A stretch of 64,000 nucleotides of DNA from positions 72,320-136,319 of the forward strand of contig DAISJM010000001.1 in NCBI GenBank assembly GCA_036821485.1, written 5' to 3'. The translations under genes were made by a program, and so were the position numbers. The notes beneath the pieces are model-generated. The model had not been told where the DNA came from. It saw only the letters and a program-made list of their open reading frames with translations, and searched no databases. Source of the DNA: Verrucomicrobiota bacterium (GTDB taxonomy: Bacteria > Verrucomicrobiota > Kiritimatiellia > CAIQIC01 > JAGNIJ01). Below are positions 1 to 64,000 of this stretch, one piece after another (the first letter of the stretch is position 1; each line of letters opens with the position of its first letter).

Positions 1-296
1 ACACGTTGGTGCCGGCGTTCACGTAGAATTCGAGGTAGTGGCAATTGGTGAGCGTGGTTGCGGGATGATAAAGCGACAGCGCACCCCATGCGAGATAGGT
101 GACCGAGATCGACTTCGTACCGCTGTATTTCGGCGAGGAGTTGTTGAAGTCGCGTGTGCAATCCCATGACCAGTCTGCCCAGTCGGCTCCGAGACTGTCG
201 CCATACACGCTCAGGTTGGACTGTGCCGCAGCGATATGTGCGGAGCCGAACAGCAATACAGCGGCCAGTAGAGGATGAAAGACGTGGCGACGCATG
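1..296 (-). CDS. Secreted protein, N-terminal fragment; runs off window start
   Basis: Minus-strand ATG at 296 opens MRRHVFHPLLAAVLLFGSAHIAAAQSN..., a hydrophobic signal peptide. No stop before position 1, so it is absent from the ORF track. Confidence 0.4.
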
Positions 297-357
297 ACAC
301 CACAAAAATACCGGAAAAGCGGGCTTTGATGTAGGGCGTATCGAAGGGAAGGGCGTG

Positions 358-591
358 TCAGCCGCCGCCGACCGGGAGCGAGAAGACCACCTTGTCGCCA
401 TTGCTCAGCCGATACGGAAGCCGCTGCTGCTTGCCGTTGACGAACGGTACAACGTATTTCTGATGCATGGGCTGCACGTGAAGTTGGGTGAGCAGATCGG
501 CAATGGTGCAGCCGTCCGGGACCTCCACATCGTCCCCGTTACGGACGCCTTCGAGCTGCAGTACGGCGGTATACTCAAGATGAATCTTCAT
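358..591 (-). CDS. MoaD/ThiS-family sulfur-carrier-like protein
   Basis: 77-aa ORF with ubiquitin-like size and a C-terminal GGG (..SLPVGGG). It lies immediately downstream of the nitroreductase on the same strand. Confidence 0.55.
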   Translation of the reverse strand: MKIHLEYTAVLQLEGVRNGDDVEVPDGCTIADLLTQLHVQPMHQKYVVPFVNGKQQRLPYRLSNGDKVVFSLPVGGG

Positions 592-603
592 GACCGTTGC
601 GGT

Positions 604-1113
604 CTACCACTTTTCCAAGTGCAGGATGTCCTTCAGTTCTTTTCTCTTCTTTGGTGCCGGGGCGTTTGCGGCTTTTCCGAGCGGCGTCATGGCGACGGGC
701 TCGACGCCTTCGGGGATGCCGAGCGTCTTCTTGACCTTGGTCGCATCAAAGGCGCCAACCCAGCATGTACCCAGTCCAAGATCGGTCGCGCAGAGCGTCA
801 TATGGTCCATGGCAATCGCCCCATCGACCCAGGCGAAATTCTTTCCGTCGAACCGCGTCCACGCGCGAGCGGGTTCGACACAGACCACGATGATGACCGG
901 CGCCTGCCAGAACCAAGTTTTGGCGTAGGCGTCACCCAGCGCGCGCTGAATGGCCGGGTCGCGTACGACGATGAAATGCCACGGTTGGAAGTTGGCGGCC
1001 GATGGCGCGATGCGACCCGCCTCGAGCACTTTCTGGAGCAGGTCCTCGGGAACGGGGTCTGTGGTGTAGGCGCGTACGCTTGATCTTTTCAAGGCCAGTT
1101 CGAGGAAGCTCAT
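604..1113 (-). CDS. Nitroreductase family protein
   Basis: 169 aa with RSSVRAYT..QKVLEAGRIAPSAANFQPWHFIVV, a typical NAD(P)H nitroreductase fold signature. Confidence 0.8.
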   Translation of the reverse strand: MSFLELALKRSSVRAYTTDPVPEDLLQKVLEAGRIAPSAANFQPWHFIVVRDPAIQRALGDAYAKTWFWQAPVIIVVCVEPARAWTRFDGKNFAWVDGAIAMDHMTLCATDLGLGTCWVGAFDATKVKKTLGIPEGVEPVAMTPLGKAANAPAPKKRKELKDILHLEKW

Positions 1114-1161
1114 AAGAATGTTTTCCGTTATGTCCTAAACACACTATAAACCAAGTTAGCC

Positions 1162-3126
1162 ATGAGTGCCAACCCGGTAGGCCAAGTTGGGGAGACGTTG
1201 AAAGCATGGGTGATGCGCTTGCCCGGCTGGGTGAGGACGCTTCTTCCGCGCCTTCTCGGTTTCTGCGTTGTCGCCTTCATCTTCTACATCATGTCCCTCT
1301 CGAAGTTTGCCACATTGCAGCAGTGCCAGGTGTTCGATCCCAAGGATGACCTGGGCATGTACTGGACGGAGAACGCATTTCACTATCGTTACGCGAAAAT
1401 GGCGGCGCTCGGCGACGGTATCCCCGCGGTCGATCCCAAGATGCAGTATCCCGAGGGCATGCATGTGTTGCGCGACGAGATGCCGATGATGGAGCGCTTT
1501 GCCGGTTTTGCGTGGCGTCATTTCCATCAGCCGGGTATTCCCTTTCATGTCTTCCTCGCGCGGCTGGTCTGTTTCTACTCCAGTCTCATCATCTTTCCGG
1601 CGTACCTGCTTTCCGCTCGGCTTTGGCGGAGCGCATTGGCCGGGGTGGTGACCTGCGCGTTCTATGCGCTGACGTATTCGTTCTTCGGCCCCGTGGTGCT
1701 CGGGGCCTACGTTCGCCAGGATTTCGTGCTGCCGTTTCTTTTTCTCGCAACCTACTTCTTTGTGGGGGCGATCGACTCGGGCGGGGGATGGCGCGCCGTC
1801 GTGGCGGCACTGGTTCTTCTTTTCTCCATGGCCTCGTGGCACCTGTCGCAGTTCTATTACCTGGTCTTCCTCGGCTGTGTGACCGTGGTCTACTTCGCAG
1901 CGCCCGGCGCGCGCGCGGGAATTATCCGCACGCTGGCGGTCGTGACGGCGATGTTGTTCGCCGCGTCGTGGTTCGTACTTCCGCTGCGTAGCGGCGGGCT
2001 GCCGCTGTCGTTCGCCATGCTGGCCAGCTACGCGCTGCTGATTCAGCACGCGGTGTTCCGCAAGCAGGTTGTGAGCAGCACGTGGCGGCGACTGATCGTG
2101 TTTGGCGTATCGCTCGTGGCGCTGGTCGCTCTGGCGGGCGCGCTTCCGGGCGGTCACTACGGCCGCTACTCGCACGTCTACGCGCTGATGATCGACAAGA
2201 TCCGCTTCCTTGGCGTCAAACCCGCCGATCCATCACGCCTGAGTTTTGAATCGCGCGTGATGTGGACATCGTCCTTCCGTAGTCCGGGCTTGTCGGTCTG
2301 GTTTGGGTGGTTGGGCATGTCGTGGCTGGCCGGTACGGCTGGGCTGTTGTTGGCCGCGCGAGAGGCGTGGCGGACGCGTGCAACGCGGGTGGGCGAATGG
2401 GTGGTCGGGGGGGTGGCCGTTGTCTTTGCGCTGCTGTTCGCGCTGATCTGGCGGATGGAAGTGTTCGCGGCCTTTTTTGTGTGCGTGATGGCCGGGGCGG
2501 TGGTGGCCCGCCTTCCGTCCTGGCGCGAACGGGTGGCGGCGCTGATGATCGTGCTGGTTCTGCTGGCCTCGGATTTCAAGAAGCTGAAGAAGTACTACCT
2601 CACGAGCATGGCGCCGCTGGCGTCGGAGTACCGGGGCGTGATCGACTGGCTGCGGCAAAACACCGGGCCGGATGATCCGGTGCTGGCGTTGTTTCAGTTC
2701 AGTCCGGTGATCTGCGCATATGCCGACCGGCCGGTGATCGTACATTCGAAGTTCGAGAACCAACTCGTGCGCGAGAAGGTGGAGGAATTCTACACGCGGC
2801 TCTACGACCCGGAGCCGGCGTTCTATGCCTTCTGCACCCGGTACGGCGCGAGATATGTGGTGTATCAGCCGGCGATGCTGCTAGATACCTCGGCCGACTC
2901 GCTGCGCTACATGGTCAACCGGCTGATGGTGGACATGAACAGCACGGCGGTGCTGATGAACTTCGCGCCGCAGGCACTCCAGCGATTCGAACTCGTGTAC
3001 CAGGACCCGTCACACCGGATCTTCCGCGTGCTGGAAGCCGGCGAGACGCCGCATCCTGCCACGGTCGAGCCGCTGCCGGTCTACAACAGCAAGATGTTTC
3101 GGCGAGAGGATATCGGCCTGCGGTGA
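1162..3126 (+). CDS. Polytopic membrane protein; possible GT-C-fold glycosyltransferase (ArnT/PMT-like) with a C-terminal soluble domain
   Basis: 654-aa ORF with many predicted TM helices over the first ~480 aa and a soluble C-terminal ~170 aa. The coding call is strong; the function is inferred from architecture only. Confidence 0.45.
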   Translation: MSANPVGQVGETLKAWVMRLPGWVRTLLPRLLGFCVVAFIFYIMSLSKFATLQQCQVFDPKDDLGMYWTENAFHYRYAKMAALGDGIPAVDPKMQYPEGMHVLRDEMPMMERFAGFAWRHFHQPGIPFHVFLARLVCFYSSLIIFPAYLLSARLWRSALAGVVTCAFYALTYSFFGPVVLGAYVRQDFVLPFLFLATYFFVGAIDSGGGWRAVVAALVLLFSMASWHLSQFYYLVFLGCVTVVYFAAPGARAGIIRTLAVVTAMLFAASWFVLPLRSGGLPLSFAMLASYALLIQHAVFRKQVVSSTWRRLIVFGVSLVALVALAGALPGGHYGRYSHVYALMIDKIRFLGVKPADPSRLSFESRVMWTSSFRSPGLSVWFGWLGMSWLAGTAGLLLAAREAWRTRATRVGEWVVGGVAVVFALLFALIWRMEVFAAFFVCVMAGAVVARLPSWRERVAALMIVLVLLASDFKKLKKYYLTSMAPLASEYRGVIDWLRQNTGPDDPVLALFQFSPVICAYADRPVIVHSKFENQLVREKVEEFYTRLYDPEPAFYAFCTRYGARYVVYQPAMLLDTSADSLRYMVNRLMVDMNSTAVLMNFAPQALQRFELVYQDPSHRIFRVLEAGETPHPATVEPLPVYNSKMFRREDIGLR

Positions 3127-3139
3127 CGGCGCGCGCGCC

Positions 3140-3175
3140 TTGACAGAATCGGCGCGCGGACGTACCTACAATCGC
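3140..3175 (+). promoter_or_regulatory. Candidate sigma70-like promoter for the response-regulator gene
   Basis: TTGACA at 3140, then 17 nt to TACCTA (or 21 nt to TACAAT). A strong RBS, AAGGAGGA, sits at 3208-3215. Confidence 0.25.
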
Positions 3176-3221
3176 ATAGGGGCTGGCTTGTGGGCATTCC
3201 CAGGCGCAAGGAGGACCACCC

Positions 3222-3626
3222 TTGAGAAAGATACTCTCTGTCGATGATGATCCCAACGTACTCAGGGCTTTCCAAACCACGCTGAAGCAGAAGGGGTACG
3301 AGGTATTCATCACCACCAACCCGAATGAGGCGGCGGACATTCTGGCGGCCCACGAGATCGATCTCATCATGCTCGACATCCGCATGCCGGAGAAGAACGG
3401 GTTCGAGATCTTTGCCGAAGTGAAGAAGAAGTACAGCAAGCTGCCCGTGCTGTTTGTCACCGCGTATCCAAAGTCCTTCACCATGCGATCGAGCGAAATG
3501 GTGCGCATGTGGGAGGAGGATTTTGCGGATGGCCAGACCGACATCCTGTACAAGCCTTTCACGATAGATTCGCTTTACGAAAAGGTCGAAGGACTGATTG
3601 GCAAGGCCGACGAATTACCGTCATGA
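3222..3626 (+). CDS. Stand-alone response-regulator receiver (CheY-like) protein
   Basis: TTG start six nt after the AAGGAGGA RBS. Receiver motifs are present: SVDDDP, IDLIMLDIRMP (phospho-Asp), LPVLFVTAY and ILYKPF. Confidence 0.8.
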   Translation: MRKILSVDDDPNVLRAFQTTLKQKGYEVFITTNPNEAADILAAHEIDLIMLDIRMPEKNGFEIFAEVKKKYSKLPVLFVTAYPKSFTMRSSEMVRMWEEDFADGQTDILYKPFTIDSLYEKVEGLIGKADELPS

Positions 3627-3997
3627 ACCTTTCGCCATTGGAGAGGATCGAGCTGTATCGGCAGGCGCGCATCGTCCTGGTGCGGCACCTGATCGATCTC
3701 GGCCGCGTGACGATCCAGGTGGCGGCCAGCCACCTGCATTTGCGTGGCGAAATGGTCCGTTTGCCCGGCGTCACGGCGAAGCTGACCCCGGACGTGATGC
3801 AGGCCATCATGGCCGAGCTTGGCCGCATCCCCGGCGTGCGCCGCGCTTCAGCGGAACTCAGCAATTGGACGACTGACAACGGCGGCGGTTGGCAGCCGGT
3901 CGAAGCCGCCAAGCATGGGGGCAGCGACGTCTTCATCGACCCGACCCCGCAGACTTTCGATCTCGGGAAGCCGAAGGATCCTGATCCGCCCAAGTAA
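3623..3997 (+). CDS. Hypothetical protein translationally coupled to the response regulator
   Basis: ATG at 3623 overlaps the receiver stop (ATGA). ~124 aa with no recognised domain (MNLSPLERIELYRQARIVLVRHLIDLGRV...). Confidence 0.5.
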   Translation: MNLSPLERIELYRQARIVLVRHLIDLGRVTIQVAASHLHLRGEMVRLPGVTAKLTPDVMQAIMAELGRIPGVRRASAELSNWTTDNGGGWQPVEAAKHGGSDVFIDPTPQTFDLGKPKDPDPPK

Positions 3998-4110
3998 GCC
4001 GCGTAAGACAGCGCCTTTGGGCCGTATTGACGGCCCGGAACCCCCGGCGTACTCTGATTTCCGCATTTCGGTCGTGTTTCGCACGGCCGCGACGCAAGGA
4101 GAATGCATCG

Positions 4111-5598
4111 ATGAGGAAAATCATCACGTCCATCCGGAAAGACGTTGTTGCCAAGAGTATCCAGCGGGCCAGGGAGCGTAAGGTCATTCTCCCGCAATTT
4201 GCGCAGCAGAAGGATCCTTCGAAGATTCCGGCGAAGATCGTGGACAAACTGAAAGGCATCGGTCTTTGGGACATCAACCCCCTGAACCTTTTCCGCATCA
4301 CATGGAAGAACGAGGCGACCCCCAAGGGCGGCGGTTTCAACGAGGGCAACTGGATTGAATTCCCGTCCGAACTGACCGGGGTGGATGCGAAGATCGTCGG
4401 CATCTCCGGCAAGTGGTTCCCGACCGGTGCGCACAAGGTCGGCGCCGCCTACGGCTGCCTCGTGCCGCGCCTTGTGTCCGGCAATTTCGATCCCACCACG
4501 CAGAAGGCCGTCTGGCCATCCACCGGCAACTACTGCCGCGGCGGCGCCTATGACTGCGCCTTGTTGGGCTGCCCCGCCGTGGCGATCCTGCCCGAGGGCA
4601 TGAGCCAGGAACGATTCACATGGCTGAAGTCCATCGGCACCGATGAAATCATCGCCACGCCGGGCACCGAGTCCAATGTGAAAGAGATTTACGACAAGTG
4701 CTGGGAACTGCGTCGTGACCGTGGCGACAAGATCGTCATCTTCAACCAGTTCGAGGAATTTGGCAATTCGGTCTGGCACTACCAGATGACCGGCGGTGTG
4801 ATCGAAGAGCTGTTCGAGAAACACTTCAAGCCGTCCGGCAAGCGCCTCTCCGGCTACATCAGTGCGACCGGCTCGGCAGGAACGATCGCCGCGGGCGATT
4901 TCCTCCGCACGAAACACCCGGCCCTTCGCGTGGTGGCTACCGAGGCGCTGCAGTGTCCGACGCTCTACCAGTTCGGATTTGGCGCGCACCGCATTGAAGG
5001 CATCGGCGACAAGCACGTACCGTGGATTCACAACGTGCGCAACACCGACGCTGTGGCGGCCATCGACGACGAGCAAGTGATGCAGCTTCTGCGCCTCTTC
5101 AACGAGCCTGCGGGTCAGAAGTATCTCGAGCAGCGGGGTGTCAAGAAGGCGGTGATTGATCGCCTGCCCTGGCTTGGGATATCCTGTATCTGCAACCTCG
5201 TGGCGGCGATCAAGACGGCGAAGTTCTTCGACATGGATTCGCGTGACGTGCTCTTCACGCCGCTCACCGACTCCATGGAACTGTACGCCTCGCGCCAGAA
5301 GGAGATGACCGAGCAGCACGGGAAGTACGACGAACTCAAGGCTGCCTCGCACTTTGCGCGGTACCTGGAAGGCACGTCGGTGGACTTCTACCGCGAGCTG
5401 ACCTACTTCGACCGCAAGGCGCTGCACCAGTTCAAGTACTTCACCTGGGTCGAGCAGCAGGGCAAGAGCTCTGAAGATCTGCGGGAGCTGTGGGATGAAG
5501 ACTTCTGGAAGGAACTCTTCGCCGACGAACAGGTGAAGGAATGGGATAAGCTCATCGCCGAGTTCAACGACGCGGCGGGTGTGCTGAAGCAGCTGTGA
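4111..5598 (+). CDS. PLP-dependent fold-type II enzyme (cysteine synthase/CBS family-like) with a long C-terminal extension
   Basis: ATG at 4111 after the AAGGAGA RBS. ..FPTGAHKVGAAYG.. is a candidate PLP-Lys region, and STGNYCRGGAYDCALLGCPAVAILPEGMSQERFTWLKSIGTDEI resembles CysK. The product is ~495 aa. Confidence 0.65.
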   Translation: MRKIITSIRKDVVAKSIQRARERKVILPQFAQQKDPSKIPAKIVDKLKGIGLWDINPLNLFRITWKNEATPKGGGFNEGNWIEFPSELTGVDAKIVGISGKWFPTGAHKVGAAYGCLVPRLVSGNFDPTTQKAVWPSTGNYCRGGAYDCALLGCPAVAILPEGMSQERFTWLKSIGTDEIIATPGTESNVKEIYDKCWELRRDRGDKIVIFNQFEEFGNSVWHYQMTGGVIEELFEKHFKPSGKRLSGYISATGSAGTIAAGDFLRTKHPALRVVATEALQCPTLYQFGFGAHRIEGIGDKHVPWIHNVRNTDAVAAIDDEQVMQLLRLFNEPAGQKYLEQRGVKKAVIDRLPWLGISCICNLVAAIKTAKFFDMDSRDVLFTPLTDSMELYASRQKEMTEQHGKYDELKAASHFARYLEGTSVDFYRELTYFDRKALHQFKYFTWVEQQGKSSEDLRELWDEDFWKELFADEQVKEWDKLIAEFNDAAGVLKQL

Positions 5599-5649
5599 TT
5601 TTTCCAACCCTTGGAAAAGACGCAGCACGATTTTCCAAGGGTTGGAAAC
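5598..5649. repeat. Palindromic element copy A (TTTTCCAACCCTTGGAAAA-N12-TTTTCCAAGGGTTGGAAA)
   Basis: A 19-bp arm and its exact reverse complement, separated by 12 nt. It starts at the stop codon of the upstream PLP gene and ends 14 nt before the ygeY RBS. Related copies lie at 19064-19117 and 47278-47328. Confidence 0.8.
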
Positions 5650-5663
5650 TTTAGGAGGACTCC

Positions 5664-6857
5664 GTGAAAAATAAGTTCTACGAACTGGCAAAGAAGAATG
5701 AAAAGGCCCTGGTCCAGTTCATGGCCGACATTGTATCGATTCCCTCACTGAGCAGCCAGGAAGGCGCCGTCGTCAAACGCATGGCCGATGAGATGAAGAA
5801 GCTCGGCTACGACGAAGTGACGATCGACGGCATGGGGAACCTGATCGGCCGCATCGGCAACGGCCCCATCAAGATTGCGTTCGACGGGCACTGCGACACG
5901 GTCGACGTGGGCAACGCCTCGCTGTGGAAGAAGAAACCCTATCCGGCCACGATTGAGAACGGGATTCTCTACGGGCGCGGCGCGAGCGATCAGAAGGGCG
6001 GCGTGGCGTCGTCGATTTACTGCGCGCCGCTGCTCAAGGAGGCCGGCCTGCCGAAGAACGTGTCCGTCTACGTTGTCGCTTCGGTGCAAGAGGAAGACTG
6101 CGACGGCCTTTGCTGGCAGTACATCGTCAAGGAACACAAGCTGAAGCCCGACGTGGTGTGTTTGACCGAGCCGACCAGTCTCCGGATCTATCGCGGGCAT
6201 CGCGGCCGCATGGAGATCGAGGTTGCGACGTCTGGCATCTCGTGCCACGGCTCTGCGCCCGAGCGCGGCGTGAACGCGGTCTATAAGATGGCGCCGATCA
6301 TCAAGGATATCGAACAGCTCAACGAACGGCTTCAGCCGCGCGCGCCGCTGGGGAAGGGGACGGTCACGATCAGTCACATCCGTTCCACGTCGCCCAGCCT
6401 TTGCGCGGTCGCCGATGGGTGTACCATTCATCTCGATCGCCGGCTCACCGTTGGCGAAACGGAAGAGACCTCGGTGAAGGAGTTGTACGATCTGCCGTCC
6501 GTCAAGGCGGCGGGCGCAAAGGTCACCGTGCTGGATTACGCAGTACCCAGTTGGAAAGGGCTGACGTACCCGACGAAGAAATACTATCCGACGTGGGAGT
6601 TCCCCGAATCGTCACCGCACGTGCAAAAGGCGATTGCCGGTTACGAGGCGACGTTCGGACAGAAGCCGGAGGTCGGCCACTGGACCTTCAGCACCAACGG
6701 CATCGCGACCGCGGGGATGTTCGGCATTCCGTCGCTGGGCTTCGGCCCGGGTCATGAGAAGTTCGCGCATTTTCCGGACGAGCAGATCGAAATTGAGCAT
6801 CTCGTTCGAGCTGCGGCATTCTACGCGGGCTTTGTTTCCGCGTTCGGCGAGCGCTGA
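5664..6857 (+). CDS. ygeY: YgeY-family M20 peptidase/hydrolase (selenium-metabolism-linked hydrolase family)
   Basis: 397 aa. N-terminus MKNKFYELAKKNEKALVQFMADIVSIPSLSSQEG; HCDTVDVG, GASDQKGG and HGSAPERGVNAV match the ArgE/DapE M20 fold. RBS TTAGGAGGAC. Confidence 0.85.
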   Translation: MKNKFYELAKKNEKALVQFMADIVSIPSLSSQEGAVVKRMADEMKKLGYDEVTIDGMGNLIGRIGNGPIKIAFDGHCDTVDVGNASLWKKKPYPATIENGILYGRGASDQKGGVASSIYCAPLLKEAGLPKNVSVYVVASVQEEDCDGLCWQYIVKEHKLKPDVVCLTEPTSLRIYRGHRGRMEIEVATSGISCHGSAPERGVNAVYKMAPIIKDIEQLNERLQPRAPLGKGTVTISHIRSTSPSLCAVADGCTIHLDRRLTVGETEETSVKELYDLPSVKAAGAKVTVLDYAVPSWKGLTYPTKKYYPTWEFPESSPHVQKAIAGYEATFGQKPEVGHWTFSTNGIATAGMFGIPSLGFGPGHEKFAHFPDEQIEIEHLVRAAAFYAGFVSAFGER

Positions 6858-6907
6858 TGCCCGTTTCCGTTTGACTTTGGAATGCCGCTGACTATACGGG
6901 GACGTCC

Positions 6908-8251
6908 ATGATTAATTCATGGATGGGGGTATGGCGGTCGCTGCGGCAGCGCGTAAGAGCTGCCTCCCAATATCCTCTTTTCTCGGCCGTGGTCTCTTTC
7001 CTCATTCTTGGCGGGTGGATCGTCCGTTCCATGGTGGGCGTGGCGTCGATCCGCTGGATGTTGGTCTACGATGTCACGGATGTGCAGACGCTGCGGCAGT
7101 ACCTGCATTTCATCACGAATCTTCGCATTCCGATTCCTCCGGTCATCGCCACGTTGGAGATTCTCGATTACTGGCTTTGCGGCCGGTCGCTGATCATGAC
7201 GGTCTGGATGTATCGGGCCGCGTTGGTGCTCGTGTATGTGCTGGCCTTGGTGCACGCGCGCCGATCGGTATGGCGGCTGCTGGCGGCCTTCGGCCTTTCG
7301 GTAGAGTTCATCTGGGCCACGAGCGTCATTCATCCCTACAACCCGCCGACGTACGACATCTGGTTTCCACTATTTCTGTGGTTGTTCGTGTTGCTGTTGG
7401 ATCAGGCCCGCGGGGTGGATGGGCGGCGGGGCCTGATCTACAGTTGTTGGGCCGGATTCTTCCTGTCGATGGCGGAGTTGACCCGGCCGTACATGGTTTT
7501 GCTCCTGCCCGTGTTTCTGGTGGCAGGCATTGTGTCGCTGAGATCGTGGTGGAAGAGCCGGCTGCCTGTGTTCCTTCTGCCGCTGCTGATCTTTTCCGGC
7601 GCGTGGCATGTGCATCAATACGTCAAATTCGATGAGATCGTGTGGACGAATCACAACGGATTCAACATTCACCGCGCCTGGCAGATGGTCCCTGATCCGC
7701 CGAAGGTTCCCGAGCCGCATAACTGGCCCGTTGCGTTCGGCCGCTGGCGAAACCTGAATACGCCGGAGCATACCGAGAACAACCACCGAATGAGAGCGGC
7801 GGTGGCGGCGTACATCGTGGCTCATCCTGTCAGGAGTGCTTATCATATCATGGATAAGCTTGCCGTTTTCCTGCATCCGCAGACGCACATGCGGCTGCAC
7901 GACGCTGCAGAGAGGCATCCGATGTTATGGACCTATCGGCTGATCTTTCATCTGGCGATGATCTTCTGGGCGGTTCAACTGGCGATGCTGGTCTTCTACG
8001 GCCTGAAGTTCCGGCGTCGTTGTCTGGACCTGCTGGCCGAACCGGACAACATGCTGATCCTCATCATCCTGATGGTGTCCCTTGTCATCGCCATTGGCGA
8101 GGCGGGCGAGGAGGCGCGATTCCTGCTCTCGCTCCTGCCGTTTTTTGCTGCATTGCCTGTGGCGCGAATACCGAAGCCCCGGATTGATTCGATCCCCGGA
8201 ATGGGGGACAATTCGCGGCGGATGTCACACAACGAGGAGGCCATGCCATGA
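6908..8251 (+). CDS. Polytopic membrane protein, unknown function
   Basis: 447 aa, very hydrophobic, with at least 10 predicted TM segments. Its stop overlaps the next gene (ATGA at 8248). Confidence 0.55.
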   Translation: MINSWMGVWRSLRQRVRAASQYPLFSAVVSFLILGGWIVRSMVGVASIRWMLVYDVTDVQTLRQYLHFITNLRIPIPPVIATLEILDYWLCGRSLIMTVWMYRAALVLVYVLALVHARRSVWRLLAAFGLSVEFIWATSVIHPYNPPTYDIWFPLFLWLFVLLLDQARGVDGRRGLIYSCWAGFFLSMAELTRPYMVLLLPVFLVAGIVSLRSWWKSRLPVFLLPLLIFSGAWHVHQYVKFDEIVWTNHNGFNIHRAWQMVPDPPKVPEPHNWPVAFGRWRNLNTPEHTENNHRMRAAVAAYIVAHPVRSAYHIMDKLAVFLHPQTHMRLHDAAERHPMLWTYRLIFHLAMIFWAVQLAMLVFYGLKFRRRCLDLLAEPDNMLILIILMVSLVIAIGEAGEEARFLLSLLPFFAALPVARIPKPRIDSIPGMGDNSRRMSHNEEAMP

Positions 8252-9030
8252 AGTCGCGTAACCTGTTGATTCTGATCGTCATGATGACTGCCGTGCTCAG
8301 TTCCATGGTGTGGGCTCAGCAGGAGGAACCCCGCTGTGTCATCGTCAGCGACAAGGCGGCGGTCGAGGCGTTTCGTTCACCGGACAATCCGGTGGATGCG
8401 GACTACATTGTGATCGAGGCGGGTCTCGCCGAGCTGGGCTCGGAGGCCGCGCAAGTTCTTCGCGACTGGGTGAAGAGCGGCAAGGGCGCGCTGTTGGATG
8501 GCGGCAAAGCGGCTGTGTTGTTCGACGAACCGGTCGGTTACCAGGCGCTTTACCGCGACCCGTTATCACCCGGTGCGCTGGCGCGACTCGTTGCGGCGAC
8601 CGGCGTGCAGCATCCTCTGCTGACGTCGGTTCAGACCGTGCTGTGGTCGGCGCCGCCGATCGCGCGCTTCCAGAAGAATCTCTCTGACATCAACGCCACA
8701 TCGATTCTGCGGACCGAGTACGGCGATGACGTGGTCGTGGCCATTGACTACGGCGCGGGGCGGGTGGTGATGGTGGACAGCGTGGCGCGGTTGCCGCGCC
8801 GGGCGCAGGCCTCCGCAATGAAGATGGGCTATGACAGCTACCGCTTCGTGGTGAATCTTGAGCTCTGGTTGGCCGGCCGCGAAGTGCCCGCGGAACTCCC
8901 TCTGCAGGAACCCGCCGCGGTCCCCGCTATGCCTGCGGAACCTGTCGTGGCAGCGCCAGCGGCGGAAGAGGCACCGGCTGAGATCGCACCTCCAGCCGAA
9001 CCGGCAGCCGAAGAACCCGCTTCTCCGTAG
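8248..9030 (+). CDS. Secreted protein with a Pro/Ala/Glu-rich C-terminal tail
   Basis: Signal peptide MKSRNLLILIVMMTAVLSSMVWAQQ. The C-terminal 50 aa are low-complexity (PAAVPAMPAEPVVAAPAAEEAPAEIAPPAEPAAEEPASP). Confidence 0.55.
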   Translation: MKSRNLLILIVMMTAVLSSMVWAQQEEPRCVIVSDKAAVEAFRSPDNPVDADYIVIEAGLAELGSEAAQVLRDWVKSGKGALLDGGKAAVLFDEPVGYQALYRDPLSPGALARLVAATGVQHPLLTSVQTVLWSAPPIARFQKNLSDINATSILRTEYGDDVVVAIDYGAGRVVMVDSVARLPRRAQASAMKMGYDSYRFVVNLELWLAGREVPAELPLQEPAAVPAMPAEPVVAAPAAEEAPAEIAPPAEPAAEEPASP

Positions 9031-9076
9031 AAGAGCTGCACGTAGGTCGCTCAGGAGGGACGGAGCGGATCCATCC

Positions 9077-9613
9077 CTAGGTCAGATCCTTCTGTGTGAC
9101 GTCGATCCAGCGCAGGAGACGGGTGCGAAGCTGTTCGTCTACATCAAGGGCAGCGAGCCTCTTCCTCAAGGTTGTTCCGCGAATCAATCCCTCTCCAAGA
9201 AGCGTTCGGACGAAATCCCGATCCTTTTCTCGGTAGGCAACCAGCTTGCTTGCCGCAAGGTCGTGTGCCTCGATGCATAAACCCGTCTTGCCCCGTGTCC
9301 CTATCTCGTCCATGACGGGGATCACTCGAGATTGCCAGCCAGAAGGAAGGGAAGCCGCGGCCAGAGAGACTCCATGCACGTAAAACCCGAAGGATTCATA
9401 GAATGAAGAGAGCTCGCCCAAGGAGCCGTCGACTTCATCCACCTTTTCAGGGTGGTTCTTGGGCTGAATATCAACTTCAACAGAAGCGCAGATACTTTTG
9501 GGTGCGTCAGGATACTCCCCCAAGATCGCCTGGGAACCAAAGACCCACACCTCGGTATCGCCAGCGACCTCACAAGCAGCTCTGATCGCATGTTCGAGCT
9601 GGTCCCGCGTCAT
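9077..9613 (-). CDS. Small nucleotidyltransferase-fold protein (AbiEii/MNT-like candidate toxin)
   Basis: 178 aa. ..TEVWVFGSQAILGEY..SVEVDI.. fits the NTase hG[GS]...[DE]h[DE]h pattern. The start overlaps the upstream wHTH gene by 4 nt. Local GC is ~55%, against ~65% for the flanks. Confidence 0.55.
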   Translation of the reverse strand: MTRDQLEHAIRAACEVAGDTEVWVFGSQAILGEYPDAPKSICASVEVDIQPKNHPEKVDEVDGSLGELSSFYESFGFYVHGVSLAAASLPSGWQSRVIPVMDEIGTRGKTGLCIEAHDLAASKLVAYREKDRDFVRTLLGEGLIRGTTLRKRLAALDVDEQLRTRLLRWIDVTQKDLT

Positions 9614-10551
9614 GTCCTATTCCTCCGCTGAAGATCCTGCAAACGCGCCCGTTCTGCATTGCTCAGAACAGCCAAAAATGGACTGCTTTGCCGCAGGCGG
9701 CAAGCTCGAGGTGTGGATGACTCCATAAAACGCAGCAGTCGGCGACGAGGATATAGTTCCAGAATCTTCCGCCATTCGCTCAGATCGCGCTGGGCCGTTC
9801 CCTGGTCGTTCTTGAGCAATCGATCGAGATAAGCACGAGCGCGACGAATAAGGGATGGGTCATCCTCAATTGCGGAGACGAGGGCCTTGGACCATGCGGA
9901 TGAGCGCTCATCGAGATCTCGATGAGAGTTCGGCTTCCACGAGGCTGCCCTCGCCGGGGGTGTGACGGGCGGAACACCTGCAAGCAACAGGAGGGTCTGG
10001 GGATTCAGGTCCGGCAGGTCGGCGCGCGTGTATCCGCTGACTTCAATGGTGACATCAAACTTCTGCTCGATTCCTGCGAAGCGCCGTCGGGCGTCTGACG
10101 TCGTTGCTGATGTGTGTGCGCTTTCGCCCAGAATTCCAATCTCCAATGGGTCGCCAAGCTGCAGGGGGAGATTGCGAATCCAGACGGACTGCGGCGACGG
10201 AGACAGTTGTTGTGATTCCTGCCGTAGCGCGTCCATCAGTTCCTCGTATCGCTGCCGCTCTGCACGGAACAGGCTTGTTGTGATCTTCATCAATGGCTCT
10301 GACTCACGAAGAGCGTATTGCTGCTTGCGTCCGCCGCCGACCAATTCCACGAATCCTGAGTCGACGAGTCGCTCCAGCGCTTTGCGAGCGCCCATAACGG
10401 ACAATCCGGCCCTCTCCGCGATGTCAGGCGCGGAAAGCGAACCCTCGACCTCGTCGGTCAGGACCCGGAGCAATCTCACATTGGCTTCGGTTCCCAAGAT
10501 CTCGTTGAGGGGGTTACGCAAGACGCTTTGAGCAGACGAGATTGGCCTCAT
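9610..10551 (-). CDS. Winged-HTH domain protein (AbiEi-like candidate antitoxin/regulator)
   Basis: 313 aa. The N-terminus, LRVLTDEVEGSLSAPDIAERAGLSVMGARKALERLVDSGFVELV, is MarR-type wHTH. The promoter region is AT-rich and carries a palindrome. Confidence 0.55.
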   Translation of the reverse strand: MRPISSAQSVLRNPLNEILGTEANVRLLRVLTDEVEGSLSAPDIAERAGLSVMGARKALERLVDSGFVELVGGGRKQQYALRESEPLMKITTSLFRAERQRYEELMDALRQESQQLSPSPQSVWIRNLPLQLGDPLEIGILGESAHTSATTSDARRRFAGIEQKFDVTIEVSGYTRADLPDLNPQTLLLLAGVPPVTPPARAASWKPNSHRDLDERSSAWSKALVSAIEDDPSLIRRARAYLDRLLKNDQGTAQRDLSEWRKILELYPRRRLLRFMESSTPRACRLRQSSPFLAVLSNAERARLQDLQRRNRT

Positions 10552-10587
10552 GGTTCAGTTTCCTTTCAAACACTGTAACGTCTATAT

Positions 10588-10601
10588 ATACACTATAGTG
10601 T
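10588..10601. promoter_or_regulatory. 14-bp perfect palindrome TACACTATAGTGTA in the AT-rich promoter of the wHTH/NTase operon (candidate autoregulatory operator)
   Basis: It lies ~40 nt upstream of the 10551 start codon. TATATA/TATAAT-like hexamers flank it, and the RBS AAAGGAAA precedes the ATG. Confidence 0.4.
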
Positions 10602-10629
10602 AGAAAAGTAAACTATAATATATCTTGCC

Positions 10630-10689
10630 AGGACGGTTCGGCGAACCGTCCCTACCAACGACGAAGAGAACCGCTCGCAGAGCGGTTCT
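10630..10689 (-). terminator. Two stem-loops downstream of the molybdoenzyme operon (candidate intrinsic terminators/insulator)
   Basis: GAGAACCGCTC-GCA-GAGCGGTTCTC (10665-10689) is followed on the minus strand by UUCGUCGUUGG. GGACGGTTCG-G-CGAACCGTCC lies at 10630-10650. Confidence 0.4.
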
Positions 10690-10726
10690 CACACTCTCGG
10701 ACGAGAGACGCGGAATGGTCTGTAGC

Positions 10727-13168
10727 CTATGACTTCGCCTTCTTCTGCTTTCCGGGCGAGGTCTTGAATTCGTAGGCTTCGGGTTTCCCGAGGAAGCAGA
10801 GGCCGATGTAGTGGCCTTTCACATCGTCGTACGGGATGTGATTGAGCTCGAGCGCGATCTTCTCCGCGGTCAGCGGCATGCTCTTGATGCGGATCCCCAG
10901 CGCGTCTTCGATCGCGTTGGCGATGACCGGTGCGGCCGGGATCATGGTGTGCTCGCCGACGCCGCGCGCGCCGAACGGGCCATCGGGCTGCGCCACTTCG
11001 ACAATGATCGGCACAATCTCGTCGGGAATATCCAGTGCTGTCGGAATTTTGTAATCCGTAAAATTCGGGTTCAGCAGCTTGCCTTTGTGGTCATACCGGA
11101 TGTCTTCGTAGAGCGCTGTCGCGAGGCCCTGCACCACGCCGCCGGTGACCTGGCCTTTCACGAGGTCGGGGTTGATCGCTTTGCCGACGTCGGCTGCCAG
11201 CACCGCCTTCAGCACATGAATCTTGCCGGTCTTTCGGTCGATCTCCACTTTCACCGCCGAGGCGCCGACCGTGTAATGAACGTTCGGGTGTCCGCCCTGG
11301 CTGGTTTCCGGATCGCCTGTCGCCGAGGTGAATTCGGGCATGAACATGCCACTGCCGAGGATGGGCCCGCCGATGAAGTTCCCGCGCTTCGTCTGGATGC
11401 CGCTGATGACCATGTCCTTCAGCGCCATGGCGAAGTCGGGCTTCGTCCGGCACTTGATGGTCTCCTTTTCCAGGTAGAGGTCGGCGACGGCGAACCCGAG
11501 CGCGCGGTGTACCGTGTCGAAGATCTTCGCCTTTGCGTCAAGCGCCGCGGCCTTTACCGCGTTGCCGCAGCCCCACGTGACGTGCGAGCCGACGGTCTGC
11601 CATTCGTACGCGTTGCGGTCCGTGTCCGGCAACTCGACGCGGATATGTTCAACGGGAACAGTGAGCACCTCGGCCGCGACCTGCGCCATGACGGTAAGGA
11701 AGCCCTGCCCGATTTCCATGCCGGAGACGGTCAGGTTCAAGCTGCCATCTTCGTTGAACTTGATGAACGCCGCCGATGCGGCGTTCGGCGGCATCGCGGG
11801 CGCCTTCCAGAAGCAGGCGAAGCCCTTGCCGATGGCTTTGTTCGGGTCCTTCGACACTTCCTTCTTGCCCCAATCGATTTCCCTCGCAACCTTGTCGATG
11901 GCCTCGACAAGTCCGCTGGGATTCATCTCCGCGCCGTACGGCAGCGTGTCGCCGCCGCAAATGGCGTTCTTGCGCCGGAATTCGACGGGGTCCATGCCAA
12001 TCATCTTGGCGATGCGGTTCATATGCGACTCGAGGCCGAACATGAACTCCGAATAGCCGAAGCCGCGGTAAGGGCCGCCCGGCGGCAGGTTGGTATAGAC
12101 GCACACAGAATCGATTTTCACATTCGGCACGCGGTAGGGTCCGGTCGCGGAGAGGCCGACCGCGTTCACGACGTTCGCGCCGTACTCCACGTAGCCGCCG
12201 GCATCCCAGTGCAGGGTGTGTTCGATTGCGGTGATCGTGCCGTCCTTCTTCACGCCCAGCTTGATGCGGGCGATCACGCCCTGCCGCTGGTAGGTGTTGT
12301 AGAACTCCTGCGCGCGCGACCAGCGGACCTTGACCGGGTGGCCTTTGACCATCATGGCGAGGGCGGCGCCGAGGATTTCCATCGACACGCCTGCCTTGCC
12401 GCCGAATCCGCCGCCGACGTAGGGCGTGACCACGCGGACGTCCTTGTGCTTCAAGCCGAGCGGAGCGAGGGCCTCGGCGAACACGTGGCGCTGCGTGTAG
12501 GGCGATTGCGAGGCGGACCACAACGTGAGGCGGCCGGAGAGGTCGTAGAGGCCGACGATCACGTGCGGCTCGATCGCGCAGTGCGCGTAGCGCGGCACGG
12601 TGTAGGTGTCTTCGAGGATGGTGTCCGCTTCCTTGAATCCCTTTTCCATGTCGCCCTTGCGCGTCTTGCGCCAGTGGGCGATGTTGGTCCCGGCCTGCGG
12701 GAAGAACCACGCGCAGTGGTTGTACTTCTCGAGGTCCGGGTGGACGAGGGTGGCCTTCTCTTTCAGCGCGCCTTCCAGGTCGAGGACGTACGGCAGCTCC
12801 TCGTATTCTACGTGCACGAGCTTGGCCGCGAGCTTGGCTGTTTGCGCGTCGCGCGCGATGACGGCCGCGACCTGTTCGCCGACGAAGCGAACCCGATCGC
12901 GGGCGAAGATCCAGCGGTCCTGCATGTAGAGGCCGAAGCGGTAGGGGAAGTCGTCGCCGGTGACGACCTTGACCACGCCGGGAATCTTCTCGGCTTCTGC
13001 CGTGTCGATGTTCTTGATCCGTGCGTGGGCGAACGGGCTCTCGATGATTTCGGCATGCAGGAGGTTGGGGCCGAAATCCATGTCGTCCACGTACACCGCC
13101 GCGCCGCTGACCTTGTCCAGGCCATCGATGCGGACCGAGGGTTGTCCAACGTGTTTGAGTTCGCTCAT
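10727..13168 (-). CDS. Xanthine dehydrogenase family molybdopterin-binding large subunit
   Basis: 813 aa. GGGFGGK, the aldehyde oxidase/XDH a/b-hammerhead and MoCo-binding signatures are conserved throughout. Confidence 0.9.
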   Translation of the reverse strand: MSELKHVGQPSVRIDGLDKVSGAAVYVDDMDFGPNLLHAEIIESPFAHARIKNIDTAEAEKIPGVVKVVTGDDFPYRFGLYMQDRWIFARDRVRFVGEQVAAVIARDAQTAKLAAKLVHVEYEELPYVLDLEGALKEKATLVHPDLEKYNHCAWFFPQAGTNIAHWRKTRKGDMEKGFKEADTILEDTYTVPRYAHCAIEPHVIVGLYDLSGRLTLWSASQSPYTQRHVFAEALAPLGLKHKDVRVVTPYVGGGFGGKAGVSMEILGAALAMMVKGHPVKVRWSRAQEFYNTYQRQGVIARIKLGVKKDGTITAIEHTLHWDAGGYVEYGANVVNAVGLSATGPYRVPNVKIDSVCVYTNLPPGGPYRGFGYSEFMFGLESHMNRIAKMIGMDPVEFRRKNAICGGDTLPYGAEMNPSGLVEAIDKVAREIDWGKKEVSKDPNKAIGKGFACFWKAPAMPPNAASAAFIKFNEDGSLNLTVSGMEIGQGFLTVMAQVAAEVLTVPVEHIRVELPDTDRNAYEWQTVGSHVTWGCGNAVKAAALDAKAKIFDTVHRALGFAVADLYLEKETIKCRTKPDFAMALKDMVISGIQTKRGNFIGGPILGSGMFMPEFTSATGDPETSQGGHPNVHYTVGASAVKVEIDRKTGKIHVLKAVLAADVGKAINPDLVKGQVTGGVVQGLATALYEDIRYDHKGKLLNPNFTDYKIPTALDIPDEIVPIIVEVAQPDGPFGARGVGEHTMIPAAPVIANAIEDALGIRIKSMPLTAEKIALELNHIPYDDVKGHYIGLCFLGKPEAYEFKTSPGKQKKAKS

Positions 13169-13638
13169 GACCGCTTCCCTGCCTTCCTGCTCACTTCGCG
13201 AACGGCCTCGATGATGGGTTCATAGCCGGTGCAGCGGCACAGGTTGCCGGAAATCGCTTCCTGGATTTCCTTCTTGTCGGGGTGGCTATTGTGCCGGAGC
13301 AGTTCTGTCGCAGCCAGCACCATCCCCGACGCGCAGAAGCCGCATTGGAAAGCGTTGCGGTCGACGAACGCGTGTTGCAGCGGCGTCAGGCCGTCACGGC
13401 CGAGGCCTTCGACGGTGGTAATCTCATGTCCGTCCGCCTCGATGGCGAGGATGAGACAACTCCGGACGGTTTTCCCGTCGTAGAGGATTGTGCAGACGCC
13501 GCAGTCGCCGCGCTCGCAGCCGATCTTCGGGCTCTTGATGCCGAGCTTCTCGCGCAGGACATCCAGCAGGATGTCGGAGGGGGAGACATCGATGCTCCGA
13601 CGTTCACCGTTGAGCGTGATCGATATAGTCTTCTTCAT
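13165..13638 (-). CDS. (2Fe-2S)-binding small subunit of the molybdenum hydroxylase
   Basis: 157 aa with CERGDCGVCT and CGFCASGM cluster motifs. Its stop overlaps the large-subunit start. Confidence 0.9.
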   Translation of the reverse strand: MKKTISITLNGERRSIDVSPSDILLDVLREKLGIKSPKIGCERGDCGVCTILYDGKTVRSCLILAIEADGHEITTVEGLGRDGLTPLQHAFVDRNAFQCGFCASGMVLAATELLRHNSHPDKKEIQEAISGNLCRCTGYEPIIEAVREVSRKAGKRS

Positions 13639-13723
13639 GTGTGCTGCCTCGGAGTTGGAAAATCGAAATGTGAAAGTTGCCGGGAAGAGCCGGAGGTAAG
13701 TTTCCAGTTTCCAATTTCAAACG

Positions 13724-14614
13724 TCATATCAGCTCCTTCCCGTACTCGGGGCCGTCGCCCTCGAATCGTGAATCCGCCGCGCGGAGCGCGCGCTCCAACA
13801 TGACGCCGAGCATGTGCAACCGGTACTCCTTCGAAGAACGGATGTCGGTGATGGGCGACGCGATTTGTGGCACCATGGCAACCGCGGAGGCGACGAGCGC
13901 GTCCGTGATCGGCTTCCCCTCGAGCAGCTTCTCGATGGGCGTCGCGCGGATCGGGGTGGGGGCGACCGAACCGAAGGCGACGCGGTAGCTCTGCCCGTGG
14001 AACAGCATGACCGTGACGCTCGCCTGGGCGAGGTCCTCGCCGCTGTAGCGGCGCAATTTCACGAAGCAGCCCGCATGTTTTCTCCGGGGCTGCGGTATGG
14101 TGATGGCGACCGCGACCTCGCCCTTGTGGAGCGACGTCTTGCGCGGGCCGGTGAACCACTCCGCGATGGGAATCTTCCGCTTGCCCTTCGGGCCGGCCAC
14201 GTGAACCGTGGCATCGTAGACCAGCAGGATCGGGCCGCTATCGCAGCATGGGACGGCGGAGCAGATATTGCCGGCCATCGTCGCGCGATGCCGGATGCCG
14301 TTGGAAGCCACCCAGCCGATCATCTCGCGGATCAGCGGGAACTTCTTGCGGACCACGTTCGACTCGGCGATGTCGCTGAAGGTCGCAAGCGAGCCAATCC
14401 GGAGCGCGCCATCCTTGAGCGATACGCCGTCCAGCCCGCGGATGCCCTTGAGGTCGATCACCGCCTCGGGGCGGACGATGTCCTCCGTCATCAGGCTGAT
14501 GAGGTCGGTACCGCCCGCGAGCAGGCGACCGCGGTCGCCGTAGCGCGCCAGTGCCCGCGCGGCCTCGGCAACCGATGCGGGCTTCAGATAATCAAACGCA
14601 CGAGCAATGGTCAT
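13724..14614 (-). CDS. FAD-binding subunit (CoxM/XdhB-like) of the molybdenum hydroxylase
   Basis: Start trimmed to MTIARAFDYLKP (ATG at 14614) after a GGAAGGGAG RBS. LLAGGTDLISLM is the FAD-binding motif. Confidence 0.85.
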   Translation of the reverse strand: MTIARAFDYLKPASVAEAARALARYGDRGRLLAGGTDLISLMTEDIVRPEAVIDLKGIRGLDGVSLKDGALRIGSLATFSDIAESNVVRKKFPLIREMIGWVASNGIRHRATMAGNICSAVPCCDSGPILLVYDATVHVAGPKGKRKIPIAEWFTGPRKTSLHKGEVAVAITIPQPRRKHAGCFVKLRRYSGEDLAQASVTVMLFHGQSYRVAFGSVAPTPIRATPIEKLLEGKPITDALVASAVAMVPQIASPITDIRSSKEYRLHMLGVMLERALRAADSRFEGDGPEYGKELI

Positions 14615-14649
14615 GATGCTCCCTTCCGCGTTCCGCTCTCCTGATTCAA

Positions 14650-15468
14650 TTACTTGGGCGGCAGCATCGCGACGATGCGACACTGCGCCGATTCCAGTTC
14701 AATTCCGCGCATCGGGAAGCAGCCGATCCAGCAGCGCTGGTTGCTCAGCTTCCCGATCTCGCCGCCGATATTCTCCGCATGCACGAGTTTCTTGGGGAAC
14801 AACTTGAGATGCATGACCTGGTAGTAGTAATCCGGCGGGAACATCTCGTCCCAGCTCTTGCCGTACTTCGCCTTCAGCTTGGCCTCGGCCTCGAGGAACC
14901 GTGCCGGATGCCAGGTGCGGATAATCGTGTTCATGGGGTGATCCGCGCTGCCGCAGTCGACGCCGATCCACTTGATCTTCATCTTCAGCGCCCACTTGTC
15001 GAAGCCGGGGCCGGGGCCAGGATGTTTCACGAAGTAACGGACTTCGTCCGAACCGGGCTGATCCCATGCGTAGCGATTGTAGCCGGTGTTGATGATCAGG
15101 ATGTCGCCCTTCCGGATGTCCGCGCGTTTCATCAGCATTTCGGGCGAATAGAGGTCATAGTCGCCGACGTCTTTTGAAATATCGACGACGACGCCGGGGC
15201 CGATCCACTCCTTGATCGGCACGTTGCCGATCGACCGGCCACTGGCATGGAAATGGATTTCACCATCCATGTGCGTGCCCACGTGGTTGCTCATGGTGAT
15301 GATCTGCCCGTTCGCGCCTTGGCCCATGTGTGCGCCGGCGATGCGCTTGAAATACTGGATGCCCATCGGCATATAGCTCGGCCACGGCGGCGTGTGAATG
15401 CTTAGCCGCTGGGTCAGATCGAACACGCGCGCTTCAGCCATTAATTTGATGAAATCGTTAGTCTTCAT
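14650..15468 (-). CDS. Cyclase-family protein (kynurenine formamidase-like metal-dependent hydrolase)
   Basis: 272 aa. The HVGTHMDGEIHF motif is typical of the putative-cyclase family. Confidence 0.8.
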   Translation of the reverse strand: MKTNDFIKLMAEARVFDLTQRLSIHTPPWPSYMPMGIQYFKRIAGAHMGQGANGQIITMSNHVGTHMDGEIHFHASGRSIGNVPIKEWIGPGVVVDISKDVGDYDLYSPEMLMKRADIRKGDILIINTGYNRYAWDQPGSDEVRYFVKHPGPGPGFDKWALKMKIKWIGVDCGSADHPMNTIIRTWHPARFLEAEAKLKAKYGKSWDEMFPPDYYYQVMHLKLFPKKLVHAENIGGEIGKLSNQRCWIGCFPMRGIELESAQCRIVAMLPPK

Positions 15469-15510
15469 TTTCCCGCACCTCCGGTTTCGTGTTGTTCGTG
15501 TCTTTCGTGG

Positions 15511-16791
15511 TTACTTCTTTAATCCTTTTGCCAATCCTTCAAACGCCTTCCGGAACGGTTCCAGCGGGGCGTTCAGCACGCCCGCGCCGATCTGGCCGAC
15601 ACCCGCCTGCTTGTGCGCGACACCGGTGTCGATGAACGGAAGGATGTTCTTCTCGATGATCTTCACGACGTCGATGCCAGTCGGTGTGCCGCGGAAATTG
15701 AGCGCCGGCACCTGGTACGCGTTATTCTCCCCGGCGGTGATTTCGTACATCTGTGTCGTGTAGCGAATCGAGTCGGCGACCTGGCCGCCGACGAACTGGA
15801 CAATCGCAGGCGCGGCGGCGATGGCGAAGCCGCCGAGGCCGTTGGTTTCCGTGATCGCGCTGTCGCCGATGTCCGGATTCGCGTCGGCCTTCGTGTAGCC
15901 GGGGAAATACAGCGCATCCGGCACGTCGGCAGGCCCGGTGAACCACGCGTTGCCCGTGCCGGCGAGTTGTACGCCGAAGTCGGTGCCGTTGCGCGCCATG
16001 ACGACTGCCACGCTGCTATTGGGGATGTTGCGCGCGGCATCGAGTGTCGCCTTCGATGCGGGCATGGAGAGGTTCAGGAAGAAGTGGTCGTTATGGTTGA
16101 TGAACTCCAGCACGTCGGAAGCGGTCTTCGGATCCGGCGCAGTGGTGATGACGGCCGGTGCAATCGTGCGATAGAGGATGGACGTTCCCGCGCGATTGCG
16201 GTTGTGGACCTCGTCGCCCATATGCAGCGCCTGCGCAATGATGTTCTTCAAATCGATCACGCCGATTTTCGCGATGGCCTTTTTCAGCGTCGGATAGAGC
16301 ACGCGCTCCATCCATTTGAGTCTCGCCACAACATCGTCCCCGTAGGCGCCGTAGCGCAGCACTTTGCCCAGCCCCTCGTTCTGCGTGCAGTAGGCGAAGT
16401 TGCCGAACGTGGCATTCTTCAGGACGAACACGGGCATGGAAGGGGAGATGATGCCGGCCATAGGGCCGACTGATGCGTGCTCGTGGCAGGGCGCATATTT
16501 GATGGTGCCGGATGACGCGAGGGCCTCGGCCTCTGTCGGGTTCTTTGCGCGGCCTTCATAGATCAGTGCGCCCATGATCGCGCCGCGCATCGGGCCGCAC
16601 ATCCGTTCCCAAGTCACCGGCGGGCCGGCGTGCAGGATCAGGTCGCGTTTCATGCCGGGGATGATGTCGATCGCGCGCTCCATGCCCACGAGCTGCGGCA
16701 TGCCGCCCAAGATGATTTCGATCGCCTTGCGGTTGGCCTTCTCAATGGCCGGTCGCCGTGCCGCGATGATCCGCAGAAGCTTGTCATCCAT
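15511..16791 (-). CDS. DUF1116 protein (YlbE homolog; oxamate carbamoyltransferase subunit family)
   Basis: Start chosen at MDDKLLRIIAARRP, giving 426 aa, close to E. coli YlbE at ~419 aa. LHAGPPVTWERMCGPMRGAIMGAL..YAPCHEHASVGPMAG match the family. The alternative GTG at 16932 (GTGA overlap with fdrA) would add 47 aa. Confidence 0.7.
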   Translation of the reverse strand: MDDKLLRIIAARRPAIEKANRKAIEIILGGMPQLVGMERAIDIIPGMKRDLILHAGPPVTWERMCGPMRGAIMGALIYEGRAKNPTEAEALASSGTIKYAPCHEHASVGPMAGIISPSMPVFVLKNATFGNFAYCTQNEGLGKVLRYGAYGDDVVARLKWMERVLYPTLKKAIAKIGVIDLKNIIAQALHMGDEVHNRNRAGTSILYRTIAPAVITTAPDPKTASDVLEFINHNDHFFLNLSMPASKATLDAARNIPNSSVAVVMARNGTDFGVQLAGTGNAWFTGPADVPDALYFPGYTKADANPDIGDSAITETNGLGGFAIAAAPAIVQFVGGQVADSIRYTTQMYEITAGENNAYQVPALNFRGTPTGIDVVKIIEKNILPFIDTGVAHKQAGVGQIGAGVLNAPLEPFRKAFEGLAKGLKK

Positions 16792-16928
16792 GTCCACCGG
16801 TGGCTTCCAGTCCACCTGTACCGCCTGTGCGCCGGAGGATGCCAGCGCATCCTTGAACGACGACAAGCCGAAGTTGACCACCTTGAGGTCCGTTTCAAAA
16901 AGCTGGTTAATGCCGCTCTTCTTCTTGC

Positions 16929-18428
16929 TCACTTCCCACCTGCCTTTGCCGCGTTGCCGGCGTATGCACACGCTGCGGCGTTGCTCGGCATCACGATGGC
17001 TCCAGCAGCCTTCAGGGCTTTGACCACCCGTGAACGATTCTGCGGGTCGCCGTCGGTGCCGGTGACCGAACATACCACCGGAACTTTGCGCGAGGCCGTG
17101 CGGATCACCGGTGCAAGTTCCGCGGCCGGGTCCATGTTCGAGCCGTAACCGAGTACGACGTCCAGCAGGATCACGGCAGTCTCGGGATCAGCCGCCTCCG
17201 CCAGAATCCGTTTGTTGCGTAACGAGAAGTCGATCATCGGATGCGGTCGGCCGACGGTAAACTCGTCCTCGCCCAGATCGACGAACGAGTGCTTCTGGCT
17301 CTTCAACGAATCCTTGAGCCGCTTCGTCCTGCCGGTCGGCGCGTTGGAGTAGAGTTGGCCGAGCGTGTCCTCGAGAATGATTTGCGCTTCTGCGCAGAAC
17401 GTTCCGCCGCTGAACAAGCCCCGGACGTATTTGCGGCGGCCGCGGGCGCGCCGCGGCCGGCTCTGAGATCCGACCCTATCTTGAAGGTCTTCAATCTTGC
17501 GGCCTGTCGCGAGCGCAACTGCTTGCAGCGCAGCCTCTTCCAGCGTCTTTGGTCCGTCTCCTTCCGCGCCGAGAAGTAGCGAGACAACGGGCTTACGGAT
17601 GCGGCGCACTTCACGGCGGACGCGGTTCAGCACGCTGGGGTGGGGCGGTTTGGAGACGAGCAGGATGACCTTCGTCTGCGGGTCGGCGGCGAGCGCCTTC
17701 AGGCCGGCGAGGAACATGATGCCGCCGACTTCCTTCTTTACGTCGCGCCCGCCCGTGCCGATTGCCTGTGAAATACCGGAGCCTTCGTTGGAGATGATGG
17801 TGCTGACTTCCTGGAGTCCGGTTCCGGCGGCGGCGACGATGCCGATCGGGCCGCGGCGAACCACGTTGGCGAAGGCGAGCGGGATGCCGTTGATGATCGC
17901 CGTGCCGCAGTCGGGACCCATGACGAGCAATCCCTTCTTTGCCGCGAACTTCTTGAGTTCGATTTCCTTCTCGATCGGCACGTTGTCGGAAAAGAGCATG
18001 ACGTGCAGGCCCTTCTCAAGACAGCGCATCGCGAGCGAGCCGGCATAACGACCGGCGACGGAGATCAACGCGAGGTTCGCGCCCGGCAGAACCTTCACGG
18101 CGCCGTCGAGATCAGACGGGAGCGTTTCACCGGAGGAAGTCCCGACGGCCGCGGCCTTGCTCTTGAGCGCGGCCTCGGCTGCGTTCAAAGCGGCCTCGGC
18201 TGTCTTGGCATCGCGCGCCTTCACGGCCAGCAGCAGGTCGGTATCGGTTGCCTTGGCAAAATCGGAGATCAGCAGGCCGGACGCCTTGAGGATGCCGAGG
18301 TTCGACTTCGTGCCCATGACAAGCGCGGCTTCGGCGACGCCGTCCGTGCCGGCAATGCTTTTGCCTACGCGCATCAGCGAGACGGAATCGTGGTAGGCGC
18401 CCTTTTTGATTCTGCCGAGGGTAATCAT
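16929..18428 (-). CDS. fdrA: FdrA-family protein (acyl-CoA synthetase/succinyl-CoA-synthetase-alpha-like)
   Basis: 499 aa. MITLGRIKKGAYHDSVSLMRV is a typical FdrA N-terminus, followed by CoA-binding and ATP-grasp-like regions. Confidence 0.85.
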   Translation of the reverse strand: MITLGRIKKGAYHDSVSLMRVGKSIAGTDGVAEAALVMGTKSNLGILKASGLLISDFAKATDTDLLLAVKARDAKTAEAALNAAEAALKSKAAAVGTSSGETLPSDLDGAVKVLPGANLALISVAGRYAGSLAMRCLEKGLHVMLFSDNVPIEKEIELKKFAAKKGLLVMGPDCGTAIINGIPLAFANVVRRGPIGIVAAAGTGLQEVSTIISNEGSGISQAIGTGGRDVKKEVGGIMFLAGLKALAADPQTKVILLVSKPPHPSVLNRVRREVRRIRKPVVSLLLGAEGDGPKTLEEAALQAVALATGRKIEDLQDRVGSQSRPRRARGRRKYVRGLFSGGTFCAEAQIILEDTLGQLYSNAPTGRTKRLKDSLKSQKHSFVDLGEDEFTVGRPHPMIDFSLRNKRILAEAADPETAVILLDVVLGYGSNMDPAAELAPVIRTASRKVPVVCSVTGTDGDPQNRSRVVKALKAAGAIVMPSNAAACAYAGNAAKAGGK

Positions 18429-19420
18429 TTTCGAGCCTTTGTTTTGAGGTTCCCCGTGGGTTCACCCCACGGGGGCCAGAATTCTGCCTCCTGCCGGTCA
18501 AGCCGGCAGGGAGGCAGGAGCATGGAGGCTCCCCGTGGGTTGACCCCACGGGAGCCAGAATTCTGCCTCCTGCCGCGCAAGGTGGCAGGGAGGCTCTTCA
18601 ACATCAACACGAACCCTGCGGTGAGGTCGGCGCCCGACGTTTCGCCGAGGGCAAGTACGCGACGGCCGCAGGAACGAACTTCGCGCGCGCTGCCGTGAAG
18701 CAGCGCGCCGATCAGGTTCTTCATCGGTTCAGCGACGAATCCGTCGCGGGCGAGGCCGAGAAAATGGGCGGAGAGCCGATGCCGAGTCCTCGCTGCAGCG
18801 TGGATCGTGGCAATCGCGCGGGAGTAATCGGTGTTTGTCAGGTTTCCTGCGAGATGCAGGGCCATCATTGCGCCTGCGAGGAAATCGTCGCCGCCCGGTG
18901 TCAGGCCAAAGCCACAACCGGCGAGGAGACGGCTCCCGCGCGCGAGCCGGCGCGGGTTGTTTAATCCGTCGAGCATGTCCTTCGCGCCCGCACGAATGCG
19001 CCGCGCAAACTGGCGGGAGAGCAAATCGGGCCCGGGCGCAGCGTGGGGGTCGAGCAGGAGCAAAAAGTTCCAAGGGTTGGAAAACTGGGGTACCCATTTT
19101 TCCAAGGATTTGAAATTTCGTGCGAAGCGCCGGCCGGGTACCTCATCGCGCGCGAGGTCGGAGCGATAGACCGGAGTCCGGCGGATGACGTGGCGGCGAT
19201 CGGAGAGGGTGACTGAACCGCGGCGGATGATCAGGCGTGGCGCGGCGCCGCAGAAGTCGCGCGCGGAACCTGCGACGACAAGGTTGGCCGGGCCAGCGCC
19301 GATCTCGGCGCTGACGACGGACACAAGGCGGCCGCCGCGGACGAAATTCACGGCACGATCAAAGCGGGAGTGAACGCAATACGTTCCTTCCCGCACTCTG
19401 TCGCCGATACTCAGCAGCAT
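18425..19420 (-). CDS. DUF2877 protein (YlbF homolog) carrying in-frame repeat-derived sequence
   Basis: GFGLTPGGDDFLAGAMMAL is the DUF2877 motif. The ORF is 331 aa against ~270 typical. The last ~60 codons are read from a tandem palindromic repeat, and codons ~101-118 from a TTCCAA palindromic element. Confidence 0.6.
   Translation of the reverse strand: MLLSIGDRVREGTYCVHSRFDRAVNFVRGGRLVSVVSAEIGAGPANLVVAGSARDFCGAAPRLIIRRGSVTLSDRRHVIRRTPVYRSDLARDEVPGRRFARNFKSLEKWVPQFSNPWNFLLLLDPHAAPGPDLLSRQFARRIRAGAKDMLDGLNNPRRLARGSRLLAGCGFGLTPGGDDFLAGAMMALHLAGNLTNTDYSRAIATIHAAARTRHRLSAHFLGLARDGFVAEPMKNLIGALLHGSAREVRSCGRRVLALGETSGADLTAGFVLMLKSLPATLRGRRQNSGSRGVNPRGASMLLPPCRLDRQEAEFWPPWGEPTGNLKTKARK
18449..18597. 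repeat. Two tandem ~78-bp units, each built of three palindromes
   Basis: The units are >90% identical: CCCCGTGGG-TTSAC-CCCACGGG, CAGAATTCTG and CCTCCTGCCGG-N-CCGGCAGGGAGG. They lie at the 3' end of the DUF2877 ORF, just upstream of the fdrA start. Confidence 0.8.
19064..19117. repeat. Palindromic element copy C (TTCCAAGGGTTGGAA-N12-TTCCAAGGATTTGAA), in-frame inside the DUF2877 gene
   Basis: Same family as 5598-5649 and 47278-47328, with the second half degenerate. It is 54 bp (18 codons) and translates as KSLEKWVPQFSNPWNFLL. Confidence 0.7.
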
Positions 19421-19455
19421 GAGCGGTTCCTGTCGGCGCCGCCTTGGGGCAACGC

Positions 19456-19803
19456 CTATTTCACCTCGGAGAAAATCATACCGAGGTGTTTCCGAAGATC
19501 GCTTTGTCTCACCACCGAGACGCTGCCCGTCACGGCCATGCCGGTGCGGGGTTTATCGATGTTGAGTTGGCCCAGGATGCGGAGACCGTTCTCCAACTCG
19601 ACAATGCCGAGCAGGAGCGTGGGCACGTTGAAATCGCCGGGCAGCGTGTGCAGCCGGGTGAAGGTCAGCAGCTTGCCTTTTCTCGGCAGGGGCACGGGTT
19701 CGAATTCATTGTGCTCGTTGGCATGGCACTTCTTGCAGACCATGCGGTAGGGGTAGTGGAGCTGGCCGCATTTCCGACATTTATAGGCATAGATTTCGGC
19801 CAT
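19456..19803 (-). CDS. DUF35 Zn-ribbon/OB-fold protein (thiolase/HMG-CoA-synthase partner)
   Basis: 115 aa. MAEIYAYKCRKCGQLHYPYRMVCKKCH is a C-x2-C...C-x2-C ribbon. RBS GGGAGGA. It starts 2 nt after the thiolase stop. Confidence 0.8.
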   Translation of the reverse strand: MAEIYAYKCRKCGQLHYPYRMVCKKCHANEHNEFEPVPLPRKGKLLTFTRLHTLPGDFNVPTLLLGIVELENGLRILGQLNIDKPRTGMAVTGSVSVVRQSDLRKHLGMIFSEVK

Positions 19804-19805
19804 GG

Positions 19806-20981
19806 CTAATCCTCCCGGATAAAGGTCAGGCAGACGACGTTGTTGCCGAATCCGCCGAAGTTGCAGGTGAAGCCTACCTTCGCATCCTTGACCTGGCGTT
19901 TGCGCGCTTCGCCGCGCAGTTGGGTGACGATTTCGTGCGCCTGCCCGATCCCGGTTGCGCCGACGGGGTGTCCCTTGGCCTTGAGGCCGCCGGACGTGTT
20001 GATCGGGATCTTGCCGCCGATGCGGGTCTCGCCCTTTTCGAGCGCGATGTGACCCTGCCCTTTCTTGAAGAAGCCGACTTCCTCGCTCTCGACGATCTCG
20101 AGGATGGTGAACGCATCGTGCAGTTCGGCCACGCTGACATCGGATGGTTTCACACCGGCCATCTTGAACGACTGCTCGGCGGCGCGGCGCACGGCCAGCA
20201 GGTCCGTCGGGTTCTCGCGCTCGTGTACCGCATGCGTGTCGGTCGCCTGGCCGACGCCGGCGAGGCGGACGAGCGGGCGGCCGGTCTTCTTTGCGACTTC
20301 CTTCGTGGCGAGAATGACGCATGCGCCGCCGTCGGAAACGGGGCATAGATCGAAGAATCGTAGCGGCTCGGCGACGTACGGGTTGTTCGTCAGCGCCTCG
20401 GGTCCGTCGAGGATGCCCTCGATCGTGATCTTCTGGTGCAGGTGGGCGAACGGGTTGAGCATCGCGTTGTCGTGGTTCTTCACCGCGACCATGGCGAGGT
20501 GGCGCGAGGTGACGCCGTACTGCTCCATGTAGAGCCGGGTGAACATGCCCGCGAGGGAGGGCAGGGTCACGCCGTAGATGTATTCCGCGATCTGGTGCGT
20601 GAGCGTGGCGACGAAGTCCGTCGCCTCGAGGTTGTTGGTTTCGCGCATGCGTTCCGCGCCGGTGACCATGACAACGTCGTGGAGGCCGGAGGCGACCGCC
20701 ATGAAGCCCTGCTTGATGGCGGAAGCGCCGGAAGCGGGTCCGTTTTCAATCGTTTCCGCGCCGGCGGGTGTGAGGCTGAGGGTATCGATCACGGCGCTGG
20801 CGAGCGCGGTCTGACCGTTCACGCGGCCGCTGCCCATGTTGGCCACGTAGAGGTGATCGATCTTCGACAGCCCGGCGTCCTTGAGGGCGATCATCGCCGG
20901 ATAGGCGGCGATTTCGGAGATGGGGTAATCGAGCCGGGAGAAGCTCGTGATGCCGATGCCGACGACATAGACCTCGCGCAT
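19806..20981 (-). CDS. Thiolase-like protein (archaeal-type acetyl-CoA acetyltransferase / SCP-x-like)
   Basis: Start at MREVYVVGIGITSF (ATG at 20981, RBS GGGAAGG). The condensing-enzyme fold is recognisable and the C-terminus reads NFGGFGNNVVCLTF. Confidence 0.85.
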   Translation of the reverse strand: MREVYVVGIGITSFSRLDYPISEIAAYPAMIALKDAGLSKIDHLYVANMGSGRVNGQTALASAVIDTLSLTPAGAETIENGPASGASAIKQGFMAVASGLHDVVMVTGAERMRETNNLEATDFVATLTHQIAEYIYGVTLPSLAGMFTRLYMEQYGVTSRHLAMVAVKNHDNAMLNPFAHLHQKITIEGILDGPEALTNNPYVAEPLRFFDLCPVSDGGACVILATKEVAKKTGRPLVRLAGVGQATDTHAVHERENPTDLLAVRRAAEQSFKMAGVKPSDVSVAELHDAFTILEIVESEEVGFFKKGQGHIALEKGETRIGGKIPINTSGGLKAKGHPVGATGIGQAHEIVTQLRGEARKRQVKDAKVGFTCNFGGFGNNVVCLTFIRED

Positions 20982-20982
20982 G

Positions 20983-21756
20983 TTACGCCTTCCCTTCGGG
21001 GCCGTCGGCTTCGCCATGCTCGAGCCTCCAGCGCTGCTGGAGGATCGCGGTGCCGGTGGGGTCCTTCATGGCCCGCGTGGCTGCCATGAGATCCGCGGGC
21101 GGTTTGGGCGGGTTGGATGGCGGAAGAATCTTGTCCTGCGCCTTCTTCAGTTCATCCGGCGGGACGGGGCGGCGGCCGACGACGAGCGTGCTGCGCGCCT
21201 TGTTGAATAATTCCTTGGTCAGCGCCCACGAGGGGACGCCGCCGAGTTCGTGGGCGATGTCGAACCGCTTCTCGAGCTGGTACTCGATCATCCACCGGCG
21301 GAAGCCGATGGGCGATTCGGCGACGATGAGGACCTCCTTCTGGCCGACGATGTCGAGGTGGTACTCCATCTTGGCCGCGAAGGCGTGAGCGCCGACGCGG
21401 AGGCCGCGCCGGAGGGCGAGGGTGTGGTAGGACACGCCGACGTCCTTGCTGGCAAAGCGGCCGTTGACGATCGCGGCGAGCTCGCCGTTGATCTGGGCGA
21501 TCAGCACGTACTCGTCCTGAACGCGATGGCGGTAGTAGCCGAGCAGTTCGGCGTACACGCGTACGGAAACGATGTCGTAGAAATCGCGCTCGACGTGGAT
21601 CAGCGGTTCCACGTGCGGAAGGAGGTCGGGAATTTCTTCGCGCCCCACCTGGCGGACGACCATGTTCTCGCCGCTGGCGAGCTGCATGAACTTGGGTGGA
21701 AACGGCGGCGCGGGGTGATCGATCGGCCGGAGGATTTTCTCGAGTTCTACCGCCAT
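20983..21756 (-). CDS. Hypothetical protein, first gene of the minus-strand catabolic operon
   Basis: 257 aa starting at MAVELEKIL (RBS AAGGGGG). No recognisable motif; an acyltransferase-like alpha/beta pattern is possible. Confidence 0.45.
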   Translation of the reverse strand: MAVELEKILRPIDHPAPPFPPKFMQLASGENMVVRQVGREEIPDLLPHVEPLIHVERDFYDIVSVRVYAELLGYYRHRVQDEYVLIAQINGELAAIVNGRFASKDVGVSYHTLALRRGLRVGAHAFAAKMEYHLDIVGQKEVLIVAESPIGFRRWMIEYQLEKRFDIAHELGGVPSWALTKELFNKARSTLVVGRRPVPPDELKKAQDKILPPSNPPKPPADLMAATRAMKDPTGTAILQQRWRLEHGEADGPEGKA

Positions 21757-21962
21757 AAGACCCCCTTTCAAGGTGCCTCAAGTTATGTACGGCTCGGTGC
21801 CTGAAATGTTAATACGGGCAGGGGGGAAAGGCGAGTGCCGAAACAGTGATCGGTGACCCGTGAGTAGTTGGCGGTTTTTGAGTGACAATGGGCCGGGATC
21901 GGGAACAATAGTCCGGCACGCAGTGCCAAGGTTTCCGTGTTGTAAGCGAAAGGAATCCAACG

Positions 21963-22934
21963 ATGGCCAGGTCCCGAACCGCATCAGGGCTGAAGTCCCG
22001 CGTGAAACGCGTGACGGTTGCCGGCGTACAGGTCTCCCCGCGCCCGAACGATATTCCCCACAACGTGGAGATGGTGATCTCGTGGTTTCGGCGCGCGGTG
22101 CGCGAGACGGATGCGCGACTGGTCGTGTTCCCGGAGAGCATCACCACCGGGTTTCATCCCGGCATGCCGCTGGAGCAATTTCACGATCTGCTGCCGCGCC
22201 GCGTCGAATCGATGCTGGCGCCGATCCAGCAGGTGTGCCGCGAGAAGAAGTCTTATTGCGTGGTACCGACCTATGAGCGCGGGCGCGGGCATCGCACGAT
22301 CTACAACAGCGCGTTCCTGATCGACGGGCGAGGCGATATCGCCGGCGTCTACCGCAAGACGCATCCGTTTCCGACGGAGCGGTTGAGCGCGGGCGGCTGG
22401 ACGACGCCGGGCATGGAGTATCCCGTGATTCCGACCGAGTTCGGCGCCGTCGGCATGATGATCTGCTACGACGGCGATTTCCCGGAAGTGTCACGTATCC
22501 TCGCGATCAAGGGTGCGCAAATCATCGCGCGGCCGTCCGCGCTGCTGCGCGGGTTCGACGTGTGGGAGATGACGAACAACGTGCGTGCCTATGACAACCA
22601 CGTCTACCTCGTGGCGGTCAACGCGGTCGGCACCGATGCGTCCGGCACGCACTACTTCGGCCACAGCATGATCGTCTCGCCGACGGCGCAGGCGCTGGCC
22701 GTGGCGCGCGGCACGGAGGAGATCATCTACGCGGAACTGAATCCCAATCCGCTCAAACGGCTGGGGTTGGGTTCCGATGCGCCGATGCTGTTCGACCATC
22801 TTGAGGACCGCAATGTCGCGTCGTACGGTTCGGTGTTGTCGCGGTCGGTCCGCAGCCCGTTCGAGCCGGCGAAGAGGTTCAGTATTCACAAGCACACGCC
22901 GCAACGCGGGAAGAAGTCCGGGAGGTCCTCATGA
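21963..22934 (+). CDS. Carbon-nitrogen hydrolase (nitrilase-superfamily amidase / N-carbamoyl-amidohydrolase-like)
   Basis: 323 aa. The E-K-C catalytic triad context is present: LVVFPES, YRKTHPF and MMICYDGDFPE. RBS GAAAGGAA. Confidence 0.85.
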   Translation: MARSRTASGLKSRVKRVTVAGVQVSPRPNDIPHNVEMVISWFRRAVRETDARLVVFPESITTGFHPGMPLEQFHDLLPRRVESMLAPIQQVCREKKSYCVVPTYERGRGHRTIYNSAFLIDGRGDIAGVYRKTHPFPTERLSAGGWTTPGMEYPVIPTEFGAVGMMICYDGDFPEVSRILAIKGAQIIARPSALLRGFDVWEMTNNVRAYDNHVYLVAVNAVGTDASGTHYFGHSMIVSPTAQALAVARGTEEIIYAELNPNPLKRLGLGSDAPMLFDHLEDRNVASYGSVLSRSVRSPFEPAKRFSIHKHTPQRGKKSGRSS

Positions 22935-24559
22935 AGTTCGACCGCAACAGGAAGGACTACGAGGAGCGCATCCGCCGGGGCCGCGCGTTCGCCGACGGCA
23001 AGCTGGTGCCGAAGGAGCGCGTGGTGGACCTGCTCAACGCCGTGCTGAAGCGGGGCGACCGGGTGTGCATCGAGGGCGACAATCAGAAGCAGGCCGATTT
23101 CCTCGCAAAGCGGCTGCTCGAGGTGGATCGCAAAAAGATTCGCGACCTGCACATGGTGCAGTCGACGCTCGTGTTGCCGGAGCACGTCGAGCTGTTCCGG
23201 CAGGGCATTGCGTCGCGGCTGGATTTTGCCTACTCGGGCCCGCAAGCGAAGAACCTCTATCAATTGGTGGCCGAGAAGAAGGTCCGCATCGGGGCGATTC
23301 ACACGTACCTGGAGCTCTACGGCCGTTACTTCGTGGACCTTTGTCCGCAGGTGGCGATGCTCGTTGCCGAGGCTTGCGACGACGAGGGCAACATCTACAC
23401 CGGGTTCAATACGGAAGATACGGCGCTGATCAGCGAGGCAGCCCACTTCAAGTCCGGCGTGGTCATCATCCAAGTGAAGGAGAAGGTGCGCAAGCTGCCG
23501 CGCGTGGACATTCCCGCGGGCTGGGTGGACTTCATCGTCGTCACCGGCGAGGAGTATCACCTGCAGGCGCTTTTCACGCGCGACCCGGGGAAGATCACTG
23601 CATCGCAAGTGCTCATGGCGATGATGGTGATGAAGGGTATCTACAAGGAATACCAGGTGCGGTCGCTGAATCACGGGCTTGGCTACGCCACGGCGGCGAT
23701 TGAGCTGCTGCTGCCCACCTACGGGCGCGAGCTGGGCCTGAAGGGCAAGTGCTGTACGCACTGGGTGCTCAATCCGCATCCGACGCTGATCCCCGCGATC
23801 GAGCGCGGCTTCGTGGAGCACATCTATTCCTTCGGCGGCGAGCCGGGCATGGAGGCGTACACGCAGGCGCGGGGCGACGTGTTCTCGATCGGCTCCGACG
23901 GTAACCTGCGCTCGAATCGGTGCTACGCGCACATTGCGGGGTTGTACGCCATCGACTTGTTCATCGGCGCGACGCTGCAGATGGACGGGGATGGAAATAG
24001 TTCCACAGCCATCAAGGGTATGATCGCCGGATTCGGCGGGGCGCCCAATCTCGGCGGCACCCCGCCGGGGCGGCGGAATTTCACCGAGGCGCTGGTGCGG
24101 GCGGGTCGCTGGGACGGGAAGGTGTTCCAGGGTCGCAAACTCGTCGTGCAGATGACGCCGACGGTGAGCGAGAAGAAGCAGATCCCGGTGTTCGTCGAAG
24201 AGCTCGACGCGATGACGCTTTACCGGGACAAAGTTTTTGCGAAACCGCCGGTGATGATCGCGGGCGACCAGGTGACGCACGTGGTGACGGAGCGTGGCAT
24301 CGCGTATCTCGACCGCTGCAAGGATTTGGCGACGCGGCGGCTGGCGATCGCCGCCGTGGCGGGCGACACACCGGTTGGCCGTACGATCAAGAAATCACAG
24401 GTGGGTCCGCTGCGACGCGCGGGCATTGTGAAGACGGCGGAAGACTTGGGGATCGATGTTCAGAAGGCGACGCCGGACCGGTTGGCGGCGCACAGCCTGG
24501 CCGATCTCGTGCGGATTTCGAAGGGCCTGTATTCTGTGCCGCCCGGCGTCACGGGGTGA
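22931..24559 (+). CDS. Malonate decarboxylase alpha-subunit (MdcA)-like acyl-transferase (citrate-lyase-alpha/CoA-transferase fold); orphan, with no mdcBCDE nearby
   Basis: 542 aa. It matches MdcA along its length from memory: GDRVCIEGDNQKQADFL, DLHMVQST, IGAIHTYLELYGRYF, LPRVDIPAGWVDF, TAAIELLLPTYG, GSDGNLRSNR, AGFGGAPNLGG and GRKLVVQM. ATGA overlap with the upstream hydrolase. Confidence 0.6.
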   Translation: MKFDRNRKDYEERIRRGRAFADGKLVPKERVVDLLNAVLKRGDRVCIEGDNQKQADFLAKRLLEVDRKKIRDLHMVQSTLVLPEHVELFRQGIASRLDFAYSGPQAKNLYQLVAEKKVRIGAIHTYLELYGRYFVDLCPQVAMLVAEACDDEGNIYTGFNTEDTALISEAAHFKSGVVIIQVKEKVRKLPRVDIPAGWVDFIVVTGEEYHLQALFTRDPGKITASQVLMAMMVMKGIYKEYQVRSLNHGLGYATAAIELLLPTYGRELGLKGKCCTHWVLNPHPTLIPAIERGFVEHIYSFGGEPGMEAYTQARGDVFSIGSDGNLRSNRCYAHIAGLYAIDLFIGATLQMDGDGNSSTAIKGMIAGFGGAPNLGGTPPGRRNFTEALVRAGRWDGKVFQGRKLVVQMTPTVSEKKQIPVFVEELDAMTLYRDKVFAKPPVMIAGDQVTHVVTERGIAYLDRCKDLATRRLAIAAVAGDTPVGRTIKKSQVGPLRRAGIVKTAEDLGIDVQKATPDRLAAHSLADLVRISKGLYSVPPGVTG

Positions 24560-24614
24560 ACATTTCGTCGAGGCGCAAAGCCTCTCCTTCAGCAGATTGC
24601 CGGAGGACGTGCTC

Positions 24615-25808
24615 CTACCGCTCCCAGTACGTCTTGAGCTTGGCCAGACCTTCCTTGATCAGGGGCAGATCGATGCCGGAGTAGGCGAACCTAATGTACA
24701 CGCGATCCTCGCCGGGCAGGGGTCGGCCGAAGTGGCCGCGGGAGCAGAACGAGATGCCGGTGGCGTGGAGAGTGTCCAGGCGGAACTTCTGTTCGTCGGT
24801 GTATCCGAGCCGATGGAACACGTCGGTGACATCGGGGAAGAGGTAGAACGTGACCTCGGGCTTGTAGACCGTGACGCCCTTGATGCTGTTCAGCGCGTCC
24901 ACGAGCACGTCGCGCCGCTCACGGAGGATGCGGATGATGTCCAAGGGGCCGGACTGATCGCCCTTCAGCGCTTCGACACCCGCGATCTGGACGAATTGGG
25001 GCGTGCATGACTCCTGGTTGACGTTCAGCTTGTTGATCACGTCGATGATTTCCTTGGGTCCAAGCGCCCCGCCGAGCCGCCAGCCCGTCATGGCGTAGCG
25101 TTTGGAGAAAGTCATCAGGATGACGGAGCGTTCCATCATGCCCGGTATGCTGGTGATGCTCTTGCTCTTGCCCGAGTAGCGAGTGTGGAAGTACGGCTCA
25201 TCGGCGAGCACCCACAGGTTGTGGCGCATACAGAAGTCGGCCAGCCATTGCAGTTCGCTGTCGTCCGACTCTGCGCCCAAGGGGTTCTGCCCGTTGTTGA
25301 ACACGATGAACCGCGTGCGCTTGGTGACCAACGACTCCATCTTGTCGCGCTGGAGCCGGAAGCCGTCCTTCGTCATCGTGTAGCCGTACGGCACAGCCGT
25401 GCCGCCGAGGAATTGGATCTGGGACTCGTAAATTGGATAACCCGGGTTCGGGTAGAGCGCCTCGTCACCCTCGTTCATGAGCGCCTGGAAAAACTTGCCG
25501 ATGACCGGTTTGCCGCCCGGCTGGATCGACACGTTCTCTGCGGCGAAGTGTATGCCGCGATTCTTCCCGAGGTCCGCGGCGATGACCTCGCGCAGCTCGG
25601 GGATGCCCGCGGCCGGACAGTAACCGGTCTTGCCATCCAGCAGAGCCTTGTGGGCTGCTTCGATGATGTTCAGCGGCGTGCGGATATTCATGTCGCCGAG
25701 GTGGAACGGATAGACCTTGTTCCCTTTGGCCGCCCAAGCGCGTGCGTCGTCCGAGACGGCAAAAGCAGTTTCGACACCCAAGCGGGATATGCGTGTGGCA
25801 AGGTTCAT
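24615..25808 (-). CDS. PLP-dependent aminotransferase, class I/II
   Basis: 397 aa. FSKRYAMTGWRLG carries the PLP-Lys, and NPGYPIY and LADEPY fit the AAT-family fold. Confidence 0.85.
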   Translation of the reverse strand: MNLATRISRLGVETAFAVSDDARAWAAKGNKVYPFHLGDMNIRTPLNIIEAAHKALLDGKTGYCPAAGIPELREVIAADLGKNRGIHFAAENVSIQPGGKPVIGKFFQALMNEGDEALYPNPGYPIYESQIQFLGGTAVPYGYTMTKDGFRLQRDKMESLVTKRTRFIVFNNGQNPLGAESDDSELQWLADFCMRHNLWVLADEPYFHTRYSGKSKSITSIPGMMERSVILMTFSKRYAMTGWRLGGALGPKEIIDVINKLNVNQESCTPQFVQIAGVEALKGDQSGPLDIIRILRERRDVLVDALNSIKGVTVYKPEVTFYLFPDVTDVFHRLGYTDEQKFRLDTLHATGISFCSRGHFGRPLPGEDRVYIRFAYSGIDLPLIKEGLAKLKTYWER

Positions 25809-26001
25809 CGCGAGGTCCTCCTAGTAACGTAACCCGAGTTAACATACCGACATGGGTCGGGCGTGTTCAGCCATCGCGGAGTCTTTCGACCTATATTTTT
25901 CCGTGCCGGCGCGGTATTGGTGAGCTGTTGGTTCCGTGTTCTTTATGGCGCGGATTACAATTACGAGTACGAGTGCGAACAAGAGCACGAGGAGAGACCC
26001 C

Positions 26002-28365
26002 ATGAGTGTTGCCTTCGGACCCCGCCGCGCTGTAATGATCAACATCGCCGACGAACTCAAGAATGGCCCTGCTCCTGTTTCAGAGGCGGATCTCAAATCA
26101 TTCGAATTCCTCGACTTGGTGTATCGCTGCATGGTGGCGGTGCTCTACAACTACGTCCCGGGCTCCGGTCATCCCGGTGGATCGATTTCCTCCGGCCGTT
26201 TCGTCGAAGGCATTCTCTATGACGCAATGGATTACGATTTCTCGGACCCGGATGCAGCGGGCGCGGACATGATTTCCTACGCCGCGGGCCACAAGGCCTT
26301 GGGGTTGTACGCGATGTGGGCGTTGCGCAACGAGGTGATGCGGATCGCGCGGCCCGACCTGTTGCCCAAGCGCGCCGAGCTTCAGTTCCGGCTCGAGGAC
26401 CTGCTTGGCTTCCGGCGCAACCCGACGAACGACACGCCGCTGTTCAAGCAGTTCAAGGCCCGCGCGCTGGACGGACATCCGACGCCCGCGACGCCGTTCA
26501 TTCGTCTTTCCACCGGCGCATCCGGCGTGGGCGTGGCCGCTTCCTTCGGCCTTGCACTGGGCGCAAGGGACATCTATCGCGCGGATTCGCCGCGCGTGCA
26601 CATTGTCGAAGGCGAGGGCGGGATGACGCCTGGCCGCGTGGCCGAGGCCTTTGCCGCCGCCAGCTCGACGCGCCTTGGCAACATCATCATGCACATCGAC
26701 TGGAACCAGGCGTCGATCGACAGCAACCGGGTATGCCGCGACGGCAATCAGCCCGGCGACTACGTCCAGTGGGATCCGGCCGAATTCGCCTACCTGCATG
26801 ACTGGAATGCGATTCTCGTGCCGGACGGCAAAGATTTCCGCCAGGTGTTTGCGGCGCAGCACCGCGCGCGGGCGCTGGACAACGGGCAGCCGACGGCGAT
26901 TGTCTATCGCACGGTCAAGGGTTGGCAGTATGGCATCGAAGGCCGTGCGTCGCACGGCGCAGGCCACAAGCTCTGCTCGGCGGGCTACATGTCCGCTGTG
27001 ATGCCGCTTACCGTTGAGGCACAGACGCGCCTGCCGCAGTGCCAGAGCGATATGCGCTGTGGCGGCACCGACCGCAATATTATCGAGCAGTGTTACTGGG
27101 ACGCGCTGTTGGTGGTGCGCGAGTCGTTGACGAAGCACCGCGATCGTATCGCGCCGTTGGCCGAACGGATTGCAGCATCACGCGAGCGCCTGCAGAAGCG
27201 CGGCCGGAAGCCGCACGCCGGCGCGCCGAAGATTTCTGCGATCTACGACCGGAAGCAGGTGGACCCGAAACAGGTGCCTGCGGGCTTGGTACTGAAATCC
27301 GGTTCCTCGACGACGCTGCGCGCGGCGCTTGGCGATGTGCTGGGCCATCTCAACAAGCTCAGTGGCGGGGCCATCCTGACTGCGTCTGCCGACCTGCTGG
27401 GTTCCACATCGGCGTCGAACGCTGCCAAGGGATTCCCGGAAGGCTTCTTGCAGTACGATGCGAACCCGGACGCGCGATTAGTCGCGACAGGGGGCATCTG
27501 CGAGGACGCCATGGCCGGCATTCTGTCGGGTCTTTCCACCTATGGTTTCCATGTCGGCGCAGGTTCGTCGTACGGCGCATTCGTTGCGCCGCTCGGGCAC
27601 ATTGCCGCGCGGTTGCACGGCATTGGCAACCAGGCGCGGCAGGCTCTGGTCCCGGACGATCCGTTCAAGCCGTTCATTCTGATCTGCGCACATGCCGGAT
27701 TGAAAACGGGCGAGGATGGCCCGACGCATGCCGATCCGCAGCCGCTGCAACTGCTGCAGGAGAATTTCCCGAAGGGCGTGATGATCACGCTTACGCCGTG
27801 GGACCCGCAGGAGATGTGGCCGCTGGTGATCACGGCGCTGCAGAAGCGGCCGGCCGTGATCGCGCCCTTTGTCACGCGGCCGAATGAGAACGTGCTGGAT
27901 CGTGCGGCGCTGAAACTGTGCCCGGCGGGCGACACTGTCACCGGCCTGTACGCTTTGCGGAAAGCGGATCCGGCCCGCCGCCGTGACGGCACGATCGTGC
28001 TGCAGGAGAGCGCGGTGGCCTATGCCTTTGTCGAGGAAGCGTTGCCGCTGATCGACAAGGCGGGCCTCAACCTGAATGTATTCTACGTTTCGTCGGCGGA
28101 GTTGTTTGATCTCCTGCCCGACGCCGAGCGCGAGAAGATATTCCCCGAGGAACTTGCGCAGGAAGCGATGGGCATCACCGGGTTCACATTGCCGACGATG
28201 CACCGCTGGGTGCGGTCGGCGCGCGGATTGGCGCACACGCTGCATCCGTTCATGCGGGGTCACTTCCTGGGCAGCGGTGCGGGAGCGGCCGTGCTGGCCG
28301 AGGCGCATCTCGACGGTGCAAGCCAGTTCAAGGCGATCGAGAAGTACATCAAAGCGCGCGGATAG
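26002..28365 (+). CDS. Transketolase-family TPP-dependent enzyme (atypically long, ~788 aa)
   Basis: ATG at 26002 after a GAGGAGAG RBS. VPGSGHPGGSISSG is the TK TPP motif. The Pyr and C-terminal domains are present but interrupted by inserts. Confidence 0.65.
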   Translation: MSVAFGPRRAVMINIADELKNGPAPVSEADLKSFEFLDLVYRCMVAVLYNYVPGSGHPGGSISSGRFVEGILYDAMDYDFSDPDAAGADMISYAAGHKALGLYAMWALRNEVMRIARPDLLPKRAELQFRLEDLLGFRRNPTNDTPLFKQFKARALDGHPTPATPFIRLSTGASGVGVAASFGLALGARDIYRADSPRVHIVEGEGGMTPGRVAEAFAAASSTRLGNIIMHIDWNQASIDSNRVCRDGNQPGDYVQWDPAEFAYLHDWNAILVPDGKDFRQVFAAQHRARALDNGQPTAIVYRTVKGWQYGIEGRASHGAGHKLCSAGYMSAVMPLTVEAQTRLPQCQSDMRCGGTDRNIIEQCYWDALLVVRESLTKHRDRIAPLAERIAASRERLQKRGRKPHAGAPKISAIYDRKQVDPKQVPAGLVLKSGSSTTLRAALGDVLGHLNKLSGGAILTASADLLGSTSASNAAKGFPEGFLQYDANPDARLVATGGICEDAMAGILSGLSTYGFHVGAGSSYGAFVAPLGHIAARLHGIGNQARQALVPDDPFKPFILICAHAGLKTGEDGPTHADPQPLQLLQENFPKGVMITLTPWDPQEMWPLVITALQKRPAVIAPFVTRPNENVLDRAALKLCPAGDTVTGLYALRKADPARRRDGTIVLQESAVAYAFVEEALPLIDKAGLNLNVFYVSSAELFDLLPDAEREKIFPEELAQEAMGITGFTLPTMHRWVRSARGLAHTLHPFMRGHFLGSGAGAAVLAEAHLDGASQFKAIEKYIKARG

Positions 28366-28368
28366 AGG

Positions 28369-28632
28369 GTGTCGGGAGCAAGGGCAAGAGCGAGAGCATG
28401 TGCCTTCGGCAGTCGTCTTGCCCCTTGCTTGAAAGGATTCCTTTTCCGTCCCACTCTCTCCCTGTCTTCATTGCAAGTCCCCCTCCTCTCTCTTTTCTTG
28501 CACGTAGAGCAGAGACTTCATGCGCATATGCGCATGAAGTCATATGCGTTGCGAGGGTTGAGGCCTCTGTGAGTCGCGAAAGATGAAATATTCGTGAGTC
28601 GTGAGGGATGAGATCTTCAGCACGGGCGGCGC
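28369..28632. mobile_element. Low-GC (~48%) insert immediately after the transketolase-like stop, containing a 24-bp perfect palindrome
   Basis: The palindrome is CTTCATGCGCATATGCGCATGAAG at 28516-28539. A hairpin AGGGCAAGA...TCTTGCCC and a direct repeat GTGAGTCG x2 are also present. Composition is unlike the flanks. Confidence 0.5.
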
Positions 28633-28721
28633 CAGCCAGTTCGCAGCGATCGAGAAGTACATCAAGGCGCGCGGCTGAAGCCGCGCGCGGTCTTCCGCGT
28701 AAACGCGGAACTCGGGCGGTC
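28633..28721. repeat. Divergent duplicate of the last ~15 codons of the transketolase-like gene, fused to REP copy 1 (double hairpin)
   Basis: 28633-28678 encodes ASQFAAIEKYIKARG*; the gene ends ASQFKAIEKYIKARG*. The hairpins are GCGCGCGGC-TGAA-GCCGCGCGC and TTCCGCG-TAAA-CGCGGAA. Confidence 0.75.
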
Positions 28722-28771
28722 GGAGTCCCGCCTTTAGGCGGAAGCGTTTGGCCACGCTTCAGCGTGGCGAC

Positions 28772-29404
28772 TCACAGGTCAGGCTCGTCCCATCCGTGCC
28801 CCATTTCAAGAACTGGGTATTTCTTCCATGTGCGCTCAGCATAGTCCCTTCCGACCCGATCCAGATATGGGGCTGCACTGGAAAACGGCCAATCGGTCCA
28901 GCGAGCGGCATACCCGTGGCGGACGGCATTGTGGTGAATGTAGTTGAGGGTGGCCCAGCGGTGATCGACAGACCGGACAGGCTTCAGCAGGCAGGCATGC
29001 CAGCATTTGCGACCCGCTGCGTTGTCCTCGACGTTCCATGTGTGAGAAGTGCGCCCATGAAGTTGTCCAAGGGCTTTGCGCAGCCGGGTCACATCAATGC
29101 ATTGGACCAGTGCATGGTAGTGGTTGGGCAGAATACACCATGCCATGGTGACGAGGGTTTCCGCTCTCAGAAACGCATCCAAATCGTTGGAGAAGGATGA
29201 GAGTCGTTGTGGGGTTGATCCGAGCAGCATGGCGTGCTCGTAGCAGGATGCGGCCAGATGAAACCAATTTGTCTCCAGTCCGTGCGGCGGTCGGTGCCAA
29301 GGCTGCTTTGATATCTGGCGCAGCCTGAGAACATCGGCTCGCTGGGCGGGTGTCATCTTGCGCCAGTTGTACATGTGTTTATCCCCGGGTCTAAGGGGGC
29401 GCAT
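28772..29404 (-). CDS. REP-associated tyrosine transposase (RAYT, IS200/IS605-like HUH Y1 transposase)
   Basis: The HUH motif is ILPNHYHALV, and the Tyr motif NYIHHNAVRHGYA matches the RAYT Y(I/V)HxNPVKHG signature. The ORF is flanked by REP copies at 28667-28721 and 29443-29496. The start may be an internal Met (M11 or M17). Confidence 0.7.
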   Translation of the reverse strand: MRPLRPGDKHMYNWRKMTPAQRADVLRLRQISKQPWHRPPHGLETNWFHLAASCYEHAMLLGSTPQRLSSFSNDLDAFLRAETLVTMAWCILPNHYHALVQCIDVTRLRKALGQLHGRTSHTWNVEDNAAGRKCWHACLLKPVRSVDHRWATLNYIHHNAVRHGYAARWTDWPFSSAAPYLDRVGRDYAERTWKKYPVLEMGHGWDEPDL

Positions 29405-29442
29405 GATGTCTCAAACTGTGTCTGCAGCGAAGTCTTTTTTTG

Positions 29443-29496
29443 CGCGCGGCTGAAGCCGCGCGCGGACTTCCGCGTAAACGCGGAACTCGGGCGTCA
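29443..29496. repeat. REP copy 2 (same double hairpin, same orientation as copy 1)
   Basis: GCGCGCGGCTGAAGCCGCGCGCGGACTTCCGCGTAAACGCGGAACTCGGGCG, 50/52 identical to 28667-28718. It abuts the stop of the serine dehydratase gene and follows a T9 run. Confidence 0.8.
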
Positions 29497-30768
29497 GCAC
29501 TGCGCGGCGCCGGTCGGATCTGGCGGTACGGCGGGGGCTTCCTTGCCGGCGCGTTTTCGCCAGAGTTGTGCGAGCCCGCCGAGCGCTGTTTCGCGGTAAG
29601 CTGCCTGCAGGTCGTGGCCGGTTCGGTACATGACCTCGACCACATCATCAAAGCTCACCAGGTGTTTCCCGTCGGTCAGCGTTGCGAACATGGCGCATTC
29701 GAACGCGCGCAGGCAGGCGGTCATGTTGCGTTCGATGCAGGGAATCTGGACGTAGCCCTCCACCGGATCGCACGTGAGGCCGAGGTGATGCTCCATGCCG
29801 ATCTCAGCCGCGTACTCGATCTGCCGGATATTTCCACCCAGGATTTGTGCGCCCGCGGCGGCGGCCATGGACGACGCTGAGCCGATCTCGCCCTGGCAGC
29901 CGACCTCGGCGCCGGAGATCGATGCATTGGCTCGGATCACCGCGCCGAACAACCCCGCCGTGGCCAGCGCCTTGAGGATTGTATCGGTCGGCACCTTCTT
30001 GATCGTTTCGTAATAGTAGAGCAAGCCGGGCACAACGCCCGCGGCGCCGCAGGAGGGGGCGGTGACAATCTGGCCGCCAGCGGCGTTTTCCTCCGCGACA
30101 GCGAGAGCGAAGGCGGAAAGATAGGTCAGCCCGCGATGTGGCGTATCAAGTTCCGCAGCCTTTTCGTAGATGCTTCGGGCGCGGCGTCGCAGCTTGAGAG
30201 AGCCGGGAAGAAACTCTTCCCTGCTTTCGATGCCGCGGACGACGCAGCGCTTCATGGCGTCCCAAATGGGGGTGAGGCGTTGCCAGATGTCTTCTTCCTG
30301 CCGTTCGAGATACTGCCAGAAATTGAGGCCGCGATCTTCGCAGAAGGAGAGGGTGCTGGAGATGGTGCGCGCCGGGTAGCGTTTCACTTCCTTGTCGCCG
30401 GTCAGTCCGTTGGCGTCAACGAGATTGCCGCCGCCGATGCTGAAGACGGTCCACTCTTTCAGGAGTTGGCCTTTGCGATCCAGCGCTTCGAAGCGCAGGG
30501 TGTTGGGATGACTCAGGGCCGTGGTCGTCGTATCCCAGACGAACTCGTGAGGAATAGAGCCGAGCGCCTCGCTGATACTTTTGTCGGTGAGATGGCCCCT
30601 GCCGGTGGCGGCAAGGCTGCCGAAGAGCGTGATACGAATACGGGCGGGCGGCTGTTCCATCATCTTCAGAAACCACTTCGCCGCGCGTTGCGGCCCCATG
30701 CTGTGGGAGCTCGATGGTCCGCTGCCGATTTTGAATATCTCGAAGATGGAACCGACGTAAGGCTGCAT
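29494..30768 (-). CDS. sdaA: L-serine dehydratase, iron-sulfur-dependent, single chain
   Basis: 424 aa. The N-terminus MQPYVGSIFEIFKIGSGPSSSHSMGP is the classic L-serine ammonia-lyase signature; alpha and beta regions follow. Confidence 0.85.
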   Translation of the reverse strand: MQPYVGSIFEIFKIGSGPSSSHSMGPQRAAKWFLKMMEQPPARIRITLFGSLAATGRGHLTDKSISEALGSIPHEFVWDTTTTALSHPNTLRFEALDRKGQLLKEWTVFSIGGGNLVDANGLTGDKEVKRYPARTISSTLSFCEDRGLNFWQYLERQEEDIWQRLTPIWDAMKRCVVRGIESREEFLPGSLKLRRRARSIYEKAAELDTPHRGLTYLSAFALAVAEENAAGGQIVTAPSCGAAGVVPGLLYYYETIKKVPTDTILKALATAGLFGAVIRANASISGAEVGCQGEIGSASSMAAAAGAQILGGNIRQIEYAAEIGMEHHLGLTCDPVEGYVQIPCIERNMTACLRAFECAMFATLTDGKHLVSFDDVVEVMYRTGHDLQAAYRETALGGLAQLWRKRAGKEAPAVPPDPTGAAQC

Positions 30769-30826
30769 GGTGGGTACAGCTTACCCCGGTTTCTCTTGGC
30801 TTTCACGCATATTTGAATGGTAGGAT

Positions 30827-30903
30827 GACCGCCATGGCGGTGGGCTAAACGCCGCAGGCTTTCTTTGGTAGAATACACGCCGTTGACCATGGCGTTTCGC
30901 CGA
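30827..30903 (+). promoter_or_regulatory. Divergent control region: two CCATGG-centred palindromes and an extended -10 (TGgTAGAAT) upstream of ygeW
   Basis: ACCGCCATGGCGGT at 30827-30840, ACGCCGTTGACCATGGCGT at 30877-30895, and TGGTAGAAT at 30866-30874. RBS AAGGAG at 30904. Confidence 0.35.
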
Positions 30904-30920
30904 CAAGGAGCTACGGAGAG

Positions 30921-32132
30921 ATGAAGAAGAAACAGCCCCCCCGACCGAGCATTTCCAGCCTGATCTCAGACATTCGCAAACTCAAGGCCGACCTGTGCGG
31001 GAAAGACTTTCTGCTGACGTGGGACAAGTCCGTCCCCGAATTGAAGCTCGTGGTGCAGGTGGCGGAGGCTTTGAAACAACTGCACGCGAAGAACATTTCC
31101 GCCAAGGTCTTTGAGACGGGGCTGGCCGTTTCGAACTTCCGCGACAATTCGACCCGGACACGCTTCTCCTTTGCATCCGCCTGCAATCTGCTCGGCCTTG
31201 CGGTGCAGGATCTTGACGAAGGCAAATCGCAGATCGCCCATGGCGAAACCGTTCGCGAGACGGCGAACATGATCTCGTTCCTCACCGAGGTGATTGGTAT
31301 TCGTGACGACATGTTCCTTGGCGCGGGTCACACCTACATGCTGGAGGTCGGCGAGGCGTTGGATGATGGATTCAAGCGCGGCGTGTTGAACCAGCGTCCG
31401 GCCATTGTGAATCTGCAGTGCGACATCGATCATCCGACGCAGAGCATGGCGGACTTGATGTGGCTGCGCGAATACTTCGGCGGGATCGAGAATCTGAAGG
31501 GCAAGAAGATTGCCATGACGTGGGCCTACTCGCCGAGCTACGGCAAGCCGCTCTCCGTGCCGCAGGGCATCATCGGTTTGATGACGCGATTTGGCATGCA
31601 TGTCTCGCTCGCGCATCCGGAGGGATACGACCTGATTCCGGATGTGATCGAGGTGGCGAAGAAGAACGCGAAGGCGGCGGGCGGCAGTTTCACGCAGGGG
31701 ACATCGATGGAGGCCGCGTTCAAGGATGCGGACATCGTGTATCCCAAGTCGTGGGCGCCCTACAAGGTCATGGGGACGCGGACAGAACTCCTGCGCGCGA
31801 ATGATCGCGACGGTCTGAAGGAGTTGGAGAAGAAGTGCCTTGCGCAGAACGCCAACTTCAAGAACTGGGAGTGCACGGAACAGAAGATGAAGCTGACGAA
31901 GGGCGGCAAGGCGCTCTACATGCACTGCCTGCCTGCGGACATTTCCGGTGTCTCCTGCAAGGAAGGCGAAGTGGCCGATTCCGTGTTCGAACGGTACCGC
32001 ATCGAGACGTACAAGGAAGCCGGCTACAAACCGTTTGTCATTGCGGCGATGATTCTGACGAGTCGATTCAAGGATCCTGCAGCCATCATTTCCGGCCTTG
32101 CCAGGCAAGGCAACAAGCGGATTGCCGGGTGA
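30921..32132 (+). CDS. ygeW: Knotted carbamoyltransferase YgeW
   Basis: 403 aa, near-collinear with E. coli YgeW from memory: FRDNSTRTRFSFASA, DEGKSQIAHGETVRETANMISF, CDIDHPTQSMADLMWL and ALYMHCLPADISGVSCKEGEV. Confidence 0.9.
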   Translation: MKKKQPPRPSISSLISDIRKLKADLCGKDFLLTWDKSVPELKLVVQVAEALKQLHAKNISAKVFETGLAVSNFRDNSTRTRFSFASACNLLGLAVQDLDEGKSQIAHGETVRETANMISFLTEVIGIRDDMFLGAGHTYMLEVGEALDDGFKRGVLNQRPAIVNLQCDIDHPTQSMADLMWLREYFGGIENLKGKKIAMTWAYSPSYGKPLSVPQGIIGLMTRFGMHVSLAHPEGYDLIPDVIEVAKKNAKAAGGSFTQGTSMEAAFKDADIVYPKSWAPYKVMGTRTELLRANDRDGLKELEKKCLAQNANFKNWECTEQKMKLTKGGKALYMHCLPADISGVSCKEGEVADSVFERYRIETYKEAGYKPFVIAAMILTSRFKDPAAIISGLARQGNKRIAG

Positions 32133-32242
32133 ATGTCCAATGACCAATGCCCGAATGACCAGTGAAGGCGCAGCAGACGGGAGTCTTCTATTATTGGGCC
32201 TTGGTGCTTGGTCAATGGTCATTGCTCAGGAGGGTCCATTGC

Positions 32243-33190
32243 ATGAGTAAGCCTCCTCTTGTCGTGATTGCCATCGGCGGCAACTCACTGATCAAGGATG
32301 CCAAGCACATGACGGTGCTGGACCAGTACCGGGCTGCGGGTGAGACGAGTCATCACATCGCCGCGTTGGTGAAGGAAGGCTACCGCATCGTGGTCACGCA
32401 CGGCAACGGTCCGCAGGTCGGATTCATTCTCATGCGGTCGGAGATCGCAAAGACCCAACTGCACCAAGTGCCCCTGGAGAGTTGCGTGGCCGATACACAG
32501 GGCGCGATTGGTTACCAGGTTGAGCAGACGTTGATGAATGAGTTGCGGCGCCAGAATCTCAAGAAAGAGATTGTTGCCGTGGTTACACAGGTCGTGGTTG
32601 ACGCGCAGGATCCGGCGTTCACACATCCCACCAAGCCGATCGGCCCGTTCTTCTCGGAAGAAGATGCAAAGCACCACCAAGAGAAGGACAAGTGGGCGGT
32701 GAAGGAGGATGCGGGCCGGGGTTGGCGTCGCGTGGTGCCCTCGCCGAAGCCGCTTGAGATTGTCGAAGAGCAGACAATTCGCACGCTCCTCGAAAACGAC
32801 ATCCTGGTCATCGCTGTGGGGGGCGGCGGCATCCCGGTGATTCGTCGGAAGAACGGCAATCTGCAGGGTTGCGCCGCGGTGATCGACAAGGATGCCGCGT
32901 CGAGTCTGCTCGCCCAGCATCTGGCCGCTGACCTGTTTGTGATTTCGACGGGCGTGGACAAGGTGGCCATCAATTTCGGCAAGCCCGATCAGAAGTTTCT
33001 CGACCGGATGACTGTGGCCGATGCTGAACTTTACATGAAGCAAGGGCAGTTTCCGGCAGGCAGCATGGGGCCGAAGATCGAGGCGGCCATTTCGTTCCTC
33101 CGGAACGGCGGCAAGAAGGTGCTGATCACCCAGCCGCACCTGTTGGAAGATGCCATGCACGGCAAGACGGGGACTGTCATTGTTCCGTAG
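32243..33190 (+). CDS. arcC: Carbamate kinase
   Basis: Start at MSKPPLVVIAIGGNSL (RBS AGGAGGG). VVTHGNGPQVG, the C-terminal GGGGIPV and the MGPKIEAA motif are present. Confidence 0.85.
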   Translation: MSKPPLVVIAIGGNSLIKDAKHMTVLDQYRAAGETSHHIAALVKEGYRIVVTHGNGPQVGFILMRSEIAKTQLHQVPLESCVADTQGAIGYQVEQTLMNELRRQNLKKEIVAVVTQVVVDAQDPAFTHPTKPIGPFFSEEDAKHHQEKDKWAVKEDAGRGWRRVVPSPKPLEIVEEQTIRTLLENDILVIAVGGGGIPVIRRKNGNLQGCAAVIDKDAASSLLAQHLAADLFVISTGVDKVAINFGKPDQKFLDRMTVADAELYMKQGQFPAGSMGPKIEAAISFLRNGGKKVLITQPHLLEDAMHGKTGTVIVP

Positions 33191-33200
33191 AATGGGGGCT

Positions 33201-34478
33201 ATGAATTTCAAGGGCTTCAAATGTTTTTCCTGCGGCGCGGAGCAATCCGCCTCGTTTGCCGGCTATGTCTGTCCCGCCTGCGAGGGCAACATCGAAGTCA
33301 CGTACGACTACGCGGCGCTCGCGAGCGACGCGCGGGCGCTGCACAAGACGGCGGCCGGGCGGAACGATATTTTCCGTTACGCGCGATTGCTGCCGGTTAC
33401 ACGATTGGATCTCGCGTCTCCTCTGCGGGTGGGTATGACGCCGCTTTACCGGGCCGACCGCCTTGGCGCCGCCGCGGGGTTGAAGAATCTCTACCTGAAA
33501 GATGACGGTCTGAATCCGAGCGCTTCGTTCAAGGATCGGGCTGGTGCCGTCGCGCTTGTACGGGCGCGTGAGACGGGCGCCAAGGTGATTGCCGGTGCGA
33601 GCACAGGCAATGCGGGCAGTTCCATGGCATGCCTCGCGGCCAGCGTCGGCGTGCCCTGTGTCATCTTCGTTCCCGAGAAGGCCCCAGCGGCCAAGATTGC
33701 GCAGCTCCTCGTGTTTGGGGCGAAAGTACTCGCCGTGCGCGGCACCTATGATGATGCCTTCGAGCTTTGCATGAAGGTTTGTGCGGAACGCGACTGGTTC
33801 AACCGCAACACGGGTCTGAATCCTTTCACGCGCGAAGGGAAGAAGACCTGCAGTTTCGAGATCTGCGAGCAGTTGGAATGGAGCGCTCCGGATAGGGTGG
33901 TGGTGCCCACGGGCGACGGAAACATCATCAGCGGCATTTGGAAGGGGATGCGCGATCTGCATGCGGTGGGCTTGATCGATCGCCTGCCGAAAATCGATTG
34001 TGCGCAATCGGAGCGGAGTGCGGCAATCGTCGGAACGATTGCGAAACTGGAAACTGGAGATTCGAAATTGGGCGGGGTGGATTGGAGCTGCGTTGAAGTG
34101 GAGATGGTTCAGGCGACGACTATCGCGGATTCCATCTCGGTCGACGTGCCGCGCGATGGGCTGGCGGCTGTTCGTGCGGTGGTGGAGTCGGGTGGTGAAG
34201 CGGTAACTGTTTCCGACGAAGACATCCTGGCTGCAATTCCGGAACTGGCGCGTGGGGCGGGCGTGTTTGCCGAGCCGGCCGCGGCCTGTGCCTGGGCCTG
34301 CACGAAGAAGCTGGCGCGCGAGGGGAAGATCAAGCCCGACGAGCGCGTGGTGTGCCTGATCACCGGCAACGGGCTGAAGGATGTCGCCAGTGCGCGCAAA
34401 GCGGCGGGCGAGCCCGTGGTGATCGATCCGACGCCCGAGGCGGCCTCCGCGGCATTGCACCACCTCGGCGTGAAATAG
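33201..34478 (+). CDS. Threonine-synthase-family PLP enzyme with N-terminal Zn-ribbon (possible YgeX-position analog)
   Basis: N-terminal CFSCG...CPACEG ribbon. SASFKDRAGAVAL is the PLP-Lys and GNAGSSMA the glycine loop. ~425 aa. An alternative ATG lies at 33192. Confidence 0.7.
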   Translation: MNFKGFKCFSCGAEQSASFAGYVCPACEGNIEVTYDYAALASDARALHKTAAGRNDIFRYARLLPVTRLDLASPLRVGMTPLYRADRLGAAAGLKNLYLKDDGLNPSASFKDRAGAVALVRARETGAKVIAGASTGNAGSSMACLAASVGVPCVIFVPEKAPAAKIAQLLVFGAKVLAVRGTYDDAFELCMKVCAERDWFNRNTGLNPFTREGKKTCSFEICEQLEWSAPDRVVVPTGDGNIISGIWKGMRDLHAVGLIDRLPKIDCAQSERSAAIVGTIAKLETGDSKLGGVDWSCVEVEMVQATTIADSISVDVPRDGLAAVRAVVESGGEAVTVSDEDILAAIPELARGAGVFAEPAAACAWACTKKLAREGKIKPDERVVCLITGNGLKDVASARKAAGEPVVIDPTPEAASAALHHLGVK

Positions 34479-34554
34479 GATGGGTCGACAATAGAAAAGG
34501 AAAGGCCCCGCGTGAGCGGGGCCTTTCTCTTTGGGAATACAGTTTGATGACGAT

Positions 34555-35166
34555 CTAGCGGCGACGGCGGAGGGCGAGAAGCCCAAGGCCGATGATGCCG
34601 AGCAGCGAGGCCGTACCCGGTTCCGGGATCGCCACGACGTCGAACGTCACGTTGTCCAAGTAGAGAGCGCCGGCGGTGCCGCCGGAATTCTGGAAGTTGA
34701 TCTCGGCGCGTGCGCTGCTGGCGGCCGATGTCACGGTGAGCGACCACGAATTCCACGTATCGATGGTACCCGCGGACCAGGCGACCCGGTTGCTCGCGAG
34801 CTGCGCGCCACCGGCGTCCAGCCAGCGAACCTGGATATCCATGCTGCCGTCATATCCGCTGTCCCACAGCGAGTAAAACGACAGGTTGTAGGCCGTGTTG
34901 GCGGTAACGGTCGGCTTCTGTTCAATGCCATCGCCAGCTCCGAGCCAGTTCTTCATCACCAACGTCTGGCTGCCTTCCTGTGGAGTCTTCCACCCGGAAT
35001 TCACAGCCTCCACATCGCCCCAGCCGAACCAGTTCGTCGTTTCATTTTCCGGTGACCACGACGTCATGACGGGCGCCTCGAACCCGCCGTTAAGCAGCAG
35101 GCTGGCTTGAGTCGTCATTACGCCCGTCAACAGGACAACCATCACAACAAGTAACTTGCGCATCAT
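34555..35166 (-). CDS. PEP-CTERM sorting-domain protein with an N-terminal CBM-like (NGGFE) domain
   Basis: Signal peptide MMRKLLVVMVVLLTGVMTTQA. The C-terminus IPEPGTASLLGIIGLGLLALRRRR is the canonical PEP + TM + Arg cluster. RBS AAGGAG. Confidence 0.8.
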   Translation of the reverse strand: MMRKLLVVMVVLLTGVMTTQASLLLNGGFEAPVMTSWSPENETTNWFGWGDVEAVNSGWKTPQEGSQTLVMKNWLGAGDGIEQKPTVTANTAYNLSFYSLWDSGYDGSMDIQVRWLDAGGAQLASNRVAWSAGTIDTWNSWSLTVTSAASSARAEINFQNSGGTAGALYLDNVTFDVVAIPEPGTASLLGIIGLGLLALRRRR

Positions 35167-35287
35167 CCCTTAACTCCTTCAAAGAATGTTTTGTTCCCTC
35201 TCATACACACAACCCTCAGCATCCTTCTGCCCATCCCTTTGTCTCTCTGCGCCCTCCTTTCCAAAGGTCAAAAACACGTGATTCAAA

Positions 35288-35812
35288 TCACGGGGTGACC
35301 GGAGCAAGTTCGACGCTGTCGATTCCAAGCGCGCCATCGGCACCGATGCCGGACGCTTCAAAGACAACCTGCAGGCGTGTGGTGCCCTCGGGTGCCTTGG
35401 CGGAGACCGACTCCTTGACCCACTTGCCCTCCTTGAGTTTGTCGAGCGAGGAAGATTCGCTGGCGAGGAGTTGATTGGCGTCATCGAAGAATTCGATCTT
35501 CATGAGGCGGGTGGAGGCGGTCCAATTGTTGTCGAAGTAGAAGAGGGCGGAGAGTTGATACTTGGTGCCCGGTATCGCGGGTGCGGACTGGATGATGCCG
35601 CCATTATCGCTTCCGCTCCACGAGCCGCGGAGATACGCGGCATACATGCCTTCCGGTGGATTGTTCCACGTATCGCGAACGAAACTGCCCCACGTGGTGC
35701 TCCAGTTATTCGCGTTGAGGTCGTCCTCAAAACCGGCATTACTCAGCAAATTCGCCCCGGCAACAACTCCTGTCGCGAGGAACATCAATACGGCGAGCCA
35801 TCTCATCTTCAT
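35288..35812 (-). CDS. Secreted CBM-like protein (paralog of the PEP-CTERM protein, but without the PEP-CTERM tail)
   Basis: Start trimmed to MKMRWLAVLMFLATGVVAGA after a GGAGG RBS. The NAGFED motif resembles the neighbour's NGGFEA. Confidence 0.6.
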   Translation of the reverse strand: MKMRWLAVLMFLATGVVAGANLLSNAGFEDDLNANNWSTTWGSFVRDTWNNPPEGMYAAYLRGSWSGSDNGGIIQSAPAIPGTKYQLSALFYFDNNWTASTRLMKIEFFDDANQLLASESSSLDKLKEGKWVKESVSAKAPEGTTRLQVVFEASGIGADGALGIDSVELAPVTP

Positions 35813-36035
35813 TACAGCCTCCATTACGCGTTTTACGGATCGGCCAACCCGACCACATGTTATCGGTAACATATTAATGTTTGCCGTGTGGCTGTCAACG
35901 CGAATTGAAGGGCGTTTTTGGCGGGCGTGGAGGGGGCTGTTTTGTTGGGTGGGAGCCCTATCGCAAGGCATTGGAATGAGGTAAGTTGCTCTTCAAGCAG
36001 GATGGGTCGATGGACCCGCATCAGAAGGTTACATC

Positions 36036-39000
36036 ATGAAATCATTCCTCCTCTCGCTGGGTGTGTTCTCCCTTGCGCTCTGTCTTCCCGCACGGGCTGC
36101 GAGCCAGCGATTCCTGGCCACTTCGGGTGATCGCCACAAATTGCGCGTGGACGATCCTGCCGTAGCGTCACAAATTCTCGCCGATGGTGGTCGGCTGATT
36201 GCCGACTACGGGTCTTTCCAGATGATGGAAGCGAATGCGTCGGCTGAGCAGACCTTCGCCGGGTCGGGCAGTGTAGAGAATCGCGATGAGGACAATCGCA
36301 TCCTGTTGAACGCGGGCGAAGTGGACACAACGACGGACGTCGCGAAGTTCACACGCCGGGCTCCGACGCAGTTCGCGGGACGTCGGCTTCATCTTGTCCA
36401 ATTCGCGGGTCCGGTGAAAGCAGAATGGGTGGACGAGTTGGAGAAGGCGGGACTCCAGATTGTCACCTACATTCCGAACAACGCCTACCTGGTGTATGGC
36501 GATGCGGCCGCGCTCGCGGCGGCGGGAGCCTTGGCCTCCAGCCGTCCCTTTGTGCAGTGGGAAGGTTCCTATTCCGCCGACGACAAGATTCAGCCGCGCG
36601 CGCGCAATCGTGACGCGGCGGGGCAGTACCGGATCCTCGGCACCGATCTCTTTGCCATCCAACTGGTGGACGATGACGTGGGCAATGCGGACACCCTGGC
36701 GCTCATCGATTCCATCAAGCTGGCGCCGTTGCGGCACGAGTCGAGGATGATGGGATACCGCAGCTTCGTTGTGCGTCTGCCACCGGACCAGGTGCCGGTC
36801 ATCGCCGAACAGCCGGATGTGGTGTCGATCAACACCTACGTTGAGCCGAAGAAATTCGACGAGCGGCAGGACCAGATTGTTGCCGGCAATTTGAACGCCA
36901 CGGGCAGCTACCCGACCAACGCGGGCTACCTTGCGTGGCTGTACTCGAAGGGCTTCACGCAGGACCAGTTCACCGCGTCGGGCTTCGTGGTGGATGTGAC
37001 CGACAGTGGTGTGGATAACGGCACGAACGCGCCCAATCACTTTGGCCTCTACGTGCTGGGCAACACCGGCCTCGCCAGCCGCGTGGTGTACAACCGGCTT
37101 GAAGGCACGGCGAACTCGGGGAGCACGATCCAGGGCTGCGACGGTCACGGCAATCTCAACTCGCACATCATCAGTGGCTACAACGATGGCAGTACGTTCC
37201 CGCATCTCGATTCCGCAGGCTACCGCTATGGACTTGGTGTTTGCCCGTTTGTGAAAGTCGGCTCGTCGGTCATCTTTGACCCGGACACCTTCACCGACCC
37301 GGACTACGAGGACCTCATCTCCCGAGCCTATCGCGATGGCGCGCGGATCAGCTCCGACAGTTGGGGCGCGGATACGGCCGGCGACTATGACATTGATGCG
37401 CAGCGGTACGATTATCTTGTGCGCGACGCGCAGCCAGCCAGCGCCGCGGTCGCGACGGCTGGCAACCAGGAAATGACGATTGTATTCGCCGCGGGCAATG
37501 CAGGGTCCGGCACCCAGACGGTCGGTTCGCCGGGCACCGCTAAGAATGTCATCACGGTTGGCGCGGCGGAGAATGTCCACTCACATGCGATCACCAACGG
37601 TGGCGCGAGTGCGATTGGCGATGATGGTTGCACGACGCCGGATTCCGAGGCGAACAACGCGAATGATATCGCCAGCTTTTCGAGCCGCGGTCCGTGTTCG
37701 GACCTGCGGAAGAAGCCGGAGATCGTGGCACCCGGCACACACATCACCGGTGGCGTGGCGCAGCAGACGCGCGGGACGACCAACGGCAATGATCTCGCCT
37801 GTTTCGACGGCACGGGCGTGTGCGGTTTGCCGGGTGGCGGGACGGTGGGCAGCAAGTTCAACTTCTTTCCGACGAACTCGGCCCAGCAATTCTGGACGAC
37901 GTCATCCGGCACGAGCCATTCCACTCCGGCCGTGGCGGGTGGTTGTGCGCTGATCCGCCAGTACTTCATCAACCTGGGCCTCAACGCGCCGAGCCCGGCG
38001 ATGGTGAAGGCCTACCTGATGAATGCCGCCCGCTACATGACGGGCACCTCGGCGAACGATACATTGTGGTCGAACAGCCAGGGCATGGGCGGGATGAATC
38101 TCGGCCTCGCGTTCGATGGTACGCCCCGCATTCTGCGCGACCAGCTCACCAACGATTTGTTTACCGCGACGGGCCAGTCGCGACAGTATGTCGGGACGAT
38201 CAGCGACACTGGTAAACCGTTCCGCGTGACGCTGTCCTGGACCGATGCGCCGGGGCCGACCTCGGGCAATGCCTACAAGAACAACCTGGACCTGACGATC
38301 ACGCTGGGTGGGCTGACGTATAAGGGTAACGTCTTCAGCGGCGCCTATTCCACCAACGGTGGTTCGGCGGATGTGCGAAACAATGCCGAGAGCGTCTTCC
38401 TTCGCGCGGGCCAGACCGGCGTCGTGGTGGTCACCGTTACGGCGGCGAACATCAATTCGGACGGCGTGCCGAACTACGGCACAGCGCTCGACCAGGATTT
38501 CGCGCTTGTCGTTTACAACGTCACCGAGGGCGCTTCCAATCTGCCGCCGGTGCTCGCGTCCATTGGGGACAAGTCGGTGGTGACGAACAACCTCCTGTCC
38601 TTCAGTGTCAGCGCCAGCGATCCGTTCGATGGAGATACGGTCTCGCTGTGGGCGACCGGTGTCCCGCCGTGGGCAACCTTCACGGGGGCAACGAATGCCG
38701 TGGGTGTGACGAATACGTTCTCCGGCACGCCGACGTCGACCGGCACCTGGGTCACGACATTCTACGCGGGCGACAAGGACGGCACGAACAGCGAAACGAT
38801 CACGATCAATGCGAAGGCCGGGGGAGCCCTGGATGTGGGTGGCTACAAGGTCAATCAGTTCAACAGTACCCAGACCTACACGATTCCCAGCGGAACCCTG
38901 GTTGAGCAGGGGGGATATCTCGTGCTGGCGCGCAATGTTTCCCAAGCGCAGTTTGAGGCATATTGGGGCGTGACGCTTGGCGCGAACGTGGTCTTTCTGA

Positions 39001-40409
39001 ATTCGAGCAACAAGGTTCCGCAGATCAACGGGTCCGAGCAGTATGAACTCCTGGATGCCTCATCCACCCTGATCGACGGCCGCACAGCCACGAACTTGGT
39101 CACCGTCAACATGGCGAATCAGCGCGTCAGCACAACGGCCGATGAGACACTGCTGACCAGTTGGAATACGGTGGCCATGGCGTCGGCAACTCCCGGCAGC
39201 GGTGCCGTGGCGGGGGGCGGGGCCGGGTTGGTCATCACTGAATTTTCGGATGCCGGCGCGTTTTCGAACGAGTTTGTCGAACTCTATAACGACAGCGGTG
39301 CCCCGGTGAACACACCGCCGGTGCTGAACGCCATCGGCAATCGGTCCGTGGTGGTGAGCAATACGCTGGAGTTTGCCGTGTCGGCGACGCCGACGGAGAG
39401 CGATGCCGTGACGTTGACGGTGAGCAATGCGCCGGCGGGCACCTACTTCAGCGCGGCGGGTGAGAGCGGCGTGTTCTACTGGACGAACGCGTCACCGGTC
39501 GGCGTCTACACGACCACGTTCTATGCGGCGGACATTGGAGGCGTGGACTTTGAGCAGATACTGATCAGCGTGGTGGCGGCGGGTGGTGGTGGCGGCGGCG
39601 GCACGGAGACGTTCAGCAACTCGACAGCGCCGGCGGCCACCTATGGCAGCGGCAGTTATGTCGGCGATGGCAGCATTCAGTGGACCTACAGTGGCGCGCG
39701 CACGCCGGAGTCGCTCTACTCGATCGATGGCACTTCGCTTGGCTTTGGCGATTCCACGCGCAACCCGCGGGAAGTCTACTCGTCGACGATTCCCGGCGGT
39801 GTCGGCAGCATCGCGATCAAGTACCTTAAGTATTTCACGGGCGCGGGGACGCGGAGCTTCGACGTCTACGTCAACGCGACGCTTGTGGGTTCGGTGTCGG
39901 ATGCGAACAACGCGACGGTGGCCACGCAGACGTTCAGCGCGATCAACATCAGCGGCGACGTGGTGATCAAGGTGGTCGGTACCGGCGGCAAGCAATTCGT
40001 CATCGATACGCTGAACTGGACCAGCTACGCGGGTGGCGGGGATGATTCCGATTTCGACAACATGCCGGACACGTGGGAGCAGGACAACTTCGGCACGTTG
40101 ACCAACACGGCAACCGGCGACTGGGATGGGGACGGTCTGGACAATCTTTCCGAGTATATTTCCGGCACGCAGCCGACCAACGATCAGTCGTATCTGCAGT
40201 TTGAGACCATCTCGATCCAGCCATCGGTGGGCATGCAGTTTGCGACCGTCACCGGCCGCACGTACTGGGTTGATTTCCGTACCAATCTGCTGTCGGGCGA
40301 CTGGACGAGCCTGATTTCTGGACTGATCGGCAGCAACGACGTGCGAACCGTCAGCGACACCAATGAGATTGAGCACCGGGCCTATCGCCTGGGTGTCCAA
40401 AGAAACTGA
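36036..40409 (+). CDS. Giant secreted subtilisin-like serine peptidase (S8) with He_PIG (Ig-like), lamin-tail and TSP3-like repeat domains and a conserved C-terminal beta-domain
   Basis: 1457 aa with signal peptide. The Asp/His/Ser triad sits in VVDVTDSGVDNG, HGNLNSHII and GTSHSTPAVAG. The lamin-tail (LTD) motif is LVITEF...EFVELYN. PPVL..IG(D/N)(K/R)SV He_PIG units occur twice. D-x-D Ca-binding repeats are DSDFDNMPDTWE. The C-terminus is FATVTGRTYWV...YRLGVQRN. Confidence 0.8.
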   Translation: MKSFLLSLGVFSLALCLPARAASQRFLATSGDRHKLRVDDPAVASQILADGGRLIADYGSFQMMEANASAEQTFAGSGSVENRDEDNRILLNAGEVDTTTDVAKFTRRAPTQFAGRRLHLVQFAGPVKAEWVDELEKAGLQIVTYIPNNAYLVYGDAAALAAAGALASSRPFVQWEGSYSADDKIQPRARNRDAAGQYRILGTDLFAIQLVDDDVGNADTLALIDSIKLAPLRHESRMMGYRSFVVRLPPDQVPVIAEQPDVVSINTYVEPKKFDERQDQIVAGNLNATGSYPTNAGYLAWLYSKGFTQDQFTASGFVVDVTDSGVDNGTNAPNHFGLYVLGNTGLASRVVYNRLEGTANSGSTIQGCDGHGNLNSHIISGYNDGSTFPHLDSAGYRYGLGVCPFVKVGSSVIFDPDTFTDPDYEDLISRAYRDGARISSDSWGADTAGDYDIDAQRYDYLVRDAQPASAAVATAGNQEMTIVFAAGNAGSGTQTVGSPGTAKNVITVGAAENVHSHAITNGGASAIGDDGCTTPDSEANNANDIASFSSRGPCSDLRKKPEIVAPGTHITGGVAQQTRGTTNGNDLACFDGTGVCGLPGGGTVGSKFNFFPTNSAQQFWTTSSGTSHSTPAVAGGCALIRQYFINLGLNAPSPAMVKAYLMNAARYMTGTSANDTLWSNSQGMGGMNLGLAFDGTPRILRDQLTNDLFTATGQSRQYVGTISDTGKPFRVTLSWTDAPGPTSGNAYKNNLDLTITLGGLTYKGNVFSGAYSTNGGSADVRNNAESVFLRAGQTGVVVVTVTAANINSDGVPNYGTALDQDFALVVYNVTEGASNLPPVLASIGDKSVVTNNLLSFSVSASDPFDGDTVSLWATGVPPWATFTGATNAVGVTNTFSGTPTSTGTWVTTFYAGDKDGTNSETITINAKAGGALDVGGYKVNQFNSTQTYTIPSGTLVEQGGYLVLARNVSQAQFEAYWGVTLGANVVFLNSSNKVPQINGSEQYELLDASSTLIDGRTATNLVTVNMANQRVSTTADETLLTSWNTVAMASATPGSGAVAGGGAGLVITEFSDAGAFSNEFVELYNDSGAPVNTPPVLNAIGNRSVVVSNTLEFAVSATPTESDAVTLTVSNAPAGTYFSAAGESGVFYWTNASPVGVYTTTFYAADIGGVDFEQILISVVAAGGGGGGGTETFSNSTAPAATYGSGSYVGDGSIQWTYSGARTPESLYSIDGTSLGFGDSTRNPREVYSSTIPGGVGSIAIKYLKYFTGAGTRSFDVYVNATLVGSVSDANNATVATQTFSAINISGDVVIKVVGTGGKQFVIDTLNWTSYAGGGDDSDFDNMPDTWEQDNFGTLTNTATGDWDGDGLDNLSEYISGTQPTNDQSYLQFETISIQPSVGMQFATVTGRTYWVDFRTNLLSGDWTSLISGLIGSNDVRTVSDTNEIEHRAYRLGVQRN

Positions 40410-40472
40410 CGTGTGGGGAGCCTCTATCCCTGCAGCCACCGCCCCGGTACGTTATTCCTCCGGGGAGGAAGG

Positions 40473-43400
40473 ATGCGCGGGCGCTACATGGTCTTGGGTT
40501 GTGTGCTGCTGGCTACCGGGCTTGTCGGGACGGCGCGGGCACAAGTCCGCACGTTGACCGGATCCTCTTTCTCCGTCGACGACGCGGGCATGGTGCGTAC
40601 GCTCGAAGTTGCGACCGATGAAATTGCCGTTCGCCGTTCCGGCGGAACCTGCACCGTCGAAAAGGTGGGGCCCTTCGCCGACGCAGAATCCATCCGTCGT
40701 TCCGCGCTGGCCCGCAAGCAGCTTGCCGACGAGGAGGTCGACCTGGTGCTGTACGAGCCCGGCGTGCCCCGGACGATCTACACGCGGCGCATCCTGACCC
40801 GTGGCGTGCTGGTTCGGTTGGACGCCGGCGCCAACCTTGCCGATGTCGAAGAGGAGTCTGGCGCGGTCGGCCGATGGGCGCCCGGCGGCGGAGGTTGGCT
40901 CATCTTCGATGCCGCGGACGCGGGGGGAGCGTTGATCTTGGCCGACACGCTGCGCGGGGTGAAGGGCGTCGCTTCCGCCGACCCTCTGCTGGCGCGGCAG
41001 CATGAGAAGCGCTACACACCGAACGACACGCTATTCAGTGATCAGTGGCACCTCGTCAACACCGGCCAGATCGGTGGCACGCCGGGCATCGACGTAAACG
41101 TCACGAATGTGTGGGACACGTATCGCGGCTCCGGTGTCTACATCGGCATCTGCGATGACGGCTTGCAGACATCGCACGAGGATCTTTCGGCCAACGTCAA
41201 CACCATCATCGACTGGGACTGGAACGGCGGCGACGGCAGTCCGGATCCCAACACCGCGCAGGACTTTCACGGCTCCGCGTGCGCGGGCGTGGCGGCAGGC
41301 CGCGGGAACAATGCGTTGGGCATCTGCGGCGGTGCGCCGCAGGCAACCCTCGTCGGCATGCGCTTGATTGCCGGCTATGTCGATGATGCCACCGAGGCTC
41401 AGGCGATGCTGCACAGCAACACGATTATCTGGATCAAGAGCAACAGTTGGGGGCCGGTCGACAACGGCTACACGCTTGCCGGGCCCGGTTCAGTGACCCG
41501 GGCCGCGCTTTCCAACGGGGTGCACAACGGGCGGGGTGGAAAGGGGACGATCTACCTGTGGGCGGGCGGCAATGGCCTGCAGTACAACGACAATGTCAAC
41601 TACGACGGCTACGCCAATTCGGTTTACACGATCGCCATCGCTGCGCTCGACAACACGGGGGGGCAGTCCTACTACAGCGAGCCCGGGGCGTGCCTGCTGG
41701 TCACCGCCCCGTCGAGTGGAAGCAACGGGGGTATCACGACTACGGATTTGATGGGAAGCTCCGGCTACAACAGTGGCGCCGGTTGGGATCTCGCCGATCC
41801 CAACTACACGGCCTACTTTGGCGGCACATCTTCCGCGACGCCGCTGGTTGCCGGGATCATGGCGTTGATCCTGCAGGCCAACACCAACCTCGGCTGGCGC
41901 GATGCCCAGGAGATCCTGATCCGTTGCGCCCGGCAGGTCAGTCCGTCGGACAGCGACTGGTCCACGAACAGCGCGGGTTTTCACTTCAACCACAAGTTCG
42001 GCGCCGGCCTGATTGATGCCCGTGCTGCGGTCACGCTGGCGGAGACATGGACCAATCTCGGGCCGCGGCTCTGGTACGAAAGCACGCACACCAATCTGGC
42101 GCAGGCCATACCGGACAACAATACAAACGGTACGACCGTGAGTTTTGTGATCAGCGCCACGAATATGAGGGTGGAGCACGTCGCAGCCACGGTGTACATC
42201 ACGCACCCCGCGCGCGGGAATCTCGCGATTACGCTCACCTCGCCGAGCGGCATGAAGAGCCGGCTGGCTGAAAAGCACAGCGATCTGTCGGCCGACTACC
42301 CGAACTGGACCTTCACCAGCGTGCGGCACTGGGGCGAGGAACTGCAGGGCGCGTGGACGTTGAATGTGGCGGATCGCACGGCTGGCGCCATCGGCACGCT
42401 GCAATCCGTTCGCCTGGATTTCTTCGGCACCGATACGGAGATTCCCTCCAACAGGCCGCCGGTGCTCAGCCGTCTCAGCGACCGGTCCGTTGCGGAAAGC
42501 AACCTGTTGGAGTTCGCCGTGTCCGCGTGGGATACGGTGGATGGCGACACGGTGACGTTATGGGCCACGAACGTGCCGGAGTGGGCCAGTTTTCCGGCCG
42601 TGACCAACGACATTGTCGTGACGAATCTGTTCTCCGGCACGCCCACCAATCCTGAAATGCGCACGGTGTATTTCTTTGCTTCTGACAAGGACGGCACCAG
42701 TACATCGGCTGTGAACATCACGGTCCGGCAGGCGGGCGACAGCGGTTGCGGATTCATCATCTCGGAGTACCTGGAGGGAACCAACGCCACGGCCAAGGCG
42801 CTTGAATTCTTCAATGGCACGGCCTCCGGCATCGATCTCAAATCCAGCAACTGTGTGGTACAGATCTATCTCAACGGGAGCAGCACACCCGGTTCGCCGA
42901 TCAGCCTCACGGGTACGGTGGCGGCGGGGGCCACCTATGTGGTTGCGCATTCCAGCGCCCCCACGGGCCTGACCGCGCGCGCCAACCAATTGGCGAGTCT
43001 GAGCGCGATCGGCGGAGACGATGCCGTGGTCGTAAGGTTTGGGGGGACGAATGGTCCGATCCTGGACCGTGTCGGACAGGTGGGCGTCGATCCGGGTGTT
43101 GAGTGGGGCTCGGGCTCGTACTCCACGTTGAACAACACGTTGCGGCGCAACCCGTCGGTGACGATGGGGGATACCAACGCGTACAGCGCCTTCGACCCCA
43201 CGCTGGAATGGCAGGGCTATGGACCGGACATCTTCGTCGGCTTCGGCGAACACATGATGAATTGCGAGGGCGCGGAGTCGCCACCGATTCTCAATCCGAT
43301 CGGCAACACAGCGACCGAGGTCGGCAGTCTGCTGGAGTTCACGGTCAGCGCGGAGTCGACCGGTGGCGATGTCGTGTCCCTGTCGGCCAGCAATCTGCCG

Positions 43401-44426
43401 CAGGGGGCTACCTTCACATCGAGCAATGAGACCGGCGTGTTCCGGTTCACCCCCACGCCTTCGCAAATGGGCACGCACTCGGTGGGCTTCTACGCATCGG
43501 ACAACGACGGTGTTGATACGGAGACGATCGAGATCAGCGTCTCGGCGCCGCAGGGCGGGGGATCATCCAACGTGTTGGTCTATTTCGATTTCGATGACGG
43601 TGCAAATTTCGAACCGGTTCCGGAATCCGTGGTGCAGCACCTGCAGGTCAGTGCGTTTGAGAGCCGTGATGGAAAATCCACCAATGCCATCGGCAATCCC
43701 GGCCGGGCCATTGCGGACAGCGGATGGACGGGCACGGTTCAGTACTTTGAGTTCACGGTTAATGTGGAGACCGGCTACACCATGGCCGCGGACGGGATGA
43801 CCTTCGACGACCTGCGGTCCTCGACGGGGCCGTTGGGTTGGCGTGTGCGGTACAGCGGAGATGGCTACGGCGCCGACCTCTCGCTGGCGGGCACGCACTC
43901 GTCTTACACGACGAACGTCCCGACCTTGTTCATGCCCGCGGTGACCGGCCAGGTGACGTTCCGGGTTTATGCGGACAACGCCAGCATGGCGGGCGCGACG
44001 TGGCGACTGGACAATGTGAAGCTGCGCGGAGCGGTGTATCTGACCTCTGAGGGGAATGACAGCGACGAAGACGGCATGTCGGACGATTGGGAAACGGCGC
44101 AGTTCGGATCGTTGACCAACGAAGCGGCAGGTGATTGGGACGAGGATGGTGTGGACAATCTGTCGGAGTACATCGCCGGGACCGAGCCGACGAACAACGG
44201 GTCGTACCTGCAGTTTGATGACATCCTGACGCCGGGCGGATTCCAGGTCCGGTTCGCGACGGTGACGGGCCGCACGTATTGGGTGGAATACGCCGAGGAC
44301 CTGCTATGGCCGGGCGCGTGGAGCAATCTGGCGACGGGCCTTTTGGGTAGTAATGATGTGCGTTCGGTGAGCGACACCAACGCCTCCGGCGGGCGAATTT
44401 ATCGCGTGGGCGTGCAGAGGAATTGA
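40473..44426 (+). CDS. Giant secreted kexin/furin-like subtilase (S8B) with P-domain, LTD, He_PIG units, TSP3-like repeats and the same C-terminal beta-domain
   Basis: Start at MRGRYMVLGCVLLATGLVGTARA after a GGGGAGGAAGG RBS. Catalytic motifs are GICDDG, HGSACAGVAAG and GGTSSATPLVAG. The P-domain reads YITHPARGNLAITLTSPSG. The C-terminal 120 aa are ~70% identical to the preceding protein. Confidence 0.8.
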   Translation: MRGRYMVLGCVLLATGLVGTARAQVRTLTGSSFSVDDAGMVRTLEVATDEIAVRRSGGTCTVEKVGPFADAESIRRSALARKQLADEEVDLVLYEPGVPRTIYTRRILTRGVLVRLDAGANLADVEEESGAVGRWAPGGGGWLIFDAADAGGALILADTLRGVKGVASADPLLARQHEKRYTPNDTLFSDQWHLVNTGQIGGTPGIDVNVTNVWDTYRGSGVYIGICDDGLQTSHEDLSANVNTIIDWDWNGGDGSPDPNTAQDFHGSACAGVAAGRGNNALGICGGAPQATLVGMRLIAGYVDDATEAQAMLHSNTIIWIKSNSWGPVDNGYTLAGPGSVTRAALSNGVHNGRGGKGTIYLWAGGNGLQYNDNVNYDGYANSVYTIAIAALDNTGGQSYYSEPGACLLVTAPSSGSNGGITTTDLMGSSGYNSGAGWDLADPNYTAYFGGTSSATPLVAGIMALILQANTNLGWRDAQEILIRCARQVSPSDSDWSTNSAGFHFNHKFGAGLIDARAAVTLAETWTNLGPRLWYESTHTNLAQAIPDNNTNGTTVSFVISATNMRVEHVAATVYITHPARGNLAITLTSPSGMKSRLAEKHSDLSADYPNWTFTSVRHWGEELQGAWTLNVADRTAGAIGTLQSVRLDFFGTDTEIPSNRPPVLSRLSDRSVAESNLLEFAVSAWDTVDGDTVTLWATNVPEWASFPAVTNDIVVTNLFSGTPTNPEMRTVYFFASDKDGTSTSAVNITVRQAGDSGCGFIISEYLEGTNATAKALEFFNGTASGIDLKSSNCVVQIYLNGSSTPGSPISLTGTVAAGATYVVAHSSAPTGLTARANQLASLSAIGGDDAVVVRFGGTNGPILDRVGQVGVDPGVEWGSGSYSTLNNTLRRNPSVTMGDTNAYSAFDPTLEWQGYGPDIFVGFGEHMMNCEGAESPPILNPIGNTATEVGSLLEFTVSAESTGGDVVSLSASNLPQGATFTSSNETGVFRFTPTPSQMGTHSVGFYASDNDGVDTETIEISVSAPQGGGSSNVLVYFDFDDGANFEPVPESVVQHLQVSAFESRDGKSTNAIGNPGRAIADSGWTGTVQYFEFTVNVETGYTMAADGMTFDDLRSSTGPLGWRVRYSGDGYGADLSLAGTHSSYTTNVPTLFMPAVTGQVTFRVYADNASMAGATWRLDNVKLRGAVYLTSEGNDSDEDGMSDDWETAQFGSLTNEAAGDWDEDGVDNLSEYIAGTEPTNNGSYLQFDDILTPGGFQVRFATVTGRTYWVEYAEDLLWPGAWSNLATGLLGSNDVRSVSDTNASGGRIYRVGVQRN

Positions 44427-44480
44427 CCCCTCTTGACGTTCCGGCATGAAACGAATAATGTCGCCCTCGCTTCAACGGAC

Positions 44481-44556
44481 GCCCCCATCGTCTAGAGGCC
44501 TAGGACGCCAGGTTCTCATCCTGGTAACACCGGTTCGAATCCGGTTGGGGGTGCCA
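44481..44556 (+). tRNA. tRNA-Glu (anticodon CUC)
   Basis: Cloverleaf: acceptor GCCCCCA / UGGGGGU, D-arm UCGUCUAGAGGCCUAGGAC (the tRNA-Glu hallmark), anticodon stem CCAGG / CCUGG with loop UUCUCAU, T-arm ACCGG-UUCGAAU-CCGGU, and an encoded CCA. Confidence 0.85.
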
Positions 44557-44693
44557 GGCACCAGAGTTCCTCGCGGGGCTCGGAACACGGTGCCTGGCAG
44601 GCCAGATCCACACGTCAACGACCCCAAGAGGAACTCTGGGGCCTGCGCCGGTCACCGTGTTCGAGGCGAAGCCGAGAACTCGGGTGACCGGGC
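44551..44693 (+). other. Interleaved inverted-repeat cluster immediately 3' of tRNA-Glu (structured RNA or recombination/att-like site)
   Basis: Four arm pairs in the order A B C A' B' D C' D': GCCAGGCACC/GGTGCCTGGC, CAGAGTTCCTC/GAGGAACTCTG, GAACACGGTG/CACCGTGTTC and GCCGGTCACC/GGTGACCGG. Arm A overlaps the tRNA 3' end. Confidence 0.5.
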
Positions 44694-44722
44694 CATATCC
44701 TTCTGATAGCTTCTCGATCCTC

Positions 44723-44998
44723 ATGACAGGAACTCTTCCATACACCGTCTACATCCTCCTCAGCGAAAAGGACGGCAACTTCTACGTGGGTTTCACAACG
44801 GACTTGGCGAAGAGACTTTCAGATCACACCGCGGGCAGAGTTGAATCCACAGCACCTCGCCGGCCATTCAAGTTGGTTCACGCGGAGCAATATCTTTCCG
44901 AGGCAGATGCGATTCGAAGGGAGAAGTACCTCAAGACCACCAAGGGACGCCGTGCCCTCCGCCTCATGCTTCGCGATGCAGCCGGCAATTCTTCATGA
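44723..44998 (+). CDS. GIY-YIG nuclease-domain protein (small, stand-alone)
   Basis: ~91 aa from MTGTLPYTVYILLSEKDGNFYVGFTTDLAKRLSDH. The GIY...YVG and R..H motifs are present. Confidence 0.65.
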   Translation: MTGTLPYTVYILLSEKDGNFYVGFTTDLAKRLSDHTAGRVESTAPRRPFKLVHAEQYLSEADAIRREKYLKTTKGRRALRLMLRDAAGNSS

Positions 44999-46057
44999 TT
45001 TGAGCGAGGCCATGTCGATGACGAATCGATAGCGCACGTCCTGCTTGAGCATCCGTTCGTAGGCATCGTTGATCTTCTGGATCGGAATGAGCTCGATGTC
45101 CGAAACGATTCTGTGCGCAGCACAGAAATCCAACATCTCCTGCGTCTCCGCGATTCCACCAATGCACGAGCCGGCGAAACTGCGGCGCGGAAGCAGCAGA
45201 TTGAAGACATTCACCGGAAGCGGCTGCGATGGCGCGCCCACCTGCACGAGCGTACCGTCCAATTGCAGCAGGCCCAAGTAGGCATTGATGTCGTGCTGTG
45301 CGGAAACGGCGTCGAGGATGAAATTGAAACTGCCGTACTGTTTCTTCATCGCGTCGGCATCTTTGGACACAACGACTTCATGAGCGCCCAACCGCAAACC
45401 GTCGGCGGCCTTACCCGGCGACGTGGTGAACAGGACGACGTGCGCGCCGAAGGCGCGTGCGAATTTCAATGCCATGTGTCCCAGCCCGCCGAGCCCCACG
45501 ACGCCGACCTTCTGGCCGGGGCCGACCTTCCAGTGGCGCAACGGCGAGTAGGTTGTGATGCCGGCGCAGAGCAGGGGAGCGGCGGCGGCCAGATCCAGCC
45601 CGGCCGGCACGCGCAGCACAAACGCCTCGTCCACAACAATGCTCGTGGAATACCCGCCGAACGTGTGCCCGCCCAGGTGCTTGTCGGGGCTGTTGTACGT
45701 GAAGGTGGCGAACGAGTGGCAGTATTGTTCCAACCCCGCCTGGCAACTCGGGCAGGTGCGGCACGAGTCCACCATGCAGCCGACCGCACTCAGGTCTCCG
45801 GGTTTGAACTTCGTGACGCGCGGGCCGACCCGCTTGACGCGACCAACAATTTCGTGGCCGGGCACGCAGGGATAGGCGGTGGCCATGACGGCGCTCCACT
45901 CGTCGCGGACCGTATGGAGATCGGAGTGACAGACTCCGCAGTACAGGATTTCGATTTCGACATCGAGATCGCCGGGCTCGCGTCGGTTGATCCCAAACGG
46001 AGCCAAGGGCGAAGACGCGGTTTGTGCAGCGTAGGCTTTGGCGTGTGTAGTTTTCAT
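44993..46057 (-). CDS. Zn-dependent NAD(P) alcohol dehydrogenase (cinnamyl-ADH-like)
   Basis: Start at MKTTHAKAY. Catalytic and structural Zn sites are GVCHSDLH, GHEIVG and CRTCPSCQAG, with the GxGxxG Rossmann motif in VGVVGLGGLGHMA. Confidence 0.85.
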   Translation of the reverse strand: MKTTHAKAYAAQTASSPLAPFGINRREPGDLDVEIEILYCGVCHSDLHTVRDEWSAVMATAYPCVPGHEIVGRVKRVGPRVTKFKPGDLSAVGCMVDSCRTCPSCQAGLEQYCHSFATFTYNSPDKHLGGHTFGGYSTSIVVDEAFVLRVPAGLDLAAAAPLLCAGITTYSPLRHWKVGPGQKVGVVGLGGLGHMALKFARAFGAHVVLFTTSPGKAADGLRLGAHEVVVSKDADAMKKQYGSFNFILDAVSAQHDINAYLGLLQLDGTLVQVGAPSQPLPVNVFNLLLPRRSFAGSCIGGIAETQEMLDFCAAHRIVSDIELIPIQKINDAYERMLKQDVRYRFVIDMASLKS

Positions 46058-46241
46058 GCCCTTAACATAACCCCGACTCATGCTTTGTCACCAGCAGAAC
46101 ACGCCAATCAACTTGCCGAATACGCCATCGGTCTGCAGCGTCCAGATTGGGCGCCGGAAGGCTTGGATTCCCTGCGTGTCCGGCCTTGCGCGAACACGCG
46201 GCAGGCTTCCATCCCGGTCCCCAATCTGCGATCTTGGGCCC

Positions 46242-47258
46242 ATGATTTCGGTCTATGATCTCGACGGGTTGGAAGCGCTCGTCAGCCGTCTGGGGATTCC
46301 AGAACCGGCGCTGAGACGGTTCCGAATCGCCTATTTCAAAAAGGGGCGATCCGTGGACGAGTGTCTCGATGCGATCCCCGAAACAGCGCGGGCACGGTTT
46401 GTCGCCGGGGTGCGACTGGACCAGCTCGAACTCGTTGAGCGGCACGACTCGAAAAGGGACGGGGCGTCGAAATTGGTTTTCCGCACCGCATTGAACGAGC
46501 GGGTTGAAGCCGTTCTCCTTCGCGTCGCTTCCGGCCGGACCAGCCTCTGCATTTCTTCGCAGATCGGTTGCGCTGCGGATTGCGCATTCTGTGCGACGGG
46601 ACGGATGGGTCTCGTACGCAATCTCTCGACCGCTGAAATCCTCGATCAAATTATTCTCGCCATGCGTGTGCTCCGCGCGGAAGAGCGCGTGCTGCGGAAT
46701 GTGGTGTTCATGGGCATGGGGGAGCCATTCCACAACGAGAAGGCGGTATGTGACAGCCTCGAAGTTCTGCGCGATGTGCGCGGCTGCAATCTGTCCGAGC
46801 GGCATTTGCTCGTCTCCACGGCAGGCGTGCCCAAGTCGATGCTGCGCTTCGTGGAGCGGTTCCCAAAGATCCGCGTGGCGCTCAGCCTGCACAGCGCGCG
46901 GCAGGAAGTCCGGGAACGAATCATGCCCATCGCATCGCATCATTCGCTGAAGCAGTGGTGCAACAGTCTCCCGGAGCTCGCCCGTCACGGGAACCTGATG
47001 ATCGAGATCCTGCTGTTGCAGGGCGTGAACGACGGACCGGCGGACCTGGCTGCACTGATCGACTACCTGCACGGCTTGCCCGTGCACATCAATCTCATCC
47101 AGTTCAATCCGTTCCCCGGCAGCGGATTCGAGCCGGTGCCCCGCGCGGCGCGCGAGGCCTTTGGCGTCGCGCTGCGGAAGGCCGGGTTCAAGGTGACGCT
47201 GCGGTATTCCCTCGGCGACGATATCGCCGCGGCCTGCGGGCAACTGGCGGGAGTCTGA
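46242..47258 (+). CDS. rlmN: Radical-SAM 23S rRNA/tRNA adenine-C2 methyltransferase RlmN
   Basis: 338 aa. CxxxCxxC in SQIGCAADCAFCATG; GMGEP; the C-terminus reads SLGDDIAAACGQLAGV. Confidence 0.85.
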   Translation: MISVYDLDGLEALVSRLGIPEPALRRFRIAYFKKGRSVDECLDAIPETARARFVAGVRLDQLELVERHDSKRDGASKLVFRTALNERVEAVLLRVASGRTSLCISSQIGCAADCAFCATGRMGLVRNLSTAEILDQIILAMRVLRAEERVLRNVVFMGMGEPFHNEKAVCDSLEVLRDVRGCNLSERHLLVSTAGVPKSMLRFVERFPKIRVALSLHSARQEVRERIMPIASHHSLKQWCNSLPELARHGNLMIEILLLQGVNDGPADLAALIDYLHGLPVHINLIQFNPFPGSGFEPVPRAAREAFGVALRKAGFKVTLRYSLGDDIAAACGQLAGV

Positions 47259-47277
47259 GCGCGCCGTGGGCGGCCAG

Positions 47278-47328
47278 ATTTTCCAACCCTTGGAAAATCG
47301 AGCGCTATTTTTTCCAAGGGTTGGAAAA
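47278..47328. repeat. Palindromic element copy B (TTTTCCAACCCTTGGAAAA-N12-TTTTCCAAGGGTTGGAAAAA) between convergent rlmN and the antiporter gene
   Basis: The arms are identical to copy A (5598-5649); only the 12-nt spacer differs. Confidence 0.8.
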
Positions 47329-47350
47329 ATGGGATTCACCCGCCATTCGC

Positions 47351-48568
47351 TTACGCGATCTCGCCAGCCTTCTTCAGGGCGATCTCGGCGGCGATGGGGC
47401 CGATGATTTCGTGAATGACCGTGGCGCCGATGACGATGCCCACCACGCTGTCCGAGATGGATGCAAACGCGGGGTTGGCCTTGATCATCAGGGCCAGACC
47501 AATGACGATCCCGCCCTGTGGCAGAAGACCGAGAGCGGTGTACTTCTTCACGTTGGGCGAGGCGTGCGAGACGAACGCGCCGAATGTGGCGCCAGCGCCC
47601 TTGCCGATCGCGCGGAACACCACGAACAGTGCAACAAAGAGAAGAGAACTGCGAAGCGTCGCGAAGTTGAGTTGCATTCCGCTGAGGGTGAAGAAGAGGA
47701 CAAAGATAAGCTCTTCCGTATACCGCTCGAGCATGCGGAAGATGATCTCCTGGTTCGGATTGAAATTCACAACGATGACCCCCATGGTCATCGTCGCCAG
47801 CAGCTCGTCGACCTTGAGGACTGTGGCGAGGCCGAAACACAGCGAGAGAAGCGCGAACACGAGGACGATGAACGCGCCCTCGGTGTCCCGTTTCATGAAC
47901 CGCGCGAGCTGGTTGAACAGCCACCCGAACGCCGCGCCGGTCAGAACGCCACCAACGATCGACACCGCGGGAGCGACTACGGCGCCGCCCGGGGCGAATC
48001 CCGTGTGCGCAAGCAGGATTCTCGCCGCGGCAACCGCCAGGCTGTAGTTGATGATGCCGAAAACATCGTCAAACGCGGCGACTCCCATGATCGTCGACGA
48101 CACGTCGCCCTTGGCGTGGTACTCGTGGGACACGGCAAGTGTCGCTGACGGGTCGGTCGGCGAGGCGAGGCATCCGAGGAGAATGCCAAGCGGGAGAATT
48201 TTTCCCGCCCACGCCGCGGTCGACCCATGCCCCACAAACGGCGCAAGCGCAAGGAAGCCAAGAACGACGGCCAGCAGGGCAAACTCTGCCTCAAACACCG
48301 TGATCCAGAGAATAGTCTTTCCCAGCTTCTTCAGCCTGCCGGCGAGAAGGGTGCCGCCAACAGAAAACGTGATGAACGAGAGCGCAACATTGGTGATCAG
48401 GTCTGTGTGCGTGGTGAAATCCTGCGGGATCAGGGGAAGCAGCCTGGGATTGATGCAGATGCCGGCAAGGATGTAGCCGGTGACTTTGGGAAGCTTCACC
48501 AACTGCGCCAGTTCGCCGAATAGAAAGCCCGTGATGATCACGAGGCCAACGATGAGAATCGGATTCAT
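47351..48568 (-). CDS. Cation:proton antiporter (CPA/KefB-like Na+/H+ exchanger)
   Basis: Start trimmed to MNPILIVGLVIITGFLFGELAQLVKLPKVTGYILAGI (ATG at 48568). ~405 aa with 11-12 TM helices. Confidence 0.8.
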   Translation of the reverse strand: MNPILIVGLVIITGFLFGELAQLVKLPKVTGYILAGICINPRLLPLIPQDFTTHTDLITNVALSFITFSVGGTLLAGRLKKLGKTILWITVFEAEFALLAVVLGFLALAPFVGHGSTAAWAGKILPLGILLGCLASPTDPSATLAVSHEYHAKGDVSSTIMGVAAFDDVFGIINYSLAVAAARILLAHTGFAPGGAVVAPAVSIVGGVLTGAAFGWLFNQLARFMKRDTEGAFIVLVFALLSLCFGLATVLKVDELLATMTMGVIVVNFNPNQEIIFRMLERYTEELIFVLFFTLSGMQLNFATLRSSLLFVALFVVFRAIGKGAGATFGAFVSHASPNVKKYTALGLLPQGGIVIGLALMIKANPAFASISDSVVGIVIGATVIHEIIGPIAAEIALKKAGEIA

Positions 48569-48725
48569 GGTGCCATGACTTCTCCGCCGCAGAAGACAGG
48601 TTGACCGAAGGATAAGGGAGTCCGCTCGGCGGGCACAAGAACGTTTCCCGCGTTGTCCCATTACAACATTTATGAAACGCGGTCGTTGTCGGGGAAGAAT
48701 GGCGCCGGAGGTGGCAGGTGAGTGG

Positions 48726-48879
48726 GTCGAGGCCATCCTTCTTCGCGTCGCTTCCGACCGAGCCAGCCTCTGTATTTCTTTGCAAATCGGCTGCGCTGCG
48801 GAAAGTCGGGTTCAACGTGACGCTGCGGTATTCCCTCGGCGACGATATCGCCGCGGCCTGCGGGCAGCTGGCCGGCTGA
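48726..48879 (+). pseudogene. Internally deleted, 5'-truncated pseudo-copy of rlmN
   Basis: 48726-48805 matches rlmN 46498-46580 (..VEAILLRVASDRASLCISLQIGCAA). It is joined at a shared GCGCTGCGGA microhomology to a match of rlmN 47177-47258 (GFNVTLRYSLGDDIAAACGQLAG*). It is ~90% identical to rlmN, with no intact ORF. Confidence 0.75.
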
Positions 48880-48894
48880 GCCGCCCAAGACGGC

Positions 48895-49884
48895 CTAGTG
48901 ATGGGTTTGAATCCCCTTGCCGACTTCGGCCAGGATATCCACGCAGGGCTGGGGGATCACGCCGTCGGCCGTCGGGCCGACATTCAGCAGGTAGTTGCCG
49001 CCCCGGCTTGTGCAGGCGGTGAGATTGCTGGTGATAGTGGCGGCTGATTTCCAGTTCTGGTCGTGTGAGTTGTAGCCCCAGTGATCGTTCATCGTCATGC
49101 ACGATTCCCAGGCCCCTTCGGGCGGCGTGTCGGGAATCGTCTGTTCGGGCGTGACGTAATCAAACGATCCGGGAAACTTGCTCGCGCGGTCGTTGACGAT
49201 GATGTCCGGTTTGAGCGAACGGACATGCCGCACCACCTCATCGCCTTCCTCCCAGCTCCAGCCGTCCCAGCCGCCGTCGAACCAGATCAGGTCCGGCTGG
49301 TAGGCGGCGATCAGTTCGCCGAGCTGGCCCTTGGCGTACTCGACATATCGCTTCCTGTCGGGGGCGCCTGTGGCCACATCGTTCCATGCGCGGCGGTTGT
49401 TCCAGTCCGGGTGATGCCAGTCCATGAGCGAGTAGTAGATCCCGAATCGCAACCCCTGTTTCCGGCACTCGGCGGCCAGCTCGCCGAGCAGATCGCGTCC
49501 CGCGAACGGAGTCCGCGCGATGTTCCAGTCGGTGAGTTTTGAGTTCCAGAGGCAGAAGCCATCGTGGTGCTTGCTCGTGATGACGAGGTACTTCATGCCG
49601 GCTTTTTTCGCCACGCTCACCCACGTGGCTGCGTCGAACTCCCGGGGGTTGAACTGCTTCGCCAGCTCCTCGTATTGTGAGACCGGCATCTTCGTTTCAT
49701 CGAGAATCCACTCGCCGTAATGGGTCTTGCCCTCCCATTCGCCGGCGGGGACCGAGTAGACGCCCAGGTGGATGAACATGCCGAAGCGCGCTTCGTGGAA
49801 CCACGCCATTTGGTCGGCCGCGACGGCGGACCACACGCAGGATAGAAAGGCAAGGGCGGTCAGTTCACACAGAAGGCTTCTCAT
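48895..49884 (-). CDS. Alpha-L-fucosidase (GH29 catalytic domain), secreted
   Basis: Signal peptide MRSLLCELTALAFLSCVWSAVAA. The GH29 motifs are YLVITSKHHDGFCLWNS and WFDGGW. Confidence 0.8.
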   Translation of the reverse strand: MRSLLCELTALAFLSCVWSAVAADQMAWFHEARFGMFIHLGVYSVPAGEWEGKTHYGEWILDETKMPVSQYEELAKQFNPREFDAATWVSVAKKAGMKYLVITSKHHDGFCLWNSKLTDWNIARTPFAGRDLLGELAAECRKQGLRFGIYYSLMDWHHPDWNNRRAWNDVATGAPDRKRYVEYAKGQLGELIAAYQPDLIWFDGGWDGWSWEEGDEVVRHVRSLKPDIIVNDRASKFPGSFDYVTPEQTIPDTPPEGAWESCMTMNDHWGYNSHDQNWKSAATITSNLTACTSRGGNYLLNVGPTADGVIPQPCVDILAEVGKGIQTHH

Positions 49885-49928
49885 GATGGCTCCTCCCGGG
49901 AACTATGTTGTTCCCATTCCGTCCGATG

Positions 49929-50324
49929 TCAATGAAACGCGGGCGGGAGGGGACGGGTGCGGCGGCGGTAGAGGGCGGCGAGCCCGACCGCGAGCAGGGC
50001 GAGGATGCTGGGCTCAGGAATGGCCTGCAGCACAAAGACCTCGCCGCTCGCGGCGTCGAATCCGCCGGCGTAGATGCCGGTGATGTTGGTCGAGGTGAAC
50101 GAGCCCGAGTAGCCGCCGGCCGTGAAAACCTGGAACCGCTGGCCGTTCGTCGGCGTGAAGCTGAACGCGATGTTCAGCGTGCCGCCATAGTTGATCGTGT
50201 CCGCTGTGACCTGGTCGTATTCCGATGCGCTGGCGCCGTAGAGTTCGATCAGGGTTTCCGCGTACTGCTCCAGCGTCAGCGAGCCGGCCTCTTGGGTAGG
50301 GCGCGACCGCTGGGCGCGCCGCTT
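49929..50324 (-). pseudogene. Start-less C-terminal remnant of a PEP-CTERM protein
   Basis: The frame is open from a TGA at 50325 to the stop at 49929 and ends ...VFVLQAIPEPSILALLAVGLAALYRRRTRPLPPAFH*. It has no ATG/GTG/TTG start. Its upstream side is the 50290-50470 repeat block. Confidence 0.5.
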
Positions 50325-50470
50325 TCAGTAGAGCCGGGTCTATCCCGGCTACGATACCGGGGTAAAGCTGGTGCGCCGAATTGGCCGTGGCGAAAGCGGG
50401 GCCGCGGCCCCACCCCAATGACTCGGATTCAGAAGGTAGGGCGGGGGCCTCCGGCCCCGCCGCGGACGCA
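50290..50470. repeat. Composite short-repeat block (hairpins plus a GGGGTAAAGCTGGTGCGCCGAATTGGCC motif)
   Basis: Shares three motifs with 58627-59366: GGTAAAGYTGGTKCGCCGAATT at 50359-50386, GTAGGGCGCG..GCGCGCCGCT, and GTAGAGCCGGG..GGCTACGA. The palindrome GGGGCCGCGGCCCC is also present. Confidence 0.6.
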
Positions 50471-50608
50471 AGGTGGCGAGCGGGTGAAGTCGCCACGTCG
50501 GGGGCTGTACCGCCAACCGGGATCGCACACCACTGAACGGCCGGCTTGACGAGCGCGCGTAATGATCATATGTTCATAACCGATCAGACGTCAGAAAGGA
50601 ATCCGACG

Positions 50609-51103
50609 ATGCCAAGGCCATGTTGTCCGAGACGGGTCGGTTTTACGCCGGGAGTCACGTATTTCAAGCCTGCCGGGGTCCCGCTGCGCGAACTGGAGGA
50701 GGTGGTGGTGACCCTGGACGAGCTGGAGGCCCTTCGGCTGGCCGATTTGAACGGGCTCTATCAGGAGAAGGCCGCGGAAGAGATGAAGATCTCGCGGCCC
50801 ACGTTCGCGCGCGTGGTCGAGTCGGCGCGGAAGAAGGTCGCGGACGCATTGATTCACGGGAAGGCCCTGCGCATGGAGGGTGGGGCGATCATCATAAAAG
50901 GAGAAAAGACAATGCCAGGACGAGATGGAACGGGGCCGATGAGTGAGGGACGCGGCAGGGGACGCGGGCGGTGCGGATGGGGGCAGCGACGCCGTTGTGG
51001 CGGGGGAGCGGGCATGGGAGGCGGGCTACGGGGCAAGCGTCACGGTCAAGCCTCCGACATTTCGACAGCCAAGGAGAGCGAGAAGGGAGAACAGCCGTCA
51101 TGA
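50609..51103 (+). CDS. DUF134/UPF0251 predicted DNA-binding protein with a Gly/Arg-rich tail
   Basis: Start at MPRPCCPRRVGFTPGVTYFKPAGVPLRELEEVVVTLDELEALRLADL (RBS AAAGGA). It is a classic partner of NifB/NifX-domain proteins. Confidence 0.7.
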   Translation: MPRPCCPRRVGFTPGVTYFKPAGVPLRELEEVVVTLDELEALRLADLNGLYQEKAAEEMKISRPTFARVVESARKKVADALIHGKALRMEGGAIIIKGEKTMPGRDGTGPMSEGRGRGRGRCGWGQRRRCGGGAGMGGGLRGKRHGQASDISTAKESEKGEQPS

Positions 51104-51477
51104 GAATCTGCATTCCTGTGGTTGAGTACCGCGGGCTCGATAGCCCTGTGAACGGGCATTTCGGGTCGGCTCCGGCCTTCGCGCTCGTGGATTCAGAGAC
51201 GATGAGCGTTGAGCCCGTGGACAATGGCGATCACGGGCATGTTCACGGCATGTGCAGCCCTCTCAAGGCGCTTGCCGGTTCGAAGCCGGATGCCGTTATT
51301 GTGGGAGGGATCGGTCGTGGAGCCTTGTTGGGGTTGCGGGATCTCGGAATCAGGGTGTACCATGGCGCAGGTAGCACCGTTGCCCAAGCCGTTGCGCTGA
51401 TCAAAGCCGGGAAGCTGAGCGAAATCGACGAAAACGCTGTCTGTGGCGGTCACGGCCACGGCGGCGGTTGTCACTGA
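51100..51477 (+). CDS. Dinitrogenase FeMo-cofactor-biosynthesis (NifB/NifX/NafY) domain protein
   Basis: MRICIPVVEYRGLDSPVNGHFGSAPAFALVD is the canonical family start. ATGA overlap with the DUF134 gene. His/Gly-rich tail. Confidence 0.8.
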   Translation: MRICIPVVEYRGLDSPVNGHFGSAPAFALVDSETMSVEPVDNGDHGHVHGMCSPLKALAGSKPDAVIVGGIGRGALLGLRDLGIRVYHGAGSTVAQAVALIKAGKLSEIDENAVCGGHGHGGGCH

Positions 51478-51504
51478 ACGAAACCGAAACGGAGGAGCAG
51501 GACC

Positions 51505-52188
51505 ATGACAGAACCAACCGCGACACATCTTCCGCTGATCGGAGAGCGGGCGCCGCCCTTCAAGGCCAAGTCGACCCAGGGAGAGATCGACTTCCCGGCC
51601 ATGTACCAGGGGAAATGGGTCGTCTTCTTCTCGCACCCGGCGGACTTCACGCCGGTCTGCACGACGGAGTTCATGACGTTCGCGACGATGCAGCCGGAGT
51701 TCGAGAAGCGCAACTGCAAGCTGCTCGGGCTCTCGATCGACAGCATCTACGCGCACATCGCATGGCTGCGTACGATCAAGGAGAAGATCCAGTACAAGGA
51801 TATGAAGAACGTCGAGGTCACCTTCCCGGTGATCGAGGACCTGAAGATGGAGGTCTCGAAGGCCTACGGCATGCTCCAGCCCGGCGCGAGCACCACGCAG
51901 GCGGTTCGCGCGGTCTTCGTCATCGATCCGAAAGGCGTTGTGCGCGCGATCCTGTATTACCCGCTCTCGAACGGCCGGAACGTGGACGAGATCATGCGCC
52001 TGTTGATCGCGATGCAGACCTCCGACGCCCACGGCATCGCCACGCCGGCCAATTGGCGGCCGGGCGACGACGTGATCGTGCCGCCGCCGGGCTCCTGCGG
52101 TGTGGCGAAGGATCGCGTGGAGAAGGCCGACCCGGACGTGAAGTGCCTCGACTGGTTCATGTGCCTGAAGAAGTGCCCGAAGGTGTGA
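51505..52188 (+). CDS. Peroxiredoxin (Prx6-like 1-Cys/typical Prx fold)
   Basis: 227 aa. The active site is FFSHPADFTPVCTTE. RBS GGAGGAGCAGGACC. Confidence 0.85.
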   Translation: MTEPTATHLPLIGERAPPFKAKSTQGEIDFPAMYQGKWVVFFSHPADFTPVCTTEFMTFATMQPEFEKRNCKLLGLSIDSIYAHIAWLRTIKEKIQYKDMKNVEVTFPVIEDLKMEVSKAYGMLQPGASTTQAVRAVFVIDPKGVVRAILYYPLSNGRNVDEIMRLLIAMQTSDAHGIATPANWRPGDDVIVPPPGSCGVAKDRVEKADPDVKCLDWFMCLKKCPKV

Positions 52189-52391
52189 TGAAGACTGACG
52201 CGCCTGTGCCCGGCGGAGTGGGTGTTCGGCTGCTGGCGTTCGGTTGCGCCATCTGTCCCTTGTGCATCTGCGCGCGCCGCTGGCCGGAGAGTCGTTTCGC
52301 GAAGACGATGTTGCGCATCGAGAGGCTGTGCCCAATGTGCCGCGCGTATCGGGCGCTGCACGGAAGGGAAGAGGAATCGCGGGCTACTTGA
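52188..52391 (+). CDS. Small Cys-rich protein (6 Cys: CAICPLCIC..CPMC), coupled to the peroxiredoxin
   Basis: ATG shares its A with the Prx TGA (TGATG). 67 aa. A possible metal- or redox-binding mini-protein; it has no homolog I recognise. Confidence 0.35.
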   Translation: MKTDAPVPGGVGVRLLAFGCAICPLCICARRWPESRFAKTMLRIERLCPMCRAYRALHGREEESRAT

Positions 52392-53103
52392 CGGCGACGA
52401 TCACCTTGAACCACCGGAAGGCCGGCACGGGGTGAATCGTCACGCGTCGGAACCCGGCTTGAAGGCACAAGGCCTTCCACTGCCGGGCGCTGACGCAGTA
52501 CTCGCCCTGATTCAGGATGTGTTTCCTGCCGTTGTCGTACATCCGGCTGAACGCGGCCACGCCGCTCTCCTTCAGAGCGAGGACAATCTCGGCCTTCAGG
52601 AAATCGAGGATCCGCGCCAGGCGTTTCGGATCGGCGTGGTCGCCGGTCGTGTCCACATCCACTTCGCCGATGACCAGCCGGCCGCCGGGCTTCAGGATCG
52701 CGCGGAGGGTCTTCAGCATCGGGAGCTTGTTCTCGACGTGATGCAGCGCGACGGTTGCCGCAGCGATGTCGAACGAGCCGCGGTCGAAACGCAACGTGGT
52801 CGCGTCCTGCCGCAGGCATCGGACACGCGGCTGCAGGTGAAGCTTGTCGACCTTGCCTTGGAAGAGCTTCAGCATATCCACGGAACTGTCCACCGCAGTG
52901 ACGTGGCATTCCGCGCGCTTGAGAAACTTGAGCGAGAGCAAGCCGGTTCCGCATCCCACGTCCAGCACGTGGTCGCCGTCCTTCACGCCGGAAAGACGGA
53001 CCGCGAGGTCCAGCATCTGGTGGTGACGCTTCACCTTGCCCAGCGTCGCATCGTATTCATCCGCCCAGTTGCCGAACCATTTGCGGGTGAGGTGAGTCTT
53101 CAT
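52384..53103 (-). CDS. Class I SAM-dependent methyltransferase
   Basis: 239 aa. Motif I is HVLDVGCGTGLLS; acidic motif II is VTAVDSS. Confidence 0.8.
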   Translation of the reverse strand: MKTHLTRKWFGNWADEYDATLGKVKRHHQMLDLAVRLSGVKDGDHVLDVGCGTGLLSLKFLKRAECHVTAVDSSVDMLKLFQGKVDKLHLQPRVRCLRQDATTLRFDRGSFDIAAATVALHHVENKLPMLKTLRAILKPGGRLVIGEVDVDTTGDHADPKRLARILDFLKAEIVLALKESGVAAFSRMYDNGRKHILNQGEYCVSARQWKALCLQAGFRRVTIHPVPAFRWFKVIVAVK

Positions 53104-53235
53104 GGTGGATGAAGCTTATAGCATCCTGAAGTTGCCGGCAGCAAGGGGAGGGGTACCGGCGCATCGGCCGCTAAAACGCCGCGGATGAAACTTGAAACTT
53201 GAAAGTCGAAACTTGAAACTGGCCCCGGTCATCTG

Positions 53236-53311
53236 GGGCGGTTAGCTCAATTGGCAGAGCGTCAGCTTTACACGCTGAATGTCGGGGGTTCGAGTCCCTC
53301 ACCGCCCACCA
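53236..53311 (+). tRNA. tRNA-Val (anticodon UAC)
   Basis: Acceptor GGGCGGU / ACCGCCC, D-arm UAGCUCAAUUGGCAGAGCG, anticodon stem UCAGC / GCUGA with loop UUUACAC, T-arm GGGGG-UUCGAGU-CCCUC, and an encoded CCA. Confidence 0.85.
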
Positions 53312-53388
53312 TTCGAGCCGCCTTGTCGAGCCACCGAACGGCGCCGTCAACCCACCCAGCCCTGCCAAGGGATCAGCCTTCGGTGATG

Positions 53389-56300
53389 CTATGGCGCCGT
53401 GACGCCGATGCGGTAGAACCGCTTCGGATCCGATCCCGGCGAATCCTCGTAACTCGTCGTCGGTCCGTTGGTCGCGCCGCGCACGGCGGCGCTGATCGGA
53501 TCGAAGGGCAGGGCAAGGTTCGTCGTTGCGTAGACATGGTAGAGCCGCCCCGACACGCTGCTCCACGTCAGCACCCACGCGTCGCCAGTGAGGGAGGGCG
53601 CCGCGCCGATCACTCTGAAGACCGAGGCGATTTGCTGGGGATTCGTACCGGCGACCAGCTCCTCCCGGTTGCTCATCTTGTCGCCGTCCGGATCGCCGGC
53701 TGAGCCGTTGTCGTCGTCCGCGATGACGGCGTCGGTGTTCATGTTCGTGTGGCCGACGATGCCGTCGTCCCACGGTGAGAGTTCGTTGGCGACTTCCCAG
53801 CCGTCCGGCAATCCGTCGCCGTCGGTGTCGGCCTGGCGCGGGTCGGTTTCCCACCACTGCTCGCCGGAATCGTGGAGATAGTTGTTGTTCAGGTCGCCTG
53901 TGATGCGCCCGTCGCGGTTGCCGTCCTCGAACCCGTCGGCCAATCCGTCGCCGTCCGTGTCGGTCGCCTCGAAGTCGGTCTCGTGGACATCCTGCGTCTC
54001 GTTGCGGTTCACGTCCTCCAGCGCGTCGCGGATCCCGTCGCTGTCCGTATCGGGGTTCAGATTCACAACTCGCGATGCCGACAGACTGTAGCCGGAGGTC
54101 GCGTAGAACACCTCGATCGTCCGCGTTCCCGTGCTTGAGTCGCTCCACGAGAAACGAATCTCGTTCATGTGGTCGCCGGCGACCTCGTCCTGGAAGAAAT
54201 AGCCCGCCGCGTTCTGCGTCACGCCGTTGACCTTGAAGGTGAAGGCGTTCGTCAGGGCCGGCAGCGTCTCGGTGAACTGGGCGACCACGGTGTAGGCCTC
54301 GTTGGTGAGGATGTCGATGCGCTGGCTGTCGTAGTTCGGCCACGCGATGCGCGCGCTCGCGTCAGCGCCCTGCTGGTTGAGCAGGATCTGGTAGCTGCGG
54401 CCGATGCTGTTGTTGTCGAGGTCGCGGCCCCAGGAATTCGCCGACACGCCGACATCGCCGCCGAGAACATCGATGCCGTCGTTGTTGCCGTCCGGCGTGT
54501 TGTACGTCGCGTCGCTGCCGGCGTCGTTCCCGCTGCTGCGGAACGAGGCGAGAGACAGCGTCACCTTTTGCGGATAGAACAAGTCGAGGTCGTAACGATT
54601 GATGCGGAACTCGATGCAATCGTTGTCGGCGCTGACCGACACCGCCGAATCATGCGCGTTGGGCTCGTACCATCCGCCGCCGTTGTAGAGCCGGATCTTC
54701 GACGTGCCGCCCGCCGTGTAGACCATGATCTGGCGCGTCGCGTACTGGTCGGCGTTCTCCAGCCCGATCGAGCCCGACGGCGTGGACGAGTCGCCGATCC
54801 ACGGGAAGCTGCTGCTTCCGACATGCGCATTCCACGCGATGCCGATCGCGGGCAGGGCGGCGTTGGTGATGTTCTGCATTCGGACGAGGAAGTAGGCATA
54901 GGTCTCGTCGCAGGTCACGCGGACCTCGGTGATGTCCTCGTCCTGCGATGCGCCCGCGAACGTCCGGTGGTCGTTCGCCTCGCCCTTGTAGATCCACTCG
55001 CCCTGGTCTACCGTCACCGCGTGGATGTCCGTCGGCGCCGTGCCGGCCCATTCGCCCGGCCAGCCGTCGATCTTGATGTCCGTGCGCTTGTCGAGGATGA
55101 CCAGGTCCCAGTACTCCAGCCGCGGCACCGTGAACTCCACGTAGTACCCGCCGCCATCGGTGCCTTCCGTGAAGCTCAGCTCCTGCGCCCGCCCGAGCCC
55201 GTCGTCGGGCGTGGCGACGTACACCTTCTGCACCTTCTTGTCGGCGTAGTACTTCATCGCGACGTTCGTCTGCGCGGGCGGGCGCGCGCTGCGGTTGCGC
55301 CAGACTTCGTCGACGCCGTTGAGGTTCACGAGGTTGAGCGTGTCGAACTCGTCGCGCCAGAGCTTCACGATCGTCCAGATGGAGCCGGACTGCCCGTTCT
55401 TCGAGAGCGTGTGGCTGGAGCTCGAGAGGTTCGCGGCGGCCGTTCCGTCGGACACGTTGCCGAGCGTGTTGAAGAACAGGAGGTTCTCGTACTTCACGAT
55501 GAAGTCGTAGTACTCGCGCATCGCGCGCTTGAGGGTGGGGCGCATCGGCGGCCAGTGCATGGGGAAGTAGTGGTTCGAGAGCATCTCCACGCCTTCGCCC
55601 ATCTCGATATGATATGCGCCGTTCGCGAACACGCAGGCGTCCATGAGCCGCACGGACGCCTCGCTGAGGTAGTTCGTGTAGTCGTTGAGGTTCATGTACG
55701 CGGCCAGCACGACCTGCTTGTTGCCGCGGTCCTTCGCGCGAAGGATCAGGTCGCGCACATCGTTGTAGCGGTCGTAGCCCCAGACCTCGGCGTAGTAGAC
55801 ATCGACGGCCGACGGGGCGATCTGGTCGAGGTAGCCCGCGTAGACGTCGTTGTGGACGACGCGGGCGTCCGGATGGGCGGTCCGGATCGCATCGCGGCAG
55901 CCCGCGATGAACGCGGGGAACGCGTCGCCTTCCCAGATCCCATCGTTGGAGTTGTACTTGTAGGTCCACGACCCGCCCAGGTTGTCGAGGTGGATGCCCT
56001 CGAAGCCCATCTTGAGGATCGCGTCCTTGTACTGGTTGTAGATCCACGCCTTCCAATCCGGGTGGGTGCAGTCCATGACCCAGATCGTGTGGTCGCCCAG
56101 CGGGTGCTGGCGGATATCGACCGGCGAGGTCGACCACGGCCTGTTGTAGGCGGCCCACGACGGGTGCAGCGGCGCCGAGCCGGAGCCACTGTCGCCGTAG
56201 AGGAGGTCGTAGGCCATCGTGAACATGTTCCGGCTCTTGGCGGCAGCGATCTTGTTGGAGACGGTCACGAGCGACTGCACCCGGCCGTCGATCTGAACGA

Positions 56301-58524
56301 ACACGTTTTGCAGGCTGCCGTCGTTGCCGTAGGGGAGGAGCCGGTCGTGCTCCCACATCCAGTCGTAGAACTGCACGGCGTTGATGTGATACTTGCTCAG
56401 CTCCTTGGCCTTCGCCGCCGAATCGCCGGACTGCTCGCCCTCGTAGAAGTCGGAGAAGAAGCCGTAGCGCGGGAACTGGGTCCAGTCGGTGCTGACGTCG
56501 ATGGCCGTCGACCGCCGGTCGTTGGTCGAGCCGCCGACGATGAAGTCGGCATCCACCGCGTAGCCCCGGAAGTCGTCGTTCCGCGTCGCCCACGACAGGT
56601 CCACCGCGAGCCCCGCGCCCGCGCCGACCGTCACGTTCGAGTCGATGACGGTGATCTCGCCGAACAGGTGCGAGATCCGCAGCCGCAAGGTTCCGCTCAC
56701 CGGCGAGCCCGACGAGTTGAACAGCTCCGCGGAGATCACCGCCGTGTCGCCGGGGTTGTACCGCGCCTTGTCGGTGTAGAGGTCGGTCAGGATCGAGTTC
56801 ACGCGGAGATAGAAATCCTCGCCCCCGTTGCTGTCCCAGATCGATGTGCCGTAGGAGTCGATCGCCTCGATGGCGAAACGCACCGTGTCGCCGGCGGAGA
56901 AGCTTCCGATGCTCGCGTGCCAGAGTGTCCGTCCGTTCGCGACCCCGTTCGAGGTCATGTTCGCCGTCAGCCAGCTCACGCCGTCCGTCGTGTACACCAC
57001 GCGCACATTCGTCGCCGCGCCGTCCGGCTCCGTCTCGGTGTTGATCCAGACATCCTCGCCCGCGTCGATGCTTCCGTAGTCCGGCCAATGGTAGGAGTTC
57101 TTGATCGCGGTCAGATGGCGCGGCGAGTTGACGATCGCCTTGTAGTTCGCGCCGCCTGCGGTATCCCAGACGACCTCAGGTCCGGTGAACGTCACCTCGA
57201 CGGCGAACTCGTTCGTTGTGCCGGCCGGGAACGTGCCGAGGTTGACGTGCCACAACGCGTTGTTGCCGTTCGTGCCGTTGGAGGTCATCGGCGTCGAAGT
57301 CCACGCCGCGCCGCCGTTCGTGCTCCAGACCACGCGCGCGGAGACCGAGTTGGAGGCCGGGCGCGATTCCGCGTTGATCCACAGGTCGTCCTCGGGATCG
57401 ATGTCGCCCAGGGCGGGGTAGGTGGTCGTGTTGCCGACCCAGCGCGACGTGGAGACGCTGTTCACGACGGCGAGGTAGTTGGTGCCGCCGGCGGTATCCC
57501 ACGTCTCGCCGCCGTAGCCGAAGTTCACCGCGGCCGCGTACCGGATCTGATCGCCCGCCGAGAACGGGCCGATGCCGCCGCGCCAGACGTCGTTCGAGCC
57601 GGAGCCCGCGTACCACGGCAGGTTTGCATCCTGCCAGGCGCCGCCGTTGACGCTGTACGCGACCTTGGCCGCGACCGCCTTCGTCTGCGGGCGCGACTCC
57701 GTGAAGACGTACAGCGTGTCGCCGGGGTCGATGTCGCCGTTCAGCGGGCTGTGGCGCGTGTTGCCGACCGACTGGCCGTCATGGACCTTGTTGACGATGA
57801 CGGGGTAGTTCGCGCCGTTGCGGGTGTCCCATTCCTTGTCGTTGGGGCCGAAGGTCACCTCCACGGCGTAGAAGTTCGTCGTGCCCGCCCAGAAGCTGCC
57901 GATCGACCCCTGCCACAGATCGTTCGCGCCCACGGTGCCGTTCCTGGCCATGTCGACGGAGGTCCAGTTGTAGCCGTCCGAGGTGTAGACGACGCGCGCG
58001 GCGGTTGCCGTGCCGATGGGGAAGGTCTCGATGGAGACCGTGACGTTCTCGCCCTGGTCGACTTGCTGGTCGGGCGGATCGTGATGCGTGTTCCCGAACC
58101 AGCGCGAGCCGGCCCCGCCGTTGACGTGCGCGAAGTAGTCCGCGCCGCCGTTGTTGTCCCACTGTGACCCGCCGCCGACGGCGAAGACTTCGACGGCGTA
58201 GCGGATGGTCGTACCTGCGGCGAACTTCCCGAGGTTGACGTGCCACCAATCGTGGACGCCGAGGAGTCCGTTGTAGCTCATGTTGGTCGACGTCCAGTTC
58301 ACGCCGCCGTCGGTGCTGTACACGCAATGGGCGCCCGACGCGCCGCCGGTGGGCGAGGACTCCACGTTGATCCAGACGTCGTCCGTCGCTTCGATCAGAC
58401 CCTCCTGCGGGGCCGCCGTGACGTGGCCGATCCAGTCGAGCGCGGCGAGGACGTTGAGCGATGCGGCGAGAAGCGTCGCGGCTGCAAAGGGCAAGACCCG
58501 TGTCGGAGTGATCATTCCGCACAT
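53389..58524 (-). CDS. Giant secreted glycoside hydrolase: ~10 tandem CBM25/26-like starch-binding-type modules, a GH66-like (dextranase/CITase-like) catalytic region, TSP3-like Ca repeats and a conserved C-terminal beta-domain
   Basis: ~1711 aa from MCGMITPTRVLPFAAATLLAASL (alternative ATG at 58515). Repeats of ~95 aa carry WINVES..VVYSTDGG..W..M..NG......W...IG.F.AG..I.YA.E......WDNNGG.NY. The catalytic region has VQFYDWMWEHDR and FEGIHLDNLG. D-rich DTDGDGLPDGWE repeats follow. The C-terminus is LYHVYATTNL...KRFYRIGVTAP. Confidence 0.75.
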   Translation of the reverse strand: MCGMITPTRVLPFAAATLLAASLNVLAALDWIGHVTAAPQEGLIEATDDVWINVESSPTGGASGAHCVYSTDGGVNWTSTNMSYNGLLGVHDWWHVNLGKFAAGTTIRYAVEVFAVGGGSQWDNNGGADYFAHVNGGAGSRWFGNTHHDPPDQQVDQGENVTVSIETFPIGTATAARVVYTSDGYNWTSVDMARNGTVGANDLWQGSIGSFWAGTTNFYAVEVTFGPNDKEWDTRNGANYPVIVNKVHDGQSVGNTRHSPLNGDIDPGDTLYVFTESRPQTKAVAAKVAYSVNGGAWQDANLPWYAGSGSNDVWRGGIGPFSAGDQIRYAAAVNFGYGGETWDTAGGTNYLAVVNSVSTSRWVGNTTTYPALGDIDPEDDLWINAESRPASNSVSARVVWSTNGGAAWTSTPMTSNGTNGNNALWHVNLGTFPAGTTNEFAVEVTFTGPEVVWDTAGGANYKAIVNSPRHLTAIKNSYHWPDYGSIDAGEDVWINTETEPDGAATNVRVVYTTDGVSWLTANMTSNGVANGRTLWHASIGSFSAGDTVRFAIEAIDSYGTSIWDSNGGEDFYLRVNSILTDLYTDKARYNPGDTAVISAELFNSSGSPVSGTLRLRISHLFGEITVIDSNVTVGAGAGLAVDLSWATRNDDFRGYAVDADFIVGGSTNDRRSTAIDVSTDWTQFPRYGFFSDFYEGEQSGDSAAKAKELSKYHINAVQFYDWMWEHDRLLPYGNDGSLQNVFVQIDGRVQSLVTVSNKIAAAKSRNMFTMAYDLLYGDSGSGSAPLHPSWAAYNRPWSTSPVDIRQHPLGDHTIWVMDCTHPDWKAWIYNQYKDAILKMGFEGIHLDNLGGSWTYKYNSNDGIWEGDAFPAFIAGCRDAIRTAHPDARVVHNDVYAGYLDQIAPSAVDVYYAEVWGYDRYNDVRDLILRAKDRGNKQVVLAAYMNLNDYTNYLSEASVRLMDACVFANGAYHIEMGEGVEMLSNHYFPMHWPPMRPTLKRAMREYYDFIVKYENLLFFNTLGNVSDGTAAANLSSSSHTLSKNGQSGSIWTIVKLWRDEFDTLNLVNLNGVDEVWRNRSARPPAQTNVAMKYYADKKVQKVYVATPDDGLGRAQELSFTEGTDGGGYYVEFTVPRLEYWDLVILDKRTDIKIDGWPGEWAGTAPTDIHAVTVDQGEWIYKGEANDHRTFAGASQDEDITEVRVTCDETYAYFLVRMQNITNAALPAIGIAWNAHVGSSSFPWIGDSSTPSGSIGLENADQYATRQIMVYTAGGTSKIRLYNGGGWYEPNAHDSAVSVSADNDCIEFRINRYDLDLFYPQKVTLSLASFRSSGNDAGSDATYNTPDGNNDGIDVLGGDVGVSANSWGRDLDNNSIGRSYQILLNQQGADASARIAWPNYDSQRIDILTNEAYTVVAQFTETLPALTNAFTFKVNGVTQNAAGYFFQDEVAGDHMNEIRFSWSDSSTGTRTIEVFYATSGYSLSASRVVNLNPDTDSDGIRDALEDVNRNETQDVHETDFEATDTDGDGLADGFEDGNRDGRITGDLNNNYLHDSGEQWWETDPRQADTDGDGLPDGWEVANELSPWDDGIVGHTNMNTDAVIADDDNGSAGDPDGDKMSNREELVAGTNPQQIASVFRVIGAAPSLTGDAWVLTWSSVSGRLYHVYATTNLALPFDPISAAVRGATNGPTTSYEDSPGSDPKRFYRIGVTAP

Positions 58525-58626
58525 CCAGCTAAAACGATTTAGATATACTATACAGATACCTGCCGCAAGCCCTTTTGTTAAGAAAGAATACCGCAGGGGC
58601 ACGCCGTGGCTCCACGAGGGCGGGAT

Positions 58627-59366
58627 GGGGGGTAAAGTTGGTTCGCCGAATTCCGGGGTGCTGCGAGAGAGAGGGATTGCGTCCGCGGCCGAGACGCGTG
58701 GCGGCTGAGGCCGCGAGGATCACGCGCGATCCCGGCCCGTCTTCTTCGTTGTCGCCAGCGGCGCGGACATCAGTCCAGCGCCGCCGGCGACGCCTTGAAT
58801 ACGGACCGGTCTGGCGCGTTCCCTCGCTTGGGCTCGCTACGCTCGCCCGACCTCAGCCGCCCCGCGGTATCCGACTCGCGGCTCGGAGGACCTCGCCGCG
58901 AGTGAGAATCCCCGACGGCTGTGATCGTGAGAATCTGGAGTGCGGCGGCTCGACGCCGCTCTTCCGAGCGCCCAACGTCGGAGGGATCGAGTACGAGCAC
59001 GAAAGGGTAGAGCCGGGGGTACATTGGCTACGACAGGTAGGGCGCGCACTCCGTTGCGCGCCGCTATGGCGGGCTGAGGGTCAAATACACGAAGCACACG
59101 AAAAAGGGATTTCGTGTCTCTCGTCTATTTCGTGGTGACCTCTTCTTCTGAGAATCGGCGAACCAACTTTACGAAATCATCGCCTGCGGCCGCTTTGTAG
59201 ACGCGATTTCGAAATCGCGTCTACGCAAACGCAAGGCGTCCCCGGACAAGTCGCGCGACGGAGGACGGACTCTGCACTCCAGTCTTCTCCGTGCCTCCGT
59301 GGTTCGTCTTGTGTTTCTTGTGCCTTTTCGTGGCCAATCCGAATTCGGCGAACCGACCTTACCGGC
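58627..59366. repeat. Upstream repeat cluster: three copies of GGTAAAGYTGGTKCGCCGAATT (two inverted), X/Y motifs shared with 50290-50470, and a 28-bp GTAG...CTAC REP-like palindrome
   Basis: Copies lie at 58627-58658 (+), 59153-59172 (rc) and 59339-59365 (rc). GTAGACGCGATTTCGAAATCGCGTCTAC is at 59197-59224. The region immediately upstream of the giant GH gene is AT-rich. Confidence 0.6.
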
Positions 59367-59446
59367 GATAGTCGGCGTCGCGGGGGGAGCGCCGGGTCGG
59401 TGACCCGGCCTACAGAAGGGCGCATCGTAGATGCGCCCCAACAACG

Positions 59447-60475
59447 TCAGCGCGACGCGGTGGTGCCGCGCACGATGAGTTGGCCGCCGGAGACCAGCTT
59501 GTGGATCGGGGCGGAGCCGGGTTTCTTGAGAAGTTGGATCATGATCTTCGCGGCCTGGAGGCCTTCTTCGCGGACGGGGGCGGAAACCGTTGTGAGGTTG
59601 TAGCCGCGCGGGCCGGCCATCTTCGAGTCGCCCAACGTTGCGACGGCGACGTCGTCGGGTACGCGGATGCCGAGGCGCTCCAGGATGTCCATGGCATCGA
59701 GCGCGGTGTCATCGTAGAGGGCGAACAGGGCGTCGGGTCGTTCGCGGGAGGACTTGAACAGGTTCGTGATCCGCTGCTCGACGGATTCATGCGGCTTGCC
59801 GAGCGAGAACAAGGGCTCGCCCGCGGGCAGGCCGTTCTTCTCCAGCGTCATCCGCACCGCGTCATTGCGCGCGCGGGCGATCAGGCGGCGGTCGTTGAAT
59901 CCGAGATAGGCGATCCGCTTGCGCCCGATGTCGGCCAGGTGCTGGACCGCGAGGGCGACTTCTTTCGGATCCCACGCCGCGTAGCTGACCGCGGGGAGCT
60001 CCTCCAGCGTGTCGCCGAAGAACACGAGCGGCACGCCGTTGTCGATCGCGCGCCGATACGAGGCGACGCTGTCGGCCAGCGGGTTGCAGATGATGCCCTC
60101 GGCCCGCCGCTCGATCAGGAGATCGATCTCGCGCGACTCCTGCTCGGGGCTGTCGCGATGGTTCACGATGAACGGCACGAGCCCGGCTTTCCCGAAGACG
60201 TCGTACATGCCGTCCATGATGTTGTGCGCCCAGTCGTTTCGCAGGTGGGGGAAGATCACGCCCACGACGCCGGACTTCTGGTTGCGCAGGCTGCGCGCGA
60301 GGGCGTTGGGCACGTAGTTGAGCTTCTTCGCCGCGTCGCGGACCTTTTTCACGGTCGCGTCGGCGATGCCGTACTGCTCCTCGAGGCCGTTGAGCACGAA
60401 GGAGACGGTGGTGACCGACAGGCCGAGGTGCTTGGCGATCGTCGAGACGGTGATTCGTTTCTGTCCGCGTGTCAT
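59447..60475 (-). CDS. LacI-family transcriptional regulator
   Basis: 342 aa. The N-terminal HTH is VTRGQKRITVSTIAKHLGLSVTTVSFVLNG, followed by a periplasmic-binding-protein-like sugar-binding core. Confidence 0.9.
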   Translation of the reverse strand: MTRGQKRITVSTIAKHLGLSVTTVSFVLNGLEEQYGIADATVKKVRDAAKKLNYVPNALARSLRNQKSGVVGVIFPHLRNDWAHNIMDGMYDVFGKAGLVPFIVNHRDSPEQESREIDLLIERRAEGIICNPLADSVASYRRAIDNGVPLVFFGDTLEELPAVSYAAWDPKEVALAVQHLADIGRKRIAYLGFNDRRLIARARNDAVRMTLEKNGLPAGEPLFSLGKPHESVEQRITNLFKSSRERPDALFALYDDTALDAMDILERLGIRVPDDVAVATLGDSKMAGPRGYNLTTVSAPVREEGLQAAKIMIQLLKKPGSAPIHKLVSGGQLIVRGTTASR

Positions 60476-60481
60476 GGCGTC

Positions 60482-62188
60482 CTATCCCTTCATGCCGGTG
60501 AGCGTGATGCCCTGGATGAAATACTTCTGCGCAAAGAAGAAGATCACGATGACGGGCAGGGTCATCAGAAGCGAGCCGGCCATCATCATGCCGAAGTCGC
60601 CGCCCTGCTGGACGTTCAGCGCGTACAGGCCGAGCGAGAGCGGGTAAAGCCGCTGGTCGCTGAGGAACACCAGAGGCCCCATGAAGTCGTTCCACACGCC
60701 CATGAACGTGAAGATCGCGATGCAGGCGAGGGTCGGCTTGATGAGCGGCATGATCACATACCAGTAGATCTGCAGGAAGCTGCAGCCGTCGATCTTCGCG
60801 GCGTCCTCCATGTCGCGCGGGATGCCCTTCATGAACTGGCGGAGCAGGAACACGTTGAACGCGTTGGCGCAGCAGCTCGTGATCCAGAGGGGGCTGAGCG
60901 TGTTGTACCAGCCGAGCGATTTCATGATCAGGAAGTACGGGATCATCGTCACCTGCGGCGGGATCATCATGGTCGCGAGCATCACGCCGAAGCTCAGCGT
61001 GCGGCCCGGCCACTGCAGCCGCGCGAAGGCGTACGCGACGATCGAGCAGGAGAAGACCGTGCCGAGGATGTTGAGGATGACGAGCAGCAGGCTCGTCCCC
61101 GCGTAGCGCCAGAACGGGATGTAGCTCAGGACATTGCGGTAGTTGCGGCTGCACTTGGCCCACCACGCGACCGCCTGCGAGCTCTCGCGCAGGACCATCG
61201 TCACTTTCACCTTGTCCGGCCGCGATTCGAATTCCGGGCCGCGGGCGATCTCGCGGTAGGGAATCCACAATCGGATGCGGCTCGAGTCGGCGGCGTCGGC
61301 GGGTCCGAACTCCTGCAGCGTCACGACCTGCGGCTGGAAGCGGCCGGTGTACTCGGGCCGCATGCCTTGATAGCGGACGCCGTTCTTCTCGACGAAGAAC
61401 TCGATCGCGTGCCACGAGTCGTCGGGCGTCAGCGAGATCTGGATGCGGAACAGGCGGTTCGCCGGAAACGGCAGGTCGATCGTGCGCTCGAGGACGATCT
61501 CCTGACGGCCCGGCGCGGTGAAGTCGTACACGAGGTCGGCGGCGGGGACGGTATCGGCGCGGTCGACGAGGTGGGGTGAAGACGCGATCTGGAGATCGCG
61601 TCTACGAATACTCCAGAACTCTGAAATCGGCCGACCCACTGTAACCTCGTCCTCCTGCACATCGAAGCTGCGCACGCGGACGGAGCCGAACGCGAGATGG
61701 CGCTGGATCTGGCGCGTCACTTCCGCGACCAGTGTGGCGTCGACGGCGTTCGAGATCGCGGCGCGGAGGTCCTCCGGCGAGGCCGACCACGCGGCGCGGG
61801 GAAGCGTCTGCTCCAGGCGTTTGAACACGCCGGGTGCGAGCGCTTCCGGATCCGGCGAGTTCTGCAACGCGGGGAGCGAGAGCAGGAACGGGTGAAGGTC
61901 GCGATAGACGGGGTTGTTGCCGGTCTTGAAATAGGCGGTGTCGAGATACGGCGACTTCAGCGCGGGAACCGGGCGCCCCGGCATCAGCGTGATCCGGTCG
62001 CCGAACATCTCGCGGTCGACCTTGAAGCTGCTGCCGATCATCCAGATGAACGGCAGGGCGAAGACGGCCGAGCCGGCGATCAGAAGCGCGTAGATCGCGA
62101 GTCCTCTGGCAACTGCGTAGACGCGCTCTCCAGAGCGCGTTCCGCGAAGCGGTCTAGAGACCGCTTCTACGCTATCATTCCCCTTCAT
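60482..62188 (-). CDS. Carbohydrate ABC transporter permease (MalG-like) with a ~270-aa loop between TM1 and TM2
   Basis: The EAA motif is DAAKIDGCS. The C-terminal five TM helices are typical. REP-like GTAGACGCG palindromes are read in-frame at the N-terminus and in the loop. Confidence 0.8.
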   Translation of the reverse strand: MKGNDSVEAVSRPLRGTRSGERVYAVARGLAIYALLIAGSAVFALPFIWMIGSSFKVDREMFGDRITLMPGRPVPALKSPYLDTAYFKTGNNPVYRDLHPFLLSLPALQNSPDPEALAPGVFKRLEQTLPRAAWSASPEDLRAAISNAVDATLVAEVTRQIQRHLAFGSVRVRSFDVQEDEVTVGRPISEFWSIRRRDLQIASSPHLVDRADTVPAADLVYDFTAPGRQEIVLERTIDLPFPANRLFRIQISLTPDDSWHAIEFFVEKNGVRYQGMRPEYTGRFQPQVVTLQEFGPADAADSSRIRLWIPYREIARGPEFESRPDKVKVTMVLRESSQAVAWWAKCSRNYRNVLSYIPFWRYAGTSLLLVILNILGTVFSCSIVAYAFARLQWPGRTLSFGVMLATMMIPPQVTMIPYFLIMKSLGWYNTLSPLWITSCCANAFNVFLLRQFMKGIPRDMEDAAKIDGCSFLQIYWYVIMPLIKPTLACIAIFTFMGVWNDFMGPLVFLSDQRLYPLSLGLYALNVQQGGDFGMMMAGSLLMTLPVIVIFFFAQKYFIQGITLTGMKG

Positions 62189-64000
62189 AATGCACCCACT
62201 TCTCCGACAGCCGCATCTGGATCACGGTCAGCACCAGCACGATCAGGAAGAGGAACCACGCCATGGCTGCGGCGTAGCCCATGTTGAGATAGCGGAAGGC
62301 GTTGTTGAAGAGGTGGTAGACGTAGAACAGGGTGGAGTTCACGGGGCCACCGGCGGTCATGATGAACGACTGCGCGAAGACCTGGAACGTGCCGATCAGG
62401 CCCATGACGAGGTTGAAGAAGATGTAGGGCGTGAGCATCGGCAGGGTGATGTAGACGAACTGCTGGAAGCCGGTGGCGCCGTCGATCGAGGCGGCCTCGT
62501 AGTAGGACTGGCTGATGCCTTTCAGGCCGGCGATCCAGATGATCATGCCGCCGCCGGCGGTCCAGAGGCCCATCAGGATCAACGCCCACTTGCTGGTTGC
62601 CTCGTCCTGCAGCCAGAGCGGGCCTTTGACTCCGACGAGCGCGAGCATCTGGTTCAGCAGGCCGGCCTGCGGGTTGAAGATCCAGATCCAGAGGATGCTG
62701 GCGGCGACGACAGGCACGATGCTCGGGAGGTAGAAGAACGTCCGCCAGACCGCGACGCCGCCGACCTTCTGCGTGAGCAGGATCGCGATGCCGAGGCCGA
62801 CCGCCATGCCGATCGGAACGCCGACGACCATGAAGAGCGTGTTGAAGAACGACTTCGCGAAGAGCTCGTCGCCCGAGAACATCACCTTGTAGTTGGTCAC
62901 GCCCGTGAAGACCGCGTCGTTGAGGATGTCGAACCGGCAGAAGCTGATGATGAGCGAGAACAGGATCGGGCCGCCGGTGAACAGGACGAAACCGATCAGC
63001 CAGGGCAGGGCGCAGATGACGCCGTCCTTCCATTGCGAACGGAAGTAGGAGCCGGAGCTGCCCTCGAGCACGGCGTCGTGCTTCACGCGCACGCCGAACT
63101 TCCGGCGAAACGAGGGGCTGGTATCCCAGAGGTAGACGCCGGCCACGGTGAGGGCAAGGATCGCGCCGTACAGCCAGAAGAACCACGTCCAGCTGCGGAT
63201 GGGTTTTCCGGCGACAGGGTGGAGCAGCGCGTCGAGGTCGCGCTGGACGATGGCGCCGTAGTAGTCCAGCGACTCCTGCGCGGTCTTCTTGTGGAAGATC
63301 GCGTCCTCCATCGCCCAGATCTGCGCGTTCCAGAGCTTCTGGCCGACGGGGGTGACGGGGCGGTAGCGCGAGTCGGGAAGCAGGTCGTTGAACATCGTCA
63401 TGACCTGCTTGAACTTCGGCTCCAGCGTCGGGTTCTCCATGATGTACTTTTCCTGGAGCCACTCGTTGTGCGCCCGGTTCGGGCGTTGGCGCGGGATGAA
63501 AGGGCGGCCCTGCGCCGCGTAGGTGTATTCCTCCGACACGGTCATGATCTGCAGCGCGCGCCAGCTGCTGAGGAATCGGATCAGCTCCCACGCGCCATCC
63601 TTCTTCGTGGAGGAGGAGGGAATCGCGAAGGCCCAGCCGCCGACCCACGAGATCGGCCTGCGCCCCTTGTCGAGCTCGGCTTGAGGGAGGGGCGGGGGCG
63701 CGGCGGCGACGCGGAGGTCGCGGCCGTAGAGCGCGAGCGAGGACATGATCCAGACGCCGTCGATCTTCATCGCGACCTTGCCGAGGATGAACGGGTCGAG
63801 CGAGTCGCCCTGGAAGGCGCTCTGGAACGCGTAGACTTCCTTCGCGCCGCCGAGCTTGTCGTAGATGCCGGTCATGAAATCGAGCGCGCGGACGATGTTC
63901 GCGTCGTTGAGCGTGCAGCTCGTGCCGGCCGGATTCATGAACTCGCCGCCCGCCTGCCAGCCGTAGAGGTAGAGCCACGAGTTGCCGTAGTTGGGGATGA
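62175..64000 (-). CDS. Single ORF fusing the C-terminal half of a family-1 solute-binding protein to a MalF-like ABC permease (partial; N-terminus beyond window end)
   Basis: The frame is open from the window end (..IPNYGNSWLYLYGWQAGGEFMNPAGTS..) through an SBP-like C-terminus (..TAQESLDYYGAIVQRDL) into a permease with EAASIDGAT. There is no stop between the two parts. Confidence 0.65.
   Translation of the reverse strand, partial: IPNYGNSWLYLYGWQAGGEFMNPAGTSCTLNDANIVRALDFMTGIYDKLGGAKEVYAFQSAFQGDSLDPFILGKVAMKIDGVWIMSSLALYGRDLRVAAAPPPLPQAELDKGRRPISWVGGWAFAIPSSSTKKDGAWELIRFLSSWRALQIMTVSEEYTYAAQGRPFIPRQRPNRAHNEWLQEKYIMENPTLEPKFKQVMTMFNDLLPDSRYRPVTPVGQKLWNAQIWAMEDAIFHKKTAQESLDYYGAIVQRDLDALLHPVAGKPIRSWTWFFWLYGAILALTVAGVYLWDTSPSFRRKFGVRVKHDAVLEGSSGSYFRSQWKDGVICALPWLIGFVLFTGGPILFSLIISFCRFDILNDAVFTGVTNYKVMFSGDELFAKSFFNTLFMVVGVPIGMAVGLGIAILLTQKVGGVAVWRTFFYLPSIVPVVAASILWIWIFNPQAGLLNQMLALVGVKGPLWLQDEATSKWALILMGLWTAGGGMIIWIAGLKGISQSYYEAASIDGATGFQQFVYITLPMLTPYIFFNLVMGLIGTFQVFAQSFIMTAGGPVNSTLFYVYHLFNNAFRYLNMGYAAAMAWFLFLIVLVLTVIQMRLSEKWVHYEGE

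Follow-up and report, generated by a model that had tools for sequence, protein, structure and literature searches.

A family of short, helically phased palindromes in Kiritimatiellia-type bacteria: candidate docking sites for a dimeric DNA-binding protein

Results

Three pairs of the palindrome TTCCAA-N3-TTGGAA were found in a 64-kb window, which is the whole stretch of DNA analyzed in this study, and the three are ordinary members of a wider palindrome family. The unit of this family is a single palindrome of 15–19 bp, wTTTCCAA-[T/G]-S-[A/C]-TTGGAAAw, and not a 50-bp hairpin. Neighboring units are spaced almost solely by 21/22 or 31/32 bp, which correspond to two or three helical turns. We propose, with about an even chance of being right, that the units are same-face cooperative sites for a putative dimeric DNA-binding protein that is specific to this lineage and would have an architectural or boundary function. 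The family is apparently new to the literature, as the motif was not described in the literature searched on Kiritimatiellia repeats, TTCCAA/TTGGAA operators, Verrucomicrobia REPs and iterated palindromes.

The original prediction, made from the sequence of the window, had described a recurrent and non-random palindromic element with three copies, in which each arm is itself a palindrome. Both parts of this description were confirmed. The sequence was as described, and a scan of the window for TTCCAANNNTTGGAA with ≤2 mismatches returned 7 matches, compared with 1.3 ± 1.0 in 100 shuffles, none of which reached 7. The core-to-core distances were 31, 31, and 32 bp for copies A, B, and C, respectively. 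In copy A, the first arm, TTTTCCAACCCTTGGAAAA, occupies positions 5600–5618 (5599–5618 with the preceding T), has its 15-bp core at 5602–5616 and reads T-TTTTCCAA-CCC-TTGGAAAA. It is followed by a 12-nt spacer at 5619–5630, GACGCAGCACGA, which bears no resemblance to the spacers in the other two copies, and by the second arm, TTTTCCAAGGGTTGGAAA, at 5631–5648, which has its core at 5633–5647 and reads TTTTCCAA-GGG-TTGGAAA. The two arms of copy A are exact reverse complements of each other. Copy B consists of TTTTCCAA-CCC-TTGGAAAA at 47279–47297 (core 47281–47295) and TTTTCCAA-GGG-TTGGAAAA at 47310–47328 (core 47312–47326), and its spacer is also 12 nt long, with a sequence unlike the other spacers. 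Copy C consists of an exact core, TTCCAAGGGTTGGAA, at 19068–19082 and of TTCCAAGGATTTGAA at 19100–19114, which has one mismatch to the core. The equivalent of this second unit is a perfect core in the relatives L124 and L125. Copy C had been regarded as a third, partly degenerate copy of the inverted element. A pair with one mismatched unit is indeed present, but it is a direct and not an inverted pair of palindromes, because its two central triplets are non-complementary.

A search of the window for degenerate pairs at 21/22/31/32 bp returned only copies A, B, and C, while 29 of 30 shuffles contained none and the remaining one contained a single pair. The same search found no decayed pairs in the window, where the sites are perfect or near-perfect. 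Extension of the source contig by 17 kb yielded no additional copy, for a total of 3 clusters in 81 kb (∼1 per 27 kb). When the whole window was compared with Rfam 15 at gathering score, only two tRNAs were found. Scans of the array-bearing loci and of copy A at a permissive E-value returned nothing beyond a generic hairpin resemblance to miRNA models, all of it below threshold.

The gene contexts that had been assigned to the three copies were correct. Copy A, which lies between a stop codon and the next ribosome-binding site, starts one base past the TGA stop (5596–5598) of a PLP-dependent YgeX-like gene and ends 5 nt upstream of the AGGAGGA ribosome-binding site (5654) of an M20/YgeY-like gene, which starts with GTG at 5664. 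Copy B is located between the stops of two convergent genes, 21 nt past that of an rlmN-like gene (47258) and 22 nt short of that of a Na+/H+ exchanger gene (47351). Copy C is hosted in frame by allH (DUF2877/YlbF-like; ORF at 18425–19420, minus strand), on whose coding strand unit 1 encodes FSNPWNF and unit 2 encodes NFKSLEK. It overlies the conserved AllH segment RN[LF]xx[LF]E...P..[LF]..LLD, the length of which is unchanged relative to 15 homologs. The YgeX-YgeY junction contains 2 units in the window and 3 units in the relative L131, with different triplets and spacers. Judged from these two sequences, the position of the units at the junction is conserved though their variable parts differ. 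A metagenome search for the YgeX-YgeY junction retrieved mostly other taxa, which were devoid of the motif throughout. The junctions of these taxa were short and could not be aligned to the flanks in the window, and so carry no information on insertion.

The logo of 466 sites was symmetric, wTTTCCAA-kSm-TTGGAAAw, with nothing conserved beyond about ±10. Every unit had G or C as its center base, and in most units position 7 was complementary to position 9. The 1-nt center left by this complementarity fits a dimer site and not a hairpin loop. Most sites matched all 12 specified bases. The units stood alone, in pairs or in arrays with a maximum of six, and 118 of the 220 clusters had 2 units.

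A scan of 185,579 species genomes (596 Gb) for the pair pattern identified at least 118 loci in at least 46 assemblies, whereas the chance expectation for this pattern, which has 24 specified bases, is about 0.02 in 596 Gb. The loci were gathered with the exact pair pattern and a spacer of 12–20 nt, and the lineage spread and the per-genome counts are those among the matches listed. Among these matches, all assemblies were MAGs of the PVC group, and the specific labels were Kiritimatiellia, Kiritimatiellales or Pontiella. The source protein, too, carries the label Kiritimatiellia bacterium. The at least 46 assemblies were from lakes, rumen, sediments and digesters, and shared an identical 12-base core. 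In 650 kb of control sequence from other taxa, there were 0 exact sites and 0 pairs. Copies found only in this window would have counted against the original prediction; our results from this study showed instead that the family is widespread in related genomes. The copy number varied, from 3 in the 81 kb of the source contig to many per 8-kb locus in some MAGs, and a genome probably contains tens to hundreds of near-perfect sites. The MAG data were 8-kb loci, and the genes outside the window were called with a crude GC3-based caller.

Each genome had its own dialect, with its own central triplet and its own spacing of 31 or 32 bp. For instance, in MAG AM-2014_bin-1020 the triplet was TSA in 89 of 90 centers and the spacing was 32 bp in 43 of 47 cases. 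Other genomes preferred GSC or SSS centers, with a spacing of 31 bp. These dialects may be signs of co-evolution with a putative reader protein. In a MAG with 43 pairs, the core was common to all pairs and the spacers were unrelated. Thus, the pairs are not copies of a master, since their spacers are unrelated inside a single genome. Moreover, a genuine phage contig carried 3- and 4-unit arrays at a density at least that of its hosts, which is consistent with use of a host factor.

The distances between neighboring units were highly restricted. Among 246 distances of ≤40 bp, 233 were 30–33 bp, 12 were 21–22 bp and none was 23–29 bp. Measured as loops, the lengths between units were 2–3 or 12–13 nt and never 4–11 nt. 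Similar phasing was found for longer gaps, as 13 of the 16 gaps of 34–200 bp between consecutive sites deviated by no more than 1.6 bp from a multiple of 10.45 bp (31% expected by chance; binomial p about 4e-5). Nearly all of these long gaps were without a recognizable intervening site, the best intermediate match having at least 4–5 mismatches in 15 of 16. The central triplets of neighboring units were direct in 70 cases, inverted in 47 and of other relation in 69, so that complementarity was no more common than by chance. The view that a 50-bp hairpin is the selected feature was not borne out, given this chance-level complementarity, the quantized loop lengths and the absence of bias in U-tract-like flanks.

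With respect to genes, the sites were enriched at convergent gene ends and in intergenic and 3′-end regions and were depleted between divergent genes. They occupied 22% of convergent, 11% of co-directional and 7% of divergent junctions. At co-directional junctions, their median distance from the stop codon was 45 nt, and many were at 1–20 nt. When the 870 proteins predicted at the loci were clustered all against all, no recurrent neighboring gene family emerged. In addition, a Pfam scan of the genes at conserved element positions and beside arrays of ≥4 units revealed unrelated functions. The neighbors include genes for a phosphoribosyltransferase, a YggS-like protein, GH97, AroB, MreC, threonine synthase and transporters. 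The earlier statement that the locations do not point to a single regulon thus holds well beyond the window, as the gene neighbors are functionally diverse across at least 118 loci.

The copies inside genes arose in situ. In allH, rlmN, and aroB, alignment with homologs showed that native codons were replaced and that no net length was added. Of 34 FQxLE peptides, 30 were encoded by TTC CAA nnn TTG GAA, compared with 0.36 expected from codon usage. Other peptides encoded by the motif are S[NK]xWK and FPxxGK. The motif region of allH was nearly invariant among relatives, and its flanks were markedly more divergent. The constraint evidently acts on the DNA.

Discussion

Several explanations other than protein docking were weighed. 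The transcribed units might fold, either as one small hairpin each or as a long hairpin of two units, and serve in mRNA stabilization, processing or bidirectional termination, like E. coli REPs. The predicted hairpins are strong (−31, −32, and −44 kcal/mol for copy A, copy B, and the L131 array, respectively), the units often lie directly past stop codons and at convergent junctions, and canonical terminators in the window were no more common than in shuffled sequences (19 vs. 17.3, 12 vs. 15.9, and 6 vs. 10.7). However, the stems in at least 46 assemblies are kept by sequence and not by covariation, complementary triplets are not enriched, the loop classes of 2–3 and 12–13 nt and the long-range spacing track the DNA helical repeat, and a hairpin loop would gain nothing from the complementarity of positions 7 and 9. 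What follows the hairpins is an A-run instead of a U-run, and the U-tract-like flanks were equally frequent on both sides (10 upstream and 11 downstream of the transcription direction). Moreover, a canonical bidirectional terminator exists at another convergent junction (34500–34527), and copy B was not called by the terminator scan. A function as folded RNA is doubtful on these grounds. An intrinsic (Rho-independent) terminator was rejected, as the stem has only 2 G-C pairs out of 8 per unit, an A-run follows and the U-like flanks are balanced (11 vs. 10). A somewhat less probable explanation, and an unlikely one, is a selfish element of the REP/REPIN/BIME or MITE kind that is copied by a RAYT-type or other transposase and persists in permissive intergenic sites. 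BIMEs, to which gyrase and IHF bind, are proposed topological insulators, and REP families are typically species-specific. Similar to the REPs and BIMEs of Enterobacteria and Pseudomonas, the units are short dispersed palindromes, with about one cluster per 10–20 kb, that occur as singles, pairs or regularly spaced clusters and can be folded as RNA. They also lie mostly downstream of coding regions, between co-directional or convergent genes, a distribution known from REPs (PMC3733652). The homogeneity of triplet and spacing within a genome and the variable copy number, from 3 per 81 kb to many per 8-kb locus, would also fit. Different from REPs, however, the palindrome is perfectly symmetric and lacks the GTAG/CGTC tetranucleotide that tags one end of the imperfect REP stem-loop, the defining feature of REPs (PMC3733652), and its 12-base core is class-wide, in at least 46 assemblies of varied habitats, and not limited to one species. 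Membership among REPs is not supported, given the missing tag and the genic copies in allH, rlmN, and aroB, which are in-frame substitutions without net insertion. A MITE, the copies of which would have their internal sequence in common, is likewise not supported, as the spacers of the 43 pairs in one MAG are unrelated and the three spacers in the window differ. In addition, inspection of copies A and B by eye revealed no target-site duplication, no decayed copies were found in the window, the spacing is helically quantized and no recurrent transposase family was found beside the elements among the 870 predicted proteins from 8-kb loci. The suggestion of a mobile, MITE/REP-like palindrome in the original prediction is not supported by these results.

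A drive motif, such as an uptake signal, is less probable again. In such a case, a DNA receptor or the repair/recombination machinery would favor motif-bearing DNA, and copies would accumulate where they are tolerated. The uptake sequences USS of Haemophilus and DUS of Neisseria occur about once per kb, are evenly spread and are mostly single, non-palindromic 9–12-mers. Similar to USS, DUS and the cyanobacterial highly iterated palindrome HIP1, the units are over-represented genome-wide, have in-situ coding copies in preferred frames (the peptides FQxLE, S[NK]xWK, and FPxxGK), differ as dialects between lineages and are concentrated in intergenic regions, near terminators or gene 3′ ends; the predominance of near-perfect sites with few mismatched variants also fits. 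However, USS, DUS and HIP1 are denser (about 1 per kb), shorter (8–12 bp) and without helical-turn spacing or arrays, whereas the units are palindromic and phased. At about 1 per 27 kb, the source contig falls short of the density of USS/DUS by one to two orders of magnitude. No known uptake signal resembles the units in strict pairing, helical phasing or arrays with as many as six members, and the phage genome carries arrays at least as densely as its hosts. Two further candidates were rejected. CRISPR arrays have direct repeats of 23–47 bp, unique spacers of similar length and long arrays near cas genes; the repeat here is 15–19 bp, the spacer is 12–17 bp, and the units mostly occur in twos (118 of 220 clusters), are dispersed and include in-frame coding copies, which fits neither CRISPR arrays nor mini-arrays. 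By inspection, an ECF-sigma promoter (GGAAC-N16-TCCAA across a pair) is a misfit with the equally conserved outer half-sites, the arrays, the 21-bp spacing and the location at convergent ends. Lower still in probability than a drive motif, and highly improbable, is a gene-specific operator of an IclR/AllR-like tetrameric regulator for a purine/allantoin-oxamate catabolic cluster. Two of the three copies in the window, A (ygeX-ygeY) and C (allH-allF-allG), are within one such cluster, the relative L131 also has units at its YgeX-YgeY junction, and E. coli AllR (TTGGAA...TTCCAA) and IclR (TGGAA...TTCCA; PMC8222616) have the same half-sites. The order of the same hexamers is everted, however, as the IclR/AllR operator is TGGAA-N5-TTCCA and the unit is TTCCAA-N3-TTGGAA. 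Further, copy B is flanked by the convergent rlmN and antiporter genes, the neighbors at the at least 118 loci are unrelated with no recurring family, divergent junctions are poor in sites, and the recorded Pfam annotations, which cover most of the window and its flanks, include no IclR-family domain.

We favor docking of a protein on duplex DNA. Each unit would be a site for a dimeric, sequence-specific protein common to Kiritimatiellia-type bacteria, which would read the half-sites TTCCAA and TTGGAA in two adjacent major grooves, at a distance of about 9 bp. Neighboring units are two or, usually, three helical turns apart, a spacing that would place the bound dimers on one face of the helix, where they could bind cooperatively and form tetramers or, on arrays of up to six units, longer assemblies. 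The sites are dispersed genome-wide at roughly one cluster per 5–30 kb. Most of them lie a short way beyond the 3′ end of a gene or between two convergent genes, and some lie in genes whose protein tolerates the codons. The placement at 3′ ends and convergent junctions and the lack of a tie to any gene family favor an architectural or boundary role over gene-specific regulation. The protein could be a nucleoid-associated protein, an insulator of supercoils or transcription units, or a roadblock.

Known systems offer parallels to such an arrangement. NrdR boxes consist of two 16-bp palindromes 31–32 bp apart. The parS, Noc, SlmA and matS sites are palindromes of 13–16 bp or more that are read by dimeric helix-turn-helix proteins, usually at about 10–70 sites. 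Similar to the sites of parS/ParB, Noc (ATTTCCCGGGAAAT), SlmA and matS/MatP, the units are near-perfect, scattered, conserved in a lineage and tolerated in genes. However, those chromosome-organizing sites are single and usually far fewer, whereas the units form phased pairs and arrays, and only the Noc site shares their TTTCC...GGAAA flavor. Compared with the tandem operators of NrdR, Lrp/AsnC and IclR, the geometry of the units is alike: a 15-bp palindrome with a spacer of 16–17 bp between cores (6–7 nt in the minor class), which gives centers 31–32 bp apart and a minor class of 21–22 bp. Lrp-type regulators bind 15-bp semipalindromes with spacers of 15–17 bp (PMC10201364), and IclR-family regulators bind as tetramers to palindromes in tandem that are separated by 2, 3, or 4 turns, with TGGAA/TTCCA as the half-sites of IclR and AllR (PMC8222616). 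Both the geometry of a tetrameric-regulator operator and a structural role, which the original prediction had offered, are reasonable. Different from tandem operators, which are at defined promoters, the units mostly lie where genes end, and in some cases within genes, without a regulon signature, and they do not match the consensus of NrdR or Lrp in sequence.

Several observations weigh against protein docking or fit other explanations equally well. No candidate binding protein was encoded near the arrays, among 870 predicted proteins and in the Pfam scans. The conservation is far tighter than that of typical sites of transcription factors or nucleoid proteins, and would fit loading-site specificity, a drive process or copying equally well. 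The enrichment at convergent and post-stop positions and the depletion between divergent genes are also the classic distribution of REPs and terminators, and may just reflect where extra sequence is tolerated. The predicted RNA folds of copies A and B are very stable (−31 and −32 kcal/mol; z −6.5 and −5.5), and any two neighboring units can pair. Finally, an amplified master copy would also give a uniform triplet and spacing within a genome. A more specific form of protein docking, which we regard only tentatively and with a low probability, is that an abundant protein on phased arrays at the ends of transcription units forms an orientation-independent boundary, as a roadblock terminator or supercoil insulator, with sites that co-evolve as dialects and arrays that phages copy.

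Conclusion

If protein docking is true, the 12-base core and the rigid spacing of two or three turns would provide a handle to fish out a major DNA-binding protein of a poorly studied PVC lineage, of which Kiritimatiella and Pontiella are cultured representatives. The motif is a sharp lineage marker, of use in contig binning and in the assignment of phages to Kiritimatiellia hosts, and annotators should be aware of the spurious N-terminal ORF extensions and hairpin-like ‘miRNA’ matches that it causes. The motif also shapes genomes: it imposes codons and even peptides (FQxLE, SNxWK, and FPxxGK) on housekeeping enzymes, and in some genomes it fills a large share of the convergent gene junctions. 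Two questions are opened by these results. One is how the specificity of a protein and of hundreds of its sites might change jointly, as the triplet and the 31- and 32-bp dialects would require. The other is whether the boundaries of transcription units or topological domains in bacteria may be marked by protein arrays instead of RNA hairpins.

Palindromic pairs in the window

The three palindromic copies of the original prediction were all found in the window, in the gene contexts that it had described. Copy A, at the YgeX|YgeY junction, consists of two units, TTTTCCAACCCTTGGAAAA at 5600–5618 and TTTTCCAAGGGTTGGAAA at 5631–5648, with a 12-nt spacer between them. Copy B, after rlmN, has the same arms at 47279–47297 and 47310–47328, and its 12-nt spacer is unrelated in sequence to that of copy A. 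Copy C, inside allH, comprises an exact core (TTCCAA-N3-TTGGAA) at 19068–19082 and a core with one mismatch at 19100–19114. At ≤2 mismatches, TTCCAANNNTTGGAA matched the window seven times versus 1.3 expected, and none of 100 shuffles got to seven. A search for degenerate pairs at 21, 22, 31 or 32 bp yielded copies A, B and C only, and showed that sites in the window are either perfect or absent; 29 of 30 shuffles had no such pair and one had a single pair. The preferred centres in this genome are CCC/GGG.

A large catabolic cluster of the anaerobic purine/oxamate type lies in positions 1–25000 and in an upstream extension (L217, 1–10000). Among its genes are two sets of the xanthine-dehydrogenase family (with Fer2, FAD_binding_5 and MoCoBD domains), an adenine-deaminase-like amidohydrolase, YgeX-like and YgeY-like genes, AllF/AllG/AllH, a cyclase, a thiolase with a ChsH2-like OB-fold protein, a CN hydrolase and a malonate-decarboxylase-alpha-like gene.

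Distribution of the family

The allH product of the window is identical to HPF98498.1, labeled "Kiritimatiellia bacterium," and the window is also found on contig CAZGBH010000002.1 of MAG GCA_964523715.1, likewise an anaerobic-digester metagenome assembly. Recurrence beyond the window, on which the original prediction depended, was borne out by a scan of 185,579 species, each represented by a single genome, for core pairs separated by 12–20 nt with free central triplets. The loci, ascertained by exact pairs in fragmentary MAGs, numbered at least 118 in at least 46 assemblies, and by our own arithmetic ~0.02 matches were expected by chance in 596 Gb. Among the matches listed, every assembly was a PVC-group MAG; the specific labels were Kiritimatiellia, Kiritimatiellales or Pontiella, the remaining ones were "Lentisphaerae," "Verrucomicrobia" or "uncultured," and the habitats were lakes, rumen, sediments and digesters. 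Neither exact cores nor pairs occurred in 650 kb of control sequence from other taxa retrieved via the M20 gene.

The YgeX|YgeY junction has two units in the window and three in L131, a locus with kept synteny and an M20 protein 77% identical to that of the window; triplets and spacers differ. Homologous junctions of other taxa are 20–40 nt long and lack the motif. Several further orthologous gene pairs from different MAGs have units at equal relative position. The motif matched no family in an Rfam search and its description was not found in the literature searched; it is best filed among dispersed palindromic repeats or phased operator arrays.

Units, spacing and dialects

The logo of 466 sites (≤1 mismatch, among the matches listed) was wTTTCCAA-[T/G]-S-[A/C]-TTGGAAAw, with G or C at the center base in 99% and background beyond ~±10. 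Clusters among the matches listed contained one (n = 53), two (118), three (30), four (12), five (3) or six (4) units. Among neighbor distances ≤40 bp in the matches listed, 233 of 246 were 30–33 bp, none was 23–29 bp and 12 were 21–22 bp, a class under-sampled by the scan. Because the scan pattern admitted 27–35 bp centre-to-centre, the 31/32 bp peak is real. Helical phase was kept in 13 of 16 consecutive-site gaps of 34–200 bp among the matches listed (31% expected; p ~4e-5, own arithmetic), and 15 of these 16 gaps contained no intermediate match better than 4–5 mismatches.

Each genome compared among the matches listed has its own dialect of triplet and spacing. AM-2014_bin-1020 uses TSA centers (89/90) at 32 bp (43/47), and LaPlata bin-260 uses GSC centers at 31 bp. 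The 43 pairs of one genome had mutually unrelated spacers. Neighboring central triplets among the matches listed were direct in 70 cases, inverted in 47 and other in 69; therefore, the exact arm inversion in copies A and B belongs to the CCC/GGG dialect of this genome and not to the family. The palindrome of AM-2014_bin-1020 is often ~29 bp long (CGCAAACTTCCAATSATTGGAAGTTTGCG; L025 2805–2890 and L104 1117–1180), and flanks in the family are of two kinds, T-run/A-run (TTTTCCAA...TTGGAAAA) and A-run-S...S-T-run (AAAAGTTCCAA...TTGGAACTTTT).

Position relative to genes

According to our own crude GC3-based gene caller, checked against the deposited window calls, clusters of ≥2 units among the matches listed lay at 35 convergent, 52 co-directional and 13 divergent junctions, while ~25 were truly intragenic and ~25 in apparent 5′ ORF extensions. 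Occupancy per junction among these matches was 22, 11 and 7%, respectively, and in AM-2014_bin-1020 it was 13/23, 10/68 and 3/24. The unit often starts 1–20 nt after a stop codon. No recurrent protein family adjoined the sites of the listed loci, and the genes at conserved positions or beside large arrays are unrelated housekeeping and transport genes.

In ORFs for secreted proteins, many units are found at the very 5′ end, either in the charged N-region of the signal peptide or just before it (L011 6496, L033 3837, L065 726, L122 809, L012 4083 and others; for example, MNINRSLRRFPSLGILALLIFQALETLAAP). The TTG of TTGGAA could double as start codon in some of them, and gene callers are prone to mis-set starts there. 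Very long spurious antisense ORFs are common, such as 710 aa opposite the YgeX-like gene (3559–5691, minus strand). Genomes of 62% G+C typically show this, and length by itself is a misleading guide to ORFs here.

Sites within genes

Copy C encodes RNFKSLEKWVPQFSNPWNF, which aligns to the conserved RN[LF]xx[LF]E...P..[LF]..LLD segment of 15 homologs (down to 33% identity) without length change. Both units are perfect in allH of L124 and L125, and this region is near-invariant among relatives, whereas flanking DNA is markedly more divergent. In rlmN of L116, the segments "AVCDSLEVL" and "LDQLELVERHD" of the window RlmN give way to "NLFQCLETL" and "FSQTLELLERHD", respectively; a further two sites are next to lineage-specific insertions whose sizes differ from that of the element. 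In dehydroquinate synthases of solved structure, the segments aligned with "FQCLEK" of L102 aroB read "FFEWQEK" and "FFDWLEA", and the L102 protein is shorter, not longer, at this segment. FQxLE pentapeptides across the listed loci were encoded exactly as TTC CAA nnn TTG GAA in 30 of 34 cases (0.36 expected from codon usage). These alignments and the codon test show that the constraint is on the nucleic acid and that the intragenic sites arose by substitution.

Intragenic copy number is strongly genome-dependent, and the motif is very dense within housekeeping genes of some MAGs (JBFWJN01, CAYYYX01), with nine sites in ~4 kb including aroB (L102 600–4800) and five in rlmN (L116 2881–4008). The AllH of the window also has a C-terminal tail of ~50 aa (PATLRGRRQNSGSRGVNPRG...KTKARK; 18425–18600, minus strand), which is partial in the homolog P0003 and absent from the homologs P0004 and P0005 and from more distant AllH proteins; even so, the ORF shares 4 nt with the start of allF.

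Phage contigs

The tailed-phage contig IMGVR_UViG_3300035698_006241 (IMG/VR), identified via PHROGs by terminase large subunit, portal, head protease and major head protein, has two arrays of the palindrome, one of four units and one of three, plus two units on their own. Phage palindromes in IMG/VR are at L213 650–767, L213 14358–14466 and L211 3429–3505, and typical units are also found in contigs L208, L212 and L215. Three related viral contigs fit the pattern with 28-bp spacing and A/T-rich centers (TTCCAAATTTTGGAA; L207 10093–10135, L209 5989–6031 and L210 5438–5480); this appears to be a different, unrelated repeat.

Possible function

RNA hairpins as the functional element are thermodynamically credible from predicted folding, and the site distribution resembles that of REPs. 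However, the stems lack covariation, the U-tract flanks lack polarity, complementary triplets are not in excess and the "loop" lengths are quantized. Moreover, a canonical GC-rich bidirectional terminator, with a 12-bp stem (GAAAGGCCCCGC/GCGGGGCCTTTC) and a T-tract after it, is found at 34500–34527, flanked by the ends of two convergent genes (34478 and 34555); therefore, canonical terminators coexist with palindrome pairs in this genome. REP- or MITE-like mobility, which the original prediction favored as one option, is not supported: the end tag is missing (criteria in PMC3733652), pair spacers lack homology, the core is identical class-wide and coding copies were made in situ.

An uptake-signal-like drive is a rival that has in-situ coding copies, dialects and near-perfect sites in common with the family, but the density in the source is low (3 per 81 kb), helical phasing is unaccounted for and arrays of three and four units occur in a genuine phage (terminase, portal, major head protein). 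A purine/allantoin regulon operator is contradicted by the diversity of neighboring genes, in agreement with the earlier view that the locations do not point to a single regulon.

A symmetric dimer would recognize each unit as duplex DNA, given the symmetric 15–19 bp core with half-sites one helical turn apart, a center that comes down to one S base and conservation of sequence rather than pairing. Spacing of two or three helical turns, maintained over longer gaps, suggests cooperative assembly on the same face. The helical-turn geometry of NrdR boxes is alike. Such geometry is also shared by Lrp-type arrays (PMC10201364) and by tandem sites of the IclR family, and the IclR/AllR half-site TGGAA/TTCCA is common to the units, although in everted order (PMC8222616). 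We therefore infer the existence of a putative binding protein. Because their distribution is genome-wide, regulon-free and 3′-end-biased, an architectural or boundary role is suggested for the palindrome arrays, and the motif could help assign phages to Kiritimatiellia hosts.

Follow-up and report, generated by a model that had tools for sequence, protein, structure and literature searches.

A DUF6036 nucleotidyltransferase and its DNA-binding partner: a candidate toxin–antitoxin module resembling AbiE and MenAT in layout

What is the role of a small nucleotidyltransferase (NTase) whose gene overlaps that of a DNA-binding protein in a low-GC islet of a Kiritimatiellia genome? The islet lies in a 64,000-nucleotide stretch of DNA, the whole of which is referred to here as the window. 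An earlier note on this DNA had likened the pair to the AbiEi–AbiEii toxin–antitoxin and abortive infection modules, while allowing for a minimal or unclassified variant. The two open reading frames that it described, a 313-aa partner protein and a 178-aa NTase, were recovered exactly, as was their overlap of 4 nt (ATGA). The features of the locus are collected in Table 1. The low GC content of the pair is a genuine signal, at 57.4% (NTase 55.7%, partner 58.3%) compared with 62.1% for the window and 63–65% for the genes on either side, although the contrast first reported (about 55% against about 65%) was overstated. Among sliding windows of equal length the pair is in the lowest 1.8% by GC, with a GC3 of 61–62% as opposed to 75–86% in the neighbouring genes, and the promoter stretch (10552-10628) has a GC content of 30%. 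Upstream is a xanthine-dehydrogenase-like gene or operon, and the two hairpins previously described are both present directly 3′ of its stop codon. The 111-nt hairpin stretch has a computed folding energy of -47 kcal/mol (z = -3.2 relative to shuffles). No Rfam family, nearby tRNA or meaningful flanking direct repeat was found around the islet. A 20-bp perfect palindrome within the partner gene (9907-9926) is not kept in the closest homologue and was set aside as a chance occurrence.

Table 1. Features of the NTase–partner locus, in window coordinates; operator, promoter and ribosome binding site (RBS) entries are predictions.
Feature	Position	Strand	Remarks
Partner gene (putative antitoxin/repressor)	9610..10551	-	313 aa; ORF list
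DUF6036 NTase gene (putative toxin)	9077..9613	-	178 aa; ORF list
Hairpin 1, GAGAACCGCTC-TGC-GAGCGGTTCTC	10666..10690	-	11-bp arms; probable terminator of the xanthine-dehydrogenase-like operon
Hairpin 2, GGACGGTTCG-C-CGAACCGTCC	10631..10651	-	10-bp arms; 5′ of the promoter
Operator O1, ATTATAGT (minus strand)	10612..10619	.	putative; -68 from ATG, 20 bp from O2, abuts the -35-like TTTACT
Operator O2, perfect 14-bp palindrome TACACTATAGTGTA	10589..10602	.	putative; in the promoter spacer
O2 core, ACTATAGT	10592-10599		-48 from the partner ATG; single exact ACTATAGT in the 64-kb window
Possible weak operator O3, GTTACAGT (minus strand)	10572..10579	.	candidate; -28, 20 bp from O2, 5/8 match
Putative sigma-70-like promoter	10583..10612	-	-35 TTTACT 10607-10612, 18-nt spacer with O2, -10 TATATA 10583-10588
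Partner RBS, AGGA	10561..10564	-	read from sequence
N-terminal winged-HTH (wHTH) segment	10306..10509	-	Pfam DUF7342, HTH_24; Foldseek ArsR/MarR matches
Long helix, aa 86-114	10210..10296	-	AF2 secondary structure, pLDDT about 90
Small beta-beta-alpha-beta-beta domain, aa 122-192	9976..10188	-	AF2 model
C-terminal helical domain, aa 209-312	9616..9927	-	DUF6036-partner domain; motif EW..IL...ERAxRLRQSxPF..L..ER
NTase RBS, GGAGGA, strong	9621..9626	-	in the 3′ part of the partner ORF, 7 nt 5′ of ATG; read from sequence
NTase motif I, G26-S27 (hG[GS])	9533..9538	-	G26 140/140, S27 139/140 family members
NTase motif II, S44-V-E46-V-D48	9470..9484	-	S44 140/140, E46 139/140, D48 139/140
NTase motif III/IV-like helix, K123-L-V-A-Y-R128-E-K-D131	9221..9247	-	K123, R128, D131 each 140/140

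The NTase fold assigned to the second protein is supported by a match to the Pfam family DUF6036 (PF19502) that passes the gathering threshold (26.8 bits, cut-off 23.6) and by an AF2 model with an alpha-beta-alpha-beta topology (pLDDT 96.3). Its 2726 homologues are distributed across phyla at 62–94% identity and are labelled PF19502 or “DUF6036 family nucleotidyltransferase”. The terms “DUF6036” and “DUF7342”, the latter a family matched by the partner, were not found in the searchable literature, where a look for experimental reports on toxicity also gave none, and the entries PF19502 and PF24033 are labels in which no function, partner link, operator or toxin–antitoxin role is recorded. Searches of the PDB by sequence, both with the single protein and with a profile, gave no match, and a viral fold search in BFVD returned noise only. 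The best PDB match by fold is TglT/MenT3, which is weak (TM 0.44–0.48, Foldseek E 0.35).

Judged by their residues, the catalytic motifs of the enzyme are intact, and D118 is likewise invariant in the 140 sequences compared. The correspondence of these motifs, as the pattern R-x-S-x-[DE]-h-D and KLxAa, with those published for AbiEii (motif II R-x-[ST]-x-D-h-D) and MenT was drawn by eye, using residue numbers from the papers. On this basis E46 and D48 would form the metal-binding acidic pair and S44 would occupy the phospho-acceptor position of MenT, as the spacing of S44/E46-x-D48 is that of MenT1 T39/D41xD43 and MenT3 S78/D80 (PMC11375011, PMC7450476). The K123 helix resembles motif III, “KLxAaxxR”, of the AbiEii family DUF1814/COG4849 (PMC3985639). 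Two AbiEii mutants, R63A and D67E, are non-toxic (PMC3985639). Position 42 of the present family is Arg in 121 of 140 members and Cys in the clade of the window copy. Since R63A appears to be the equivalent change in AbiEii, the window copy may be attenuated.

It could be asked whether the pair is a genuine but highly diverged member of AbiEi/AbiEii (COG5340/DUF1814), as the earlier note proposed. The gene order, the wHTH-first layout and the autoregulatory repeats are shared with that system, MenT3/TglT is the nearest fold, and motifs I–III can be matched by eye. Sequence comparison nonetheless makes membership highly improbable. No AbiEi or AbiEii (PF08843) match was obtained in Pfam, PADLOC or NCBIfam at E <= 1, whereas two real AbiEii proteins, found by motif search among the retrieved loci (L020 and L043), scored 7.7e-45 and 1.6e-33 in the same Pfam library. 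Alignment of 150 DUF6036 sequences with three AbiEii proteins by hhalign gave a probability below 1%; the sole region that hhalign aligned with a real AbiEii was the K123-region motif, at a non-significant E of 0.09. The Asp of this motif is at K+8, as opposed to K+15 to K+22 in AbiEii and MenT. The enzyme is also about 100 residues shorter than AbiEii, DUF6036 is a separate family in Pfam, and the C-terminal domain of the partner has no detectable similarity to known families. Neither AbiEi nor Rv2827c structures occur among the best 50 PDB matches listed for the partner, which are mostly wHTH proteins, and as far as sequence comparison indicates this domain is not the AbiEi C-terminal domain. 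The likeness to AbiEii and MenT is thus one without statistical support (no Pfam or PADLOC match, hhalign below 1%, Foldseek E 0.35). The comparative data agree with the proposal of a minimal or unclassified variant.

A 178-aa enzyme invites a second comparison. Small resistance NTases combine an NTase core with a helical C-terminal half and belong to this size class. The enzyme may therefore be a benign modifier of a small molecule or antibiotic (of ANT or Lnu size), of RNA or of protein, placed under a ligand-responsive repressor. This reading draws on the core and helical layout, on the catabolic genes that adjoin the pair in the window and on the nature of the partner, which has additional domains but is clearly a transcription factor. 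It is nevertheless unlikely. NCBIfam, a library that includes resistance-gene models, gave no match to the enzyme, and the top Foldseek matches in the PDB are toxin NTases, with no ANT or Lnu among the 50 listed. Elsewhere the pair is found in unrelated neighbourhoods, which provide no pathway context, and horizontal transfer has given it a patchy distribution. A further difficulty is that the C-terminal domain of the partner remains coupled to the NTase even where a DNA-binding domain is absent, for which a ligand-sensing repressor is ill-fitting.

For the partner itself, a 100% identical protein is encoded in a Kiritimatiellia MAG, and the AF2 model has a pLDDT of 85. Homologues of the partner go by the name “DUF7342 family protein”. 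From the model and the family matches three parts are recognised: a DUF7342-type wHTH, then a small alpha/beta domain, and at the C-terminus a helical domain of about 100 aa. The N-terminal winged-HTH that had been predicted is borne out: Pfam DUF7342 (PF24033) passes its gathering threshold (34.6 bits, cut-off 31.6), spanning aa 32-115 alone (the wHTH and a helix), and HTH_24 also matches the N-terminus. A profile of the partner (A1) matches ArsR at 3e-6, Foldseek places the protein near ArsR/MarR wHTH proteins, and sequence and profile searches of the PDB gave ArsR/MarR wHTH matches only. The long helix that follows is, from the model, a probable dimerisation element. The beta-beta-alpha-beta-beta domain has its own conserved residues (W124, E162, F165-D166-x-T-I-E170 and G173-Y-T-x-A-D178); as it is absent from XRE-type partners and from those without a DNA-binding domain, it is placed outside the core module. 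Assignment of the partner to PDC-M05A was rejected because the PADLOC match (E 7e-5) covers the wHTH alone and the NTase has no PADLOC match.

The C-terminal helical domain accompanies DUF6036 constantly, while the DNA-binding part varies between a wHTH, an XRE-type HTH and none. The domain of the window copy aligns with that of an XRE-type partner from a Comamonas plasmid (hhalign probability 96%, E 3.8e-9), and XRE-type partners carrying the homologous domain occur on plasmids. Stand-alone forms of about 104 aa have been observed as well, each overlapping and just upstream of a DUF6036 gene. The family comprises 4035 clusters at 50% identity (E <= 1e-3), and no model in Pfam or NCBIfam covers the domain. 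Fusion of partner and NTase was not seen, as DUF6036 is present in 0 of 10 checked longer representatives with an N-terminal partner domain. Antitoxins usually consist of a fixed enzyme-associated domain joined to interchangeable DNA-binding domains.

The small helical domain raises the question of polarity. Minimal NTases are the antitoxins in HepT/MntA systems. By analogy with these type VII systems, the NTase could neutralise the helical domain by nucleotidylating it (at the Ser of RLRQSSP or at Y267), in which case the helical domain would be the effector or toxin. The HEPN-MNT cassettes likewise pair a minimal NTase with a small all-helical protein, often in overlapping genes, are horizontally mobile and are frequent near CRISPR-cas loci. 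The present domain is small and all-helical, has invariant H, R, R and S residues and is found stand-alone, and one minimal pair resides in a type III-B CRISPR locus, a setting where HEPN-MNT pairs are common. Such a reversal is quite unlikely all the same, as several features differ. The Rx4-6H motif is absent (alignments A4 and A5), and no Pfam HEPN match was obtained even at E 0.5 across 41 partner-domain members. The NTase has no match to MNT families such as NTP_transf_2, so that the check for MNT or HEPN suggested in the earlier note was negative on both sides. The gene order is opposite to that of mntA-hepT, with the NTase second, and the DNA-binding fusion is carried by the helical domain, not by the NTase. 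The helical domain is in the gene that comes first and is the one joined to DNA-binding domains, an arrangement typical of antitoxins. Finally, sequence change has been slower in the NTase than in the partner, with mean pairwise identities of 64% and 33–48%, respectively.

The putative control region lies between the partner gene and the hairpins. The palindrome TACACTATAGTGTA is present as reported and is perfect. The window contains 13 perfect palindromes of at least 14 bp, compared with 5.9 in block shuffles. The sequence is thus statistically unremarkable alone, and its meaning derives from its conservation in other genomes. The earlier proposal of an operator palindrome within an AT-rich promoter holds to that extent, but not as a single palindrome: across loci the operator reads as an array of 8–12-bp palindromes at 20-bp spacing. 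Upstream of the partner gene, 9.75 kb of sequence contain 82 copies of the motif A[CT]TATA[AG]T and 687 kb elsewhere contain 17, a 340-fold enrichment, and 23 of 30 neighbouring sites are spaced exactly 20 bp apart. In the 64-kb window it is found only at O1 and O2 (-68 and -48). The operator core is conserved across more than 10 bacterial phyla, and the motif was not found upstream of partners that lack a wHTH. The recognition-helix variant covaries with the operator, PGA(Q/R)KAL occurring with ACTATAGT and SGVRRAL with ATTATAAT.

In many loci one operator site overlaps TTGACA and the next is in the promoter spacer. A generic sigma-70 scan gave no promoter above threshold at the partner gene of the window; the promoter in Table 1 was placed by aligning the sequence to ACTATAGTTGACA-N17-TATTAT, a family pattern present in many loci, and so is deduced from homologous loci. 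In the same way, the position of the possible O3 is that predicted by the 20-bp periodicity of other loci. The predicted wHTH of the partner, together with phased conserved palindromes in its own promoter, is consistent with repression. As the ACTATAGT array overlaps the -35 element and the spacer, it is proposed that the wHTH binds these 20-bp-phased palindromes and represses the operon.

The pairing is conserved well beyond this genome. In each of the 84 loci for which upstream DNA is available, representing more than 10 phyla, the gene next upstream of the NTase is a partner homologue, and overlaps of 1–20 nt are seen in 77 of 80 pairs. Pairwise identities of the NTase correlate with those of each partner domain (r = 0.85), which indicates that both genes travel as one unit. 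Members of this NTase family occur in no fewer than 448 species-level genomes, which represent more than 10 phyla. Relatives are carried by 60 PLSDB plasmids, 40 of them conjugative or mobilisable; none was found by tblastn in 50,697 phage records. The cassette is horizontally acquired and mobile. The architecture that had been noted, with the wHTH protein first and a small coupled NTase second, is as described, and the islet that holds both was acquired horizontally.

The neighbourhoods bear on a further explanation, in which the pair is an accessory of nucleic-acid immune systems, either CRISPR type III or restriction-linked, and not an autonomous addiction module. One minimal pair lies inside a Cmr (type III-B CRISPR) locus (L091-L094), and a FokI-like nuclease, type I HsdR, a type II REase, HmaC, PDC-S01 and WYL proteins are among the other neighbours seen. 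PIN, Fic, HipA, restriction and other defence genes recur. The 127 nearest neighbours, however, represent 121 Pfam families, many of them housekeeping, with no conserved third gene and no recurring defence system. There are no defence genes near the window copy, and the pair has what appear to be its own promoter and operator. An accessory role is accordingly rated as improbable.

The features generally associated with toxin–antitoxin modules are found together at these loci: a compact pair, a DNA-binding partner encoded first, coupling, an operator, patchy horizontal transfer, carriage on plasmids and no fixed neighbours. The explanation that we favour, with confidence only slightly above even, is that the pair constitutes an autoregulated NTase toxin–antitoxin module similar to AbiE and MenAT, yet drawn from different protein families. 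In addition to repressing the operon, the partner would bind the DUF6036 NTase through its C-terminal domain, in which EW and RLRQSxP are invariant, and keep it inactive. We infer this physical contact and the NTase as the toxic component. Inactivation could occur by sequestration or by induced self-phosphorylation of S44, which lies two residues before E46-x-D48. Self-phosphorylation induced by the antitoxin has been demonstrated in MenA/MenT and AbiEi/AbiEii. Once released by depletion or displacement of the partner, the NTase would transfer nucleotides onto a cellular target, which by analogy with MenT may be the 3′ ends of tRNA. Growth would then stop, and the element could be stabilised or phage infection aborted.

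How this module would relate to the known systems can be set out. As in AbiE (COG5340 with DUF1814/COG2253; Dy et al. 2014, PMC3985639), it is bicistronic with overlapping genes and is carried on mobile elements. The first AbiE protein has a wHTH at its N-terminus and a neutralising domain at its C-terminus, and repeated palindromes in its own promoter are the sites through which it exerts repression. The NTase encoded second is of the pol-beta superfamily and shows hG[GS], an acidic pair and a motif III that contains Lys. Unlike AbiE, neither protein here belongs to the respective sequence family, the NTase has 178 aa instead of about 290 aa, and its first metal ligand would be Glu instead of Asp. 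The operator has two or three short palindromes (8–12 bp) phased at 20 bp in place of two 23-bp inverted repeats, and the partner differs by the additional beta-beta-alpha-beta-beta domain and by a C-terminal domain that is unrelated. The likeness to MenAT of M. tuberculosis, in which the tRNA-modifying NTase toxins MenT1, MenT3 and MenT4 are paired with MenA antitoxins (PMC7450476, PMC10435456, PMC11375011), includes the weak fold match to MenT3/TglT, an invariant Ser two residues before the acidic pair, an invariant Lys in the following helix (compare K137 and K189) and antitoxins that are encoded upstream and diverse, with a tiny helical protein at one end of the range and a wHTH fusion at the other. 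MenT belongs to DUF1814, however, whereas the present enzyme is a DUF6036 protein.

More broadly, and with confidence somewhat short of even, it is suggested that DUF6036 and the partner domain represent an unrecognised and widespread family of NTase toxin–antitoxin or defence modules. In these, a helical core present in more than 2,000 clusters (50% identity) would silence a “minimal MenT-like” enzyme, possibly through auto-phosphorylation of S44. The protein families were previously unstudied, and neither of the libraries searched, Pfam and NCBIfam, contains the partner domain. To our knowledge, the characterised NTase toxins are all DUF1814 proteins. If the suggestion is true, the auto-phosphorylation mechanism would extend beyond DUF1814, and the enzyme would be the smallest known NTase toxin scaffold.

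NTase toxins such as AbiEii and MenT block translation through modification of tRNA ends. They are of importance for phage defence, for the stability of plasmids and ICEs and for the physiology of M. tuberculosis. The present locus suggests a second, much smaller NTase family that shares their operon logic. As the phased ACTATAGT operator is well defined, autoregulation is directly testable by EMSA and reporter assays. Should toxicity be confirmed, the repertoire of NTase toxins would grow, a compact scaffold would become available for studies of how antitoxins switch such enzymes off, and thousands of gene pairs now annotated as “hypothetical” or as “MarR/XRE regulator” could be re-annotated.

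The partner gene, which encodes the putative antitoxin or repressor, and the nucleotidyltransferase (NTase) gene lie where the earlier note had placed them, and their ORFs share the four bases ATGA. The GC content of the pair is 57.4% against 62.1% for the window, within the lowest 1.8% of equal-length sliding windows, and its GC3 is 61-62% versus 75-86% in three neighbouring genes. Thus, the pair is compositionally foreign. The low-GC islet that had been described stands, whereas the claimed contrast of ~55% against ~65% was overstated; the remaining observations of that note (overlap, promoter palindrome and two hairpins) are confirmed. A protein from a Kiritimatiellia MAG is 100% identical to the partner.

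Positions of the features (window coordinates unless a fetched locus or protein residues are named)
Feature	Position	Strand	Remark
NTase gene	9077-9613	(-)	178 aa ORF
Partner gene	9610-10551	(-)	313 aa ORF
NTase ribosome-binding site GGAGGA	7 nt before NTase ATG, within end of partner gene	(-)	
Partner ribosome-binding site AGGA	ahead of partner gene		
NTase codon 42	9488-9490		Cys in the window's clade, two residues before invariant Ser44
Perfect 14-bp palindrome TACACTATAGTGTA	10589-10602		
Hairpin	10631-10651		perfect
Hairpin	10666-10690		perfect
Xanthine-dehydrogenase/aldehyde-oxidase-like operon	10727-17100	(-)	Mo, 2Fe-2S and FAD subunits, cyclase, AllG-family protein
Partner winged helix (wHTH)	about aa 15-82		AF2 model
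Partner long helix	aa 86-114		AF2 model
Partner beta-beta-alpha-beta-beta domain	aa 122-192		AF2 model
Partner disordered linker	about aa 195-208		AF2 model
Partner C-terminal helical domain	aa 209-312		AF2 model
AbiEii-type gene, locus L020	1649-3130	(-)	PF08843 by Pfam
AbiEii-type gene, locus L043	14344-15258	(+)	PF08843 by Pfam
AbiEii-type ORF, locus L069	2748-3320	(-)	motif search only

The operon upstream of the pair, on the same strand, resembles a cluster for purine or heterocycle catabolism and seems unrelated to the pair. Both hairpins lie 3′ of the stop codon of its Mo-subunit gene, in a region with a folding energy of -47 kcal/mol (z = -3.2), and are most simply read as the terminator of this operon. 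The genes downstream are convergent on the pair, and there is no defence island around it in the window. Other palindromes occur: two perfect 28-bp examples, both intergenic and far above chance length for 64 kb (GACTTCATGCGCATATGCGCATGAAGTC at 28514-28541 and GTAGACGCGATTTCGAAATCGCGTCTAC at 59197-59224), may serve unrelated genes as operators or terminators. A perfect 20-bp palindrome inside the partner gene (CTCATCGAGATCTCGATGAG, 9907-9926), which encodes SHRDLDE where the C-terminal domain begins, is probably due to chance as it is not kept in the closest homologue (locus L009).

Every one of the 84 fetched loci that retain upstream DNA has a partner homologue directly ahead of the NTase gene, and the genes overlap in 77 of 80 pairs, 41 of them by 4 nt, 17 by 11 nt and 13 by 20 nt. 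For each partner domain, pairwise identity correlates with that of the NTase (r = 0.85), and the NTase is the slower-evolving gene (mean identity 64% versus 33-48% for the partner domains). On 60 PLSDB plasmids, 40 of them conjugative or mobilisable, more distant DUF6036 genes (38-46% identity) follow XRE-type HTH genes that overlap them; no relative was found in the phage records searched. Around the pair, the 127 closest ORFs of the fetched loci represent 121 Pfam families, with no conserved third gene among them. Recurring neighbours include PIN, Fic, HipA, DUF4143/AAA_14 (PDC-S01), restriction enzymes and other defence candidates, interspersed with housekeeping genes. Single loci place the pair beside IS elements, type I HsdR and VapBC, a WYL regulator or a FokI-like nuclease, or inside a Cmr CRISPR locus. 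Against this mixture of neighbours, a role as accessory to a defence system is quite improbable.

The partner was modelled by AF2 in five parts (pLDDT 85). DUF7342 scores above threshold over aa 32-115 only, and generic wHTH families match as well; a profile of 58 homologues matches ArsR, and Foldseek returns ArsR/MarR wHTH proteins. The partner gene of locus L043 (7063-7984) is split by a frameshift that falls precisely within the flexible linker (aa 177-210) and puts the wHTH part out of frame with the C-terminal domain; either a natural division of the domains or an assembly error could explain it.

The C-terminal domain is the constant half of the partner. By hhalign, aa 209-308 share homology with the last ~100 residues of a Comamonas XRE protein (probability 96%, E 3.8e-9), and the domain profile also retrieves many stand-alone proteins of ~104 aa, which overlap a DUF6036 gene by 20 nt in three of three independent look-ups. 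Since the domain is common to wHTH, XRE-type and stand-alone partners, the minimal system is this helical domain with DUF6036, and the DNA-binding domains are optional, interchangeable additions. Antitoxins are usually built in this manner, with exchangeable DNA-binding domains added to a core. A search of 1.84 billion representatives assigns 4035 clusters to the family at E <= 1e-3, or 2093 at the stricter E <= 1e-10; the domain stands alone or forms the C-terminus of 200-350-aa proteins. It is not represented by any model in Pfam or NCBIfam. The residues that never vary include a His where the domain begins, an EW pair and, within ERAxRLRQSxPF, LRQ-x-S-P. One minimal pair (L091-L094, 4001-4826; a 104-aa helical protein devoid of a DNA-binding domain and a 176-aa DUF6036 NTase with a 20-nt overlap) is flanked by Cas02710-family and Cas_NE0113-family genes within a type III-B (Cmr) CRISPR-cas locus. 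Further representatives, such as P0406 (249 aa), carry the domain behind unexpected N-terminal parts, one being a GGACT/AIG2-like gamma-glutamyl cyclotransferase domain; it is also N-terminal in 190-260-aa proteins, the rest of which has no Pfam match.

The palindrome lies in an AT-rich promoter (10552-10628, 30% GC). Its length is not rare in the window, where 13 palindromes of at least 14 bp were observed against 5.9 expected from shuffles, and it is read as an operator because of the comparison with other loci. This took in the 150 nt ahead of the partner gene in 80 loci with NTase relatives, fetched from species-representative genomes (448 genomes matched), and in metagenome contigs besides. 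By eye, AAACTATAGTTT-like palindromes occur there in multiple copies. The 8-mer ACTATAGT, with one mismatch allowed, is enriched 108-fold, and exact A[CT]TATA[AG]T 340-fold (82 sites in 9.75 kb versus 17 in 687 kb elsewhere). Of 65 distinct loci, 52 have one site or more. The step between adjacent sites is exactly 20 bp in 23 of 30 cases and 40 bp in four others. At many loci the middle site merges with a TTGACA -35 box and the next occupies the spacer ahead of a TATTAT -10 box. The window has only two matches in its 64 kb, at 10592 (-48) and 10612 (-68), 20 bp apart, with a degenerate GTTACAGT another 20 bp along at -28. The motif is tied to the winged helix because it was not found upstream of partners without a wHTH, neither XRE-type nor those devoid of a DNA-binding domain, and because loci with different operators differ in the recognition helix (SGVRRAL with ATTATAAT operators, PGA(Q/R)KAL in others). 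Judged from these sequences, autoregulation by the partner through a putative phased operator array is well supported. It is highly probable that the two genes are autoregulated and function together; a benign enzyme under such regulation has a small but real chance.

The NTase matches Pfam DUF6036, “nucleotidyltransferase of unknown function”. Its retrieved homologues number 2726, the best 120 listed being 62-94% identical across phyla. In the AF2 model (pLDDT 96), a helical C-terminal half comes after an alpha-beta-alpha-beta NTase core. Among 140 distinct DUF6036 sequences, G26, S44, D118, K123, R128 and D131 are invariant and S27, E46 and D48 are kept in 139, giving the motifs (R/C)42-A-S44-x-E46-x-D48 and K123-L-x-A-Y-R128-E-K-D131. 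The DUF1814 toxins AbiEii and MenT have hG[GS]-x15-DhD, preceded by R63 in AbiEii (PMC3985639), a phospho-acceptor S/T two residues ahead of the first Asp (MenT1 T39/D41xD43, MenT3 S78/D80; PMC7450476, PMC11375011), and a motif III Lys (“KLxAaxxR” in COG4849) followed by a later Asp (PMC3985639, PMC7450476, PMC11375011). The likeness to DUF6036 at motif level is suggestive and, being matched by eye, a lead and not a proof. AbiEii R63A is non-toxic (PMC3985639). Since the equivalent Arg is required for AbiEii toxicity, NTase activity may be altered or weakened in the window's clade, which has Cys at position 42 (12 of 140 sequences) versus Arg in 121.

DUF6036 is not demonstrably close to AbiEii/MenT in statistical terms. 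Its profiles align with three AbiEii proteins at an hhalign probability below 1%, and the best Foldseek PDB matches, to toxin TglT/MenT3, are weak (TM 0.44-0.48, E 0.35). At E <= 1, no AbiEi, AbiEii, MNT or HEPN model of Pfam, PADLOC or NCBIfam matches either protein. The AbiE-like interpretation of the earlier note survives as functional analogy and fails as family assignment; true AbiE membership is highly improbable. A reversed polarity of the HEPN-MNT kind has a slim chance. In three fetched loci, a DUF6036 module has an AbiEii-type gene at a distance of a few kb (Pfam E-values of 1e-45 in L020 and 1e-33 in L043), suggesting that the two NTase systems accumulate in common variable regions.

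The principle of an NTase toxin paired with a wHTH antitoxin is already known; the protein families, partner domain and phased operator are undescribed. The names DUF6036 and DUF7342 are absent from searchable full-text literature, and the Pfam labels exist without anything attached. We lean modestly towards the full statement, the model with the best support, that the cassette is an autoregulated, toxin-antitoxin-like NTase module of a new family. The partner wHTH would repress the promoter of the pair and the C-terminal domain would neutralise the NTase. Free NTase would nucleotidylate a cellular target; the analogy with MenT makes tRNA 3′ ends the likeliest one.

Follow-up and report, generated by a model that had tools for sequence, protein, structure and literature searches.

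A gene trio related to the one treated here, fdrA-ylbE-ylbF of Escherichia coli, encodes oxamate carbamoyltransferase (Kim & Kim 2024, PMC11326118), an identity that an earlier, sequence-only reading of the DNA discussed here had given correctly. This enzyme (AllFGH), the sole characterised member of its family, phosphorolyses oxalurate, an acylurea, to carbamoyl phosphate (PMC11326118). Next to other clades of the trio lie genes for hydrolases that open rings or act on ureides, and for nucleobase permeases and carbamate kinase. The E. coli chromosomal trio locus includes the amidohydrolase YahJ, those on E. coli plasmids and on the P. acidaminophilum megaplasmid include BiuH-like hydrolases, and that on a C. 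freundii plasmid includes a cyanuric-acid hydrolase at AtzD equivalog level (581 bits). Barbiturase belongs to the same protein family as AtzD. In every one of the other clades inspected carbamate kinase lies directly beside the trio, unlike in the module described below.

Architecture of the ten-gene operon

The window, a 64,000-nucleotide stretch of a metagenome-assembled genome (MAG) from the Kiritimatiellia, contains ten consecutive minus-strand genes running from 21756 down to 10727 (ORF listing and junction analysis), followed in the list by relevant plus-strand genes flanking them:

20983..21756, minus strand, GNAT-fold protein of 257 aa, unnamed family, first operon gene (no Pfam or NCBIfam match)
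19806..21017, minus strand, thiolase-like protein without the nucleophilic Cys (Thiolase_N / Thiolase_C_1)
19456..19803, minus strand, DUF35 protein, Zn-ribbon and OB fold (PF12172, zf-ChsH2; PF01796, OB_ChsH2_C)
18425..19420, minus strand, AllH/DUF2877-like subunit (PF11392, E 1e-21)
16929..18428, minus strand, FdrA/AllF-like subunit (NF004760, 487 bits, cut-off 433)
15511..16932, minus strand, AllG/DUF1116-like subunit (PF06545, E 7e-97)
14650..15468, minus strand, cyclase-family metal-dependent hydrolase (PF04199, E 7e-33)
13724..14614, minus strand, Mo hydroxylase FAD subunit (FAD_binding_5, CO_deh_flav_C)
13165..13638, minus strand, Mo hydroxylase [2Fe-2S] subunit (Fer2, Fer2_2)
10727..13168, minus strand, molybdopterin subunit of the xanthine dehydrogenase family, last operon gene (Ald_Xan_dh_C, MoCoBD_1/2)
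21963..22934, plus strand, CN-hydrolase (nitrilase-superfamily amidase), divergent from the operon (PF00795, E 2e-48)
22931..24559, plus strand, MdcA-like malonate CoA/ACP-transferase (PF16957, E 8e-233)
30921..32132, plus strand, YgeW knotted carbamoyltransferase, outside the conserved module (NF005538, 724 bits, cut-off 453)
32162..33190, plus strand, carbamate kinase (AA_kinase)
33150..34478, plus strand, PLP-dependent YgeX-like enzyme (PALP, E 4e-73)

The junctions of the ten genes, in gene order, measure +1 (-35 with the longer thiolase start), 2, 35, -4, -4, 42, 35, 85 and -4 nt; three of them are ATGA/GTGA start-stop overlaps, and a Shine-Dalgarno-like motif precedes every start. Gene calls made independently on the source contig agree with this ORF set. 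From spacing and synteny only, we infer that the ten genes are co-transcribed. The run and its order are as the sequence-only reading had given them, with ORF listing, junctions, Pfam and NCBIfam in agreement, and searches with Pfam and NCBIfam models recovered all the families that it had named (thiolase, DUF35, DUF2877, FdrA, DUF1116, cyclase and XDH). Its family labels thus stand, except that the first gene, which it called unknown, encodes a GNAT-fold protein, and that thiolase catalysis has to be abandoned for the second.

The probable true start of this second gene is the ATG at 20981, giving a protein of 391 aa that scores 408 bits against PRK06064 (cut-off 420). Alignment with the acetoacetyl-CoA thiolases 7yvy and 6esq places a Pro at the catalytic Cys position, in a motif (IENGPASG) invariant among 24 homologues. 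Hence this protein is not a thiolase and would not carry out thiolysis; a fold of this type that lacks the Cys would fit a decarboxylase or lyase with an acyl-CoA substrate. The DUF35 protein shows weak similarity to BbsA and contains a CxxC...CxxC pattern. DUF35 proteins are the usual partners of thiolase-like proteins.

The AllH-FdrA-AllG trio

The FdrA-like subunit, which matches the structure of E. coli FdrA (PDB 3dmy, E 1e-87), is related to succinyl-CoA synthetase alpha and has CoA-binding and ligase domains. Its identity is 42% to AllF and likewise 42% to YahF. The AllG-like subunit, which begins at a GTG overlapping the stop of FdrA (GTGA) and whose sole structural relative is another DUF1116 protein (3clq), shares 46% identity with YahG and 43% with YlbE; the AllH-like subunit is 30% identical to YlbF and 21% to YahE. 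The trio is equally far from E. coli AllFGH and YahEFG (42-46% identity), and its gene order and domain boundary are those of YahEFG, an uncharacterised AllFGH paralogue. Given this equidistance the substrate is not transferable from either paralogue, and, with the YahEFG-type gene order, an assignment as an AllFGH orthologue was rejected. By analogy we propose that the trio may form a third branch within the oxamate carbamoyltransferase family.

Conservation of the module across genomes

The AllG pattern matched in at least 573 genomes, each representing a species. In the best 80 loci, spanning more than ten phyla, the genes for FdrA, AllG, cyclase and the FAD, FeS and Mo subunits are colinear, with AllG, cyclase and the Mo subunit keeping 67-87% identity (AllG 68-80% over more than ten phyla, cyclase 74-87% between loci); AllH is the least conserved module gene (24-41%). 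In 53 of 68 loci the cyclase gene follows AllG at a distance of no more than 2.5 kb. The core from AllH to the Mo subunit is complete and colinear in 21 of the 32 related loci that are well flanked, i.e. with at least 8 kb present on either side of the module, so the recurrence of this arrangement far exceeds chance. The GNAT, thiolase-like and DUF35 genes occur in 12 of these 32 loci, which marks them as accessory to the module. The MAG lineages that carry it are known mainly from anoxic habitats.

The linkage of trio, Mo hydroxylase and cyclase-family hydrolase that the sequence-only reading pointed out is thus kept across phyla. No published description of this operon or of its pathway was found in the literature, nor any described pathway that fits, in line with the earlier view that the gene set matches no characterised route. 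Our preferred interpretation, to which we assign a probability of about 0.4, is that the operon may encode an undescribed anaerobic oxidative catabolism of a pyrimidine base, with uracil and/or thymine as the likeliest substrates.

The molybdenum hydroxylase and the cyclase-family hydrolase

The best NCBIfam model for the Mo subunit is XdhA (532 bits, cut-off 780), and that for the alpha subunit of 4-hydroxybenzoyl-CoA reductase (4-HBCR; TIGR03194) also scores below its cut-off (523 against 995 bits). The FAD subunit scores best on XdhB, again below cut-off (189 bits), and all equivalog models for the FeS subunit are likewise below theirs. The Mo subunit retains the catalytic Glu motif (GVGE) and has Ala aligned at both xanthine-binding positions (bovine E802 and R880). 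This pocket argues against xanthine and nothing more; the sequence does not give the substrate.

These matches could be read as pointing to an ordinary xanthine dehydrogenase that feeds purine or allantoin breakdown, with the trio as a plain oxamate carbamoyltransferase orthologue acting on oxalurate at the end of that pathway. Such a view would account for the Pfam names of AllG and AllH, the NCBIfam name of FdrA, the leading XdhA and XdhB models and the nearby purine-related genes for YgeW, carbamate kinase and the YgeX-like protein. Nevertheless, we regard it as very improbable: the Xdh equivalog scores are all well under cut-off, E802 and R880 are both replaced by Ala, the trio is as close to YahEFG as to AllFGH and shares the gene order and domain boundary of the former, and uricase, allantoinase, and the allantoate and ureidoglycolate enzymes (allB/C/D/E) are found in none of the 80 loci. 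Moreover, conversion of urate to allantoin normally requires O2, which is at odds with carriers from mainly anoxic lineages.

In the PDB the Mo subunit matches 4-HBCR alpha best (E 2e-96), which raises a different alternative, namely a CoA-thioester pathway lacking carbamoyl transfer. Here the trio would transfer acyl groups or work in the way of an acyl-CoA synthetase, the Mo enzyme would act, like 4-HBCR, on a (hetero)aromatic acyl-CoA, and the GNAT, thiolase-like and DUF35 proteins would process the CoA ester. Against the TIGR03194 score, the CoA-binding and ligase domains of FdrA, the three CoA-related genes among the ten and the module's want of a linked carbamate kinase stand 4-HBCR scores of about half the cut-offs (the FAD subunit matches the beta model in two fragments, 130 against 404 bits), the accessory status of the three CoA-related genes (12/32 well-flanked loci) and a trio-family biochemistry consisting only of CoA-independent carbamoyl transfer. 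Furthermore, amidases and nucleobase permeases recur among the neighbours (143 nearest non-module ORFs), while CoA ligases and aromatic-ring reductases do not, and we consider this alternative improbable.

The cyclase-family protein scores 52 bits on the arylformamidase model TIGR03035 (cut-off 223). Its metal motif HVGTHMDGEIH aligns with kynurenine formamidase, and isatin hydrolases are distant matches. As the family includes both isatin hydrolase, acting on a cyclic amide, and the ring-cleaving dihydrophloroglucinol cyclohydrolase, we propose this protein as the candidate ring-opening enzyme. The hydrolases that adjoin the other trio clades make ring hydroxylation, ring opening and carbamoyl transfer the best reading. 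The sequence-only reading had outlined the same logic; its substrate range is here narrowed, with a pyrimidine preferred to a purine.

Accessory genes and the nature of the substrate

When Pfam families were counted without preselection among the 143 ORFs nearest to the module but outside it, CoA_transf_3 (8), Amidase (7) and Xan_ur_permease (7) ranked highest. For the NCS2 permease the top-scoring model is that of uracil permease (351 bits; pbuX reaches 205), and a UraA-type E-N-x-G motif is present in the permeases of Cloacimonadota and Bryobacterales (TTYAENMGVMAITR in locus L052), though uracil-type permeases occur in only 4-5 of the 80 loci. In two Acidobacteriota loci the permease instead has the Q-N-x-G motif, a typical feature of xanthine/urate carriers. 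The amidase of Bacteroidales and Cloacimonadota finds its best full-length PDB match in malonamidase E2 (E 3e-41), Elusimicrobia encode a YafV/omega-amidase-like CN-hydrolase inside the module, and the CN-hydrolase of the window, which weakly resembles formamidase, nitrilase and aliphatic amidase, is a candidate for the amide hydrolase of the pathway. Recruitment of three unrelated amide hydrolases to one module argues that its product is an amide. The adjacent MdcA-like protein is a near-equivalog of mdcA (TIGR01110, 736 bits, cut-off 789), with no further mdc subunits near it in the window; it is found in two loci only, the second being a Kiritimatiellia locus (L034) in which it and the CN-hydrolase also adjoin the trio. 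Elsewhere a family III CoA-transferase of the dicarboxylate type scores best, below cut-off, on the acetyl-CoA:oxalate CoA-transferase model (384 bits). Together the accessory genes favour a pyrimidine and malonate over a purine.

The same enzyme logic might instead serve another N-heterocycle, for example a hydantoin or imidazolone that yields parabanate and then oxalurate, a purine, or a further oxopyrimidine. After ring opening by the cyclase, the trio would free carbamoyl phosphate from the resulting carbamoyl-amide, and the amidases and CoA-transferases would take oxamate and oxalate or another dicarboxylate monoamide. The family evidence for hydroxylase, hydrolase and trio does not depend on the substrate, oxamate could suit omega-amidase-like enzymes as malonamate could, and the oxalate-model score of the CoA-transferase, the two Q-N-x-G permeases and the genes in the window for the tail end of reductive urate degradation all agree with this possibility. 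We nonetheless hold it to be rather unlikely, since MdcA is near a malonate-specific equivalog, the amidase is closest to malonamidase E2, the linked permeases are mostly uracil-type, the xanthine-binding Glu and Arg are missing and allB/C/D/E are in no locus. Beyond uracil and thymine, we also know of no abundant natural heterocycle that would yield an acylurea by a single hydroxylation.

Proposed pathway

For pyrimidine catabolism, the substrates and products given here are those suggested by the observed gene content, order, conservation, families, active-site substitutions and accessory-gene statistics. Uracil or thymine would be converted via barbiturate and ureidomalonate to carbamoyl phosphate and malonamate, and the latter via malonate/malonyl-CoA to acetyl-CoA. 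The Mo hydroxylase would hydroxylate uracil at C6 with water, passing two electrons to the FeS/FAD chain, and the cyclase would open barbiturate to ureidomalonate (N-carbamoylmalonamate) in place of barbiturase. The barbiturase of aerobes is unrelated to the cyclase family, and we know of no barbiturase within that family. The trio might then convert ureidomalonate and phosphate to carbamoyl phosphate and malonamate, which is the E. coli oxalurate chemistry on a substrate one CH2 longer. Malonamate may be deamidated by the divergent CN-hydrolase here, and by the malonamidase-E2-like amidase or omega-amidase-like CN-hydrolase in other lineages, with malonate activated by the MdcA-like transferase or, elsewhere, the family III CoA-transferase. 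The GNAT, Cys-less thiolase-like and DUF35 proteins could form a CoA-dependent unit, probably converting malonyl-CoA or malonamate to acetyl-CoA and CO2, the least certain step. If true, the route, whose genes are carried by hundreds of uncultured anaerobes of many phyla, could regain ATP from carbamoyl phosphate.

Carbamate kinase and its neighbours

In this genome carbamoyl phosphate could be converted to ATP, NH3 and CO2 by the carbamate kinase about 10 kb away, which shares 51% identity with E. coli YahI and 36% with AllK. The link that the sequence-only reading drew to this gene and YgeW is seen here and in one close relative, but is not a trait of the module: carbamate kinase lies within 8-10 kb of it in none of the 32 well-flanked loci, and AA_kinase is not among the top 25 families in the Pfam count of non-module neighbours. 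YgeW, a true equivalog by its NF005538 score, functions in reductive urate degradation (PMC12507026), and the YgeX-like assignment follows from Pfam family and gene position only, this being the place of YgeX beside E. coli YgeW. YgeW, the kinase and the YgeX-like protein are also explained by that known pathway (PMC12507026), and it is possible that the kinase consumes carbamoyl phosphate from both routes.

Organization of the operon

As the sequence-only reading had proposed, the ORF listing together with a check of the junctions gave ten genes in tandem on the minus strand, running from 21756 down to 10727.

Genes of the operon, from first to last (window positions, strand, product)
20983-21756, minus, GNAT-fold protein, first gene
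19806-21017, minus, thiolase-like protein, probable true start 20981
19456-19803, minus, DUF35 protein
18425-19420, minus, AllH (DUF2877)
16929-18428, minus, FdrA (AllF)
15511-16932, minus, AllG (DUF1116), GTG start
14650-15468, minus, cyclase
13724-14614, minus, FAD subunit
13165-13638, minus, FeS subunit
10727-13168, minus, Mo subunit

The junctions, which had likewise been described as short or overlapping, measure +1 (or -35), 2, 35, -4, -4, 42, 35, 85 and -4 nt, and each of the ten starts is preceded by a Shine-Dalgarno-like motif. The G+C content of the window is about 62%. The same ten-gene layout is present in independent gene calls on contigs of the MAG GCA_964523715.1 and of the JGI metagenome 3300009783, and it is this spacing and synteny that suggest co-transcription of the genes. 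A scan for consensus promoters and terminators gave counts no higher than expected from shuffled sequence and is therefore silent on this point. Rfam searches of the whole window (at gathering scores) and of the 5' intergenic region (E up to 1) recovered two tRNAs and one chance-level match, with no riboswitch that would name a ligand. All the families named at the outset were recovered in Pfam and NCBIfam profile searches, FdrA for instance scoring 487 bits against a cut-off of 433.

Conservation and dissemination of the module

AllG homologues with 74-88% identity occupied the top ranks in a search of 5.8 billion proteins, and all of them were derived from MAGs. A second homologue search, seeded with a Bacteroidales copy, similarly gave MAGs and no cultured carrier, while a search of PLSDB with AllG found cultured hosts for other trio clades only. 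A pattern scan for AllG across one genome per species yielded at least 573 confirmed matches, of which the best 80 loci were compared with the window proteins by tblastn. They include representatives of Verrucomicrobiota, Kiritimatiellia, Lentisphaerae, Acidobacteriota, Elusimicrobiota, Bacteroidales, Cloacimonadota, Eisenbacteria, Ignavibacteria, Myxococcota, Planctomycetota and Zixibacteria. Going by isolate names, the MAG carriers come from, among other samples, SPRUCE peat and an anaerobic membrane bioreactor; the carrier lineages, here represented by MAGs, are known mainly from anoxic habitats.

The comparison of gene neighborhoods showed FdrA-AllG-cyclase-FAD-FeS-Mo to be colinear in most of the 80 best loci, and in 53 of 68 loci the cyclase follows AllG within 2.5 kb. 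In the 32 loci flanked by 8 kb or more on either side, FdrA is always present (32/32), the cyclase in 25, the Mo subunit in 23 and the complete core (AllH through the Mo subunit) in 21, while the GNAT/thiolase-like/DUF35 unit is found in 12. Across the 80 best loci identity to the window proteins is 74-87% for the cyclase, 67-81% for the Mo subunit, 68-80% for AllG, 56-88% for the thiolase-like protein and 24-41% for AllH. In Elusimicrobia the gene order is rotated (Cyc-FAD-FeS-Mo-[CN-hydrolase]-AllH-FdrA-AllG), and in four Cloacimonadota loci the GNAT/thiolase-like/DUF35 genes come after Mo instead of before AllH, indicating that the gene associations survive rearrangement. The flanks outside the module are unrelated between loci, and the module is a self-contained unit. 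Given that the cross-phylum identity is far above the expectation for vertical descent and that the flanks have nothing in common (loci L005-L084 compared with the window), the whole module has probably been spread repeatedly by horizontal transfer. In trio loci devoid of the cyclase and hydroxylase, Pfam analysis of the neighbors recovered unrelated genes (GDH, a helicase, HD-GYP and an SBP).

Relationship of the trio to AllFGH and YahEFG

The trio displays the three-subunit make-up of the oxamate carbamoyltransferase (AllFGH) family (NF004760, 487 bits, cut-off 433; PF06545, E=7e-97; PF11392, E=1e-21), and as in E. coli AllFGH the three families are adjacent in one operon. The initial equation of the trio with E. 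coli fdrA-ylbE-ylbF thus stands at the level of the families but not as orthology, as the trio is no closer to AllFGH than to its E. coli paralogue YahEFG. AllG is 43% identical to YlbE (the E. coli AllG) and 46% to YahG, which are themselves 45% identical; FdrA is 42% identical to both AllF and YahF; and overall identity to AllFGH is only 42-43% for the F and G subunits and 30% for H. Further, the window order is H-F-G rather than F-G-H, and about 55 residues found at the C-terminus of AllF are instead at the N-terminus of AllG in the window. The window trio lacks an adjacent carbamate kinase and allantoin genes; its partners are instead the Mo hydroxylase and the hydrolase of the cyclase family. 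The proposed chemistry would nevertheless be shared, in that phosphate would cleave an N-carbamoyl-amide (acylurea) into carbamoyl phosphate and an amide.

The uncharacterized E. coli cluster yahE-yahF-yahG-yahI-yahJ resembles the window trio in its H-F-G order and in the sizes and boundaries of the subunits. In both cases the trio is paired with a hydrolase, YahJ being an amidohydrolase that may open a ring, and the window carbamate kinase is 51% identical to YahI. However, trio identity is only 42-46%, and a carbamate kinase adjoins the yah cluster, which lacks the Mo hydroxylase, the cyclase and CoA-related genes. Judged by these identities, the window trio is a third clade of the family, so that the oxalurate specificity of AllFGH (PMC11326118) is not simply transferable to it. 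Oxalurate-producing enzymes (allB/C/E/D) were found neither in the window annotation nor among the neighbor families of the 80 best loci.

Additional contexts of the trio were obtained by searching PLSDB with AllG and reading the annotations. The Citrobacter freundii plasmid pE51_002 (NZ_CP042536.1, 106458-116536) encodes AtzD, an NCS2 permease, DUF2877-FdrA-DUF1116, arcC and a LysR regulator, its AtzD scoring 581 bits as a cyanuric-acid hydrolase equivalog. The cluster is apparently uncharacterized; it suggests a phosphorolytic route, borne by conjugative enterobacterial plasmids, in which cyanuric acid, carboxybiuret or biuret would yield ATP. AllG has matches in at least about 100 PLSDB records of E. 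coli plasmids, and the one inspected (NZ_CP100501.1, 21009-28992) combines a BiuH-like cysteine hydrolase, the trio, arcC and a cytosine permease with a 129-aa C-terminal fragment of allophanate hydrolase. The P. acidaminophilum megaplasmid EAL2_808p (NZ_CP007453.1) encodes PucR, two permeases, a BiuH-like hydrolase, the trio and arcC. The BiuH-like hydrolases of the latter two score 280-319 bits, under the cut-off of 370. The plasmid hydrolases, being AtzD or BiuH-like, point to s-triazine or biuret-type ureides.

The plasmid clusters (C. freundii pE51_002, E. coli IncK2/Z pLH50-c-A and similar E. coli plasmids, and P. acidaminophilum EAL2_808p) share with the window the order DUF2877-FdrA-DUF1116 and an AllG identity of 49-54%. 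Their trio lies next to a nucleobase permease and a hydrolase of the ring-opening or ureide type, and all of them have an adjacent arcC, whereas none has the Mo hydroxylase, the cyclase or the GNAT/thiolase-like/DUF35 genes. Taken together with yahEFG-yahI-yahJ and allFGHK, they present by analogy a clear theme for the family, in which a ring or ureide hydrolase would generate a carbamoyl-amide, the trio would convert it to carbamoyl phosphate and carbamate kinase would recover ATP. Barbiturate has its triazine isostere in cyanuric acid, and AtzD is a homologue of barbiturase; hence barbiturate and ureidomalonate would form a natural pair of substrates in a sister clade.

The Mo hydroxylase and the cyclase

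The Mo, FeS and FAD subunits contain the domain sets of the xanthine dehydrogenase family along with the catalytic Glu, which in the Mo subunit lies in a conserved GVGE motif (compared with the corresponding segment of D. gigas AOR). The earlier assignment to this family is therefore sound as regards the type of hydroxylase, but does not extend to xanthine dehydrogenase itself. Alignment to human XOR showed that the equivalents of the xanthine-binding residues E802 and R880 of the bovine enzyme are both Ala (GGGFGGK-A and VVN-A-VGL), and the Mo subunit falls far below all NCBIfam equivalog cut-offs (XdhA, 532 against 780 bits; PRK09970, 504 against 916; pucD, 436 against 784). These substitutions and scores argue against a xanthine dehydrogenase sensu stricto. 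A reductase of the 4-hydroxybenzoyl-CoA reductase (4-HBCR) type was also considered and rejected: the beta model, which includes an extra FeS-cluster insert, scored 130 against 404 bits in two fragments and the gamma model 153 against 258, with the Mo subunit scoring 523 against 995 bits with the alpha model.

The 272-aa cyclase possesses the Pfam cyclase domain (PF04199) and an HxGTHxDxxxH metal motif, consistent with the proposed kinship to kynurenine formamidase at the level of the domain. Membership in the arylformamidase equivalog is not borne out, as TIGR03035 scored only 52 against 223 bits and over just the N-terminal 100 residues. Likewise, similarity to KynB (kynurenine formamidase; E=1e-10) is confined to the N-terminal half, the C-terminal half being distinct, and isatin hydrolase shares the metal motif while being only distantly similar. 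Other members of the PF04199 family offer precedents for the hydrolytic opening of a cyclic amide or a cyclic beta-dicarbonyl (isatin hydrolase and dihydrophloroglucinol cyclohydrolase); we know of no family member that acts on barbiturate.

Accessory genes and the predicted product

Pfam families were counted over the 143 nearest non-module ORFs, among which family III CoA-transferases (8), amidases (7; 15 loci have one within 6 kb), NCS2 permeases (7) and divergent AllH copies (7) are the most frequent functional families. The amino-acid-kinase, OTCase and urease families are absent from the top 25 neighbor families. The sequence-only reading had also pointed to a carbamate kinase and YgeW about 10 kb away as a means of recovering ATP. 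Both genes are indeed present, but a carbamate kinase is near the module in none of the 32 well-flanked loci, and one is adjacent in every other trio clade inspected.

Of the models tried on the permease, that for uracil permeases scores highest (351 bits; RutG, 298; pbuX, 205), and the permeases of Cloacimonadota and Bryobacterales have the UraA-type E-N-x-G motif (TTYAENMGVMAITR in the locus L052). A uracil-type permease, like MdcA, accompanies a minority of the loci. In two Acidobacteriota loci without Mo genes the permease has Q-N-x-G. Three Acidobacteriota MAGs (L017, L035 and L060) have a variant module, FdrA-AllG-cyclase-AllH, with the Mo hydroxylase genes absent from the locus; the NCS2 permease linked to it in L017 and L060 bears Q-N-I-G, not E-N-x-G. 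These organisms may import a base that is already oxidized.

In Bacteroidales and Cloacimonadota an amidase lies beside a CoA-transferase directly downstream of Mo, and its best full-length PDB match is malonamidase E2 (E=3e-41). In Elusimicrobia a YafV/omega-amidase-like CN-hydrolase is encoded within the module. A different CN-hydrolase occurs together with MdcA in the window and in a Kiritimatiellia locus (L034), in the window as two genes divergent from the operon start:

21963-22934, plus, CN-hydrolase
22931-24559, plus, MdcA-like protein (TIGR01110, 736 bits, cut-off 789; PF16957 over its full length)

None of the partners MdcB/C/D/E/G/H is present at the window locus, where the neighbors are the CN-hydrolase, an aminotransferase and a transketolase-like protein. 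The recruitment of three unrelated amide hydrolases to the same module argues that its product would be an amide, and MdcA and the malonamidase E2 (MAE2)-like enzyme argue that this amide would be malonamate.

The GNAT/thiolase-like/DUF35 unit

The first gene had been left as an unknown protein; it proved to have the fold of the GNAT (acyl-CoA N-acyltransferase) superfamily and belongs to an unnamed family of about 3000 proteins, which Pfam and NCBIfam searches of the protein did not match. Its RRGLRVGA loop is a deviant version of the Q/R-x-x-G-x-G/A CoA-binding motif. The designation of the second gene as a thiolase is right as to the fold (Thiolase_N and Thiolase_C domains) but not as to the nucleophilic Cys, which is replaced by Pro: where archaeal-type acetoacetyl-CoA thiolases have kieaaCasgg (7yvy) and rveaaCasgs (6esq), the window protein has tiengPasga. 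With this replacement it cannot form an acyl-enzyme. The IENGPASG motif is invariant in 24 of 24 module-linked homologues, including those at 56% identity.

PDB matches of the thiolase-like protein include Ltp2 (6ok1), the best being archaeal-type thiolases. Ltp2 likewise lacks the nucleophilic Cys. As in the Ltp2-ChsH2 steroid aldolase and the archaeal thiolase/HMG-CoA synthase/DUF35 complex, a thiolase fold is here paired with a DUF35 Zn-ribbon/OB protein; however, the third partner is a GNAT-fold protein rather than an HMG-CoA synthase or hydratase, and the Pro lies within the unique invariant IENGPASG. The unit and the pair of CoA-transferase and MAE2-like amidase were not found together in any one locus of Cloacimonadota and Bacteroidales, and on this ground they may be alternative means of processing the same amide. 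Speculatively, the three proteins might form a complex converting malonamate and CoA directly to acetyl-CoA, CO2 and NH3, in which the Cys-less thiolase fold would serve as decarboxylase and DUF35 as scaffold, the uphill transfer from amide to thioester being coupled to the downhill decarboxylation. In Cloacimonadota a small CGGC-domain protein is encoded between DUF35 and the uracil-type permease (L041, 18755-19189; L073, 13798-14232).

A candidate route for pyrimidine breakdown

In the model that we favor, in which all substrates are assigned by inference, the Mo hydroxylase would oxidize uracil or thymine to barbiturate, the cyclase would open barbiturate to ureidomalonate and the trio would cleave the latter to carbamoyl phosphate and malonamate. 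The amidase or CN-hydrolase would then convert malonamate to malonate, which the MdcA-like protein or the family III transferase could activate to malonyl-CoA, leading to acetyl-CoA. In its most far-reaching form, to which we give a probability of about 0.3 and which should hence be taken as doubtful, the operon would represent a fifth, widespread and overlooked pyrimidine pathway. It would comprise the uracil dehydrogenase that has long lacked a sequence, here oxidizing uracil or thymine anaerobically, a cyclase-family 'barbiturase' and an ATP-yielding, ureidomalonate-phosphorolysing AllFGH clade, with the GNAT unit perhaps forming a new malonamate-to-acetyl-CoA complex.

The aerobic oxidative pathway of pyrimidine breakdown utilizes uracil/thymine dehydrogenase (EC 1.17.99.4), barbiturase (EC 3.5.2.1) and ureidomalonase. 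It was reportedly described by Hayaishi and Kornberg in 1952 and by Soong, Ogawa and Shimizu in 2001-2002. The first two proposed intermediates (barbiturate and ureidomalonate) and the carbon end product (malonate) would be the same in both routes. The proposed ring opener, however, is of the cyclase family while the barbiturase of aerobes is of the AtzD family, and cleavage would be by phosphate, giving carbamoyl phosphate and malonamate and potentially yielding ATP, rather than by water to urea and malonate.

Literature searches found neither published genes for uracil dehydrogenase nor an anaerobic barbiturate route, and queries with DUF1116/DUF2877, ureidomalonate, barbiturase, malonamate and fdrA+XDH+cyclase found no description of the cluster, in agreement with the initial impression that no characterized pathway matches it. 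The components come from known families. A 2025 paper recognizes only four pyrimidine pathways. If the model is right, the module would add a fifth route of pyrimidine catabolism to the reductive, aerobic oxidative, Rut and URC pathways, and the first able to conserve energy by substrate-level phosphorylation, in lineages including Verrucomicrobiota, Kiritimatiellia, Cloacimonadota, Elusimicrobiota, Bacteroidales and Acidobacteriota. Uracil/thymine dehydrogenase, an orphan enzyme, would also gain its genes; the AllFGH family, now two years old and with one substrate, would broaden into a general class of acylurea phosphorylases; and functions would be provided for a cyclase-family enzyme, a GNAT-fold family and a Cys-less thiolase-like protein. 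Even with another substrate, a module of 7-10 genes with about 70-85% identity across phyla would be a well-defined target for biochemistry.

Other genes in the window

Beyond MdcA there follow, in order, an aminotransferase, a transketolase-like protein, a serine dehydratase, YgeW (724 bits as equivalog, cut-off 453), a carbamate kinase and a PLP enzyme, which holds the position of YgeX beside YgeW as in E. coli. YgeW with the adjacent AA_kinase and PALP proteins corresponds to the tail of a pathway described recently, that of reductive urate (2,8-dioxopurine) breakdown (PMC12507026); this correspondence is restricted to 30921-34478 and does not include the ten-gene operon. Homologues of SsnA, HyuA and XdhD were absent among the ORFs scanned in the window, implying that the front end of the urate pathway is elsewhere or replaced. 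The stretch 3985-6857 encodes a YgeY-like M20 peptidase and a PLP protein of 537 aa. The aminotransferase and the transketolase-like protein (809 aa) lie at 24615-28365. In a close relative (L005) both of these, the CN-hydrolase and MdcA are missing, so that the GNAT gene is immediately next to those for YgeW, carbamate kinase and serine dehydratase.

Directly downstream of Mo, at 9077-10551 on the minus strand, the genes for a 313-aa winged-helix/DUF7342 protein and a 178-aa DUF6036 nucleotidyltransferase-like protein overlap by 4 nt; this pair was found only in the copies of this genome and could serve in defence or resemble a toxin-antitoxin system. The remaining genes of the window have no relation to the operon. 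Two giant proteins with subtilase/lamin-tail domains (1474 and 1338 aa), arranged in tandem, and an ORF of 1777 aa are encoded at 35985-44426 and 53389-58719, PEP-CTERM and fucosidase genes are also present, and tRNAs lie at 44481 and 53236. The giant subtilases, PEP-CTERM proteins and fucosidases fit a host of the PVC group (Verrucomicrobiota/Kiritimatiellia).
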